A stretch of 63,987 bases of DNA, filler included, from Asterionella formosa (GCA_002256025.1; 5 parts of 5 records of this genome joined end to end with filler, not necessarily neighbours in it); one strand, 5' to 3'. Shown: positions 1 to 63,987, counted from the whole stretch's first letter. Made by a program: numbers and translations. The notes: generated from the sequence alone by a model not told the origin.

Positions 1-7
1 TCCAAGC

Positions 8-1009
8 ATGACTTCTATAGCTGCCTACACGGCTTCGTCTCCTCCTCCAGATAAGTGCAAGCTTGTCTTATTGTTTTGGGCCGACTGGCACGAAGATTCG
101 GTGGAGCTCAAAGATGGGATCCTCCCTGCTCTTGCTGGCGCCACTACAACCGTAGTCTTTGGAAGCGTCGAAGCAGAAGCTTGTTCTGAATTGAGTGATC
201 AATTCGGGGTGACAGTTGTGCCGACTGTGGTTTTGGTAAATGTCATTGGAGAAACTATCCAGAAGTTTGAAGGAAATATTGATATCGCCGACATTACAAA
301 GTCGGTCCAGAGACTGGCCACCGCGACAGAGGCAATTAGTGCTCCTTTAGTTGCTCATCCCTCAAATACCGCTACTGCAACGCCACCAATCGAAGTTCGT
401 CTCAAGGAAATTATCAACACAGCAGAAGTCATGTTATTTATCAAGGGGACACCCACTGCTCCAAAGTGTGGGTTTAGTCGCCAAGCTGTGGAAATTATGG
501 AGGGAGAAAACATAGCATTTTGTTCCTTTGACATTTTGTCTGACGATGAGGTTCGACAAGGACTTAAAACGTACAGTGATTGGCCTACTTTCCCGCAAAT
601 TTATTGCAATGGAGAGCTTATTGGTGGATTGGATATTCTTAAAGAAATGTTGGAAGCTGGAAGTCTCCACGAACAACTTGGAGTTACGCAGTCGCAACAA
701 CCAATATCCTTGGACAACCGATTGAAACTGCTCACGAATAAATCTAGAATCATGCTGTTCATGAAGGGACTTCCCTCCGCTCCCAAATGTGGATTTAGTC
801 GACAGATTGTGGAATTGTTAGAAAATGAGCATGCTGAGTTTGACACATTCAATATATTGGATGACGATGAAGTCCGGCAAGGATTGAAAAAATATTCTGA
901 TTGGCCTACTTATCCACAACTATACGTTGATGGGGACTTGGTAGGGGGACTTGATATTGTAAAGGAAATGGTTGAGTCTGGAGATTTTGCCGACTTGGTA
1001 CGAGGTTAG
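8..1009 (+). CDS. GRX3: Multidomain monothiol glutaredoxin (Trx-like + 2 Grx domains; GRX3/PICOT/GRXS17 type)
   Basis: N-terminal thioredoxin-like domain (LLFWADWH; FGVTVVPT), then two repeats of MLF.KG.P.APKCGFSRQ...R.GLK.YSDWPT.PQ.Y..G.L.GGLDI. Confidence 0.93.
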   Translation: MTSIAAYTASSPPPDKCKLVLLFWADWHEDSVELKDGILPALAGATTTVVFGSVEAEACSELSDQFGVTVVPTVVLVNVIGETIQKFEGNIDIADITKSVQRLATATEAISAPLVAHPSNTATATPPIEVRLKEIINTAEVMLFIKGTPTAPKCGFSRQAVEIMEGENIAFCSFDILSDDEVRQGLKTYSDWPTFPQIYCNGELIGGLDILKEMLEAGSLHEQLGVTQSQQPISLDNRLKLLTNKSRIMLFMKGLPSAPKCGFSRQIVELLENEHAEFDTFNILDDDEVRQGLKKYSDWPTYPQLYVDGDLVGGLDIVKEMVESGDFADLVRG

Positions 1010-4000
1010 GTTGAGTTGACCGGTGGGAAATGTTTGCTGGGTTTGCTTCTTCATGTTGCGTCATTGGATCAAGCAAACCATGAGTACACTACCAGTATTC
1101 AACTTGCGTTTGTGCGGCCAACCTGCACATCCTCAATGAAACAGCCTGTTTGCTGGAATTTTTGTCAGCAGAGAAACAATATTAAAGCATCTGTGGAATC
1201 AGAGGCTATACAGGAATTTCGCCGAAAAAAATTTAAAAAACAGTGGTACATCAGGTCATGAATAACAATGAAATCATCATGCATTGTATATATTTGAAAT
1301 ATGTATTAAATAAATTAATGATATCATATACATGATGTGCCTTATAAAGAGTTTTTTGAACTTTACAAATGCTCAACTGTATTTATATTATTACAAATTT
1401 TTATAAATATATATATTTATGACTGATATTTTTTAATTTATCTTTATTATGTTTGTTTTCATGCAAATGTCTTGAAATGAAAGATCAAAATACATGACAA
1501 TGGAAAATGCAGTGATGCAACAAAACAGATAAATTCTACAGCATCGATCACCATCGCCGCCCTTGAGTCCTCCCAACACTCTTACCCATGTGGTAGGGTT
1601 AAATCACTTTGGAGGCGAGGGACCAAATCAGCTAGTCAGTACACAGGAACAAAGTCCAAACAATCTCTCCCCTTCTACAGATAGATGATAGTTCTATATA
1701 ATAATTATCCTCAGCACACTTCACCTCCAGAAATCGACACATAAGGTACTTCTCAGAAGAGACTTTTCTTTGGAAACACCGATGCACATATCACCTTCCG
1801 CTCTCCCAATAAATCAAAGCATTTCCCCACAATTCACAGCACAACCCACACACAACCCCATCAGTCCACCTCTGATCCAACAACATTTGGCCTCTACAAG
1901 TCAACCTGCCTGATCTCTCCTCCACAACCTGGGGGATCCACTCATACTAGCCTCGGACAGTTCTTTCTGTGTCTATTTTCAAAATATCTGCGGGCTAAAT
2001 CGTCAGCAAACAACGGCACTGGTTCTCCTGTTCAATTTGGAATCCATGCAGTCTTTCAAAGAAGTCAGTTTCTTCTGATGGGTGGAGACAAACACCAACT
2101 GGAATAACAAAGATAATCAATGGAATATAGGTTGCAGCACGTCCAAGTATTTGAATCTGAATAAAGCTCAGTTTTTTCAGTTGCCTCTCTTCCAAGAAGG
2201 GCAGGGTCCAAATCAAGCTATCCACTTTCTTCTCGAGTGAGTTAATTCTTGTAGAAGCTTAAAGTATTTACAGCATCACCATCGCAAAACCTTGGTGTAC
2301 TAGTTCGACTCCCATTCGAGGGAGTGTAATCACCTCTTTTCCCGCATTTCAGCACTAACCGTCACCACGTCTGTTGAGTTGAACCTGGGTTGGGTTCTCT
2401 ATGAGTATCCAGGGCTGCTAACGCCAGGAAGCGCCATACAGGTTATTCTATTAGCAATTGAATCATCTTAAAGTGCTACAGAAGTGAAGTCATATGATAT
2501 CCAAGGTTCATCAAGGGCACATGCCAGGATGATCGATTTTGGGTTAACAAACTGACTAAATGATTGCTTCCTTCTCAAGCGATTCAATATCTCATTTTGC
2601 ATTTGGTGGGAAACAACCAATCCATGTCGAAAAAAACAGAATTCTTGGTAAGGGATCTCATTGGATCAATGATCAACTGTTAGAACATAACTGATACATG
2701 CGTGTTTTTGATCTTTCAGGAAAATTTAAATCAAGCATTTTTTTGTAAGTTATAAATGACATTTGTGGAACGATTTATTGATTTGTACTTATGCGATATT
2801 CGACTGATACATTATTTCACTGAATTACTCAAAAAATTCATTGATTTCTGGTAAGTGAAACATGATAAAATGGGACTGCAGTATTGAGGATCAAACAAAA
2901 CATGGCTAATGGGTAATTCCTTCCCATTGTTTGTATGATAAGGAAATCAAAATGGATAAAGCAACAGAATAGCGCATGTGAATTCAGAATCGGAGCAAAA
3001 GGAGACTAGGGCAGAGGCAGAATGCAGTCAGATGAGATTCAGATTCAGTATGCAAGGGAGGCAGGAGGCATCTTGCATCAAGAGCATTGAGACAATAGAA
3101 AAGGGGAAGGATGTGTTACCACACAGAATATAGAAACATAAAAAATCATTTCTAGATCATATTGCAGTAAAAAAAAAAACCATTTCAACCGATTTTCAAC
3201 AGTGATTTCCATCATGTTGAGATAGATATATGATGAAAGAATGTTTATCATTGGATAATGTTTTAATAATTATATGGTATGCTGTTTATTATAAGTATTC
3301 TTGACATATCATATTCTTGCTTATACTATACATTTGTCATTCATATAGTGAAAGAAGTATCTTGTGGCAAAAAATTCTGTCCCACATATTGTACAATACC
3401 CCCTTTTAAATAAATATGATACTTTTTATTTGCAGACGAACGCTACCCTACCCTCACTCCTGTGTACTCTTGCAAAATTCTAAGATAGCTAGTGAAGGAA
3501 ACAAGGACGACCGAGTCTTGACACTGTGGGCATAGCAGGCAGAGGGAAGATGTGCCAGCAAGTGAATGAAATTGAGTGGTCTTGTAGATCCATCAACTCA
3601 TTCTATTAGTCCATGTTTATGATGTCCGAAACTGGCAGTGGATCTGCAAGATCAGAGCAAGGAAAAAAATAGTCGGTGATGACAATTGTGACAGCAAAGA
3701 CAACAAGCATTACCGATATCATATTAAAATAGCCTATATCTATGATTGAGGGTAACTATACTGGTATCTAAAACTCATGATACCTCTTCCAGAAGATCAA
3801 GAGGTCTTCGCCAAGGAAGATTTGAGGTTGATTGTCTATGTTGATAATGCGTGGCAGGAAGTATTTGAATGGAACAATGAAAAGAACACAAAATAATTGA
3901 TTCGCTTGGTTTTGACTTACTTCGAGAGTCAACAATCATTCAAAGATCAACTCAAGCACATCCTCAAGCAGGAGTTCTACCATAAGCCGAAATCGACTTC

Positions 4001-5282
4001 GCATTGCTGATGGCAATTGTATTATGTCGAGAGAACGCTCGTGCCTGGTGTCAATTTTCTAACACAAAATCGTATATAAATAGTTGAAGTTGAAGACAAT
4101 CCCGTGATGTATCAAGAAAACAAGCGTGAATAGTGTCAATTTCAACCAAAGATCGTCGTCGCATTGCTGAATGCATACCCGTGATGCATCAAGAAAACAA
4201 CCATTTCAAGCGTCAATTTGTACATGATAATTATATACTAGGTGGCAATGGCAGGGCACAGGCATTTTATGTAATACAGCCGGCCATGCATGGGATATTG
4301 AAACAACGCCGGTCAAACATAAGGCCCATCGATTTAACATAACTAACACTACTATCCCTGTTCCTATTCCTCTAGCGTGGAAATTCTATGCGGAGCGAAT
4401 TATCATACTGACACAGCTAACCCTTTTCATGTTTTTTCTTCCATGCATGTTTTATACAAATCCATGGGTTGACCCTATGATGATGTCTGGTTAGGTTACT
4501 ATGCTGAGGGCCATACCTGCCGACTTTTATAAATCTGCCCAGGAAATTTAAGTGGTCATGAACCCTCCTGTTGGTCAGCTAGTAGCCATTGTGCCTTAAA
4601 ACCAGCAGAATGCTGAACAGATCGCCTTAACAGAAGTATGTGCGACAATAGCAACAATGCTATGATTTTTATAATATATATAAATAATTATGACGACACA
4701 TTGAATATGTCTTACGTCAATCATTACCTGGATAACATTTGTTATTTACAGGATAACTACAGGTTGGATATCGCCGCTATTGTAATGCGGGATATTTTAA
4801 AATGCAAAGGTAGATTCAATATATCATCCCATATGCACATCTCTAGGCCTGATTCCGTCTCATTTCTTTCTTTGCCTGAAAATGCAGAAACTTCATTGTA
4901 TTTCATTCCCATTTCATTAGCAACCCAAGGATTGGTGGCTGCTGTGTATATACATGACATAAGATGAATGTTATTTGATTGTGGTGGGTGCTGATCTTTA
5001 ACTTATGAATGGATTGTACTTCAGGACATTTCGTTGTCCATCGAACATTTGTAAATAATATACCGGTAGTCTATATTATAATCTGGCACAGATACCGCGT
5101 CCGTGATGGTGTGTGTCTGTACCTAGTACCGGTACCACAGTGGATCTTTTCGATCTTTTTTCTGCGTTTGCTTTTTATGATCCCTTTTTTGTTTCAGCCA
5201 AGCCCACTGATATACCTAGACCCCCGGCGGGTACATCCATACCTTCCCTATTTTACACCCTTAAAAGTCCAGTCAAATCAAC

Positions 5283-6500
5283 ATGCACGTGTCCTTGCGT
5301 AGCGCATTCGTTCTCATCTCCGTTGCGGTGGCTTCGATCGCAGTTTCGGTTCGGTTAGCTCTGTCTCAAGAAGGCCCCTGTCGACAGGATCTTGCAATAG
5401 TGTGGGGTGCCCTATCCATTCCACCTTGCCAATGCTTTTCCGAAACATATTTTGAAGCAAGAGACAAATTTCGAAGCATTGCAAATCAAGTCGGGGCGCA
5501 GCTCCATTCGCTGATCATTGTTGATGATTACACGACAGATATCGCTATTTTTACAGGGAACCAACCTGGCTTGGTGGTTCACACTTCAGGAGTGCATGGC
5601 ATCGAAGGCTACGCTGGGTCGGCGATTCAACTGGCGTGGTTGCTCACTAACGCAGGTTCGTCCCCTAACGACCGACCGACCATCATTCTGGTGCACGCAG
5701 TAAATCCATACGGCATGGCCAACTACCGTCGTTTCAATGAGAACAACGTTGATTTGAACCGGAATGCCTTATTGCCGGAAGAGTGGGTAACTGTGTTGAA
5801 GCGTGATCCGAACCTGGCTGGTTATGAAGACTTTTCGGCTGCCTTTAATCTAAAGTCACTTCCCTCTCATGGTTCCATCCTACCCATGATGATTTACCAT
5901 ATTCTTCGGTACGGCCGGAGGGCACTTAAAACCGCCATGGTGACTGGGCAATATCATAATGCACAAGGAATTTTCTATGGTGGAAGGAGTTTGCAGCCAT
6001 CCTTGTCAAAGCTATATGGTTTCATAGAGGCTTGGTTGAAGGAAAATCCTGTAGTGAGTGATGGAAATGTAACATGGATTGATGTTCACACTGGCCTGGG
6101 TCCCTCTGGTCAAGATACAATTTTACCCAATGTTGCAGCTTACATTGGTTCATTCTCAGAAGTTTTTAATGCTAGCCTTATTCCAGGGATCAATGAGGAG
6201 GGAGATGATGTCATTCAAGGTTATGAATCAGCAACTGGAATGAGCAATAATTATTTCATTCATCTCTTTGAAAAGTCCGCTTGGTTTCTAACTCAAGAAT
6301 TTGGAACCAAATCTATACCCATTATGGGACAATCATTGATCCTGGAAAACTTTTACTACCATCATCTACCACAATACAAAGAGCGAGGAAAGGAAATTCT
6401 TAGGTCGGCTTTCTATGTGCGAACTCCTGAGTGGAGAAGAGCAATTTTGATTAAAGGTTTGCTGATTTTAAGTCAAGCCATTGGGCGATCCAGCAACTAG
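5283..6500 (+). CDS. DUF2817 / M14-like zinc metallopeptidase family protein with N-terminal hydrophobic signal
   Basis: Motifs SGVHGIEGYAGS, HAVNPYG, NENNVDLNRN, WIDVHTGLG, QEFGT; hydrophobic N-terminus AFVLISVAVASIAV; intronless 405 aa ORF. Confidence 0.8.
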   Translation: MHVSLRSAFVLISVAVASIAVSVRLALSQEGPCRQDLAIVWGALSIPPCQCFSETYFEARDKFRSIANQVGAQLHSLIIVDDYTTDIAIFTGNQPGLVVHTSGVHGIEGYAGSAIQLAWLLTNAGSSPNDRPTIILVHAVNPYGMANYRRFNENNVDLNRNALLPEEWVTVLKRDPNLAGYEDFSAAFNLKSLPSHGSILPMMIYHILRYGRRALKTAMVTGQYHNAQGIFYGGRSLQPSLSKLYGFIEAWLKENPVVSDGNVTWIDVHTGLGPSGQDTILPNVAAYIGSFSEVFNASLIPGINEEGDDVIQGYESATGMSNNYFIHLFEKSAWFLTQEFGTKSIPIMGQSLILENFYYHHLPQYKERGKEILRSAFYVRTPEWRRAILIKGLLILSQAIGRSSN

Positions 6501-7614
6501 TCATCGCTTCTTGGAATTGAGTAGTTTCGACAATCTATGCAGGAATTCAGTGTGTTCAAGATGATGCTAGCCTTTTGTCAATATTGCCTCAAATATCAAC
6601 AAGTCCCAATGCAAAACCAATGCCACTGGGATCACCTTTGCAACAGTGCACGCAACAAGCTCGAGGAGCGCTGTAGGCGTCACTTGTACATCTCCTGCTT
6701 CTTGAATTATAGGGGATGATTCAGCACTTGAAAAGTTGTCAGGATCACCTTCAGTAATGATCCTGAAGTGCTTCTTCTCAAGAGCGTATTAACCTCAGTT
6801 GCTGTATCATCATTGTCTTCGGTCCCAGGAAATGTGACCACAATGGCCCTCACATCATACCCTTGATATTCTTGATGTCTCTCAGCAGAGCTTCAATCTG
6901 TGACCCTTTGTGACATTCGCATGATGGTTTCTGACCCACAGTGATGGTTGGATGTGCTTGAAAAAGCATGAAACAATGGCACCTTTCCCCATCATTGATT
7001 TCGATGATTTTGCAATGATTTTGATGGGCAGGCAGTCTACTGATGCAATTGAATTATTTTCAAGCCAAGAAACCTATTACTATGCATATATCCAGAAACC
7101 TAATAGGTAGACATTGAAGTATCAGACAACGTGCAAAATTGCTCAGCAGCAATTGAAATCCTGGATTAAATAGTTGGAGCAAATTGGACTCAATCTATTG
7201 GTCTATGAGACCCCGTTATCGAATGTGTATACCGGTATACGACATGGGAACAATTCCATGACCATTTGCTCTTTACGGCAGTTAGTATATATTAACGTCA
7301 TATATATATGTGATGTGAATATATGTACATCATATATATATAAGGATATATACCGGTATATGATGTCAATATACCTGTTTTTCTCATGTATTATTTTTCT
7401 TTGACTTCGCCTGTTGCTTTCATGAAATGATACACCGGTAATAGTTGTCATTGTGATCATTCTTATTTATGATTTGTTGCGGTAGCCTTCATTCAAATTT
7501 GTGCGCTAACGCTTTTTCACTTGATTCTTCTTCATCGGATTTCATCGCGTTCTTCAATTGTCAATCATACACGTTGTGTGTGTGTACGTGCGAGCAACAC
7601 AAATATAACCAACC

Positions 7615-10208
7615 ATGTCATCTCAACAAAATTCTCCTCTACGTAGTAGCAACAACAACAGAGGACCTGTCCCTCCTCGAGACCCAGATCATGAAAATCC
7701 CCACAGCAACAATGCAAACCAGCGCCGCCGGCAGCAGCAAGGACACCAGTCTACCGGAACTTATACTCCTTCCATTCAGCATTCGAACTCTCAAATAACT
7801 GCATCTCCTTCGACGATATCAGCATCGCCTTCCATTAGTTTTGAGTCGCCATTACCGCCCATGGTTCAGAGATGTCTCGGCGATCGCAGCAACGAAAAAC
7901 GCAAAAACGCGGCTCTAGAAATTGAAGCCTTGATCAAGTCTTTGCAAGAAGCCAACAATACCTCCATGATTCAGAGTGTAATTTCTGTGCTAAGTAAAGA
8001 TTTCTGTACGTCAATGAACAGCAATTACCGCAAGGGAGGTCTGATTGGACTAGCTGCCACAGCCATTGGTCTTCATAATACGACCAAGACATATCTAGAT
8101 GTTCTTCTACCCCCTGTTTTGCACTGTTTTGATGATCCAGAGAGCAGGGTCAGATATTACGCATGCGAATCGCTCTACAATATTTGCAAGGTTTCTAGGA
8201 GTTATATGCTTCTCCATTTTAACATGATGTTTGAGGGACTCACGTAAGTCATCATGCTTCTCAGGCTGATTTCATGCTAATTTATATTTTTGTCTACGCA
8301 AGGGATTGGTGTTATGTATTCGTGTCAGTGTTCGATATTTCTGCCGGTTTTCAATCGCTCAACTCACTGTTGCTTTCTCGACCTAGAAAACTTTTCGCCG
8401 ATGTTGACGTGGATGTCAAGAATGGTGCAAATTTACTCGATAGACTCATGAAAGATATTGTCACGGAAAGCAATGAATTTAACGTGGAGAACTTTCTTCC
8501 TCTGTTGCAAACTTATATAAGGCGAACCAACCCGTTCATTAGACAATTGTTAGTGGGTTGGATAACCGTTCTTGATAGCATCCCAGATGTTTCCATGATT
8601 GACTACCTTTCCGATTTCTTAGACGGACTGTTCAATATGTTGAGTGACAGCAATCGAGAAATTAGACAGGCGGCAGATAGTGCATTGTCTGATTTTCTGA
8701 GAGAGGTTTCTGTTTCAAAGGTAATGGAGTTTGGACCTATTGTCTCTATTTTGGTGAATCAGTGTCACTCCAAGGAACGTCTGAATCGACTCACGGCCAT
8801 TACATGGTTGGCAGAATTGATACATCATCCATACAGTGGAGGAGATGCCTTATTACCTTATCATGACTTGATATTAGGAGCAATCATGCGATGCATCAGT
8901 GATGGTGAAATTGAAATTCGCCTAGTGGCCGAACGCACCAACGATGACTTGCTGGTATTGGTCAGAGACACACAGGGAGATTTTCTCCTAACGCAATTGC
9001 TTGACACCTTGACATCGGAACTCCTTCATAAGGAAGATGTTCCGACGAAAATGGCTGCACTTCGCTGGATCAACATGTTGATGGAAAAACGACATAAGGA
9101 CATGGAAGAACACATTCCAAGAATGCTTCCTGTGCTGTTGAGGACACTGAGTGATCCCTCCGACCCAGTTGTGCTACTCAATTTGCAGGTTTTGTCTAGA
9201 ATATCATTGGGCACCATAGAAGATGTGGAAGCAGTTGACAAAGTGCAAGAGGAAGCGCAGTTCCAGTTGGTACTTACAGCTATTTTGCACCTCTTTTATG
9301 CCGATCGGCATTTGTTGGAGACGAGGGGCTCCCTGATTATTCGCAAACTTTGTGTCCTTTTAAATGCTAAATCAGTTTATATTCGCATTGCCGATGCTCT
9401 GTCCGCGTATGAATCCCCAGCTGGATCCACCAAGGCGGAGTCATTGGAATTTGTTTCCACCATGGTCCAAACGTTGAATTTGATTCTGCTAACATCGTCA
9501 GAATTGAGCGACTTACGAGCCATGCTGCAACGTACCTTTTACGTGGAAGGAGATGTGCCACGACGAGAACGGCAAAAGGTGCGGGATGGTGCAAAAGTCT
9601 TTTCTTCCCTCTTCCAGTGTTGGTCGCACAATCCAGTTGCCACTTTTTCTCTATGTCTACTAGCACAAGCCTACGATTTGTCCTTTTCGCTAATCAAACG
9701 GTTTTCCAATATGGAAGTGACGGTGGGATTTTTGATGCAAATCAACAAGTTGGTACAACTTTTGGAGTCGCCAATTTTTGTGCATTTGCGACTACAATTG
9801 ATCGATGTCGACGCTCCGTACCATGCACCATTGCTGAAATCGCTTTATGGTCTCCTAATGCTCATGCCCCAGTCGGACGCCTTTCGATCATTGAATGACC
9901 GACTTACGACTGTGTGCAATCTGCGTGAAAATCTCGGTATTGCTCCTGACTTGATGGCACCAAAGAAGGTTGGTTTGAACCTCAATCGGCTACTGGAACG
10001 TTTTGATACAGTTATGTTACAACACAAGCTGGCAAAACAACGAGACCCTTTGTCGCCGGCACCTGAACCAACCTTTATGATGACACCCAATGGAACTAGT
10101 CCCAAGGAAGGACGAGGTGGTAAATGGCAAGTGCCAAGTTCACCAACGAGATCCACTGCTAGCACTGCTCCTTTGGAATCAAGATCGGCAGTTCGCGCAA
10201 TCATGTAG
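7615..10208 (+). CDS. VAC14: VAC14 (PIKfyve/Fab1 complex HEAT-repeat scaffold); 2 exons, intron 8244-8386
   Basis: LGDRSNEKRKNAALEIE, RKGGLIGLAATAIGL, DPESRVRYYACESLYN, VKNGANLLDRLMKDIV, LLETRGSLIIRKLC, LVQLLESPIFVHLRLQL, LYGLLMLMPQSDAF; GTAAGT...CTAG intron joins GLT|KLFAD in frame. Confidence 0.95.
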
Positions 10209-10254
10209 TACAAGGATTAAAGTAAAGAGTTTTCAATTATGAGTATCTTTATGT

Positions 10255-13055
10255 ACCAAGGAAGAATCATTGAAGCTAGATGAGAGCGGAAAAATCCCAA
10301 AGAGCTGGATCTTGTTAGGCAACCAGTCTACTGTTGATGTCTTCTATAATGCAAATCTACTCAGGAATATCAGAAAAGGTGAAAAACATATGGATATTCA
10401 TTTAACGCAGGTGTTACAAGCACTAACTTGGTTGGTGACTTGCCAGGATATGGGACAGTGTGGTACCATCCAAATGGGATTGCCAACATCTTGTCCTTGG
10501 CAAAAATGCAGGAACGTGGGTACCACATTAAATATGATAGCAAGGATGGAAATGAATTCATCATTTGCAAACCAGACAGAAGGATGAGAGTGTTTAAACA
10601 ATCAGATCGTGGTCTATACTTCATGGACAGCAAGATGGCCAGCACTACAGAGGTCACATTGGTTAATACGATAGACGATAACTGTTCTAACTACACCAAC
10701 CATGACTATTCTTGTGCAGTATTAGCTCGTCAATTACTACAAAAGATCATAGGAAGGCCAAGTACTCGTACATTCACTAAAACTGTGGAAAACAATTTAC
10801 TACCAAACTGCCCAGTGATGCAAAGGGACATCATGATGGTAGAGGATATATTTGGTCCTGATGTGGGATCACTAAAAGGGAAAACAACTCAACGCAGTAC
10901 TGATCATGTGGCAATCAATCTCATTGACATCCCAGCCAGCATAATGAATCACTATAAAAAAATCATCTTGGGAGGTGACATCATGTTTGTGAACAAAATA
11001 CCTTTCTTTGTGACCATGTCCTGCCATGTCAAATTTGGGACAGCAGAACAAATGCTGCAAAATCAACAAAGCAAGAAAATACTAAGGGCGATTAAGCAAG
11101 TGAAAAGCGTCTATATGAAGAGGGGATTTAAGATCTCAACATTGTTAATGGATAGGCAATTTGAATCAATCAGAGGTGACCTGGCTGAAATGCAAATCAA
11201 TCTCAATACTGTTCCCACTGATGAACATGTCCCAGAAGTGGGAAGATACATTTGTACCATCAAAGAGCGCGCATGCTGTGTCTATGACACATTGCCGTTT
11301 CGGCGAATTCCAGCAAGGATGATAATTGAAATGGTCTATTACAGTGTGTTCTGGCTTAACAGTTTCCCAGCAGAAGAAGATGGAATAAATCACAAACTAA
11401 TCCCTTGTGCCATTGTGATTGGAACACTCATCGATTACAATAAGCACTGCAAACTTGAGTTTGGTACAAATGTGCAAGTGCATGAAGAGCAAGACAACTC
11501 CTTGGCCACCAGAACCACAGGGGCAATCGCACTACAACCAACAGGAAACTAGCAAGGCGGTTACTATTTTTACAGCCTCACTAATAGTGGTCGAGTTCTA
11601 AATCGGAACCATTGGACCGCATTGCCTATGCCGGCAGAAGTAATTGATCAAGTGCATGTCCTAGCTTGTCGCAATACCGGCAATGGCACCCCTGAGCTGA
11701 TGTTCACTGATTGTAATGGTGCTTCTCTCACCAACCCTGAGGATGATGATAGTGATGACGAGTCCTATTACCCTGATGAGGATGCCACTTCCAGAATTAT
11801 TGAATACAATGATGACTATTACCTAACTTCCGATGCGTAGAACATCCCTGATGCTCCCATCATCGCAGGAGTGTATGATGAGAAGAACAAGAACACCTCA
11901 AAGGATACGAAATCGACGATAATGCCGAAATTGAGGAGGAAAATTTAGAAAACGAAATTGAGAATAACAACAAAATCGAGGACGAAAATGTTGAAGATAA
12001 CATTAATGATGTGGCCAATGAAGAGGAGCAACAAAACATGTCAATAGACAAGGAAATGGATGCAAAATATGGGACCCGAAGCAGTGGAAATGAACTATGA
12101 CCCAGACGACCTCGGGACTATAGTCACATGCATACAACTCTTGAAAATACAGTGATGACACAGCATAAAATTAAAANNNNNNNNNNNNNNNNNNNNNNNN
12201 NNNNNNNNNNNNNNNNNNNNNNNNNNNNNNNNNNNNNNNNNNNNNNNNNNNNNNNNNNNNNNNNNNNNNNNNNNNNNNNNNNNNNNNNNNNNNNNNNNNN
12301 NNNNNNNNNNNNNNNNNNNNNNNNNNNNNNNNNNNNNNNNNNNNNNNNNNNNNNNNNNNNNNNNNNNNNNNNNNNNNNNNNNNNNNNNNNNNNNNNNNNN
12401 NNNNNNNNNNNNNNNNNNNNNNNNNNNNNNNNNNNNNNNNNNNNNNNNNNNNNNNNNNNNNNNNNNNNNNNNNNNNNNNNNNNNNNNNNNNNNNNNNNNN
12501 NNNNNNNNNNNNNNNNNNNNNNNNNNNNNNNNNNNNNNNNNNNNNNNNNNNNNNNNNNNNNNNNNNNNNNNNNNNNNNNNNNNNNNNNNNNNNNNNNNNN
12601 NNNNNNNNNNNNNNNNNNNNNNNNNNNNNNNNNNNNNNNNNNNNNNNNNNNNNNNNNNNNNNNNNNNNNNNNNNNNNNNNNNNNNNNNNNNNNNNNNNNN
12701 NNNNNNNNNNNNNCCCAAACTATACCGCAAACATGTGCAGATGCAAGGGGGTAAGCAGGTCTTATATGTGGAACTAAAGAAAGCATGATTGTATGGAACT
12801 CTCAAGGCAGCACTGTTATTTTGGAAGAAACTTCCAACAAAATTTAAACAATGGGGATTTGAGGTGAATCCATACAATTGGTGTGTAATGAATGAACAAA
12901 ACAATTGATTGGGCCCAATGCACAATATTATGGCATGTGGATGATCTGAAGATATCTCATGTCAAGCCAAATGTGGTTACCAAGGTAATCAAGCAGTTGG
13001 AGGCGGAATTCGGCATTGAGGCACCCCTTACAAAGACACATTGAAAAGTTCATGA
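10255..13055 (+). mobile_element. Degenerate Ty1/Copia LTR retrotransposon pol fragment (protease-integrase-RT), diatom CoDi-like; interrupted by N gap 12177-12713
   Basis: Protease-like WILLGNQSTVDVF; integrase DIMFVNKIPFFVT and EHVPEV..YI.TIKER; RT motifs LYGTLKAALLFW, GFEVNPYNWCV, WHVDDLKISH (~12931); frameshifts and in-frame stops. Confidence 0.88.
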
Positions 13056-13684
13056 AGCCATCAGCCTCCTCCTTGAGGAATACAGCAACCTGGTACAGTA
13101 CCAGGTACTACCGGTACAATTCAGTTTGTGAAATATCTTTCTTAATTAAATTAATAAATTCGCATCCTCCATTCTGAGGATCAGCTCATAAATTGACATC
13201 ATAAATTTGTATTTATATATGGATATGCATACACCATATGTACAGTCTCGGTAGTTTTCGAACTCCAAGAGAGTCTCGATCAGAACATGACATCTCCCTT
13301 TCTGTGTCACCACAAAACTCAGAAGCGCTCTTGCATAGTCCCTGTTTACAGACAGGAAAACGAGCATTTTGACCCATTTTCTCCTGTCATAACATAAAAG
13401 GCCTAATTCAAAAATAAGGAATACTAACTCTACTTTTTGTCTCACCTTCCAACAAAGCTGACATAAAGCATTCGCCTTCATGGCTATCCAATTTTCATTT
13501 TTAGTAGACTAGATGTATGCAGATATTAATGGAAGATAATTGTTTCCTATCCGCTAGTTTCCTTGTCACTATGCGCATTTTATATTCGTGCTCGTTAATA
13601 TCTAAATGGAAATTGGCGTACACGATCCGACAACACAGTGAAATGTCAAAAAAGCATTTTGTCATACTCTCAAAATAAAGTCAT

Positions 13685-14162
13685 TTACTCCAAAACGGAA
13701 CGGCCATTCTCGTCTAAAATCACCCCAGTCTTGTCCAAGAGTTTCTCCAGTTCAAATACATCTTCCGTTACTCGATTCACTTCGCCTCCCATTCCACGAG
13801 TTGCCATGTATTCTTCGATATTGCTATCGCCTTCAAATCCCCCAATGTAGTTGTGCCAGCCAAGATTGTCTGCAATCAAGTGTTTGGCCGTGCATCCTTT
13901 GCAACAGCAAATGACAACTCCGGTTCTGTATGCTAATAAGAGTTCATTCAAAAATGACAAGTGTAAGTAAATTTTCTTGCCATGCGTGTGTCCGCTCGTC
14001 GTTGACACGATCCTTGTATGGAACTTACCAATCCTTGAAACTCGGTGAAAATTTCTTGTTTCGCAAATCTTGCACGTGTACTGAAGTTCAAATTTTTCAG
14101 ACACGACATTCGCAACAGGTTGAGCCGTCGCAATAGATGGAATACTGCTTCCGAAGCTAGAG
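13685..14162 (-). CDS. DNL-type zinc finger protein (Zim17/Hep1-like Hsp70 escort); 5' end lost in gap; intron 13933-14028
   Basis: FELQYTCKIC...(intron)...AYRTGVVICCCKGCTAKHLIADNLGW; GTAAG...TAG intron restores RI|AYRTG; frame open up to the gap. Confidence 0.88.
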
Positions 14163-14262
14163 NNNNNNNNNNNNNNNNNNNNNNNNNNNNNNNNNNNNNN
14201 NNNNNNTTAATTAATTAANNNNNNNNNNNNNNNNNNNNNNNNNNNNNNNNNNNNNNNNNNNN
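14163..14262. other. Artificial scaffold linker (N44-TTAATTAATTAA-N44)
   Basis: Six-frame stop linker flanked by Ns, 100 nt in total, repeated identically elsewhere in the window. Confidence 0.95.
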
Positions 14263-14990
14263 TCGATCAAGATACTGCAGATATCTTAGAAGGGGTGGCT
14301 CTACAGTCGACAACAGGGAACGCAATAATTTTGAGAGATGATACGAATGACGACGGAACCGCAAGCTCATGGTCTGATGGCTACAAGGGTAACAATTCCT
14401 TGCCTCTTCACGCTGCCTCTTTGCCAGACAGATTGAGTGGCTCTGATTCTGCTGGTATCATTTCTCGTTCTGATAACACTTTTGTCGAAGCACAGCATTC
14501 AAATACCTCACACTACCACGAAAGGTCACCTAATGTCGGCCATGATGGTGTTACGTCCTCGTCGGAAGCTGAAGTGAACAGTAGGGTCGTTGACTCTATC
14601 AGCGGTAACAGCATGCGTGATGTTATGAGCGAGGGTCAATCTTGGGCGTTCGATCAAGATACTGCAGATATCTTAGAAGGGATTGCTCTACAGTCGACAA
14701 CAGGGAACGCCATAATGTTGGGAGATGATACGAATGACGACGGAACCGCAAGCTCATGGTCTGATGGCTACAAGGGCAGCAATTCTTTGCCTCTTAACGC
14801 TGCCTCGTCGACTGGCGAATTGTGTGGCTCTGATTCTGCTGGTATCATTTCTCGTTCTGATAACACTTTTGTCGATGCCCAGCATTCTGATAATTTATAC
14901 GACCATGATAGGTCGCGTGCTTTCAGCTATGATGGTGTTACGACCTCGTCGGTAGCTGAAGTTATCAGCGGGGTCGTTGACACTGTCACT
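14263..14990 (+). repeat. Coding tandem repeat, 387-nt period (units start at 14263 and 14650)
   Basis: tcgatcaagatactgcagatatcttagaaggg occurs at 14263 and 14650, followed by near-identical sequence for >200 nt. Confidence 0.9.
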
Positions 14991-17366
14991 GATTGTGGTA
15001 TGCATCATGTTATCAGTACCGACAATGACAAACATGTTGAGGATTTTTCGTTGGCATCTTATCATGATACTGATCTTTCACAAGGGGAGAACACGCAGGC
15101 TAGGCAAGGTATCACCTATGGAATGGTTGTTAGTAAAAAATGGGACGAAACCGAAAGCTCGTGGTTGGATGGTTACTTGGGAAACTGTCCTTTACCTATA
15201 AACTCTTCTGCCGCAGTTTCCATCTCCAGTAATTATGGCGCATCTGATTTATTGCCACCTATGGGAGTCAGTTCCGTTGATACCGAACAACCGGATATCG
15301 CTGCTGACAATGAATGTTCACACGCTGACAGGCCTTTCTCTGTAACGGCCTCCTCTGGATTTGAGGCAAACAGTACCTTTGTTGGCACTGTTAACATTCA
15401 CAGCATGCATAACGACATCAGTACCGAAAATGATGACTCATTTGAGGAGCATTCGTGGGGACTTGATCAAGATACGACAGACATTTCCCAAGCGGAAGAT
15501 GGGCAATCTACCAAAGAAAATGCCTTTGGAATGGTCGATGGTATGAATGAAGACGAAACCGAAAGCTCTTGGTCGGATGGCTACAGGGAAATACCACCCT
15601 TTCATTTTAGCCCAGGAATATCGACGGGTATAGGGAGCAACCCCCATTCTCCTGGTGACCTCATGCCATCGCTAGAAGACAGCTATTTCCTTACACATAC
15701 ACCGAGAATTGTCAATGGCCAGGATTTGATATTTTCCGGCGACTCTCATGCTGCCTCATCCTTGTTGCCAATTGATGATTGCTGTAAGGGTATTGACACT
15801 GTCACTGGTGGTGACACGCCGAACAATGCTAGTATAAGCAATATTAACTCGTTCGAGGAACGTTCTTGGGGATTTGACGAACATTCTGCAGTTGTTACAA
15901 TGGAGAAGGACGGGCAAGCTATACATTGTAACACCATTGCAACTGGCGACAACGAATCCGAGAGGTCTTGGTCGGATAGCTACGGGCGCAGCGATCGTTC
16001 ACGCACTGCGACAATTCAGTCCCACATTTCCTCAGGGGCTAGTCATGAGTACAGACAGGGTATTCATCATGACAAGAAACAGTCAGATATAACTGATGGC
16101 CTGTCTTCTCTACCATCTGTAATTCAAAAGAGCACGTTGGCGTGTGGTGAGGTAATCGCCAAAGGAACCCATACAGCCAGTCATGATTCTGTCAAGTCTC
16201 TTGATAGCTTCATTCAGGAGAGCGAAAATAATGCTAATATAGAGCCGACACTGATTCAAAGTATCAGCAACGAGTCGGCTTCTCGTGTCGACAATATATC
16301 GGTCCGCTCTGACCAGACAGAATCTTCGAACAAGGATTCGTTGCCAGAAAGTGATGGTTCTCGTTACGATCGTTCAGTCCACAGCGTGAGCTATCAAGAT
16401 GGCGATCTTTCTGTTGACTCCGCCGGTAAGACATTTTCGAGGAGTTCTACAGGTACAGGTGATCGATCAAGCCGCAGCGATAGTTATGGATCTGACGAGC
16501 ATTCAGTGGATGTCAACGGGGATCACCGACAGAGGAGGTCACTGGTCACTTCAGATAGATCTTATGTCAGCACGAGCAGCTCTCGATCCGACGACCGCGA
16601 CGGTTCGGTTGACACCAGCAGTGATATGAGTCAGGAAGACACCGACGAGCGCTCTCCTCATAGCGAAAGTGATCAATCTGACGACCGCTCCTTGGATTCT
16701 GGCGGTGCGCCCTTACCAAGGCGACAAGTTGGCCCAGATGATCGCTCCTATACCAGTAGTGGTAGCTATCGATCAAACGGCCATTCTGTGGATTCAAGTG
16801 ACCAGTCATATTCCAGTCGGCAAGAAGTTAGCGATGATTACTGCTCTTACATCCAAAGCTTTCATTCTCGCGATCACACTATGGCTTCCAATGGTTCACC
16901 AAGGAAGGTACAATCCGACTCTGAGAATCTTTCCTACGATAGTGCGAGCAATCCATCGGAAGCTCAGTCAGTAGATTCCAATGGGAATCCAGTGACACGG
17001 AGACGAGCAAGCACAAACGATGATTCATATATTAGTGGAAGCTATGTATCGGATGACCAATCTCCTGAGCCATTGGCACAGACGAGGATCACCACCCAAT
17101 CTGAGCGATCCTACGACAGTTGCAGCTATCAATCTGATACGCTTCCTGTTGTTGACATGCAGGATGAATCCTATCATTCCTATTTTAATAGTGACAGTCG
17201 GTACAGTGCGTCTGTCTCCCATCATTCTGTAGTAGATGAGGAATCTTCCAATCACCTTTTGGAAGGAGAATCTAAATCAACGACGAGGGAAGCTGATGGT
17301 ACAATTCTGAATTGTGTCATTTCACCAACTGTGGCCAATGACACCAGCAACTCAGGATGCAGGTAG
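14263..17366 (+). CDS. Large Ser/Asp-rich repeat protein, 5'-truncated at the gap; paralog of the C-terminal region of 18461-25897
   Basis: Uninterrupted >1000 aa ORF; ~129-aa repeats ending SSWSDGY; C-terminal DEHSVD/DDRSLDSGG.PLPRR repeats shared with the downstream gene. Confidence 0.75.
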
Positions 17367-18460
17367 AAAGGAGTAATTTAGGAATCACATTCTTTTTACT
17401 ACAATATGCTCGGATTACCGGTACCAGCACTCCCTATGTTCCGGTACATGTGGTTGCAACCAAACTTCATGGCTTGGCCGATCATGAAGCGCAAGCTCCG
17501 ATAATTCTCCGGACATATATACAGGTGTAAATGTTTTGAATCTAGTCAGAAATGATATATAATAATGCCCTCTATTTATATAACTCACATTATCGGTGAT
17601 GATGGTCATTTTGCTTGATTGCAGGTGTCGTCATGATTTTTTATAAAATGCGTATCGATTTTAATAACCCGGTATGAATATAATCATAATTAACATCCGA
17701 GAAATTGTCGGTACATTTTTGCATATCGCTGTGTCATCGTGTATCGTATGAATTGAAGAAGAGTATACTGTATGTTGAAAATGACTTCATTTTGAAAATG
17801 ACCATCAGATGAAATAATTTTCCCGATAAATTCCCAGGGTGCCATCAGCTACACCAACATCATCCTAAATCGATATGATGCCGGTGCTGTTTGCATGATT
17901 TCATACCGGATTCTTGCATGTAATGTACCATATATAGGTAGCATTGGACAAAATGTTTGTTTGCAGGCTTGCTTGTGGTAAGTAAATCTTTTATTTATTC
18001 AAGGTACCAGGTACCAGGTACCGGGTACCATGATTTCGCCGACGCTGAACACACCCCCTCTCATGACTGCAGCCATCATTGACAAACCATAATTGTCGGC
18101 ATTTCATCAAGCTTTATAAATTTGGATACATAAAAAATTAGGCGAATATAATACTACCGTGTGCTAGGCTATGTAATATATTTTAAATTTGAGGAATGCA
18201 TCTTACACATGCTATGCTGGGTATATAAGTATACATGATTGAATACAACTCGCCGAAAGGTCATTGTTCTAAATTAATATGGACAGTGCCACTCTGTTTT
18301 TTAAGATGCTGGTGGACATCGTACAATATATCTATATATGATATTTTGTCGTAGGAAGACTGATGATTGTCAGTGGTCCCAACAGTGAACGACCACACCC
18401 TATTCCACTGTTGGAGAAAGACATTGACTCTATATAGAGTAATACAGGAACCTATTATTA

Positions 18461-21400
18461 ATGGCACGAGAGACAATGATGATCGACGAGGGAGAATGGA
18501 CATTCCCTCGAGGCCGCAAGCGCCAGAGACCCTCATTGGACCAGCGCAACCATCAGCAGGCAACACAACGCCGCTTCCTGCGCCATCGTCGGCACAACGG
18601 GGGGAATACGCAGTTCGAAGCAACACCAGCACCATCAACAACAGCAGCAACAGCAACAGCAACAGCAACAACGCAATGGAACATTGACGGTGGAGAAAAC
18701 ACAGCAGTAGATCTGTTTCAAACGCAGGATACCTTTGATGAAGTTGCTTACTGCGATGGACTACTCGAAAGCGCAATAGAACCCACAAAGGTCGGCTACG
18801 GGTCCATGTTTGACATCAAATCCAGCTACAATGAGCTCTACATTCACGGATTTGACGTGGCGTCGACGGCGACCAAGGTGCGCTATCGGGTTTATTCAAA
18901 ACTCGGATCGTATCAATCGGATGTGCACGCACTACGCGACTGGACAATGGTCCACATGGGGTCCGTTCTCGTGGAGGACGGCGTCGCCCAGCTGCGATGG
19001 ACAGATCCTGTGGTGGTGTCGCCACGAGCGCTGCAATCCTTTTACATTTCGTTCAAAAAGTCCTCATTGGAGTACGGCCCCGTAACCATGTCCATGGGAA
19101 ACATCTATGCTGCCAATGAAAACTTGGAACTACGATTGGGAGCAGCTGTTGATTGGGCGGGACTGATTCAAGAAAGGGAAGTACTTTGGAAGGGAAGCAT
19201 TTACTACACAGCAGAAGGAAAGTGCCCAACAATGGCCAAAATCATCGATGCAACTGCTAGGATAGAGAAAACATGGGCCCCTACTGCATCCTCGGTACCA
19301 ACAACTACGACAAGACCATCCCAGAGTCCATCCTCATCAACAGCACCATCAGCATCGGCATTGCCCAGCCTTGGGCCATCCTTAAGTGCATCGCCATCTG
19401 ATTATCCATCAGTTTCATCATCTGATATACCTTCCATTCATCCATCATCGTCAAATGTGACAGTGTCCTCAATTACGACTCAACCAACAACAGCAACAGC
19501 TGTTCCATTCCTTGCTGCTACAAACCTTTCAAGTGCGCCTTCCTTGGGTTCGACATTGCAAATTCCGAAACTCACGAGCGCGTATCAACCGGCGACAGGT
19601 CAGCCCTTGGCGAACCTAGTGAGTAACAACACTTCAACGACAGGTGCCAACCTAAATTCCAGCAGAATTCCAACTCGGGCACCATCAGTTATAGGAAAGG
19701 GAGAACCAATTGGGGTTTATAACAAGAATGTATCACTATCATCTGGAACAACTACAAATATCAGCAGTGCATCAAACCTGTTGCAACCAACAGTCCGGCC
19801 ATCCACCAAAACACCAACTTTGAACATAGGACCAAAGGGACTGTCAGTCAAGGTGCCTACAATGGTCCTCCCGCTATCAAATGCAACTCTCTCTACAGAA
19901 CCAAGCTCGATTGCACAGACACCGATATTTACGATTCCAATAGTAAATGGGATGGCAGCTCCAGTGAGCTCAAGTTCTACACCAGGGTCAGGCGGATCAA
20001 CGACCACGACTATAACAACCCTCAACAACAAATTTGGAAATTCCGCAAGTGAACTTCCTACATTTGAACCCTCGTTAAGTGCGAATCCAACAATCACTTA
20101 TCAGCCATCTTCAAGCATATCAATGACAGTTGGTTCGGAATTGCCCAGCTCAGCAATCGTCCCGGAACCGTCCTCTCCAGTTGTTACACGGAAACCCTCA
20201 CGATCTCAGAATCCATCAAATACTCCTGTAAATATTCAAATTAAGGCTGTCACGTTCGGATCTGACGCCCCGTCCCAAACTCCAACACAGAAACGGCTCA
20301 TTACGATTAAACCATCACAGAATTCATCGGTAAAGCCTAGTTATCCAAATCATTCAAATTATCCTTCAACAGGGCCCAGTGAACAATTATTCCAAACATT
20401 CACAGCGACGCCTTCTGTCTCGGATGCTGCCCCCCCAGCAGTATCCATGATGTGGGTATTGCCTCTGCCAAGAAAACCAACCCGTTCCAAAACTATACCA
20501 ACATTTTCTCCAAAGGCAGCTAGTCTTTTGATTCCACTTCAGAAACAGGAAACGGTCTCCGTGGAGCCCACAACATCAATGGAGTTTTCTAATTCAACAA
20601 AAAAATCTATTCAGGCGAACAACACCATTTTGCAGCCTATCTCAATTGTTCAGCCAACACCAAATGAATTTGCCAAACCCTCCGCAACAACGCGTACTTC
20701 CCCAAAACCTAGCAAATTACCAACCAATATCCCAGCACCAGCAAAACCAATTGGCTCTGCATCAGGTGCACCAAGCAGTGGTTCGCACTCATCCATGCCA
20801 TCAAGTTTTGGCGACAATGTTACCCCCACTCGATTAGTGAAACCCTCTGTCACTCAACCTGGACTTAGCAATACCAATTCACCTTCCCCGTCCTCACGTG
20901 GCACTCCATCTGGCAGTAGAAGATCAGGTCAACCTTCACTGTCACCTTCTAAACGCAATGATTTGACCCTCCCTTTGACAACGTCGTCTGCTCCATCTGC
21001 AACGTCACTATTGGCTTCAACTCCTCAGGTATCCTCAAAACCTTCTGTCGCTGCTGTCTCAAACCAACCTTCTTATTTATCTCCGCTGCCGCTGCCTCTG
21101 CCTGTGATTCAACCCAGATCTCCAACAGCTTTGCTCTTACCAACCAGCAGTTACGCACCTACATCTGTTTTCCATTCTTTGATGCCATCCGCCATTCCGT
21201 CCGCGATTGCAAAGCTTCCTACAGAAATGGTGATATGTGCAATAGCACCAGCGTGTGAACAACCCAGCTCGTCACCAAATAGTACATCACTGGGAGAATC
21301 GTCAGTGACATCAAACTTGTCCATTGCGACTCCTTCGATATGTGATTTTCTACCCAAGGACTGTCCACCAGTCCCGGTTCCCTCGTCTATACCCTCCTCG

Positions 21401-24400
21401 TCACTGGTTCCAACATATACACCCAAGCCGACAATTGGCCTGTCTTCCAGTTTTGCGTCAACCTTGACCTCCTCGATACCGACAAGTGAAGCTGTTCTGT
21501 CGCTAAAGTCCATGATGCCCTCCGTTGAGCTGGTCTGTGCCCTAGTGCCATTGGCGTGTGAATCCACATTCCAGTCTGGCATTTCGTCGCCGTCGCCTAA
21601 TGAATTGACCATCCCTGCATTAGTCCAGTCATCGTCAGAAAAGCCTACTGCGAGACCGTTGCCCTCATACGTGCCCACGACGTCATGGACACCATCGACC
21701 ACTGCAATTCCAACTCTTTTGGATTCTTCTGACGTTCCAATTACGCTTGGAGCATCGTCTACGCCATCATTATCGGGGATGCCAAGTGATTTTTCGTCGT
21801 ACTCTATCCCACCAACAATTACTGTGTCACCATCTACCGCTCCCGATCAGTTTCCCATTATTACCTTGGTCCCATCAAAAGCATGGGAAATTGCCATTGA
21901 ACCGGCAATACCAGGAAATCCCTCCTCGACACTCCTTCCGACTCAAACACAAAGCAATACCGACTCTCCTTTGACACTTGACGAACGTTCTCGTCGCCCC
22001 TCTCCTTACCCTGCAAACTCGGCTGTAGACGGGAACAACATCAAGTCCCCCTCAAATGCACCGAGTCTAGTCGGTACTCCCATTGGCGAGATCCCTTCAA
22101 AGGTTACTTCACCGATCCATGAGTTGACACACGCACCAACGATCGTCTCGCGAAGCTGCCCTGAGTTCAACAGCTCGTTGAGTTGGGTCGATAGCGAGAT
22201 TCCCTTTAGTTATTCGGTCCAAACGACTGACGTTGCGTCAAACTTTATTGACGACTTTGAACCGTTTCTCTTCCAGCAGGTATCAAAGGCCATATTGACG
22301 TGTAATTCGACGCGACGACGAGCACAGCAGCGTTTCCTGGATGTAAATGTCAGACAGAAAGTGGTGAGACTGGCTTATGATCCAACTGCTTCAGAAATAA
22401 GTAAGTCTTTGTGTGTTCTTTCAACCAAGCCACTAGAAAATTTGCTGAACGTTCTATTTTGCTCATTTCATTCAGGTACCTGCGAAGTTACTGATCCCTC
22501 TGCACGAACATGTTGGGATGTCGCAAGTGTCCTTGTTGTAACTACAGATGCCGTATCCCAGAAACCAGCTCGAGAGGCCGTAATGTTCACATTGAGGCAA
22601 TTATTTAACAACACAAACTTTACTTCAAATGGCATTCCAACTGGGATAGTAGTCACTTTCGAGACAGTACCCACTCCGGCTCCTACTTCAAGCAAACCTG
22701 CGACAAGTCAACCATCGGGAGGAGGGAATGTTGTCCCACCGATGCTCCTGATTGGGTTCTATTTAGGAGGCGCAGTGTTTATGGTTGTTTTTGTCATTCT
22801 CATAATTGGTCGCAGGAAACGAAACGATAAACATAAATTTGATCCTACGAATGGTAAAAATTACATGATTTCGGGAAGTCAGCACAATATGCAACCCATG
22901 ACAAGTAAGGTCGCAATAGGCTGTGATTGGGGCAGTGAAACGAGTTCGCTTTTAAGGGACTCAAGCTACAACCGAGACGAAATTGAAGTTGAAGTTTCTC
23001 AGAACATGGCAGCACCCATGTTCCTCCATATGGAAGATCTTGCTACTAACGATGTTTACTCAATGGGATCTGCACAGTTCAAGGAATCCGAACATAATTA
23101 TCGAGTTTCATCAATTGATGACAAGGCCTTGTTGCAGCAGACAATTGACGGCCCATCCGGCCACATTGCGGTCAGGTCATTTGAATCAGTGGAATCGGAC
23201 ATCTCAGATCAATCTCGAGACTTTAACTCGTCCTTTGAAATAGAAAGCGATTGTAACTCACTATCAAGATCCGACGACGACCGTGCCAGTTCGAAAGTGT
23301 GCCGAGTTAATGGCGAAGGAGGTAAATCCGCGATTGGAAGCAAAGCCGGTGATCCTATTGATCAAGACACTGAGGACACAAATTTTGGGATCGAAGCCAC
23401 GGCTGATCATGTGGGTCAAAAACATGTGAATAATAGGCTAGGCAGTGTTGATGACGAAGAACTCGTCACGAACCATCACATTGTCGGCGATTTGGAGCGA
23501 ACTTTCGTGGACGATGAACTGGATGATCAATCGCTGCGTAGACTCTCAGGCATCAATGCACTTAGTAAAGATCAGGAAAAAGGCGGTAGTTGGAGTCACG
23601 ACGAGTTGGAGAGGAGGTTCGTCGATCAACAGAATTCCCGGGAAAGTGTTGGTAGCAATTCGGAAGTAAAATTGTTCGACGACGTTGTCAGCGACCCTGT
23701 CGGTAAGGACGTTCTAGAAAGAAGAGAATTCGAACAATTCACCACCAGCAAGAATGACGATGATGAAATTTTGAGCGTCAGGAGCAATGTTGATGGTGAT
23801 GGATCTTCTGCACAAAACATGGCCTGTGACGCTAATACTTCACTTGAAGTCGAAAGAATATTGCATTGCGACAAAGGTACTACGGGTGAGTTTAACGACA
23901 GCAACCAAAGGGAAGACCATGGTTCGCATTCATGTCATAGCATTCTCTCTGGAATAGCAACCGTTGAAGGTGAAGTTGGACAGCCACCAAGCAAAAGTGC
24001 TGATGAGAAATTGACAAGTAGAATAACCAAAAAACCTTATTTCGTTAATGAGGAGAAGGATGTTGATTCTGACGAAGGGAACTCATTCGAGGACAAAAGG
24101 GGGAGCAGTCACCGTAGATTGGAACAAGGGAACAAAAGGGATCAATTATCATGCTACAACTATACCTCTTCATCGTTGACAGGTATAGAAAGGGAATCTC
24201 ATATAGCTGTTTCTGTTGGGTCGTCAATGGACAGCGTTTCTCGCGTCAATGAAGCTACGCCGATATCTGTCGAGGAAAAGGCCACAGCAGGAGGAAAGGA
24301 CCTAACGCTTCCAACGGTGCCTGGTTACATATCCGCAGAGATTGGTTTTGAAAGTAACGACAAACTTCAATTGGACAACGATGAATCATGCATTAATTCG

Positions 24401-25897
24401 GAAATTGGTAATGCCTATGCTGAAATATCGCGAGATGTTGGAGAAACAAGGAGTAACATTGCAGCAGGCGATGTTGACATGGGCAACTTGTGTTTAGAGG
24501 ATAGGGATAGTGTTGTCGACACTGCCCCAGGGGGCGACACGCCGGACGGTGAAATGAACGACGATGATGATTCATTCGAAGTGCGTTCTTGGGGATTTGA
24601 TGAAGACATTGCCAATGGTGAGGACGCCGCTTTTACAGGAAGAATTCCATTGGAAACAGGCGATGGCGACGATGATGATGAAACCGAGACCACGTGGTCA
24701 GATGGCTATAGGGCAAGCAATCTTTCGCCTATTCCTGAAACATCAGGTTCCAACATATCTTTAAGCGTTCACTACAGACAAGTTGTTCGCGGCGATCAAC
24801 ATTCACCCCCCGTTTATGACGTTTCATCATTTCCTGTTGATGGCTTTATTGAGTTGTCAGCACCAGGGGTAAACCTTGAACAAGCATATGCCTCAAGTTC
24901 TGATTCTGGCAAGTTTTTCGATAGCTGCATTGACGACGAAGTGGATGATGCTAACGTGGAAGGGATGCCAGTTCGAAGTTTAAGCAACCATCATTCTCTC
25001 TGTTCAGCGCGAATTGAAACTGCAAATGAAGATAAGTTGGCGAAAAGCATTGGTTCTCGTCCTACTGATTCAAATTACGATCGACCCTTCAAGAGTGAGA
25101 GCAATCGAGCCGACGATCATTCTGTGGACTCCAACGGTTTATCATTCCCGAATACAAAGACAAACACAGGTGATAGGTCATACCACGGCGGAAGTTATCG
25201 ATCTGACGAGCATTCTGTGGATTCCAACGGTGATCCCCCGCAAAGTAGGTCAGTTGACACAGCGGATCGATCGTACGTCAGCGTAAGGAGCAATCGGTCC
25301 GACGACCATTCGGTTGACTCCAATGGTAATCCATGGTCAAGGAGTCCCGCTGTCATCGATGATCGATCTTTTTACAGTGACAGCGATCGATCCGACGACA
25401 TCTCATTGGATTCCGGCGGGAATCCATTACCAAGGAGACACGTTGACCAAGATGATGTCTCCTATAGCAATACTAGCAGCTATCGATCTGACGATGATTC
25501 TGTTGATTCTAATAACCAATCATTGCAAAGCTTTCAGTCTGCTGACGATTCGAGGGGTTCACCGAGGACGATGCGATCAGACTCTGAGTATCAATCCTCC
25601 TATTGCGGCAGGAGCTATCAATCTGATGCTCGGTATGCAGACACTAGTGGTATCCCATCGCCATCAACGCGACTACCGGTAGTAAGCACAGTTGTTGAGC
25701 CGTTTCAAACGACAAGGAGCTCAGATAAAGATGAGCGATCATATGACAGCTGTAGCTATCGATCTGGTTTGTTCTCATCAGCCTTGAATTCACAGGGAGA
25801 ATCCTATCGATCATCTATTTCCTATATGGATGGCGAAAGCCGGTACAGTGCTTCTATCTCCGAACGTTCTGGTCTTGACAGTGACTGTTTGGTATGA
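18461..25897 (+). CDS. Giant single-pass membrane protein: N-terminal globular domain, Ser/Thr/Pro mucin-like stalk, Cys-containing juxtamembrane domain, TM, long Ser/Asp-rich tail; probable in-frame intron 22401-22475
   Basis: 2478-codon ORF; PSxSPS/PT repeats; TM MLLIGFYLGGAVFMVVFVILIIG followed by RRKR (~22742-22822); GTAAGT...TTCAG 75-nt intron; start codon uncertain (no signal peptide visible). Confidence 0.8.
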   Translation: MARETMMIDEGEWTFPRGRKRQRPSLDQRNHQQATQRRFLRHRRHNGGNTQFEATPAPSTTAATATATATTQWNIDGGENTAVDLFQTQDTFDEVAYCDGLLESAIEPTKVGYGSMFDIKSSYNELYIHGFDVASTATKVRYRVYSKLGSYQSDVHALRDWTMVHMGSVLVEDGVAQLRWTDPVVVSPRALQSFYISFKKSSLEYGPVTMSMGNIYAANENLELRLGAAVDWAGLIQEREVLWKGSIYYTAEGKCPTMAKIIDATARIEKTWAPTASSVPTTTTRPSQSPSSSTAPSASALPSLGPSLSASPSDYPSVSSSDIPSIHPSSSNVTVSSITTQPTTATAVPFLAATNLSSAPSLGSTLQIPKLTSAYQPATGQPLANLVSNNTSTTGANLNSSRIPTRAPSVIGKGEPIGVYNKNVSLSSGTTTNISSASNLLQPTVRPSTKTPTLNIGPKGLSVKVPTMVLPLSNATLSTEPSSIAQTPIFTIPIVNGMAAPVSSSSTPGSGGSTTTTITTLNNKFGNSASELPTFEPSLSANPTITYQPSSSISMTVGSELPSSAIVPEPSSPVVTRKPSRSQNPSNTPVNIQIKAVTFGSDAPSQTPTQKRLITIKPSQNSSVKPSYPNHSNYPSTGPSEQLFQTFTATPSVSDAAPPAVSMMWVLPLPRKPTRSKTIPTFSPKAASLLIPLQKQETVSVEPTTSMEFSNSTKKSIQANNTILQPISIVQPTPNEFAKPSATTRTSPKPSKLPTNIPAPAKPIGSASGAPSSGSHSSMPSSFGDNVTPTRLVKPSVTQPGLSNTNSPSPSSRGTPSGSRRSGQPSLSPSKRNDLTLPLTTSSAPSATSLLASTPQVSSKPSVAAVSNQPSYLSPLPLPLPVIQPRSPTALLLPTSSYAPTSVFHSLMPSAIPSAIAKLPTEMVICAIAPACEQPSSSPNSTSLGESSVTSNLSIATPSICDFLPKDCPPVPVPSSIPSSSLVPTYTPKPTIGLSSSFASTLTSSIPTSEAVLSLKSMMPSVELVCALVPLACESTFQSGISSPSPNELTIPALVQSSSEKPTARPLPSYVPTTSWTPSTTAIPTLLDSSDVPITLGASSTPSLSGMPSDFSSYSIPPTITVSPSTAPDQFPIITLVPSKAWEIAIEPAIPGNPSSTLLPTQTQSNTDSPLTLDERSRRPSPYPANSAVDGNNIKSPSNAPSLVGTPIGEIPSKVTSPIHELTHAPTIVSRSCPEFNSSLSWVDSEIPFSYSVQTTDVASNFIDDFEPFLFQQVSKAILTCNSTRRRAQQRFLDVNVRQKVVRLAYDPTASEISKSLCVLSTKPLENLLNVLFCSFHSGTCEVTDPSARTCWDVASVLVVTTDAVSQKPAREAVMFTLRQLFNNTNFTSNGIPTGIVVTFETVPTPAPTSSKPATSQPSGGGNVVPPMLLIGFYLGGAVFMVVFVILIIGRRKRNDKHKFDPTNGKNYMISGSQHNMQPMTSKVAIGCDWGSETSSLLRDSSYNRDEIEVEVSQNMAAPMFLHMEDLATNDVYSMGSAQFKESEHNYRVSSIDDKALLQQTIDGPSGHIAVRSFESVESDISDQSRDFNSSFEIESDCNSLSRSDDDRASSKVCRVNGEGGKSAIGSKAGDPIDQDTEDTNFGIEATADHVGQKHVNNRLGSVDDEELVTNHHIVGDLERTFVDDELDDQSLRRLSGINALSKDQEKGGSWSHDELERRFVDQQNSRESVGSNSEVKLFDDVVSDPVGKDVLERREFEQFTTSKNDDDEILSVRSNVDGDGSSAQNMACDANTSLEVERILHCDKGTTGEFNDSNQREDHGSHSCHSILSGIATVEGEVGQPPSKSADEKLTSRITKKPYFVNEEKDVDSDEGNSFEDKRGSSHRRLEQGNKRDQLSCYNYTSSSLTGIERESHIAVSVGSSMDSVSRVNEATPISVEEKATAGGKDLTLPTVPGYISAEIGFESNDKLQLDNDESCINSEIGNAYAEISRDVGETRSNIAAGDVDMGNLCLEDRDSVVDTAPGGDTPDGEMNDDDDSFEVRSWGFDEDIANGEDAAFTGRIPLETGDGDDDDETETTWSDGYRASNLSPIPETSGSNISLSVHYRQVVRGDQHSPPVYDVSSFPVDGFIELSAPGVNLEQAYASSSDSGKFFDSCIDDEVDDANVEGMPVRSLSNHHSLCSARIETANEDKLAKSIGSRPTDSNYDRPFKSESNRADDHSVDSNGLSFPNTKTNTGDRSYHGGSYRSDEHSVDSNGDPPQSRSVDTADRSYVSVRSNRSDDHSVDSNGNPWSRSPAVIDDRSFYSDSDRSDDISLDSGGNPLPRRHVDQDDVSYSNTSSYRSDDDSVDSNNQSLQSFQSADDSRGSPRTMRSDSEYQSSYCGRSYQSDARYADTSGIPSPSTRLPVVSTVVEPFQTTRSSDKDERSYDSCSYRSGLFSSALNSQGESYRSSISYMDGESRYSASISERSGLDSDCLV

Positions 25898-26119
25898 GAA
25901 TTCACAGCAACAGAAAATGTATAATGGTACTTATTTAATTTGGGGGGGGGGGCTTCATCTTCGGGTTGGATAGCGTTTTCATACGTATACTGTTTATTCT
26001 TTTGTTGTTGTACACTTCAAAACCGGTTGCAAGATTAGCGACTAATGCTTGTAGGATGAAAACCGATCAAAATGACTGTAATAATAGGCAGGTACAACGA
26101 CCATCATAGAATTCTTCAT

Positions 26120-28060
26120 TTATGGCATCACAGCTTCATAAAACAACATGTATGCTTCGCAATTTTGTACATGTTTCCATTCAATTGATTGGACAACATC
26201 ATCTGAGATGAACATCCAATTTCCATTGGTTGTACGACGATAGCATTGATAATGTCCAGTATTCGCATTTCCTCGATGTTCAATGACACTTTGAAGTTGA
26301 TATAGCAGGGGTGTCGATTTGCTAGTACTCGATGTAATAGTCGACGCATGGTTGGCCGTCCCAGCAAAGGATGCAGCTTCGGGGTTATCTCCATACGCAC
26401 TCAAGGTTGACATGTCCAAACGTTCTGTAAAATCAACATGTTGCACTGTTTTGGCCATGATATGTTTGTGTGGGTCTAAGAATCTACGTTGAACATGAAT
26501 ACAAAGGATCGTTGGTAATCTTGTCAAGAGCATGCACTTGAGTGCATCGCCATGGACCAAAGACAATTTCTCCTCGTGTTGGAAAGAGTCGTCAAGTGCA
26601 TCCATTTCTCGAATCATGGGAATGACGATTCCATCGGGATCATCAGGGTCCATACCCTTCAAATACTCTAAAAATTGTGTTGCCCTGCCAAGTTCGTCGC
26701 GTGACAGTTGCATCAGTTCCTCATTGTTTTGATATTTTCTTGATTCCAATGTCTTGACAACCCCTTCTAGCATCGTCACTTCTCCATCCCAATAGGTGAG
26801 TTCACGGTTCCGTGTACATGTTTGGCATTGTACATTTGTGACTCGTTCTACGGCAGTGTAGTTTTTTAAGCATTGTAGCAATGAACATGATGGTAATTGA
26901 GTAGCAGGAATGTCCATCTTGATAGGAACACCAGGAAATGCACGCGCATGCTCCAAGTCATTTAAATAATTGGAAACGGATGTTGGGACAACGGGAATAT
27001 CAATAAATGGTTCATTCTGAATTGGACGTACATGATGACATTGACAACACTGAAGTGGTGAACCCTGCCATCCATGCAATGGTGATGGATTCATGCGAGA
27101 GTATAATAATGTAGGATAATGATGTGGTGTTGGCGGTACTGATAGTTCCTGATTATTTGTAGTCACTTTTAGTTTCGTCGTTTCCGTGTCGACATCGTAT
27201 TCGTCGTCATTTATTTGTAACCATAGCATATTTGCCAATGAATTTCGCCCATGACTTGTTTCCCATTCTTGAATGATGGTACTAACAATGGACTGCAGAA
27301 ATTCTTCAGCATCTTGTTGCTCATGTTGATTCCTAAATTGTGCATGTTTCTTCGCAACAAGGGTAAGTATCCCTTGAGGATTTGGTATCAAGTTATTTGG
27401 ATAATGTCCATTGATGGTGTCCAACAGCGTCAAGAGCGATTCCGAGAGTAATTCTGAGGAGTGATGATGATGATACTGATGAAGATTGATAGTGTTATAA
27501 TTCATGTCAACAATCTCTTCTAGATACGTAACAAATGAGTCCAAACTTGCCAAGGCTTGCAATGTGGCATTAAGAAAGCATGTATTTCCAACATTCGGTA
27601 ATCCCCTAACTTCTTGTTGTTGTTGTAGAATTGGAGGTCGTTGATATTTGGTTCTTTCTTGCCATATTTTTTGATTGTTTTCGAGAGAAGACGTATTTTC
27701 TTCGTCATTCATAGTGCTACTACTAGTAAAGTGGTTCTGATTGGTGTTGTTCGTTGCGTCATGATTCAGTTTCAGTAAGATTAGTGCGGATGATGGACTT
27801 GGTAGTCGCTGTAGGACGTAGTCTAAAATAATTGGAAGAACCTTTCGAACATCGATGAGATGTGATATCTCATGGAGGAATCGTGTCAAGGCATCCCGAG
27901 CTGTCGATGCTCCCATTGGAACGGACAAGAGAAACGTTTTGAAATGTTCAAGTAGTCGAGTCATGACAGATGCTGTTGCTGTTGCTGCTTCTTTCGTAGA
28001 GTCGAAGTCAGTAGATATAACTAATGGAAGCTCCATATTGTAGTAGCTATTAGGTATCAT
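26120..28060 (-). CDS. Ubiquitin-specific protease (peptidase C19, USP30-like)
   Basis: Cys box GLPNVGNTCFLNATLQAL, QQDAEEFL, CCQC/CQTC zinc ligands, LPTILCIHVQR, His box EHRGNANTGHY, ISDD, AYMLFYE. Confidence 0.93.
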   Translation of the reverse strand: MIPNSYYNMELPLVISTDFDSTKEAATATASVMTRLLEHFKTFLLSVPMGASTARDALTRFLHEISHLIDVRKVLPIILDYVLQRLPSPSSALILLKLNHDATNNTNQNHFTSSSTMNDEENTSSLENNQKIWQERTKYQRPPILQQQQEVRGLPNVGNTCFLNATLQALASLDSFVTYLEEIVDMNYNTINLHQYHHHHSSELLSESLLTLLDTINGHYPNNLIPNPQGILTLVAKKHAQFRNQHEQQDAEEFLQSIVSTIIQEWETSHGRNSLANMLWLQINDDEYDVDTETTKLKVTTNNQELSVPPTPHHYPTLLYSRMNPSPLHGWQGSPLQCCQCHHVRPIQNEPFIDIPVVPTSVSNYLNDLEHARAFPGVPIKMDIPATQLPSCSLLQCLKNYTAVERVTNVQCQTCTRNRELTYWDGEVTMLEGVVKTLESRKYQNNEELMQLSRDELGRATQFLEYLKGMDPDDPDGIVIPMIREMDALDDSFQHEEKLSLVHGDALKCMLLTRLPTILCIHVQRRFLDPHKHIMAKTVQHVDFTERLDMSTLSAYGDNPEAASFAGTANHASTITSSTSKSTPLLYQLQSVIEHRGNANTGHYQCYRRTTNGNWMFISDDVVQSIEWKHVQNCEAYMLFYEAVMP

Positions 28061-28422
28061 CAGGAGAAGCTTTAATGATGGAATAAGAAAGAGTCTCTGA
28101 TCTGATCTGATATTCTGATGGAATACGAACTGTGAACGAGTCTCTGATCTGATATTCTGATGTATTGACTTTCGAATTAATCACTTTCTTGTCATTGCAC
28201 GCAATCCTTTGTCTACATGCCTTTTTCAATGGAGCTGCTCTCAGGCTGTCGTAGATTCAGTGAAAGCTAAGAAGTAATATGCAATATCAAACAGTGATGC
28301 ATACCAATATAATAATAAGGAGCATTGCATGATGGGATTGGCATCGATCATAAGTTTCATGTCACGTTTACTGGTAGTGCGTATGTTCCATTGTTAGAGG
28401 ATTCAAACCTGTATTCTTACAC

Positions 28423-28522
28423 NNNNNNNNNNNNNNNNNNNNNNNNNNNNNNNNNNNNNNNNNNNNTTAATTAATTAANNNNNNNNNNNNNNNNNNNNNN
28501 NNNNNNNNNNNNNNNNNNNNNN
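28423..28522. other. Artificial scaffold linker
   Basis: N-TTAATTAATTAA-N, 100 nt. Confidence 0.95.
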
Positions 28523-28989
28523 AAAAACGAAAGTTTGCTTTGAATCAACAAATTAACAAACACACCCATCATTTTCATTGTTGAAAATAGGATTGTTACG
28601 GTATGTACCGTTTGTCTCCTGCTCTTCACCACAATTGAACTTTGTATCATACACCCAAACAACACACACACACAACAATTATTATATTACATAGATATAT
28701 CATAGTAAGTAATAGTGCTTCTGCAATCGCAGGTAAAACTAGCAAATGGTTTTGCCATTACTGCAACAAGAACAGAACGTTTGACTGCTTCTATTATTAC
28801 TTTTTATTTCTAGTTTCAATGAAAAAAGGATCTACCGGTACTTACTAAATCACCAGTAACATCCGCACAAGCAGTATCATCGCCACTCAACGTCATTTTA
28901 AATTTTGCGTTCTAGAGTAATCAACCAAATACGACAACCACTAAAAATTGAAACGAACCACCAAAAAGCAACTTTTGCGAATCAGCATC

Positions 28990-31900
28990 ATGGGACGTTT
29001 TGATGCTTTGCAAGACAATGATTCAGACGATGATGGCTATGATTTAGACATTAACAAATCAAGTCCAGCCAAACAAGAAGAAGAAGAACAACAACAACAG
29101 GACTACGACGATTTGTCAATAACTCGTGCCGACGAAGAAACGGTCTTGGCAGCCATGTATGGAAATGATTTTCTTCCTCAAGAGTCTACCTTGAGACTCC
29201 TTGTTCGGCCACCACATGTGGATCATACCGAACTTACGCTAGTAGTCCTTCGGAGTCCGTCGTATCCGTATACACCACCAACTTCCATACAATTGACACA
29301 AGTGAAGGGATTGACAGAGACAGAACAGGGGACTCTACAAACTATGTTGGACCGATGCGCAATCGAATGTGCAGCGGAGGGGAATGTCGTCATGTGTGAA
29401 CTGGTACAATTGACGGAAGAATTCTTACTGCAACACAATCGAGACCCGACTGTGAGCGCATGGGAACAAATGAAACAACGAGAAGCACTAGAACAACAAG
29501 AACGATTGCGAAAATTACAAGAACAAGAAGAACAAGTCAAACAACTGCTGATACAAGAACAGAGCACTAATGGGTCTTTATTAGAACATACTAGTCATGG
29601 AACGACGAAAAGGAATTATTTTAAAGCCAGCGGTGGAGATGTGGAACGGGAACTAGCGAGACAAATGGAAGCTCTGGCAGAAGTGGACCGGCTTCGGACG
29701 AGAGCTGGAAACGACAATCTGAAACCGAAAAAAAATAACGATACAACAGAACAAGATGACGCTGACGCCTTGGAAGATTCAGACGATGATGACAATGATG
29801 ACGATAGATCTGCAATTGTTGGGTCCTCGAGGTACAAGACAGACTTTATCGAGCTTGATCTACTGGGCCGAGGAGGGGGCGGTGAAGTTGTCAAGGTCAG
29901 AAATAGACTTGACCGTAGACTTTACGCTATTAAGAAGATAATTATGGAATCGGAACAAGGAAAATTTGCCACTTTCGGTCTCGTTCAAAACAGAAAATTG
30001 AGACGAGAAGTGACAACACTGTCAAGGTTGGTACACAAGAATATTGTTCGATATTATCAAGCCTGGGTGGAAGGCGGGGAAACGAAAATTGATCCCAACG
30101 AGGAATATGAATCTTCTGACTGCCTCAGCGAAGAAAATATGGAACCGGATGAAGTCAGTGAGGAATCGGGTGCCATTGAGGGAACCCCCAACACCTCGGA
30201 CGACGAAGCCACGTTATGGTGGGCCAATTCTCCCATGCGACAAAGAATCCCTAAAAACTCAGAACAGATATCACAGACGTTAAGAAAGAGTGTATCTGAA
30301 CAACCATCGGATGCTATAAGCTGGGACGATGAATCCGAGACAAGCGATCCCTATCAAGATGTACAAGCAGCATCCTTGATCAACCTCCTGGAACAAGAAC
30401 TTGACAACGACTTCCAAAATCCTCACGAAGCATATGCTAGTCTTTTCGCCAAGAAGAAGGATTCCGTGAAAACAGCCGAAGCTAGCGAAGACATGCTTTG
30501 GGATGAATCATCAGTCAAAGTTAACCATACCTTGAGTCAGAACATCTTGTATATTCAGATGGAGTGGTGCTCAACAACCCTGAGGAAAGTAATTGACGAG
30601 TCTAAGGAAAAACCTTTGGACGAGAATGAAATATGGAGATTGGTTCGACAAATTCTAGAAGGACTTGTTTACATCCACAGCCAAAAAATTATCCACCGCG
30701 ATATGAAACCAGGCAATATTTTTATTGACTCTGAAAAGAATGTTCGAATAGGTGATTTTGGACTTGCGACCCGACATCAAGAAAAAATGGATGACAAACA
30801 TGATGAAGAAGAGCAGTCAGCTGAAGTTGCCGCAATTTATCAGGCCATCGAAGACATAAGTGGACTCCTCGGCGGTTCTGCGCAGAACTCAGTGATTACT
30901 GACCGCCGTTTTGCTCCTGTCGAGGCGATGACTGGTGGAGTGGGAACTACGTTCTACCGAGCTCCAGAACAGGAAGGAAACATATCATCGAAGAAAGGAG
31001 ATTCTTCATACGACGAGCTTGCAGATATTTTCAGTTTAGGAGTGATTTTGTTCGAAATGTTCCATCCTCCATTCGAAACATATATGGAGCGGGCAGAGAG
31101 TTTAACCAAGCTGAGAGGCGACAACGTCACGCAAAAATCAAAGTGGAACGAAAGCTTTAGTGTAGATTCGAGGGATTCTACACCAATGCCAATCGCAGCA
31201 CCAGCTAAGGCACCACCTGATCATGGAAAAGACTTCGACCTTTTAGCATCAGAAAGATTTCCGGAAGATTTCGTTTCTAGAGTACCCAAAAATGCACAAC
31301 GAATGATTTTATGGTGTCTTGAACGGGATCCGTCGAAACGACCATCGGCTGAAATGCTTCTTAGCAGTGATCTGCTTCCACGAAAAATTGAAGTAGAACA
31401 GCGATACCTCGAGGAGGCATTGCAAACGCTTGCAAACCCTCAGTCTGAAAGCTATAGCAAAATATTGGAAGCCATGTTCGACTGCGCAACATCAGATTTA
31501 ATAGAAATGACATTTGATTCAGACGTGGCCGCCAAGGCGAATAATCTTGGCACCAGCCTCGAAACGCAGCAAGGATCTAAGCGTGTTATCACCCCATCTG
31601 AGGCCATAATGAAGGCGATTACAGATATTCGTGCTGCTGGGACCATTGATATAGATTCACTTCGCTCTGTTGCCATGAGTGCTTCGTCCCTATTATCAGC
31701 AACTGCAGCGTTGCGTAGAGCAAAGAATGCTGGTAGATTGGGCGGAAAAGGCGGAAATGGGGTATTGAAGCGGTCAACACAGAGAGTTGCAGGCATTCTC
31801 GCCATGAACGCTGCAACTGCAGCTGCAATCAATGGGACTGCGGACGGAATTCACGGATCGGATCCTAGAGTTGTCGAAGCTGTGGTAGAAAGAATCAAGA

Positions 31901-34392
31901 TCATATTCGAAACGCATGGAGCTGTTCACTTGCGTAGCCCTCTACTTCGTCCACGCCCTAGCACATCAGCGCGAGGAGCACTCGGAGGACCTGCTGAAAT
32001 GATGAACACTCGAGGGTATGTTCTCCTTTTGCCAGAGGACTTAACTGGTTCGTTCGCGCGAGTAGTTGGACGAGGAGGGTCTGCTACCTCCAACATTAAG
32101 CGGTACGAAATCGGTAGAGTATATCACAAATCGTTGACAGGAGGTCACCCACGCGAGAGTCTTGAAGCAAGTTTTGATATTGCTCAAGAAGATGCACAGT
32201 GGCACGGCGATCTTATTGAAGCTGAGGCATTGTTAGTGCTTTGCCAAGCCATTGGATCTATCTCGAACCCAAACCAAGAAATTAGATTGCTGACAGCACA
32301 GCCTGTGACATCTCCTGTTTGGTACATTCGGATCACCCACACTCGCTTGTCAGATTCCATCATGGACCTTTGCGGAGTACCTGCCAAAGATAACGTTCGC
32401 CGACTGTGTTTGCAACTATTCACTCGACTTACGGCACCGACGCCCGCTTACGCGGTACCCTTTATTGTCACACCACAACGCAAGCGGTCAAAAAGCGAAA
32501 CGTCATTGGACGCACATGAGGAAGCAGATACCTCCAAATTAGACGACTGCGTGAAATCTCTGGTGGAGAATCATGGTTTGCCAGGATTCGCAGCGCAAAG
32601 ACTTCGAATCTTTGTCCTTGGGGGCTGTTTTCCGTTGCCCTCGCGCCTCAATGAAGCGCTGGATTGCATCCAGAATTCGATTGCGCGGCTACGACTAATG
32701 GACTTGAAAATCAAGTCTGATCCCAAACGGTTGAAGCGTTATGATGATGTGGGACGAGGCGTGACGAGTCTACGGACTCTGGACCAGACCATGAAAGCAC
32801 TTGGGGTTCTTCCGCTCAACGAGGTTGATACAGTTGGCATTGAATCTCAACAACTGAGTCGCCCCTTATACATTTGCCTCGACCTTGGATTGCGTCAACG
32901 GAGGAAGCACTTTCACGGTCAGCTGTTCTTTCAGGCGTTTGTCCTTCAAGACGAAATGCTACAAGGGGAAACCATCAAACGACCAGGACCCGAAGCCGAG
33001 TCGGCATCATTTAACACGGATTTAGGGAGTAAGGTTGCAGAGGGTGGTCGATATGATGAACTCGTCCGTCGAAACCGACCGCCTGGTAATTTTGGTTCTG
33101 CCCTCTTTTCCTTTTACACCAATGCAACTATTCCAAAATGCGTTGGACTACGCATCGCTGTAGGAAAATTGGTGGAACTGGTGTACCTTGACGCCGCCTT
33201 TGCTCTCGCTAGAATTGCCTCGAGGGAGAAATGGAGCCCATCCGATTTTAATCAAAAGTTTGCCAATGATCCCAATGGCATGGACTTTCTTCGCAAGAGT
33301 CTAGGGCATCCATTGACGTATGCCACGTCCGTCCAATGCATGGTTGCGAGTGCTCATGGGCTCGACGCCGAGAGTGCATCCGATCGGTTGGTGGTGGCAT
33401 CGCATTTGTGGAGACACGGTATTTCTGCCGAATACATTGCTCAAAGTGGAGTCATGTTAAGTTTGATGCAACAGAAAACGCGAGGGTTTGATGACGTTGG
33501 TGGTGGTGGCGTAATGGCACATCATGCCTCTGACTGGTCCATGGACGAACTCTGTGGAGTTTGCAGTTTGTTGAAAATTCCTTTTGTAGTGATTGTCCAA
33601 TCTCATTTGCTTCGTGATAAGGGTGCAGTCCGATTGCGGCGCATCGTCTTTGATGCCATTGGAACCACAACTACTGGGAATGAGACGTTTGTGGAACTTG
33701 AGCGGTTGGCAAGCACAATTTCTGCCATGACTCTGGAAGGTAGCACTGGTGTGGGTGTTGGTGTTGACATTATGATTGAGGGTGGTGTCACTAACAATGA
33801 TGGTTCAACCAAGGGTTTATCGTCCACATTGAAAAAGTTGGAGTGCATCTACGTGGACAGTGACCAATACTACGATCAGGGCAAAACAATAAACAAAAGT
33901 GAAGTGCCCAACTGGAAGAACATTCTCAAGGGTCGCAAAGTGTTGCTGCAAAAGAGTGAAACGTTTGTGGATGGCTTCCTCTCTTCTCCCAAGAGCATGG
34001 TGGTAACTCCAGTGTTTGGTATGAATTTACCATTTTGGGTGTTGCGTGATTTTGGTACCTTTGTAATGCGCCGCGGTCGTGGGGGAGAGTGTAGTGCGAG
34101 TGGTGCAGCCATGGAATGCACTGAGCTCCACCCTCAACACAAAAAGACATTAAAGACCCTTGCCATGGCAGTTGATTCCACCATGAAACGGCATGGGTAC
34201 TGGACAGGTGGTGGAACAAAAAAGGAGCTATTGACGATATTTCTGTACAGTCAAAGCGACGACCGATTTGATATGATTTCCTTGAATGACAGCGGTGGTG
34301 GTAGCGGCAGTGGCGAGTATGTCGCCACTGCTGAGCCTCCTCCTTCACGGAAGCAGCAGTTCAAGGGACGTGGCAAGGTGACGTCGGATTGA
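28990..34392 (+). CDS. GCN2: eIF2-alpha kinase GCN2 (RWD + kinase + HisRS-like + C-terminal domain)
   Basis: RWD (EETVLAAMYG, YPYTPP, GNVVMCELV); kinase SRYKTDF, LGRGGGG, YAIKKI, IVRYYQAW, LYIQMEWC, HRDMKPGN, DFG, GTTFYRAPE; HisRS-like KRYEIGRVY, AEGGRYDEL; first ATG at 28990. Confidence 0.92.
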   Translation: MGRFDALQDNDSDDDGYDLDINKSSPAKQEEEEQQQQDYDDLSITRADEETVLAAMYGNDFLPQESTLRLLVRPPHVDHTELTLVVLRSPSYPYTPPTSIQLTQVKGLTETEQGTLQTMLDRCAIECAAEGNVVMCELVQLTEEFLLQHNRDPTVSAWEQMKQREALEQQERLRKLQEQEEQVKQLLIQEQSTNGSLLEHTSHGTTKRNYFKASGGDVERELARQMEALAEVDRLRTRAGNDNLKPKKNNDTTEQDDADALEDSDDDDNDDDRSAIVGSSRYKTDFIELDLLGRGGGGEVVKVRNRLDRRLYAIKKIIMESEQGKFATFGLVQNRKLRREVTTLSRLVHKNIVRYYQAWVEGGETKIDPNEEYESSDCLSEENMEPDEVSEESGAIEGTPNTSDDEATLWWANSPMRQRIPKNSEQISQTLRKSVSEQPSDAISWDDESETSDPYQDVQAASLINLLEQELDNDFQNPHEAYASLFAKKKDSVKTAEASEDMLWDESSVKVNHTLSQNILYIQMEWCSTTLRKVIDESKEKPLDENEIWRLVRQILEGLVYIHSQKIIHRDMKPGNIFIDSEKNVRIGDFGLATRHQEKMDDKHDEEEQSAEVAAIYQAIEDISGLLGGSAQNSVITDRRFAPVEAMTGGVGTTFYRAPEQEGNISSKKGDSSYDELADIFSLGVILFEMFHPPFETYMERAESLTKLRGDNVTQKSKWNESFSVDSRDSTPMPIAAPAKAPPDHGKDFDLLASERFPEDFVSRVPKNAQRMILWCLERDPSKRPSAEMLLSSDLLPRKIEVEQRYLEEALQTLANPQSESYSKILEAMFDCATSDLIEMTFDSDVAAKANNLGTSLETQQGSKRVITPSEAIMKAITDIRAAGTIDIDSLRSVAMSASSLLSATAALRRAKNAGRLGGKGGNGVLKRSTQRVAGILAMNAATAAAINGTADGIHGSDPRVVEAVVERIKIIFETHGAVHLRSPLLRPRPSTSARGALGGPAEMMNTRGYVLLLPEDLTGSFARVVGRGGSATSNIKRYEIGRVYHKSLTGGHPRESLEASFDIAQEDAQWHGDLIEAEALLVLCQAIGSISNPNQEIRLLTAQPVTSPVWYIRITHTRLSDSIMDLCGVPAKDNVRRLCLQLFTRLTAPTPAYAVPFIVTPQRKRSKSETSLDAHEEADTSKLDDCVKSLVENHGLPGFAAQRLRIFVLGGCFPLPSRLNEALDCIQNSIARLRLMDLKIKSDPKRLKRYDDVGRGVTSLRTLDQTMKALGVLPLNEVDTVGIESQQLSRPLYICLDLGLRQRRKHFHGQLFFQAFVLQDEMLQGETIKRPGPEAESASFNTDLGSKVAEGGRYDELVRRNRPPGNFGSALFSFYTNATIPKCVGLRIAVGKLVELVYLDAAFALARIASREKWSPSDFNQKFANDPNGMDFLRKSLGHPLTYATSVQCMVASAHGLDAESASDRLVVASHLWRHGISAEYIAQSGVMLSLMQQKTRGFDDVGGGGVMAHHASDWSMDELCGVCSLLKIPFVVIVQSHLLRDKGAVRLRRIVFDAIGTTTTGNETFVELERLASTISAMTLEGSTGVGVGVDIMIEGGVTNNDGSTKGLSSTLKKLECIYVDSDQYYDQGKTINKSEVPNWKNILKGRKVLLQKSETFVDGFLSSPKSMVVTPVFGMNLPFWVLRDFGTFVMRRGRGGECSASGAAMECTELHPQHKKTLKTLAMAVDSTMKRHGYWTGGGTKKELLTIFLYSQSDDRFDMISLNDSGGGSGSGEYVATAEPPPSRKQQFKGRGKVTSD

Positions 34393-34678
34393 ATGTGTCT
34401 ACTTAGGTTAGTATTGTAAAAGTACATTGCCAAATTTCCAAACGTGGGCCTAGGCAGCACATCCNNNNNNNNNNNNNNNNNNNNNNNNNNNNNNNNNNNN
34501 NNNNNNNNNNNNNNNNNNNNNNNNNNNNNNNNNNNNNNNNNNNNNNNNNNNNNNNNNNNNNNNNNNNNNNNNNNNNNNNNNNNNNNNNNNNNNNNNNNNN
34601 NNNNNNNNNNNNNNNNNNNCAGTACCAGTGGCGAAAGTAGTACCTGTAGAGCTGATTTGAATAAATTTTGTGCTGTGT

Positions 34679-35485
34679 CTATGAAAGAAACTGGCTGATC
34701 CACTTGAACCCGTCCGCATATCCCATTCTTCTAATGACCGAGCACATGTAAAGCTCAATGGGACGCACGCCGCTGTCCTTGTCAGGCTTCGTGTCCTTTC
34801 CGAACGTGTCCGTCAAGCCCAACGCATACTTGAGTTCCTCCTCACTGGCCGCCGTGGGCATATCGATCTTGTTCCCCAACACCAAGAACGGCACATCGCA
34901 TAGCTCGTCACTGGTCAGGAGCGCATCCAACTCCTTCTTCGCTTCGGGGAAGCGTCCGCGATCAATGGCATCCACCAAGTAGACGACGCCGTCCACAGTG
35001 GTGAAGTAGTCCTGCCACAACCGACGCGCTGTTTCGTGTCCGCCCAAATCAAAGGTCTTGAACTTGATGTTCCCGATGATCAATTCGTCCGTGTTGGGGT
35101 GAAGCGTCGGCACGTGCACCTGCACGCGGTTTTCCTTGAGCATGTGAAGGAGTGTCGTCTTGCCAGCATTGTCCAGTCCTAGGAATAGGATCTTGGCGTT
35201 CTTGTGGTAGAGGCCTGATTGGAGAGTGGAGGAGGGGGTGAGTTGGCGCATGGGCGAGAGCGATAGTCGGTAAGGGCGTGCTGGAGACTCCCAAGCTCTC
35301 TCGAAAGCGTTCGTTCCATCGAAATGGCCGCTGCTCAATGCACACGCGACTGACTACCCGTAGGTAGAAAGTACGCTGCAGTTTCCTGCGATGCTTCCAT
35401 GGCCCAGAAGTCCGCAAGCGAACAGCACTGCAATGCACTCACCCAGACTCGCTAGCGCACTGTACCACCAATCAACGAGAAACAT
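34679..35485 (-). CDS. SAR1: Small GTPase SAR1 (COPII); intron 35215-35442
   Basis: Exon 1 [15 protein letters not shown] joined via GTGAGT...CAG to [58 protein letters not shown]. Confidence 0.96.
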
Positions 35486-35882
35486 AATCGTGGAGGTATT
35501 GGATGTATGTATCGGTAATTGATTTATGCAATGCCGTTTGGAAAAAGGACTTTTGTAGACTGCTGTCCCTAGCTACCGGTATGCTATACGTTACGTTTTA
35601 TTGCCCTACAAAATCTGATGGATGTATGAAGAAGCGATGTGGCTGGACGAGCCAAATGACTGCGCACTCCTGCTTGGCTGTCGTGAATATGATAGCGGTA
35701 CGTAGCAGGTACCTACCAGGTAGTACGGTTTTGGTTTGGCCTACTGATTAATATGCCTGACATACAGGGAGGGATGTAGCCAGGCCAGTAGCTAAAATAA
35801 TATCAACATTTGTGCTGGCAGCATACCTGTACAGATATATATTTGATTGTCAGAGCGATATACATATATGCGATACATACCT

Positions 35883-35982
35883 NNNNNNNNNNNNNNNNNN
35901 NNNNNNNNNNNNNNNNNNNNNNNNNNTTAATTAATTAANNNNNNNNNNNNNNNNNNNNNNNNNNNNNNNNNNNNNNNNNNNN
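35883..35982. other. Artificial scaffold linker
   Basis: N-TTAATTAATTAA-N, 100 nt. Confidence 0.95.
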
Positions 35983-36056
35983 CCATCAGCCATGATGATC
36001 ACAAAAAAAAACCAATATCGGTACCGGTAGTCAACAAACTACTCCATCGGCATAGG

Positions 36057-37219
36057 ATGCTCACCATGATGCGCTTGTTTTGTTTGTCAGCCTTGTATGC
36101 GTCTGTCAGTGGTTTCACGGCTCCCCGCAATGCCTTTCTTGGAAACCATGTGACTTCACGGTACGTTCAGAGGCTGGAAAAATTCATTTTCATTGCAAAC
36201 AGAATGTTGGATGATCGTTATTGTCAATGTTGGATGTGAGATCAGATCAGTTGCTTCCCTATTGCTGGTCGTTGCTTTGCTCGACGTAGCAGTGTAGTCA
36301 CGCTTGTAATTTCTTTCACTGACATGCACAAAGTTCCATTAGCCGTTCCCATGCCTCGTCGCGGTCCAATCTCGACATGAAGTACACCCTTGTCCTGGTT
36401 CGACACGGGGAATCTACATGGAATTTGGAGAATCGCTTCACGGGGTGGTACGACTGCCCTCTCTCGGAGACTGGTTTGAGGGAAGCCCACGAAGGCGGAG
36501 TTTTGCTGAGAGATGGGGGTTATACCTTTGATGTCGCTTACACTTCGACACTCAAGCGAGCCATCAAGACCTTGTGGATCGTCCTGGAGGAGATGGATCT
36601 CATGTACATTCCTATTGTAAGTTTCCAAAAATACATTTATTTTTCGATACCAGATTACTAAATTTAGCAATCACCAATGACATTTCAGGTCAACACTTGG
36701 AGATTGAACGAACGTCACTATGGCGCTCTCCAGGGTCTCAACAAGCAGGAGACTGTCGACAAACATGGCAAGGAACAAGTTCTCATTTGGCGCCGATCGT
36801 ATGACATTCCTCCTCCACCTCTTGAACCTGGTTCTATTTACGATCCTACCAATGATCCTCGCTACAAAAATGTCCCAAAGGAAGACTTGCCCACAACAGA
36901 ATCCCTAAAGTTGACCGAAGAGCGCTTCATGGTGGATTGGGAAAACATCTTTGTTCCCGAGATCAAGTCGGGAAAGAAAATTTTGATCGCCGCTCACGGT
37001 AATACTTTGAGAGCCCTTGTCAAGCATTTGGACGGGATTTCGTCTGATGAAATTACAGGTTTGAACATTCCCACTGGTGTCCCACTTGTCTACGAACTCG
37101 ACGAAGATTTGAAGCCAATCCCTCACAAGGACGCAATTGCTCCTTTGCAAGGTCACTACTTGGGTAACCTGGACGACGTTAGGAAGCGAATTGGTGCTGT
37201 CATGGCGCAGACCAAGTGA
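36057..37219 (+). CDS. gpmA: 2,3-bisphosphoglycerate-dependent phosphoglycerate mutase, probably plastid-targeted; introns 36161-36333 and 36617-36688
   Basis: [66 protein letters not shown]; signal peptide ending VSG|FTAP plus Ser/Arg-rich transit region; both introns restore frame. Confidence 0.93.
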
Positions 37220-39043
37220 GTGGGTATGGAAAATAGGGGTGAGCATTAGATTTATACACAATGGATCAAAATTACACCTTTAGAAGCAGTATCAGATAGA
37301 ATTTGAATTGATTCATCAATTTGATCCAATCTCTGGGTACGGTGCCCCAATTCAGTTTTATATAGACTACTACTGTGCTACATCGATCTGTAATTCTTAA
37401 CAAGGAATGGATCCAAATAAATTCAAAGGAGATGAGGAAAGGACAACGATGCCATGATACGTAGGATAGGAGGGTACCTCTGGTACTGTTTGGTTTACCT
37501 GGTAACTGTACGGTACGCTGGATTCCCTGGTACCTGACGGGAGTACAGGCTGCCTGGTAAAGTACTCCGAGTAGTGCACACACACTCTCTCGGTATTAGC
37601 TCCGGAGTCGAGCTAGCTAGAGTCTACCGGGGGTGCTGGTTGGGCGTCTGAAAATAAAACAAGATGATAGATTTACGGTACGTACCGTAGTCTAGATTAC
37701 TAGGTATCATTTTGGTCTGAATTCTGGATGGAAGGATCTCGTCAATTATATGATACACTTAGAAGTTGTACCGGTAGATGCCAAATGCTGGTACGTAACT
37801 CTCTGGCTGCTGGTCAGAAGAATAAACTTCCCATGCTATGCAGCAGCACATTGATGCAGGGTTGTGACAGGTTGCCTTTAATATGCTAACAGATAATGAG
37901 CGAGATGTAAATAAAGTATGGGTTGTGATTCGTAAATTCCTTCATGTACTACGTACTATGGTAGATTTGCATACTAGGGCTGTGAGCATGGACCCAGGAC
38001 TGGCACATATCGGTATGTGCATACATACAAATACTCGAGTTACCGGTGCGTAGTATCATATTTTTAATTGAATTATTGCTGCCTTACTACCGGTAGTTAC
38101 ATATCCTCGAAGACCTTGTATGTATGGATATACCGGTATATCTTGAGTACTTGTACCTGGTACCCTGTAGCCTATGTAGGTGGTGTTTTCATATTTATTC
38201 GTGTACATAAATGTACAAAATAATTTAGGTCGTTGAAAAATGGGACTGGACTATGGAGCCAATCAAATCGAATCGTTTCGTTATTTCGGGTCCGGTAGCT
38301 AAATCCCGATTCAACATGACGATCCAAAGCAACGAAGTTTCAGATCCGCAGCAAGCCAACGCACGCACCACAGCAAGGAGAATATTTATCACTCTCGTCT
38401 TGCTCCACAGAGACACCACTATCCTACCGTGTTACGGTACATACCACCTGGCACTATGAATATGCATACCAGTACCGCTATGTACGCTAACGGTATACCG
38501 ATTCAGCGTAAAAGTACCTGGTACCAGGTACCAGGTACCATAGTCCACCAGATGATTGTTGTTGACATGATTGCTGGTAATATCTTATATTGATAAAATG
38601 GTTGTTACCTGGACATAATATTCAAATGCCTTGGCTGAGCATGGATAACAGTAATTTTTAAAATTTACTGACCACTGCTATAAATATATATATGTAATTT
38701 CTCATGTCTGTATAAAATAAATGAATTGTACGACTGGAATTTGTAAATGCTGCCGCAATTTAGTCGAGGAGACCCTATGATGTACATTCATATTACGTAG
38801 CTAAGTATACGTATGTTGTAGCATCTCAAATGTAGTCAGTCCTGCATGATAGGTGTGAATATAAATACATACGATCTACAGTGAAAGTACGGAGGAGAGT
38901 TGTCAAACTCTTTGTTCAAGAAATTCTCATAATTTTGCATCGAGTGTGTTGAAAGGCATCCTGTTACATTCTTGTGACTTGCCATTGTCTTCCACCATCA
39001 ACAAAGTCTCGGTTTGTGACACGGATCAACAGTGCTTTCAACA

Positions 39044-40939
39044 ATGAAGCTTTTCAACCGAAAGCCCAGAAAAGTCGAGAGTCTGATGCTCACGAACCAC
39101 GACATTTCCTCGATCAACGATGAATCTCTTTTCACCAACGCAGATCGCTCATTTTTCAGTCGCAACTTTCAAGAAAAAGATGACGATATGAGCTTGTGCA
39201 CCAAGCAAACGACTTTATCGCAAGAGTTTTCTAGAATGCGCAGAAAAGATCATTTGGCTGCACCTGTGAACTCGCATCAGGGTATCAACGTATCGAACGA
39301 ACCAGTCTCCCCTTCACGACCGAAACAGCAACAGACTATTTCACAGATTACTCCCCACACGAATAACTTCTCGTCCATACTTTCTAATCCATCCTCATCG
39401 TCATCGAAGTCAACAATGCAACTGTCCGTTTCGGACACTACTTCCCAATCGACCCCCGAAGTGCCAAAGTCTCACGTGAAGCCATGGATTCGGCGCAGAC
39501 GAGATCGACGACAAATAGAGGAAGCCAAAATCCAACTTCACGAGGGATACAGGCCTTCAATATCACTTGAAAAGCGTATGATTCAGATGAGACTTGGGTC
39601 ATCTTCTCGATCAGAAGAACCCAATCTTTTGTGGGAAGAAGAACTTCCAGAGCCGTCAAAATCTACGACTCTCACTATTGACCCTGTTGATTTCTACCAC
39701 GGTGAAGACAACTCATTTCGAATTCACCATTCAATCGATAGTGACGAAAAACCATTATGGGAAAAAGAACTTCCGGCTCCATCATCGGCTGTAACTATTG
39801 ACCCTGTTGATGTCGACCATGGTGACGACAACTCATTCCCAATTAACTATTCTATCGATAGTGATGGCGAAATACCTTTGAATCTTGGAGATCAGGAGGG
39901 ATCACTAACTGATAGTGTTGATGAACGCTTGGGATCGAAACTCATTTTCGAGGACCGCAATCTCATGCGAGCGGGGTCACCAGGGGCCTTGCGATTGACT
40001 CAGTCTGGGATCGAGGTCCACCAACACAAATTATTTCAGGAGCAAGCCAAGAATTCTCTAGAAGAGAATCAATCAAATGGATTTGAAAGCTGGAGGGACC
40101 GTCAACAATATCGTTTATACATGAGAAAGCTAATTGAGGAACGTCATGAAAGATTAACAATGCATGTAAGCCATGGTATGAGGACGGATTCCAACTTTCT
40201 CGATGATACTGACTCCTCTACGAGGATCAGAGTGCCGAAACTCAAGGTGAAGAAAATAAAGACAAGAAAGCCACCACCGACAAAAATGACAACACTGCAA
40301 ATATTAGGACTTGCCAGTTGCTCAGAAAAGAATCAACGAAAGTCAAAGAAAAACAATATCGCTGCGATGTCGTTGGCTCCCATGGATACTTTGGACGACA
40401 AGGACCTGCAGTGTCCATCGCCAAGAAAGAAGAATTTGCCATTTATAACAATAAAAGCTCAAAAAGTAACCAAGGAACTGCTTTTGGCAAAGGAACGACA
40501 AAAGCAAATGGAGGCCGAGCGGGAGATGGATGAGTCTGAGCTACAAGAACTGATTCGAATAGCGCAAATGCGGTCAGCGTATCTCGAGAAGCAACGAGCT
40601 TTGGAAGCGAAGCCTAGGCTCACAAACAAGTTGGATAGCCTGACAGTGCCTCAAAACTCGGTCATTTTGTTGACAAAATCAATGAACTGTATTGAATGTG
40701 CCGATGGATCAACTTCACCTGGCGTGTCAGTAATAGAGAGTGAAGTTTCAACAGTTAGTACTGCCGTGTCGTCGCCGTCATGCGTCATATGTGGTGTAAA
40801 CCGAATGACTCACGGTGCTTTGCCATGTATGCACTATTCCTTTTGCGAAGAGTGTGTGGTCCGAATGGGGAACAACGGTGTTACGGCCTGTCCAATCTGC
40901 AACGAACATGATGCTGCTTTCGTGCGCGTCTTCTTTTAA
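39044..40939 (+). CDS. Low-complexity protein with C-terminal C3HC4 RING finger (putative E3 ligase)
   Basis: CVIC...PCMH...CEEC...CPIC at the C-terminus; coiled-coil segment; internal ~40-aa duplication. Confidence 0.8.
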   Translation: MKLFNRKPRKVESLMLTNHDISSINDESLFTNADRSFFSRNFQEKDDDMSLCTKQTTLSQEFSRMRRKDHLAAPVNSHQGINVSNEPVSPSRPKQQQTISQITPHTNNFSSILSNPSSSSSKSTMQLSVSDTTSQSTPEVPKSHVKPWIRRRRDRRQIEEAKIQLHEGYRPSISLEKRMIQMRLGSSSRSEEPNLLWEEELPEPSKSTTLTIDPVDFYHGEDNSFRIHHSIDSDEKPLWEKELPAPSSAVTIDPVDVDHGDDNSFPINYSIDSDGEIPLNLGDQEGSLTDSVDERLGSKLIFEDRNLMRAGSPGALRLTQSGIEVHQHKLFQEQAKNSLEENQSNGFESWRDRQQYRLYMRKLIEERHERLTMHVSHGMRTDSNFLDDTDSSTRIRVPKLKVKKIKTRKPPPTKMTTLQILGLASCSEKNQRKSKKNNIAAMSLAPMDTLDDKDLQCPSPRKKNLPFITIKAQKVTKELLLAKERQKQMEAEREMDESELQELIRIAQMRSAYLEKQRALEAKPRLTNKLDSLTVPQNSVILLTKSMNCIECADGSTSPGVSVIESEVSTVSTAVSSPSCVICGVNRMTHGALPCMHYSFCEECVVRMGNNGVTACPICNEHDAAFVRVFF

Positions 40940-41154
40940 GAGACAGAGAATAGCAGATGAGCTTGGGTTTAACAAAGTCTGTTGTCCCAATTATAAATAA
41001 GATTTGAATTGAAAAAATTACTATAGAAATGGAAATGCCTCTTTTCCTTCTTAAGTATTGTTATCTCGCACGCACGCAGACTGTCTGATCCGCAAAGTAT
41101 AAAACACAAAAATTCATCGATTCACTACAACGCGATATGGAAGCAAAATAAATT

Positions 41155-42302
41155 TCATATAGAAATAAACTCTTCGGGTCGGCTATCAGCTCCCTCAAGC
41201 CTGCCAGTTGGATTAACAATGTATATGGCAATGACGGTTCTTCCGTATCGACGATTGCGCAAGCCTATGAGTTTTCCTCCATCATGCCTGTCAAACACAT
41301 GTGGAAGGCATCCAAGCTCAACGGGATATTCAATCATAATTATAGTGTCGTCTCCCACAGCTGGACAGTTGGCAACTGCGTCAATTAAATCAGCGTATAC
41401 AATCTCTTCGTAGGGAGGACTCAGCGTAACAACTTGGAACTGGTAATGAACTGGTATGCCGTGTCCGAATGGATCTTTAAGGACTTTGATGGCATCACCA
41501 CATAGTACTCGACCTTGGCCCTCAAAGTTGCACCAGTTCAGGTTACGCTCAATAGCCGAACAACAGTCCTCACTCAAGTCCACAAAAGTACAATGAGAAG
41601 CACCCCTAGACAGCGACTCCAATCCCACGCTGCCAGATCCAGCAAAAATATCCAAATGCTTTGTGTTTTCTGTATCGTAGAGTCCGAAACTTGTAAAGGT
41701 CGAATATACTGCTTCTTTTACCTTTCCCATCATTGGTCGTAGATATACTTCTGGGGAATCAAGACGTAATCCCCTTGCCGAACCACCCAAAATCTTGAGC
41801 ATGCTTGGGTTGTTTAGACCCGCTTGACGAGCCTTTCCTTGCGCGCGTAACTTTGGGTTTGATGATCCACCTTCTTTATTAAGGACCAAGGGAAAATTGT
41901 AAGTCTCCGAGAGTTTTAATTAAGCACTGATTCGCAATCTGTCGACATCCTCACTTACCTCCTTTGACACGTACAGATTTCGGCACGATATGGCCGAGTT
42001 GAGGTCGTTTGGCCTGGACTTTTCGACGCAGATTTGCGGGTTCAACAGGTTCTGGAGAAGCAGGGGCTTTGGCCATGAAACTAAGGTGGTAGTAATGAAT
42101 CAGTTAGTTCAGGTGTCGCATTCGGTGATGTGGACAACACTGACAAACATGGTCGAAACGAACGGGACAGTCTAGAAACGTACAACGGAATATTGCCATT
42201 AGCTTTCCTACATATTCTTGGCGATATGAGGGCGCTGCAGATGGGCAACGTAATCGCTGCCAGAAACAGGAATTGGCGGATAATGTGACTGCAGTTCACC
42301 AT
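41155..42302 (-). CDS. rsmD: RsmD-like (16S rRNA m2G966-type) methyltransferase, organelle-targeted; introns ~42081-42183 and ~41871-41958
   Basis: LKILGGSARG, LRPMMGKVKEAVYS, HLDIFAGSGSVGLESLSRGA, SPPY, IEYP, RRYGRT; N-terminal signal FLFLAAITLPICSA|L; two GT-AG introns restore frame. Confidence 0.87.
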
Positions 42303-43033
42303 TTTATGTGGTGAACGAATTGATTTGTTGATGTGGTGTGTGTTATACATAATATTCGTACGGCTCGATCACAAATATCGGTCGTACTGGTAAGAATTAT
42401 AAATGAGTGGCAATAGTAAAAAGCAATGGTGCTGATGGTCAATTAAAATACCTCCGTACCTGGTTCGCAAGTCCTCCGATCAAGCTTTTTACAACAGCCC
42501 ACCACAGCCATTTGGTAGAACCGGGGTAGCTTTCAGAGATGGTGGGGAGTGAAACCTGGTAAACCACCATCCTAACGTCCTAGTAGTTCAATCATGTGGC
42601 TGTAAGATGAGAATATTATTTATTAAAGGACAAACCAGGCACCCAGACATTTATGATGCCCCAGAAGTAATAAGTGACGTTCGTGCTTCTGCGTCGTCGG
42701 TTCGACCTCGTGCGTCGTCAACTAGAGGAGTCTACATGCACACAGGTATGTAGTATGGTTTCCCTGCCTAAGACGCTAGCACCGCCCAGGTACTCCTGAG
42801 TAGCTGGTTATCTCAATTCCTAGCATTTTATGTAAGCATGCGATGTGATTACCGGTACCAGGGTACTAGTAGACGACGATGCAACGAATCTCTGTGTCAA
42901 ATCTTTCCTGGCTCTTTTGTGTAGTACGTGTTCGTATCCTGTCGTCTCTAGAATTTCAATTGCACAAGGCATAAAACGAGCAAACTATTGAAAGTAACCG
43001 TCCTCATAATCCGGAAAGAGAATTGTGTTAACG

Positions 43034-46000
43034 ATGGCATCATTTGAACCTTGCAAGGTAAGAGGCGATACATGGATCCGAGGAGAATGTGGACTGTAAT
43101 GGATAATCGAAACCGAGAAGCAAAGTTTTGTTGGAACAAAGATTCAAAGTCGCGTTGAGTTTTCGAAAAGGACCATTTCACCCAATAAATTATCGACAGT
43201 TGCTTGGAAACGAAGATGGAGAAAGAGTATCATATCACATGGGACCGCACTTTATTCGCCAGTTTTTCAAGACAGTCATGTGAAATCATGTCGACAAACC
43301 TGGCACGATAACTCTTCATTGTGCCTTGAATGTCTTTATCCAACTGAACTAACAACATTCCTGTCGTCGTTTAGGCCAAGATGGAGGCCGAGGGCATCGC
43401 CCAGTCCGCTATCGCTGCATTTGAATCTTCCTTTAACTCTCTTGTATCCGGAGATACTGGAATGATCTCTGAATCAAGCATCTCGTCCGTTGATGACCTT
43501 ATCTACGCTGAGTCCATAGATGTTGCACCAGACCCAACCCTCCTCTCGAAGACTGTTGTCTGCAAGCTCAACGGAGGCTTAGGTACTGGTATGGGCCTTG
43601 ATAAGGCCAAGTCCCTTCTCAAGGTCAAAGGCGATGACACTTTTCTGGATCTGACTGCCAAGCAAATTGCTTCAATGCGAGTGACTTACGGGTCCAACGT
43701 CAAATTCATGCTCATGAACTCGTTCAGTACTTCTGAAGACACTTTGAACTTTTTCAAAGACAAATATCCTGCCCTCGCTGCCGAGGATGGCTTAGAGATG
43801 ATGCAAAACAAAGTTCCTAAGTTGGACGCCACAACCTATGTGGTGAGTAACTAGTAGTTTTTCGGTTGAACTCAATGTGCAAGTCGTTGCCAATTCTCCT
43901 CTCATCCCTTTTTTGTTCCCTCCAGCCTGCTACTTGCGATTCAGATCCAAGCAACGAATGGTGCCCTCCTGGACACGGAGACTTATACGCCGCCATGGTT
44001 GGATCTGGTCGATTAGATGCTCTACTTGCCGAGGGATTCGTATACATGTTTGTCTCAAACTCGGACAACCTTGGTGCCACCCTTGATCTCGCTATTTTGA
44101 CCCACTTTGCGTCTATTGAAGCGCCTTTCATGATGGAATGTTGTGAGCGCACCAACAACGACAAAAAGGGAGGGCACCTTGCGGTTCGTAATTCAGATAA
44201 GCAATTAATTCTTCGTGAATCTGCCATGTGCGCTTCTGAGGACGAAGGTGCTTTTCAAGACATCTCCAAGCACAGATTCTTCAATACCAACAATCTTTGG
44301 ATCCGCCTTGACAAGTTAAAGGAAATCATCGATAAGCACGGTGGATTCATTCCGCTTCCAATGATTATGAATCATAAAACAGTTGACCCCACTGATGACA
44401 ATTCCCAGAAAGTTATTCAATTGGAAACGGCCATGGGAGCTGCGATCGAATGCTTCGAGGGAGCCACCGCTATTGTTGTGCCCCGCACCCGCTTTGCTCC
44501 CGTGAAGAAGTGCGATGATTTGTTGCTTCTCCGCTCCGATGCTTACATTATCACAGATGATTACCGCCCTGTGCTTAATCCTGGTTGTAATGGCAAAGCT
44601 CCTGAAATGGGACTCGATTCCAAGAAATACAAGCTGGTTGGGAACCTCGAGGAGGCGACAACTGGTGGTATTCCTTCGCTTGTCAATTGCACGAAACTCT
44701 CAATCAAGGGTTTGGTTCGAATGAGCAAGAAGACAAAGTTCGTTGGAGAAGTTTCTATTGTCAACAACAGTGATGAATCCAAGTTCATCCCCGCTGGCGA
44801 AGTCACTGGAGATTATGATCTGACTGATGATGCTGGCCTTGGTCCTCTCAAGACAACGGTGGTCAAAACTACTCCGATTGTGGGACAAATGCCAGGTACT
44901 TCTGGTCTCCGCAAGAAGACCAAGGAATTCATGAGTGAAAACTACCTCAATAACTTTGTTCAGTCCGCGTTTGACGCTATCAAGGCTGCAGGAACCGATC
45001 TGTCTGAGGGTTCCTTGTTAATTGGTGGCGATGGTCGGTATTACAACCCGGAAGCAATCCAAACAATTATCAAGATGGGTGTCGCGAATGGGGTCACTCG
45101 TTTCTGGATCGGCCAAGATGGACTCTTGTCGACCCCAGCTGTGTCTGCAATCATTCGTGAGCGTGGCCCTATCTGGCAAAAAGCTTACGGGGCTTTTATC
45201 TTGACCGCTTCTCACAACCCTGGTGGGCCAGAAGAGGATTTTGGAATCAAATACAATTGCGAGAACGGAGGTCCCGCCCCTGAGAAACTCACTGATGCTA
45301 TGTACGAGAACACTCAGGTAATCAAGAGTTACAAGATCGCCAATGAGTTCCCTACCATTGACATCACCACCCCTGGGAGCACTTGTATCGTCGCTGCCGA
45401 CGGTAGTGCAGAGGTCAATGTCGAAATTATTTCTACTACCGATGCACATGTTAGTCTCCTCAAGACCATTTTTGATTTTAATGCCATTAAAGGCCTGCTC
45501 GATCGTGATGATTTCTCGATGGTCTATGACTGTANNNNNNNNNNNNNNNNNNNNNNNNNNNNNNNNNNNNNNNNNNNNNNNNNNNNNNNNNNNNNNNNNN
45601 NNNNNNNNNNNNNNNNNNNNNNNNNNNNNNNNNNNNNNNNNNNNNNNNNNNNNNNNNNNNNNNNNNNNNNNNNNNNNNNNNNNNNNNNNNNNNNNNNNNN
45701 NNNNNNNNNNNNNNNNNNNNNNNNNNNNNNNNNNNNNNNNNNNNNNNNNNNNNNNNNNNNNNNNNNNNNNNNNNNNNNNNNNNNNNNNNNNNNNNNNNNN
45801 NNNNNNNNNNNNNNNNNNNNNNNNNNNNNNNNNNNNNNNNNNNNNNNNNNNNNNNNNNNNNNNNNNNNNNNNNNNNNNNNNNNNNNNNNNNNNNNNNNNN
45901 NNNNNNNNNNNNNNNNNNNNNNNNNNNNNNNNNNNNNNNNNNNNNNNNNNNNNNNNNNNNNNNNNNNNNNNNNNNNNNNNNNNNNNNNNNNNNNNNNNNN

Positions 46001-46731
46001 NNNNNNNNNNNNNNNNNNNNNNNNNNNNNNNNNNNNNNNNNNNNNNNNNNNNNNNNNNNNNNNNNNNNNNNNNNNNNNNNNNNNNNNNNNNNNNNNNNNN
46101 NNNNNNNNNNNNNNNNNNNNNNNNNNNNNNNNNNNNNNNNNNNNNNNNNNNNNNNNNNNNNNNNNNNNNNNNNNNNNNNNNNNNNNNNNNNNNNNNNNNN
46201 NNNNNNNNNNNNNNNNNNNNNNNNNNNNNNNNNNNNNNNNNNNNNNNNNNNNNNNNNNNNNNNNNNNNNNNNNNNNNNNNNNNNNNNNNNNNNNNNNNNN
46301 NNNNNNNNNNNNNNNNNNNNNNNNNNNNNNNNNNNNNNNNNNNNNNNNNNNNNNNNNNNNNNNNNNNNNNNNNNNNNNNNNNNNNNNNNNNNNNNNNNNN
46401 NNNNNNNNNNNNNNNNNNNNNNNNNNNNNNNGCTGTGGGAAAGTATGTTATCGACACTGCTGACGATTTCACCTACGTCGACCCAGTTGATGGATCTATT
46501 TCTAAGAAGCAAGGCATTCGTTTCTTGATGACTGATGGTTCCCGTGTGGTCTTCCGCCTTTCCGGAACGGCTGGATCAGGAGCCACTGTCCGTATGTATA
46601 TTGAACAGTACGAACCTACCAACATTGATATGGTAACTTCTGAGGCGTTGGATGAACTGGTCAAAATCGCCCTTGACTTGTGTGATATCAAGACTTTCTG
46701 TGGAACGGAGACACCAACTGTTATCACCTAA
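43034..46731 (+). CDS. UGP/PGM: UDP-glucose pyrophosphorylase / phosphoglucomutase fusion; introns 43058-43374 and 43843-43925; N gap 45535-46431 inside the PGM part
   Basis: UGPase KLNGGLGTGMG, WCPPGHGD, SNSDNLGA, FNTNNLW, RFAPVKK; PGM PGTSGLRKK, GGDGRY, TASHNPGG, FRLSGT, PTVIT*; 24-nt first exon MASFEPCK. Confidence 0.94.
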
Positions 46732-47806
46732 CTCCCCTCTGAAGTTTTAGTATAGCTAGGGTAGAACAACGGAACTCGACTCCCAGTAATGATTTATATT
46801 AAACCACCCTTACACATAAAGGAATGCTGGTAGTAGCTGAGGTATGAGCTCGCTGGATACTTCCTATTTGCTGAACTTTGTGCTTGAGGCTACATCAGGA
46901 GATCAACTACCGGTAGTACAACATAAAGGTCCATAAAGCTCAACATCAAGCCTATCACATAAAACGCGTTATTATGCCACAAGCTCTACATAGGGTCTAT
47001 ACATAACCCCATAATTTCTGAGCTCAAACAAAATAGACATCATCCTGCAAAATGGGTACCTGGTACCAGGTACTCGATGCATGGCTGTGGTGATGATGTT
47101 GATGATAATTTCCTTTCTTGCTACACTGGCAGTGGAATTGGGTGTGTGATGAGTCAGTGACATGATGACACCTTTTGTTTCAATGACGAATGTCAACTCC
47201 CCAATGACATCCTACATACGAAAATCAAACCATAACGTAAATCGTGTCTTTCGTCAGACAAAAAGAAGGGAGGGGCAGTAAGAAAATAAATAATGGCTAT
47301 TCCAAAGAATCGTTGTCGTTCGTTCGGTCTAGAAACATTTTTATTATCATGTTCACAATACCAATCAATGATACCAACAAATGGTTCATATACGAATGAC
47401 AAAGTTCGCAGTGAAATACGGTAATTATAGCTATTACTGATATTTATTTGAAAGAAATGAAAAAATGTACCGGTAACCACATACGTCGACTCAGTCGTCG
47501 GTGTCGTAAAAACTATATACAGTAGGTACCAGGTACCAGGTACCTGGTTTGGATAGAGTGTACATACATAGAGTACCAGTGTGAATGTTCACGTAGTATG
47601 TGTATGGGGCTTGGCGCAAGCACAGGCAATACGTACTACTATTCTTTCTTGTTTTGTTCTTGGTTTCTCGAAACGAGAATTGAATGTGTGCTCACGTCGT
47701 CACAAAACAACTCAACCCACCAACGCATAATATGAGCCCAGAGGCAACGATTTGTTACGCACGACTTATTCCTCATATCTTCATGACCGACCGGTAGATT
47801 GCAGGA

Positions 47807-50084
47807 ATGAAGCTTGGATTTGCAACGTTGACCTTCATTGCGACCTTCCTGTTGGCTTCGGATGTGCATGCGTTCGTGACAAGGAGCAAGACTTTGCCTT
47901 TTCCAGGGTCGGAACTGTTTGTGGCAAGTAATGTCGCGCCGATTGACCTCTCCCAAGTGGGCGCTATGACCTTCCGTGAACTCCAGAAGCATTGCGCATC
48001 CAGAGGCGTTGATGCCACCGGAACTACGGCTACCTTGCGAAAGAGGTTAAGAGATCTTTGCAGCGAGCGTCAAGAAGAATGCTTGGTCGATCCGTTCACG
48101 ATGGATGTGTTTGGAATGGAAAATGTAGGTTACAATTGCGAAGGAAGGGAGTTTCGAACTCGCGTTCATTTCTTACCCCGATTCTAATTCGCTTTCTTTC
48201 AGGTTTTTGACACCAAAGGCTTCGATTTCACGGATGAGTCCGATCCCAATTTTGATTTCAACGAAGTTGTCGACGACATACTGGAAAAGGCTCAAATTGG
48301 ACATTGGAAGGCAGCTACTCGAAAGCTCAAGAAGCTCAAGCGTAGATACGCGACACCAGAATTACCTGTTCCCCCCGAGGTATATTTGGCGACACTACAA
48401 GCATGTATGGCGAATCGCTTGCAAGGAGCAAGGGCTTCTGAGCCAGCGCGAAAGATTTTGGAGGACATGGCGGACGACGGTCTAGCAATCCCCGCCGAAG
48501 CGGCAAACTATTGCGTGCAGAACTGCTTGGGTGAAGGGCCACAAGGAACTCACGACCAGTGCGGAGGGATAGATACAGCTCTGGCTATGGCTGCCGCTGT
48601 TGAGGCGTCACTTGATGGACGCGGAAAATTGACTGCCGAAACGCTGGGAAAGTTGGCCACTACATTGGCCAGTGAAAAGGACCTTGATGAGGCACTATCG
48701 CTCCTTCGCTCGATGGTGGTCGATCTCTCGTACACTCCTCCCCTCCAAATTTTTGCTGATATTGCGGATGCGGCATCCAAGAGTGATCTCGAGAAGGTGA
48801 TGAGTGTATTGGTCTTCGCAAAGGCGGCGGGATATGAACTTGACAACATCGCATCTACTGTTGATGGGCGCACAATCTTAGCTGCTGGTGTGATTGCTGC
48901 TGAAAAAATGAACAACGTTGCATTGGGGCTTCGTCTCTTGACCGCTGCGGAGAAAGCCGAAGGATGTGCCCCAGCTAAAGGAGACGATCTGGTGGCCTCG
49001 TCTTCATCTGCTGCGCAGCGTGCTTGTACCCTTATTCACAAGCAGGCAATCAACTTGGCATGTACAGACAGTGACTGGAGGCTATCCGTAAAGCTTTTGG
49101 AACTCATGATGAGCCGCTCGCTTTCTCCATCGCCCAATGTCTGGAAGAATATTGTCACTTGTTGCGCCAAGGCGGGAAAGAGTAAGAAGGCTACTGCCCT
49201 CCTACTGGATTGGGTACGTCATACTTGTGCCCGATGACAAGCTGTCCGAATCGTTTTTCGTGATTCTCATTTTCTTCGCTCTTGTTTAGGTACAACTTGC
49301 TGAAAAGGGAGAAATCGGAAAACCGCCACTGTCAGTTTTCAATTCAGTTGTAAATGTATGTGAAATCTGCGAAGAGCAAGCACTGACTCTATTGGTTTTA
49401 GAAGCTATGAAAAAGACGCATGAGGTTGACGGAAACATTATTACTTTCAATATTGCTTTGAAGCGACTAGCTAAGCAGGGCGCCAAACAAGCTTGTGAAG
49501 GTATCATCATCGGTATGCTACAGAATGGTGTTGAGCCGACTGTTGTTTCATACACAACCGCAATTGCTGCGGGTGCAAGCGACCCGAAGGATTCAAGCTA
49601 TGCGTATGAATGGTTGAAACGTATGCGTTCTCGAAATGTCCTTCCCAATGTTATCACTTACAACACAGCTCTTGCCACCTGTTTGGATGGCACATTCGAG
49701 TCGACCTTATTGGGTTCCAAGATTGCCTCTGAAATGTTAGCTGATGTTGAGCGTCAGCTCGAGGAAGGGTTTTCCTCCAACGCTCTAACTAGAGTCATTC
49801 CTGACAAGTACACAAGAAGCCTCGCTCGTCAACTCATGAAGCAGCTTCGTGAAAATTGGAGAAGTGGTAGCATCAATGTGCAGGTTGCCAAGGCCACCAT
49901 TCGAGTGCCTTTATTGAAATTGGTTGACTTTGAAAAATCTGAGGCATCTAAAGTTGCCCAGAAGCAGACGGAAGAAGTTGGGCAACAAAAGGATGACGAT
50001 GAGATCGAAGCAACAGAGCGTGATGAATTTGAACTTGATTATTCCACAGCGGCCACTGTCGCAAAGCGGGTAGCGGAAGTATAA
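47807..50084 (+). CDS. Plastid-targeted SAP-domain + pentatricopeptide-repeat protein; introns 48125-48202 and 49214-49289
   Basis: Signal peptide ending VHA|FV; SAP-like MTFRELQKHCASRGVDATGTTATLRKRL; PPR units SVFNSVVNVC, IITFNIALKRLAKQG, VEPTVVSYTTAI, VLPNVITYNTALATC. Confidence 0.82.
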
Positions 50085-50126
50085 TGACGCTACCTGTGTG
50101 TCTGCCTCGTATCAATACAGGTTACT

Positions 50127-50226
50127 NNNNNNNNNNNNNNNNNNNNNNNNNNNNNNNNNNNNNNNNNNNNTTAATTAATTAANNNNNNNNNNNNNNNNNN
50201 NNNNNNNNNNNNNNNNNNNNNNNNNN
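50127..50226. other. Artificial scaffold linker
   Basis: N-TTAATTAATTAA-N, 100 nt. Confidence 0.95.
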
Positions 50227-51573
50227 AATTAAGTCGTACGCAACGCCGGGTGTACCAGGAAAGACATTGAACAAGAATGACGGTGAAGTCATTATGGAAG
50301 GAGAATATCGAAAAATTGTGGGCAAGTTACTATGGTCTACAAAGAAGGATTCGCCGGACTGTGCGAATGCGGTTCGGGAACTATCGGCTCATTTAAGTTG
50401 CCCAGGTGAAGAACAATGGCATGCAGTGGCAAGAGTCATTGGTTACCTATCCAATATGGAGGATAGAGTTCTCAAGTTGCGTAAGCCAAAAGAGTTAAGA
50501 GTCATTGCCTACGTGGACAGTGACTGGGCTGCTAATAAGGTTAACAGGAAGAGCACGACTGGCTATCTTGTTACTATTGGCGGGGCACTTATCAGTTGGC
50601 AGTCGAAGGGACAACAAACGGTTACGCTGTCCAGTACGGAAGCCGAGTATGTGGCGATGTCCCAGTGTGGACAAGAGATCAAGTTTATAGCAATGCTACT
50701 GAATGAGGTTATTGGTGGTAAGGTCAGGTTACCAAGTATCCTACGAGAAGACTATACAGGAGCTATTTTTATCGCGAAGAATCAGCAAATTGGAACCAGG
50801 ACAAAACATATTGATATTAAGTATCATCATGTAAAGGACATGATTGAGGATGAAGAATTGGAAGTCATTTTTATAAGGTCGGAAGATAATTTTGCGGACA
50901 TTATGACCAAGAACGTGAAGGAACAGATTCATACGAGATTGTCCGAACCAGTTCAGAGTGGAACGATGTTACAGCCTCTTGAGCGTAGCAATGGGGAGGA
51001 TGTCAAGAATATTAGCCCGAGTCACAAGGATTGTGGACTCGATAGTAATCGAACGAGTCGAATATTGCATTGCCACGTCAATCAGCTGTCTAACGAGATC
51101 AGAGATTGAAGATTTCTATTGAAATGTTAAGTGGAAACTCGAAGAGAGTCTTAGAATGACTTTGCAGGAAGCAAAGATGCATGGAAAGGAAACATTTAGT
51201 TTAGCTTATAATTTAATTTGAGTTTTAGATTATCAACCGAGGAAACAGTGTGTTAATTGACAGGAAGGTCAATTAGTCTATCTAGCAGGAAGGCTAGAAG
51301 CAGAGACAAGAGAGAAAGTAAGTGGTACTAGGTAGTACTACGTTCACGTAAGAGTCTACGTGAAGAGAGACCCAACCCGTGGGAAGGAGTACGGACTATT
51401 TCAACAATACTTAAGGGAACCATTTTATATACTAGACAGATTTTAATAATTTATATCTAGAATTCACCTCGTCCTTGTTCATCTCCTGAAAAGTGGACTC
51501 CGGCAATACCTTTCACCGTGTCAATTGTCGTCCATCATGACCGGTTTGAAGCGAAATCAGTTCCATGTTGACA
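50227..51573 (+). mobile_element. 3' end of a Ty1/Copia LTR retrotransposon: RT C-terminus/RNase H, polypurine tract, candidate 3' LTR 51001-51573
   Basis: YRKIVGKLLW, YVDSDWA, RKSTTGY, TLSSTEAEY, RTKHIDIKYH, NFADIMTK; purine tract AATGGGGAGGA directly before TGTCAA at 51001; complementary TTGACA at 51568-51573 (LTR end less certain). Confidence 0.88.
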
Positions 51574-52034
51574 TCAGTAGCAAGTCGTTGTCTAAAGGAT
51601 GCAGTTGGTTGTTGGATTGCTTGTCTTCTCGAGGGATTCATGTAGTCGCATTGTCCATATTTCGTCCTATGAACAATGATATATCAATGCATCTGATGTT
51701 GTTGGCAAGTTTTTGCTCCAGTCATGCATGTGGTGATGCTTAACGGATATTCTACCAGTACCAGCAGTCATCTAGTCTATATATGGACGTGGTACTAAAA
51801 ACAACAATGCATGGTTTAAGCAATACTTTAAGGCTTACTTTGAACATGTTATAATATTATCTCTGTAGACTCGGCATTATTTTTACGAGACCTGAATGTT
51901 AAATTATATTGTTCACATAGTCATTGAATTTACGTACTGTATGCCCAATTTCTTCCTCGCAATTATAGTTCTCGCTCTATCTTGCCTGCCTTTGCCCTAT
52001 TCGGGCTTGCAAAAGGCAACGTTTGTCTCTCTTG

Positions 52035-53431
52035 GATCCCATCGTCTGCTGGCTGCTTGTTATGATAGTTGAAGCGGATCGGTGAGTACAACAGTGAAAC
52101 ACTGAATGTGGATTGTAGATCGTATTTATCGACTTTCCGATTTGATTGCTTCCGTGGTTTGTTTTGATCGCTTCCATCGTTGTTTGTCGTTACGCACTGT
52201 GGTTTTGTTTCGATTGTACATATCTACACAAGAACCAATGCATTTATCAATGACTACTCATTGAAGATGTGGTATTGTGCCGTTGTTGATCGTATTTGTT
52301 GATTTGTATAGTCGTTGACAATGATGTCATTATTGCCACCAAGCAAGCAATGCTTTTCTTCTACTAACGCGCTTTGCTTCATTTCTACAACAAGTTCATA
52401 TCAGAAGCTAAGTATATTCAGCTAGAGGGAGTCGATAGTGCTGGAGCATCCTGGCGATTATACTCAATCAGAATGGATTGGCTGGAATGGAATGATGATC
52501 AGGGTTGTTTGATGGGAGGAATGAGGACTGTGGGCGGAAGGACTGCAACTTGTGTCAAACTCCTACAGCGATGTGCATGGTTACAGCAAGGAGATCTACA
52601 CTACATAACGATGCAGGTCAAGATTGGGTTCAGCTTTTTCCCTTCTTATTTCAGTCGTTGATTGTGTGGTGATGGAAATTTAATTGCCTGTGTAAGTACT
52701 ACAATGTCACAATGCATACATCTCCATTGAAACTCTTATTTTTTACATCATTTCTAACCCAAAACAATCTTTTCTATTTCTCATTTGATGCTACTTATTA
52801 CATCGCATTTCATACTTTGGTTGCTCCAAACATCATGTTCAATTTTCGTTGACGTTGCATGTTACAATCATTCTTATGTGTTTTACGTTTGTTGTACCAT
52901 CTCTATGCATATTACCGTTATTCTGGTTGTCATGCTAAAATCGGCAATTTTATTGCCGAAAAATTCGATGTGCCCCATATTGCCCTAAAATAAAAATTAC
53001 TCAAGAAATTACTTAAAAGCCTAAAAAATACTTAGAAATACCCGAATGGCAAGACGATAGCTAGAGTGGAAATTGCCGGTGCATAGCAGCAATTCTCGTT
53101 CCAGCTATCAATACGAACTCGAAGTAGAAATGTAGCAAAGCGCATTAGTACAAAAAGCATTGCTTGGCGGCAATATTGACACCATGGTCAACAAATGTGA
53201 TCAACAACAATACTTCTTCAAAGATTAGGCACTGATACCTACATCAGACTTTGTGTACATAGATACAATCAAACCAAAATGACAGTATGGAATGTCAAAT
53301 AACAACGGAAGTGATCGAAACAGATCATGAAAGAAATGAAATCGGAAATTCAATAAATGTTCATCCAGTGTTTCATTGTTGTACTCACCGATCCGCTCGA
53401 ACAAGCATAACAAGCAGCAGATGATGGGATC
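52035..53431. repeat. Long diverged inverted repeat (arms ~52035-52450 and ~53080-53431); candidate non-autonomous long-TIR/foldback element
   Basis: GATCCCATCGTCTGCT...GCGGATCGGTGAGTACAACAGTGAAACACTG on the left is the reverse complement of CAGTGTTTCATTGTTGTACTCACCGATCCGC...AGCAGATGATGGGATC on the right; similarity continues inward. Confidence 0.8.
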
Positions 53432-55277
53432 TATCAAAAGAAAAATGGTCCCACCAGTTGTAAGCCAGTATGTGATAAGTGATAGCTATGAATGATATTG
53501 CAAATATGGTACCTGGTGCCAGGTAGCATATCGGTACCCCGGTAGGCTGTTGCATCTGGAATGATAATGACTGTGAGCTTGCATATATATGACATAACAA
53601 ATGCTTATATGTACTAGTATTATTTGCAAGGCTATCAGGGGGTATTGATTATGTTTATTCATATATATACTTCAAAGGCATAAGGGTCATTCACAAAATC
53701 TATTCTTATTTGCAAGTTCTACCGGTAGTCGTTATAGGCAAATTCTAGTTGCTGTCAGTACCAGGTACTCCGTCTGGTTGAGCATAATTGCGGCAATTGT
53801 TAAAATTTCTCCGACGCAATTTTGATCCCTACATTTTTCTCCAGCTCAATTGCCCAAATGTGCGCAATCGCATAAGCTATAGATCCATGTATAATATAAA
53901 CCTAGTAAATTTAAAATTGGCAACCATGTATCAAAAAAAGTCTTTGGGCTTTTTCGATTTTCACATTTGCTATCTTGAGCTAAATGCAGATGCATGAGGA
54001 CCCATTTTTCTTCGAACCATCTATTCTCAACATATCTACAAAGTAGGATGTAACAGTAGAACAATGGCAACTTCTNNNNNNNNNNNNNNNNNNNNNNNNN
54101 NNNNNNNNNNNNNNNNNNNNNNNNNNNNNNNNNNNNNNNNNNNNNNNNNNNNNNNNNNNNNNNNNNNNNNNNNNNNNNNNNNNNNNNNNNNNNNNNNNNN
54201 NNNNNNNNNNNNNNNNNNNNNNNNNNNNNNNNNNNNNNNNNNNNNNNNNNNNNNNNNNNNNNNNNNNNNNNNNNNNNNNNNNNNNNNNNNNNNNNNNNNN
54301 NNNNNNNNNNNNNNNNNNNNNNNNNNNNNNNNNNNNNNNNNNNNNNNNNNNNNNNNNNNNNNNNNNNNNNNNNNNNNNNNNNNNNNNNNNNNNNNNNNNN
54401 NNNNNNNNNNNNNNNNNNNNNNNNNNNNNNNNNNNNNNNNNNNNNNNNNNNNNNNNNNNNNNNNNNNNNNNNNNNNNNNNNNNNNNNNNNNNNNNNNNNN
54501 NNNNNNNNNNNNNNNNNNNNNNNNNNNNNNNNNNNNNNNNNNNNNNNNNNNNNNNNNNNNNNNNNNNNNNNNNNNNNNNNNNNNNNNNNNNNNNNNNNNN
54601 NNNNNNNNNNNNNNNNATCCTATGTTTGCTACGTAATCCTTCATATGCGAACAGTAACGACACTAGTGGTGCCGGCGATTCGACGCAACTATTTTCAAGC
54701 AGTACCGCGTATCGGTACCCTGGTATCATCATCGGCCTACGCAGCCTTACGTGTGGTCAATCGTCTGTGGTTTGTTATGTGCCTCAATGACCACAAGGGA
54801 GTACTCGAAGTTGACAATGTGCTACACTCGTATAAAAGTTGGATCTTACCTCAGGGCGAGAGATGTAATTGTACGACTAGACACAAAGGAGTTTCAAAAC
54901 TTCACCGGGTGTGAAAAGGAATACGGTAAGGCCCTCAAATTTATTTAACGATGTGATCTCGTGATTGATGCATACAAAACATACACCGTTAGGTATTTCC
55001 TTCCTCGCCTTGTACAATGCCGCCCCCTTCTCTGGGCTAGACTTGACTGCTTTATTTGCTCATTCTTCATTACTTGGGCACATCGTGCCCTTCGCTTCTA
55101 TCTTCAGGTACACATCGTCGCAACTTTACTTGTTCTGACGCGGGTAATAGTGACGGAGGCCAAAGTCCGGCTTAGGAAAATCATTTCGAGTCCAGGCATA
55201 ACTGCTAGCAGGAAATCGTTGAAAACTAAGAAGCGACAGCAAGCGCGAGAGGCTATTTCGCCGAAAGCTTGGAGGCA

Positions 55278-58200
55278 ATGGAGGCATATCCTGGAGACTT
55301 GCTCGCTGGCGTTTCCCCCCTTGTGTTTGCAGTAGATGCCATCACTCCTCTACCTTCGAAAAAAACGCCCGAGCGTAGCGATGAGACCGACGACCGCGGT
55401 GCTACGCAGACTGAGGAGTTGCTTCCAAAAGCAGCGTCCCACCGAAGTTTGTTTGATCTCTTCCTGGATTCGTTAGCCTCCGCACTCTTTGATGCTGATG
55501 AATCTACTACCGGTAGTAAGCCTCGCAATTCCAATAACAACACGCTACGATCAGATGCATTGAACTCATTACTACGCGTCGACGACGATGATTCGTCGGA
55601 GGACGAAGACCCATTAGGGGAATCAAGTTCGCAACTTTCTAAATCGGCAAGGAATTTTCGTCGTGGGGTCGGATCTCCTTCCCTTGGCATGGCGAACTTT
55701 CGAAAACCTCCATCAAGTAAGACGATCAATACTGAATCTACTGCATATGCTCGTAACTTGACGACGGAAAATTTCTTTCAAAGGGCTCGCATTGTAGCAA
55801 GTAGCTCAAGGCACGGATTTCCTCCTTCGAAAGATGAAGCCGGCGTACAAAATTTTGCACTCAAACTTTCGCAAGCACGATCTGCCATGGCTATGAATCC
55901 AACCAACGCAAATGCCTATCGACTCAAGGGAGTTTTGGAAAGCAAGCAAATTGATGGTATTTTGCCGCTGGGGTGGTTGGAAAAGCATGCCCATGCGCTG
56001 CCTTCAGTTTTGGTCTTTATAACTTCCTACCAAGGAAGTAAAGAACACCAGGACAAACAAGATCAGCGCTTGTTTGATACTGTGGAACACATGCGTGAGA
56101 GTTTGGCGACTAAGCGCGACTGTAGTATTCATTTAGTGGTGTTGACAGAAAATAATAGTACTTCGGACGAATGGATCAGCAGGATACGATCACACACGCA
56201 ACTGCAAGCAAATGATATTACTGTGATCCAAATCAGAGACATTAATGATGCCACAGGCGGATCGGGTATACCGTCATCACCTGTTATGAAGAGAATTTGC
56301 AAGACTTTGCGTGATGCCAGTTGGATTTACTATCAGAATCAAGCTAGACAAGCAAAGCGCAAATTGAGCATGCTAGGTCACGATCACCAGCCAACTTTGT
56401 TGCCATTAGCCATTCGATATTCCTTTAAGGTTGCTGTATTCTATGAATTTCAGCTGAAGCATGAAAAAGCAATCAAATTCTTTTCTGAGTCATACCGGCA
56501 CCTTCAGACGTATTATCAACAAGTACTAAACAAGACTATTCCATGGGACGAAAACGTCCCTGTAAACCCGCTTGTTGACGATGGTATCAACCTTTCTGGC
56601 CAGTCGCCCATCTCCACAGATTCTTATAGTGACGACAACACAGCTGGAATCGAAGTAACATTGCACAATGACGACGAGGACGATGATACGCCGGAGATAC
56701 AGCTCGACGTTCGGGCCATCTTTTCCGAAATTAAGCCCCCTTCCGATATGGCACACCAATGTAGGGCTGTAGCCGACTGGCTTAACTTCAAGCTCGTTCA
56801 GGCTGGTTTGCATTGTACTGCGTATTCAGAATCTGAGGAAGGCATACTGGCCGCCTCAGACCAATGGAGAAAGCACTCTCAATCATTCCTGAATGGAAAC
56901 GACCCTAGCAATCCTACTTGGTATTTTTGGAAATATGTTTGCAACCAGCGGCAGGTGATGGCTCAGCTGGTAGAGCGATATCCACCTAAGCCGATTCTGT
57001 CCCTTGCCGGTTTGGCTAGAGATGAAGTGCTTTTGAGATTCAGCGCATGGCGCAACTATTCTGCCGCTGCAGAAGCCATGCTTCGTTTGGGAGTCGAAGT
57101 CCGCAAAGCTAGCAAGGAGTCGGCGAACACAGCAGAAGCCGATCGTTCGATGAAATCCACCTTGCGTGGCAAGTTCGTCGGAGGTTTGGACAGTGAAGGT
57201 CTCTGGCCACAGCTTCATGATGAGTTGAAACGGGATCACAAAGGTACGAGTAACACAATTTTATGACCACCGTAATTTTGGCATCTAAGAGTAACTGACA
57301 AATCTTCGGTGTGATACAGAAATAGCCCTTGAAATGCTATTCAAAGCAATTTCACTTTTTAAGGAGCACATTGACAGAGAGAAAAGAGTCGAAGGAAGTT
57401 ACCAAAATGAAACCAATAAATTCTTCTTTCGGTCTGCTGCTCGGATGCATTACTTGATCGGCGGAATACTGTTGGGACAGAAGAAGCACAAGCTTGCAAT
57501 AAGATATTTGGAAGAAACTGTCAAAGACTCATCTGGATGGAACGGCCTGGAATTTGTAGTCAGAAGGATGCTGATTGAATGCTACGAAAAGTATGTCCCA
57601 CAACAAGACGAAACTTCTGACGAGAAGAGCAAAGCAGTAACTTCGATGATTCTCGACTCTTATTTCAACGCTGAAATGTCGTCCAAAAACCTGCGACGTG
57701 CTCTCAACAATTTTTCGTCACTCACTGGCGGTGAAGTCATAAAATGGCACCATGAATGCATCGATGAGTTTGCACCATCGCTTCCATTTTCCTTTGCCGT
57801 CACATTTCCATGCTTGACTCATGCTACGACTGGCGATACCATCACAGCGAGTGTCATGATTAAGTCAAACCTTGACTTTGCAGTTCACATGAACTCAGTA
57901 ACTCTTTTAAGTATGGCTGGTAACATCTCAGTTCCATCAACGGCACTCCGTTCCGCAGAAAACGCGAACGAAGGCTCGGACGGAGGTATTATCATTCAAG
58001 CAAACACGTCAATTCTATTTTCGACTCTTATTGTTATTCCTAGAGATTTGGATTCCATTGCCACAGACGAAAGTGGAAACGGTGGGGAGAAGGAAGGAAT
58101 AGCTGGTAAGGGTTCATTTTCAACGAGCGCGCGACCTAGAACAGCGGGTATTACTTCCGCCGCTGGCGCGCGACTAATTTCCGAGCAGGCAATTGAGAAA

Positions 58201-60141
58201 AGACCTAAGGAAGGTAATGCCCAGTGGAGTCTTAAGTATTTGGGGGGAAAGACTCTTCGTTGCGACGGAATGTGTCTAGTATTCTATCCGGTTCACACTG
58301 AGAACGCTGCAGCTTCAGGTGGCACAGTCAACGTGATTGAGCTGACTATAGTGAAGAAGCAAAATCAAACAATAGGTATTTTGAACATCAAGCGAACACC
58401 GTTTGAAGAAGATAATTATATCGCGTCTGCATGGGCAAGACCAAAAACACTACCCCTCATACGAGGACCACGGTGTTTACGAGTCCTGGGCCCAATGCCG
58501 CAAATGATTGTCACAAATCTAACAGACCCAATGACCAATGGCAAAGCCCTTGAAGGCACCGTCAATCGTATCGTGCTCAAACTTGAAGCCGGGCCACACG
58601 AGGAATGTCGTGAAATTCGTTACAAGGTAACATGTTCTACCACGCAGCTATCCTTGGACGGTTCTACAAACTTGCTTGATCAAGGCATGTTGTCGGATTC
58701 GATTGTTAGTTATGAGCAACTCAAGCAAATGCGTTGTCCAGTCCTTGTGAAGTTTCAACCCAACACTGCAGCTTCACAGTCAACCAAATATGGGTTCGAA
58801 TTACCTCTAGGTTGGGAAATCGTTAGTTCCATGGAAGGGAGTCAAGATGAAGTCACACCGGATGTGTCGCTGCTGAAGGCTGGCGAAGTGACGTACGTTT
58901 ATTTTGATATCTACCGACCAGCACGATGTTTACCCTCAACTGATGCGCTGATGGACTTGAGCAGCTCGCAAGCAACCCTTTTAGATGTGGACCCGGACGA
59001 ATCAGGCACATGTCAAAGCGACTTTGATGTCTCGATAACTTACAGGCAGGCCAGACCAAAGACTCAACAAGCTCAAACACGAAGTCGACAAAGACCTTCG
59101 GTGATGCAAAACGCTTCAACTGGTTATTCCCAGGAAAAGCAGGACGACGAACCCGATCCATCAGATGTCGTGCATTTTGAATTTAACGGAACTATTGTTT
59201 GGACTTCTCCAATTTCGGCATCCTTCAGTCCTGTTCAAGGGTTACAGAAAACGTACCCTTCGGGTAGCCGGCATCCATCAAACTCCAACGTTCAAAACTC
59301 GAATTTGAACGATGACAATTCTTCAACAGCACTGCATTCAGAAGTGGCAATGGTTGATGGGGAAACTATAAGCACGCGCTGTACTTTTGAGGCTAACAAT
59401 GTTGCTCCCGGCATGGCCCTGAAGGTATCAAGGATTTGGTTTGAAGAGTATGAGTGGACAGGAAGCGATCGCATGCCCTGTGCCATCAGACTTGTCCCTG
59501 ACCCTGTCTCCAAAGAGAGCGACACTCTTTACAGCCTGAAGGATGGTGAACCAGTTCAGACACTTACGGTGGGTACGAAGTGCGGAGTTGTGTATAGTGT
59601 CAAAGCGGACATGTTAGACGGTTACAAAAAAGGCAGTGTGTCAGACTACCTTGGTGTAATTTGTGTCGATTGGTCACCCATTCCCCTCGCTCTTCCCAAT
59701 GGTGTCTTGTCAACCAGTACTTTCAAAGCGCATGGTCCTCTTGTCCTAGACAGCACCGCAACTCTCAAGTTTCGCGGCCCTCCTTGCTACGTTGAAAGTG
59801 CACCTTTTGAAGCTGCCATGACGTTAAATCCTGCATTACCACGTGTTGCAATGCCCTTCGAAGTGCTTTATCGTATTGCAAACAAGACAGATGTTCACCA
59901 AAAATTGATCGTTTCTGTTGCCGAACAATCCAATGTTGAGGCTGAGACATTGCTTTTCTGTGGAATTGTCAGATGCGAAATTGGGCTATCACCTTTTGAG
60001 ACCCAGATTATCAAGTACACAGCGATTGCTGCTAAGGCAGGGAAGACAGCTCTACCAGCGATTTCCGTTTCATGCGAGCGATATAACACGTGGGTCATTA
60101 ATGATGTTTCAGTAAACCATGACCTTTTTGTTCTTCCATGA
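55278..60141 (+). CDS. TRAPPC11: Trafficking protein particle complex subunit 11 (foie gras/gryzun-like); intron 57244-57319
   Basis: MEAYPGDLLAGVSPLVFAV start; DGILPLGWLEKH..ALPSVLV; RYSFKVAVFYEF; CRAVADWLNFK; C-terminal Ig-like region (FEVLYRIANKT, G...LPAISV); GTACGA...CAG intron restores frame. Confidence 0.85.
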
Positions 60142-61021
60142 ATCGTGGAGTGGGTGAAACAAATTCACCTTGAAATAATGAGTAATACAACTAACACTGG
60201 TGTGCACGGAACATGACCATTAATGATTGAGTTTGCATCAAAAGTAGCAACCCACAAACAGTTATGAGAAATAACTTTTTTCACATCTTTGCTTTGATAA
60301 TTAATGTTATTGTTTTAGTCGTGGTCTTAGTTGTTGTGCAGCAACTGTGAAAGTGTCAAATAAGCTCTTAAAATTGTTGTTATAGAAATTGTGCATCTCT
60401 AGATTAAATGAAAAAATGTTCAATCAGCAATTTCAATTTTTGTTATCAATAATAGTGCTTTCAGAATAATTCATTTACTACTGTACTGCTAATGTCATAC
60501 TTGGTATATGTTCAAAATAGGTAAGCATCATTCTCAACTTTCTAGGAGATAATTGCTATTTTTATAATGTTTATGGCTCAGGCAACATGACAGATTCTCC
60601 AGCTGCTTACCCATGACAACTACTCAAGGTAGGACAGGACCAAGGGTGAAGACTGCCAAATGCCACTAGTTTGGCCAACCTACTCACACCTACCAAACCG
60701 ACTAGAGCACAAGAATACAAGGAGACAGAATCCTCCTGAGTAAGGTCTTAACTAGGCAATTCACAACCTAGCAATTATCACCCTTTTGCGACTACATTGC
60801 TTTTTCAGTTAACATTGAAAACTTCATTTAGATCATTTGTATGTTGATTCCAAAGTGGCCAATTGTCCTTGATGTAAAACATGTGATATTTCATACATTC
60901 AGTTTTTTGGATTACTCAATTTTGCAATTCTTGCCCTTTGTATGAAACTAATTTTGTATTTTTCATATGCTCCATTTATGAATAGTCAACCTTCCTTCTA
61001 TATTTTAAATAGCCCCTGAAT

Positions 61022-61100
61022 TTGCCTATCCAGGTGGACTACCATATATGCGGTAAACACACCTTGTGCGGTGGCAGGTTCGATTCCTGCATTTTCCAGC
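61022..61100 (+). repeat. tRNA-derived (SINE-head-like) sequence, copy 1
   Basis: Perfect T-arm GCAGG-TTCGATT-CCTGC (61074-61090, B-box); no complete cloverleaf; homologous copy on the - strand at 61704-61775. Confidence 0.55.
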
Positions 61101-61703
61101 TTTGTTTGTCATTTAGTCCCTAGGGTTCTGGGGTTGCGGCTGACGAAAGACATGTGCCATTGTACTTTTTGGACGAATAAAACCGGTACTAATTGTGTCC
61201 ATTTATTCATTTATTTGGGCACAAGTGCGATTATTGGATAGCTTTAACGTACTATAAGGTTTGATTGATAATCTTAATACCATTTATGCAAAGGGAATTC
61301 GATTTTACTGATGTCTACAGTCCTCAATTCGCCTGCCATTTTTTTAATGAAAATGGACTGCAGAAATTGGAGGAGAGTAGGATGAAGCACGTGAAGGCAC
61401 AAAAGGATGGTATTCTTTGAAGTGTCAATGGCAATTCCACTTTACAACACTCCTCATTGTCAAGCACTGTCTTATACAGACTGTGTTCATTGACAAATCA
61501 AATAGCAATTCATTATCAAATGAATGAGGCTCACTGCTGTTCCCCACAATGTCAAATATTGTCACGACATGGACATTGCTCGCTTACAAATTCTTACCAC
61601 GGAAAGCGAAATAAACTGCAATGTTGACCACCATGTGGCAGGCAAAATCAAATCATGTGCTTTCTGTCGACATATTTTATGATTGTTTCAATCATTCAAG
61701 ACA

Positions 61704-61775
61704 GTTGGAGAATGCAGGAATCTTACCTGCCACCTCATGAGGTGTGCTAACCACTTAGCCATCCCTGGTAGGCAA
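61704..61775 (-). repeat. tRNA-derived (SINE-head-like) sequence, copy 2
   Basis: Minus strand TTGCCTACCAGGGATGGCTAAGTGGTTAGCACACCTCATGAGGTGGCAGGTAAGATTCCTGCATTCTCC: A-box TGGCTAAGTGG and mutated B-box. Confidence 0.55.
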
Positions 61776-63987
61776 TGCAGCCATTGATTAATTCAACTTC
61801 ATTCATCTGTTTACTTGTCTAACACAATATTGTCTTATTTGGTGGGTCCCTTTCCATATGCTTAGATATAGTCATTGATCAAAGTAGGGGTATAGGTCAA
61901 CGCTATAAATCGTCAGGATATAGGATCTGGCGAGAAACTACAGGAAGGAACTTCAGTTTCTTTACTATCCTATAAAGACAAGAAATTTCGGGGGAAATCA
62001 CTTTATTTGGCATGGTAAATAACGAAGTTCTTTTCTGCATTTTCTCGCCATTTGCAGGTTACCTATGTATCTAAATCGCCTTCAGACCCAGTCAACGTTG
62101 AGCATTGTCATCCAAAAATTAGACAAAATCTGCCTTTTCTACAGGCTCCAAAATATCGGAATCAGAATCACTTAGCACCGAAACATCATCATCTGAATCA
62201 GAGTCTTGTGATGCAATATTTAGTCGTCAACTTTCCTGTACCAAAATTCCATTGTAAGTGCGTGCAGTACTAAATATCTACTGATTGGCTATAGTTTCAA
62301 AATTGTAGCGTTCTCACTTCCGGGTTCCCTACTTCTCTTAAATATATTATACTCCAGTACTCAATCTACGGGCGCTGCTACACGCTGCAGCTGACCAGAA
62401 CTCTCGCTATTATGTCCACTTTGGACAACGCTGCATCGGCCACTCCTATCCTTCACCCTCTGCTTCCTTCCATATACTCCCAGACCATGTAGTCAAATGC
62501 CAACTTCGCTCACCTTCATACCTGTCAACCCATTCAGTCCCTTCTAGCTACAGTGAACACTTCCCACCCTCGACGGACATTGCAGCGCAACTAATTTCAT
62601 GGAGATTTTCCAGTTGACTGGGGTTGGCTACTATATTTGTCCAAAACGATGAACCGTCTCGCTATACAATTGCAATTAACAGCACTGGCTTTGGCGGAGC
62701 TACAGATAGCAATTCATTTTGTCTGCCTTTGGAGACAAGTAGATGGCCCTGGTAGTTATCCCACCATCTCCACATATACTATTGTCATTTGCACTTCCCC
62801 ACCGTATCAGTCCAATGCGCATCGTCTTCTCCAAGAAATCTTGTCACTTCTTGATGAACAGTCGAAGTTCCCTACCGGGTACCCATTCCAATGCACCATG
62901 ATTTTATCAGACCAGTCATACGCTCAAAAGATACAAGAGCAGAAAGAATTTCAAGCCAATGAAGAGGTAGCCAGTGCGCATCACTGGTCTCCTTCCCCTC
63001 AAACATTTGAAACCTTAGGTGGCGCACTTCTTAGCTTCCCTGAACCCTCTCCTGGCTCCCAATAGCTTCTCCATAGCATTGAAACAGATCCAGCCAATCC
63101 ATCTGTACTCTTTTTTGCACTCACTATTCTAATGCTAGCTACCTAGAATCTCTTATAGAAACTCTCTTTCCAACTCTGAGACAAATCTATCCAACCTTGA
63201 CCCCCCGAAGATGTGTGGCTGGCACCTGCAGACCACCAACACACCACTCAAACATCGGAAGATCTCCTTTCTCACTCCAACACAACTCTCTCATCTTCTC
63301 AACTTCACTCCTTATGGTCTTTCCGACACTCCGGCTCTCCCCAACCCAACCTCCCACAATAGGTCCCAACATGTCTCACGCTAAAGTAAAGGAGGCAGAG
63401 GGCGCCTTAACCATAGAGGACCCCTCCCTTCCCCCTCTGCCCACTCATCCACTTACCCCAAAAACCCTTTTCCGGCCCTGACTCCCAATGCATGGTATAA
63501 TTCTCCACCTTCAATTTCCAGTACCACACTATCCACAGCATTTGAATCCACCACAACCTCCGAGCTCCAATCACTGACTACTACAGTCCATTACACTTTT
63601 TGCATACAAGTGTCCGAAAAACATAATGAGTTAGTCAGGGGAACTCGGGATTAATTTTTTTGAATAAATTTGTAGCAAATCAATATTAATTTCTATCAAT
63701 AATAGAAACTTTTTCTAACTAGATTTTTCAATGGCTCTTTTTACTTAGTGTTTTGAAAATCGAAAAATAAAAATATATTTGTACTACTACTGTACATTTT
63801 GTCAAAAAAATCGGATGCATAATGTATCAGATGTACTTACATTTTCGACATGGAACACATCATACATGCAACAAACCTTGTATATACTTTGTACATTCCG
63901 TATATAGCATTACATAATACCGGCATATATGCTTGGCATACATACTACTGGGTATGTACTACCATTACTTGCATGTGTGTTTGTACA

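Follow-up and report, generated by a model that had tools for sequence, protein, structure and literature searches.

Diatoms shape silica walls and secrete mucilage, and many species glide. These processes need proteins that join the outside of the cell, or a lumen, to the cytoskeleton across a membrane. To our knowledge, very few such linkers are known in diatoms, and one spanning the membrane from extracellular mucilage or the silica-forming compartment to the cytoskeleton has been postulated, although we know of none that has ever been identified. MUC1-type mucins combine an ectodomain rich in Pro, Thr and Ser (PTS), a juxtamembrane α/β domain, one transmembrane (TM) helix with a basic stop-transfer sequence, and a Ser/Tyr docking tail.

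Concerning diatom proteins, SAP1-3 of Thalassiosira pseudonana are described, in the passages of the source that deal with their structure, as single-pass proteins that are Ser-rich on one side of the membrane and have a signal peptide, RXL sites, short stretches of poly-Ser and, straight after the TM helix, a 28-residue conserved domain (PMC5647440). Their conserved cytoplasmic segment is proposed there to contact cytosolic or cytoskeletal partners. CaFAP1, CaTrailin4 and Ca5609 of Craspedostauros australis are very large, with long PTS stretches and interspersed Cys parts, and outside known domains the proteins of this species covered in these sections are largely species- or diatom-specific (bioRxiv 10.1101/2023.03.06.531300; PMC11420354). 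Its adhesive proteins have signal peptides, those with a CAA domain are described without a membrane anchor, and PTS-rich regions are presented in the same part of the text as a hallmark of glycosylated extracellular diatom proteins (bioRxiv 10.1101/2023.03.06.531300). In terms of docking, cargoes of kinesin light chain (calsyntenin-1, SKIP and JIP1) carry Trp- or Tyr-acidic motifs; in the W-acidic type, as defined in the portion of the source concerned, the Trp is directly flanked by Asp or Glu, as in EWD (PMC6214655). Calsyntenin has two cytosolic W-acidic motifs, either of which recruits the motor when placed on an artificial transmembrane protein (PMC6214655).

Here we analysed a tandem gene pair of the diatom Asterionella formosa. 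Somewhat short of even odds (a probability of about 0.45), we propose that gene 2 encodes a single-pass membrane protein whose tail would be a cytosolic, phosphorylatable docking array, and that the two genes are tandem paralogs of a lineage-restricted family.

Two transcribed tandem genes

Both ORFs lie on the + strand, as do all features given below, of one contig (14263-28422 of the window, the whole stretch of 63,987 nucleotides that was analysed) bounded by linker gaps at 14163-14262 and 28423-28522. The gap at 14163 is a contig-join linker (44 N + TTAATTAATTAA + 44 N), and the sequence to its left is not necessarily neighbouring. As unspliced ORFs, gene 1 (1023 aa) occupies 14295-17366, its reading frame being open up to the contig start at 14263/14265, and gene 2 (2478 aa) occupies 18461-25897. 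The partial coding sequence of gene 1 (14265-17366) comprises at least 1033 codons and ends with a stop codon at 17364-17366. RNA contigs of this gene run colinearly through 14828-17630 without a joint, and the 3' UTR, to the limit of the RNA contigs, spans 17367-17694 (X1 contig 17257-17694; X2 extends to 17664 and X5 to 17630). The gene 2 transcript is covered from 18435 to 25952 by X1 contigs at 18435-18617, 18680-19019 and 18997-25952, the last containing a joint. This joint, 22400/22476, was present in 4/4 RNA runs and delimits an in-frame GT..AG intron of 75 nt (22401-22475), whose 25 codons are absent from P0004 (the public gene 2 allele, a model of 1347 aa) and from P0007. The coding sequence is 18461-22400 + 22476-25897, giving a stop-free translation of 2453 aa, and the match to P0004 spans the junction. 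The original prediction had staked its reading on expression of the ORFs, and RNA of both was present in culture and lake samples alike, with coverage from polyA RNA and from three metatranscriptomes of lakes.

Gene 1 lacks its 5' part because the contig begins inside a 387-bp (129 aa) tandem repeat (14263-14988, 1.9 copies; TRF, period 387, 87% matches); the start of P0003, the public gene 1 allele, is also a repeat-unit boundary. The two 387-bp units differ at 73/387 nucleotides, with a dN/dS of 0.67. By regular expression and a MAFFT alignment of the modules, five modules of ~130 aa were delineated over 14265-15990, each carrying a paired-tryptophan motif, SFE.(R/H)SWGFD.D ... (D/E)ET.S(S/T)WSDGY. 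Their W..Y motifs begin at 14370, 14757, 15162, 15570 and 15969. Compared with the single module of gene 2, the modules gave extra BLASTP HSPs (E 3e-6 and 0.005). A hydropathy scan found no TM helix in the visible part of gene 1, the 5' part being missing from the contig. We read gene 1 as the remainder, truncated at the 5' end, of a second family member in which one tail element has been amplified into a tandem array.

A fragmented, linker-joined assembly in which gene 1 is cut at a repeat would suit an artefact, either mis-assembled haplotypes or a single gene split in two. However, the tails of the two genes are just 41% identical as protein and ~70% as DNA, and each gene has its own public allele that is 98-99.6% identical (14/894 residues differ in P0003, 5/1347 in P0004). 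Moreover, gene 1 has a separate stop and separate 3' UTR contigs, the gene 2 RNA contig begins at 18435, and 18039-18434 is devoid of any X1 RNA contig. We give an artefact next to no probability. The ORFs are true paralogs, and the divergence, the separate alleles and the separate RNA contigs rule against the mis-assembled haplotypes that the original prediction had named as a threat to itself.

Gene 2 and its membrane orientation

Gene 2 begins with a basic leader of 72 aa (18461-18676, pI 11.8) that contains RGRKRQRP and FLRHRRH and ends in a CAA/CAG-coded Thr/Ala run (TRF repeat 18621-18676). The X1 RNA contig from 18435 has an in-frame TAA at 18440, upstream of the ATG at 18461. We found no signal peptide in gene 2; the leader is non-hydrophobic, and the first 1000 aa contain no hydrophobic stretch. 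P0006, the only N-terminal homologue, begins with the same basic, non-hydrophobic leader and keeps its motifs. The leader is followed by a predicted all-β N-terminal domain of ~190 aa (18677-19246), 57% identical to P0006 (E 3.9e-62). Its AF2 model consists of strands only at low confidence (pLDDT 39), and the Atlas matched it to unnamed clusters of haptophytes and diatoms (scores 0.94 and 0.93). A Pro/Thr/Ser-rich, mucin-like region of 966 aa (19247-22144; S 20%, T 12%, P 15%) contains 15 N-x-S/T sequons and three close Cys pairs. The juxtamembrane domain (22145-22675, ~150 aa, 4 Cys), inside which the intron lies, was modelled by single-sequence AF2 as α/β, in the order b-a-b-b-b-a-b (pLDDT 43). 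With this model Foldseek returned nothing at E <= 0.001, and the best Atlas score was 0.82, to unnamed clusters; a SEA cluster scored 0.77 at rank 7, a lead only. As both AF2 models are of low confidence, the ectodomain folds are tentative. The N-terminal half of gene 2, with its β domain, PTS stalk and small Cys-bearing juxtamembrane domain, resembles a surface glycoprotein.

The single TM helix (VVPPMLLIGFYLGGAVFMVVFVILIIG), followed by RRKR, is encoded at 22730-22822 (spliced aa 1399-1425). It is the sole stretch with a 19-residue Kyte-Doolittle mean >=2.0 (peak 2.74), the only other window above 1.6 reaching 1.61 in the PTS region (aa 1011). The original prediction, which had placed the tail after this helix and RRKR, was right about their presence; as to position, they lie ~590 aa upstream of the shared tail, within a post-TM part of 1025 aa. 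According to the positive-inside rule, the positively charged flank of a TM helix faces the cytosol. Here, one Lys precedes the helix and six Arg/Lys are found in the 15 residues after it (RRKRNDKHK), which favours a cytosolic tail. The missing signal peptide opposes this orientation, as the ~1400-aa N-terminal part would need to pass through the membrane with no known signal, and this argues for the reverse.

With the N-terminus inside and the C-terminus outside, the leader, the β domain and the PTS region would be cytosolic and the TM helix a signal anchor. The secretory pathway would receive the acidic, Ser/Asp-rich part of 1025 aa, and there RRKR, which fits the dibasic processing consensus, could serve as a kexin/furin-type cleavage site. 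Cleavage would release an acidic, probably phosphorylated polypeptide, comparable to proteins of the silacidin or phosphophoryn type, for use in the cell wall, in mucilage or in the compartment where silica forms. Gene 2 and P0006 both lack a signal peptide and begin with a basic leader that is conserved and NLS-like, ~1400 aa with a folded β domain among them would be synthesised before the TM helix emerges, and the tail is acidic and Ser-rich (pI 4.2-4.6). In addition, diatom silica proteins, in the portion of the source that concerns them, have Ser-rich phosphorylated lumenal segments and undergo proteolytic processing (PMC5647440). On the contrary, the charge bias over the helix is strong, the hydrophobic core is long (~25 residues), and the PTS composition, the sequons and the paired Cys are all found N-terminal of the helix. 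The tail is also without the KXXK motifs that the same portion links to silica polymerisation in silaffins and cingulins (PMC5647440), Lys having been judged by eye. Biosilica proteins of the silaffin, cingulin and silacidin type have a signal peptide with an RXL propeptide and mature peptides that are either KXXK-rich or extremely acidic and Ser-rich. Compared with them, gene 2 has no signal peptide, and its tail is Ser-rich with Lys scarce by eye and acidic only to a pI of 4.2-4.6. We consider the reversed orientation rather unlikely and prefer a tail that faces the cytosol.

Compared by description, gene 2 resembles the SAPs in being single-pass with a Ser-rich part on one side and, if its tail is cytosolic, a conserved segment facing the cytoplasm. 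Unlike them, it has no signal peptide, is several times larger, and has its conserved part ~590 aa past the TM helix; its N-terminal side is PTS-rich, without short poly-Ser stretches of the SAP type as the source passages define them. The gene pair and the SAPs, as far as those passages go, share a low overall similarity among members that is confined to specific regions. Gene 2 is like the three large Craspedostauros proteins named above in size, in its PTS stretches with interspersed Cys parts and in its narrow distribution. It differs, again by description, from the Trailins and other trail proteins in having no signal peptide, one TM helix and an acidic post-TM region of 1025 aa, and Pfam detected no Choice-of-anchor A domain (PF20597) on gene 2, P0004 or the N-terminal domain.

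The overall architecture is also that of MUC1-type mucins, by analogy and not homology. Gene 2 has the single TM helix and, in the orientation that we favour, a tail after it. Unlike these mucins, it has no signal peptide, and its 966-aa PTS-rich region is without a tandem-repeat array as judged by TRF. A SEA domain (PF01390) gave no Pfam match on gene 2 even at E <= 10, the Atlas score of 0.77 being the sole hint. The tail of MUC1 is ~14 times shorter than the post-TM part of gene 2.

The shared tail

The two genes share a colinear tail of ~460-520 aa, as originally predicted from their C-termini, with 205/501 identities (41%) by BLASTP (E 1e-56) and 46% by MAFFT. The Smith-Waterman score of 717 compares with 109 ± 14 (maximum 162) for 200 whole shuffles and 123 ± 13 (maximum 163) for 200 shuffles within 30-aa blocks (z ~45); composition alone therefore does not explain the similarity. 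At the DNA level, 16364-16809 matches 25075-25523 (70% over 455 nt, E 3e-56) and 17102-17229 matches 25732-25871, segments that include the predicted matches at ~16490/~25199 and ~17199/~25841.

The gene 1 copy (15792-17363, 524 aa) consists of the last paired-tryptophan (W) module, five ~31-aa units (16398-16814), ERSYDSCSY and SRYSAS. The gene 2 copy (24515-25894, 460 aa) has the same order, with a W module (SWGFD at 24587, WSDGY at 24695-24709), five ~31-aa units (25112-25525), ERSYDSCSY and SRYSAS. The units, DRSY..SYRSDDHSVDSNG.P, had been put at ~24 aa and are in fact longer. Strict units start at spliced aa 2193, 2223, 2255 and 2318 of gene 2, and in the alignment a degenerate SLDSGG unit sits between the third and the fourth. 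The GGDTP..SFE.RSWGFDE..WSD.Y module that had been noted was found in both genes. The W module takes the form SFE.RSWGFD.D, 31-39 residues, E.E..WSDGY, with five copies in gene 1 and one in gene 2. Between the TM helix and the shared tail of gene 2 lies a proximal region of ~560 aa (22823-24514; pI 4.5, D+E 20%) with three (D/E)LER(R/T)FVD-like motifs, which gave no BLASTP HSP against gene 1. Regions past the TM helix have a pI of 4.2-4.6, S of 14-23% and D+E of 17-20%, and their mean hydropathy (0.38-0.41) is below the Uversky boundary (0.44-0.45). Judged from this composition, the 1025 post-TM residues are probably intrinsically disordered.

Between the paralogous tails, dN/dS is 0.43 with dS ~1.0, and six computable 60-codon windows gave 0.31-0.57 (the window of columns 68-130 being excluded). 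The residue is kept at 202/443 aligned codons, in 69 of the 202 via a different codon. The tail is under purifying selection. P0004 and P0007, which are nearly identical variants, differ at 1/292 residues in the ectodomain part, 0/31 in the TM segment, 17/562 in the proximal region and 54/462 in the shared tail, yet at 0/75 in the W module. The invariance of this module amid a variable tail is the island-in-linker pattern of motif arrays, and the shared tail is a set of short conserved motifs in a fast-evolving acidic linker and probably not a folded domain.

The tail could instead be a fast-evolving, low-complexity appendage without specific function, its copies alike owing to a fairly recent duplication and its motifs leftovers of repeat expansion. 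Its composition is indeed of low complexity, close variants differ most in this part, the gene 1 tandem units show the dN/dS of 0.67, and there are almost no relatives elsewhere. Against this, constraint persists between paralogs at a dS of ~1.0, the W module is invariant and recurs with D.SVDS units in the foreign P0005, and both genes are transcribed in culture and lakes. Since both paralogs have the five units in colinear order, the array is also older than the duplication. We regard a tail devoid of function as improbable, and a docking array as the better account.

Relatives and possible function

A search with a tail profile found 3 proteins at E <= 0.001 among 1,835,955,588 representatives: the two genes themselves and a weak foreign relative, P0005, with one W pair and D.SVDS units. 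Nothing in Pfam came near the cut-offs, the best match being Use1 on gene 1 (E 0.54, 10.3 bits against 38.3) with none on gene 2, and no sequence in the PDB matched P0004. These results agree with the supposition of an uncharacterised, lineage-specific family, and tandem paralogs of a lineage-restricted diatom family are the best reading of the pair. The members, namely the A. formosa genes, P0005 and P0006, are too few for a cross-species conservation analysis. Diatom genomes commonly contain disordered proteins that are lineage-specific. Given this, and with a family nearly confined to one organism and without an assigned function, the locus is a lead and not a discovery.

With a cytosolic orientation, towards which the TM flanks point, the tail might serve as a multivalent platform for docking that is regulated by Ser/Tyr phosphorylation and links the membrane protein with trafficking, cytoskeletal or signalling partners in the cytosol; avidity would rise with the number of W modules. 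The gene pair and W-acidic cargo, as the latter is described in the relevant part of the source, have in common short Trp/Tyr-centred motifs in acidic disordered regions (PMC6214655). The W-acidic kinesin-light-chain motif itself was considered and rejected. The 7 modules hold 11 Trp motifs (6 of WSDGY type and 4 of SW.FD type in the two genes, and one WSDYG in P0005), in which position -1 is Ser or Thr and +1 is Ser, Leu, Gly or Ala, with Asp at +2/+3, as in SSWSDGY and RSWGFDE of the gene pair. By analogy, such cargo motifs show how a tail of this kind could work, not that it belongs among them.

With a mucin-like half, one TM pass, a motif tail of 1000 aa and a tandem duplicate, the expressed 2453-aa protein is a concrete candidate for a linker across the membrane. 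A bolder reading, which we think a long shot, is that gene 2 and its amplified paralog are a diatom counterpart of transmembrane mucins, with a glycosylated PTS stalk, one helix and a long cytosolic Trp/Tyr array that would recruit motors or cytoskeletal adaptors, reaching the surface without a classical signal peptide. If true, it would supply the postulated link from mucilage or the silica-forming compartment to the cytoskeleton. An ectodomain-like half without a signal peptide is also a small puzzle in membrane protein biogenesis. The W module offers a short peptide bait for pull-downs.

A side observation concerns the N-terminal domain. A gammaproteobacterial MAG (L001, 2926-3651) encodes a secreted protein with a PEP-CTERM-like end (match below cut-off, 12.7 against 20.7 bits) and two stretches that resemble this domain in the same order. 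We take the likeness as a lead, and nothing stronger, that the domain may be extracellular; among 300 genomes scored, no further bacterial relatives of it appeared. The first stretch, found by a pattern made from the query itself, is a YGSMFDI..L.I.G.D segment with 14/33 identical residues. The second, a C-terminal segment, gave a Smith-Waterman score of 49 against the gene 2 domain, compared with 27 ± 4.4 for shuffles, a score reached by 0/500 of them; against P0006 this second stretch was weaker (z 2.4, reached by 10/500 shuffles).

Two adjacent genes with a homologous C-terminal tail

The window is not one continuous sequence: separate contigs are joined by the same linker (44 N + TTAATTAATTAA + 44 N) at 14163-14262, 28423-28522, 35883-35982 and 50127-50226, and arguments from gene neighbourhood are therefore valid only inside one contig. 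As linkers flank 14263-28422, gene 1 (ORF 14295-17366, + strand) and gene 2 (ORF 18461-25897, + strand) lie on a single contig, which also carries a ubiquitin hydrolase gene on the opposite (-) strand. The sequence between the two genes carries an (AGGTACC)n microsatellite (18002-18030; 4.1 copies), and words rich in GGTACC also occur at 17415-17450.

The C-termini of the two ORFs had been predicted to be colinear and homologous, and BLASTP bore this out (205 identities over 501 positions, E 1e-56). When aligned with MAFFT, the tails displayed 46% identity with long invariant strings. By Smith-Waterman, tail against tail scored 717. Shuffling the whole sequence 200 times gave 109±14 and shuffling confined to 30-aa blocks, again 200 times, gave 123±13; the highest shuffle score overall was 163. 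The Ser/Asp-rich composition is thus not behind the match, and the homology is real and statistically solid. On the DNA level, 16364-16809 matched 25075-25523 (70%, E 3e-56) and 17102-17229 matched 25732-25871, while off-diagonal matches displaced by ~186-189 nt exposed an internal repeat in the tails. Since the duplication, dN and dS between the tails have reached 0.43 and 1.01 (dN/dS 0.43; 0.31-0.57 in the six computable 60-codon windows), and codons differ in 69 of the 202 identical residue pairs. The shared tail is under moderate purifying selection. RNA contigs covered both genes, confirming that both are expressed. A tblastn search of the whole window revealed no further copy of either gene, or of two public proteins introduced below, P0005 (a tail relative) and P0006 (a relative of the N-terminal domain of gene 2).

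Motif islands in the tail and the extent of the family

The tail has a pI of 4.2-4.6, a Ser content of 20-23% and 19-20 Tyr residues, and falls below the charge-hydropathy boundary for folded proteins. Its conserved sequence is grouped into islands, the first of which, a paired-tryptophan motif or W module, is laid out as GGDTP, ~10 residues, SFE.RSWGFD(E/Q)D, 31-39 residues and (D/E)ET.(S/T)(S/T)WSDGY. It is present in five copies in gene 1, in one of which the first Trp is replaced by Tyr, and in a single copy each in gene 2 and the foreign protein P0005. A second island consists of five units of the form DRSY..SYRSD(D/E)HSVDSNG.P...R, the fourth being a SLDSGG.PLPRR variant. The length of ~24 aa in the original prediction was too short for this unit, which actually spans ~31 aa. 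The five units are colinear in both paralogs, indicating that the array predates the duplication. Downstream of them lie QSF.S.D..GSPR, followed by ERSYDSCSY and SRYSAS.

Two public proteins corresponding to gene 2, P0004 and P0007, were compared. Variation was greatest in the tail, where 54 of 462 positions differed, against 17/562 in the proximal region, 1/292 in the ectodomain part and 0/31 in the TM helix. Within the tail, the W module displayed no difference over 75 positions. Frozen islands set in fast linkers are the appearance expected of short-linear-motif arrays. On comparison by eye with consensus sequences, Arp2/3 acidic motif, LIR, FFAT, EF-hand-like DxNxD and β-TrCP DSG readings were rejected, as each fitted some copies only. 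Separately, three (D/E)LER(R/T)F(V/E)(D/Q)-like copies, DLERTFVDD, ELERRFVDQ and VLERREFEQF, were noticed ~45 aa apart at ~23400-23800 (gene 2 aa ~1650-1740, unspliced). They lie in the proximal post-TM region, have no counterpart in gene 1, and are possibly a further linear motif.

A tail profile built from the two sequences was searched against 1,835,955,588 representative proteins at a threshold of E <= 0.001. Only three matches were obtained: P0003, which corresponds to gene 1, P0004, and the 366-aa P0005 (E 4e-5), where the W pair is accompanied by three or more D.SVDS units (pairwise E 3e-7). Word-indexed searches gave no hit at E <= 0.001 for tail aa 1980-2478 among 8000 scored candidates of 1362-4337 aa, and two for the juxtamembrane and TM region of P0004 among 908 candidates of 740-2358 aa, both being gene 2 itself. 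In Pfam, nothing came near the cut-offs for genes 1 and 2, P0004, P0005, P0006 or the N-terminal domain, and neither NCBIfam nor the PDB sequences gave a match. The proposal of an uncharacterised, lineage-specific family is thereby upheld. In the full-text literature searched, we found no description of the family or of its motifs; WSDGY, HSVDSNG and SWGFDE brought up a single unrelated paper.

Anatomy and orientation of gene 2

In a polyA library and in three metatranscriptomes from lakes, RNA contigs covered gene 2 from 18435 to 25952. A 75-nt GT..AG intron at 22401-22475 was spliced out in all four runs, giving a product of 2453 aa that is uninterrupted by stops. This product differed from P0004 at 5 of 1347 residues and was 96% identical to P0007. 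It begins with a basic leader of 72 aa (pI 11.8) containing RGRKRQRP and FLRHRRH, followed by an all-beta domain of ~190 aa (the N-domain), a Pro/Thr/Ser-rich (PTS) region of 966 aa (S 20, T 12, P 15%) that bears 15 sequons and three closely set pairs of Cys, and an alpha/beta domain of ~150 aa with four Cys. A single TM helix and the sequence RRKRNDKHK come next, and then an acidic region of ~560 residues that has no counterpart in gene 1, and the shared tail of 460 aa.

Concerning orientation, the TM helix has a core of ~25 residues with one positive residue on its N-side and six on its C-side. The more positively charged flank of a TM helix faces the cytosol (the positive-inside rule), which argues that the C-terminal part of gene 2 is cytosolic. 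The PTS composition, sequons and paired Cys all lie N-terminal to the helix, as would suit an ectodomain. The main rival is the opposite orientation, in which RRKR would serve as a dibasic site in the lumen, where cleavage would free an acidic, Ser-rich polypeptide. The flank charges, core length and ectodomain-like N-terminal features speak against it; on the other hand, gene 2 lacks a signal peptide and has its leader in common with P0006, which favours it. An RNA contig of run X1 starts at 18435, agrees with the genome right from its start, and has an in-frame TAA at 18440 preceding the ATG at 18461. Inspection by eye of a three-frame translation revealed no plausible signal-peptide exon in the 1.1-kb intergenic region. 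Taken together, we favour a C-terminus on the inside over the opposite orientation by roughly 60:40.

Among shorter proteins, one of 5940 candidates matched the N-domain; this was P0006 (57% identity, E 3.9e-62), which shares the basic leader motifs at its beginning and has no hydrophobic start either. RG.KR.R and LRHRRH are common to 18461-18676 of gene 2 and residues 1-55 of P0006, although both proteins otherwise resemble ectodomains. Possible roles of the shared leader are those of an NLS, a propeptide or another targeting signal. In the Atlas, the N-domain matched unnamed haptophyte and diatom clusters at 0.94 and 0.93, with lectin-like, PHR and DUF4082 beta-sandwich families reaching only 0.87. 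For the juxtamembrane domain, the best match was unnamed (0.82) and SEA scored 0.77, so that a SEA identity is only a lead. These Bacillariophyta and Haptophyta neighbours, like the labels of the RNA runs (algae, lake water), are consistent with a diatom genome. AF2 models of the N-domain (from a two-sequence alignment) and of the juxtamembrane domain (from its sequence alone) had pLDDT values of 39 and 43, a confidence too low for them to be of use; with the latter, Foldseek returned no match at E <= 0.001.

Scanning genome contigs with the N-domain gave 31 pattern matches, one of which was confirmed as a weak bacterial lead. It is a secreted-looking 241-aa protein at 2926-3651 of a contig (L001) from a gammaproteobacterial MAG, with two colinear stretches resembling the N-domain; its start is like a signal peptide and its end, at a sub-threshold score, like PEP-CTERM. 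Scoring 300 genomes of its class, all but one of those considered, revealed no relative of this protein. The likeness is a weak hint that the N-domain is extracellular.

Gene 1, a possible role of the tail, and known proteins

Only a fragment of gene 1 is present: its reading frame stays open as far as base 1 of the contig, which falls within a 387-bp (129-aa) tandem repeat of 1.9 copies with 87% matches; the units differ at 73 of 387 nt with a dN/dS of 0.67. Between gene 1 and the public protein P0003, which also begins at a unit boundary, 14 of 894 residues differ. Assemblies evidently break at this repeat. Two metagenome-contig scans recovered no sequence upstream of gene 1, as none of the 66 pattern matches to the N-domain alignment and none of the 34 to the gene 1 repeat unit was confirmed. 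The visible part consists of five ~130-aa modules and then the tail, and contains no TM helix. RNA depth is not suited to ranking the genes or counting the 387-bp units.

Lake metatranscriptome contigs departed from gene 1 (14828-17630) by 62 letters over 1692 nt (run X2) and 71 over 2809 nt (X5); for gene 2, the PTS ectodomain (18680-22400) showed far fewer, 18 over 3727 nt. As PTS regions normally evolve fastest, the greater divergence of gene 1 is the reverse of what would be expected. In the 3' UTR of gene 1, contigs of X1, X2 and X5 depart from the window on either side of ~45-60 nt within 17453-17513, with loose ends at 17453, 17495 and 17513. This stretch is probably a short repeated element common to other transcripts.

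We infer that the tail may act as a membrane-tethered, multivalent docking array, in which the Trp pair and the Tyr/Ser units would bind folded partner domains. S/T-x-x-D/E sites number 32-59 per 1000 aa in the post-TM regions and gene 1 vs 17 in the PTS region, and with Ser so dense beside Asp/Glu, phosphorylation could tune binding. Gene 1 would offer a multiplied W module for avidity or, if it has no TM helix, a soluble competitor. A cytosolic phospho-scaffold, as originally proposed, is a plausible reading of the tail that the absent signal peptide complicates.

Disordered proteins restricted to one lineage, as here, are common among diatoms. The known theme of the present family is the mucin-like single-pass membrane protein; the distinctive part is the motif-bearing tail. 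That such a design works is shown by calsyntenin-type W-acidic motifs, which recruit kinesin-1 from a transmembrane tail (PMC6214655). The definition of that motif does not apply here, where Trp has Ser/Thr and Ser/Gly as its neighbours. Among the diatom proteins described, the PTS-rich surface or adhesive proteins CaFAP1 and Trailins, and the SAP family, come closest. CaFAP1 and Trailins have signal peptides and are often species-specific, and CAA-domain Trailins have no membrane anchor (PMC11420354; bioRxiv 10.1101/2023.03.06.531300). SAPs of the silica deposition vesicle are described as having a signal peptide, a Ser-rich lumenal part, a TM helix and a conserved cytoplasmic domain of 28 aa (PMC5647440). 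Gene 2 has the general design in common with these proteins, but lacks a signal peptide and their named domains; for SAPs, the comparison is with their published description.

Other ORFs of the window have ordinary eukaryotic products, among them Vac14, a GCN2-like kinase and a RING protein. A stop-interrupted, reverse-transcriptase-like stretch recognized by eye at 12714-13080, adjoining a 537-N gap, is presumably a decayed Ty1/copia-type retroelement. At 43866-46463, a single ORF, broken by an 897-N gap (45535-46431), harbours UTP-glucose-1-phosphate uridylyltransferase and phosphoglucomutase domain I, and represents a fused UGPase-PGM gene.
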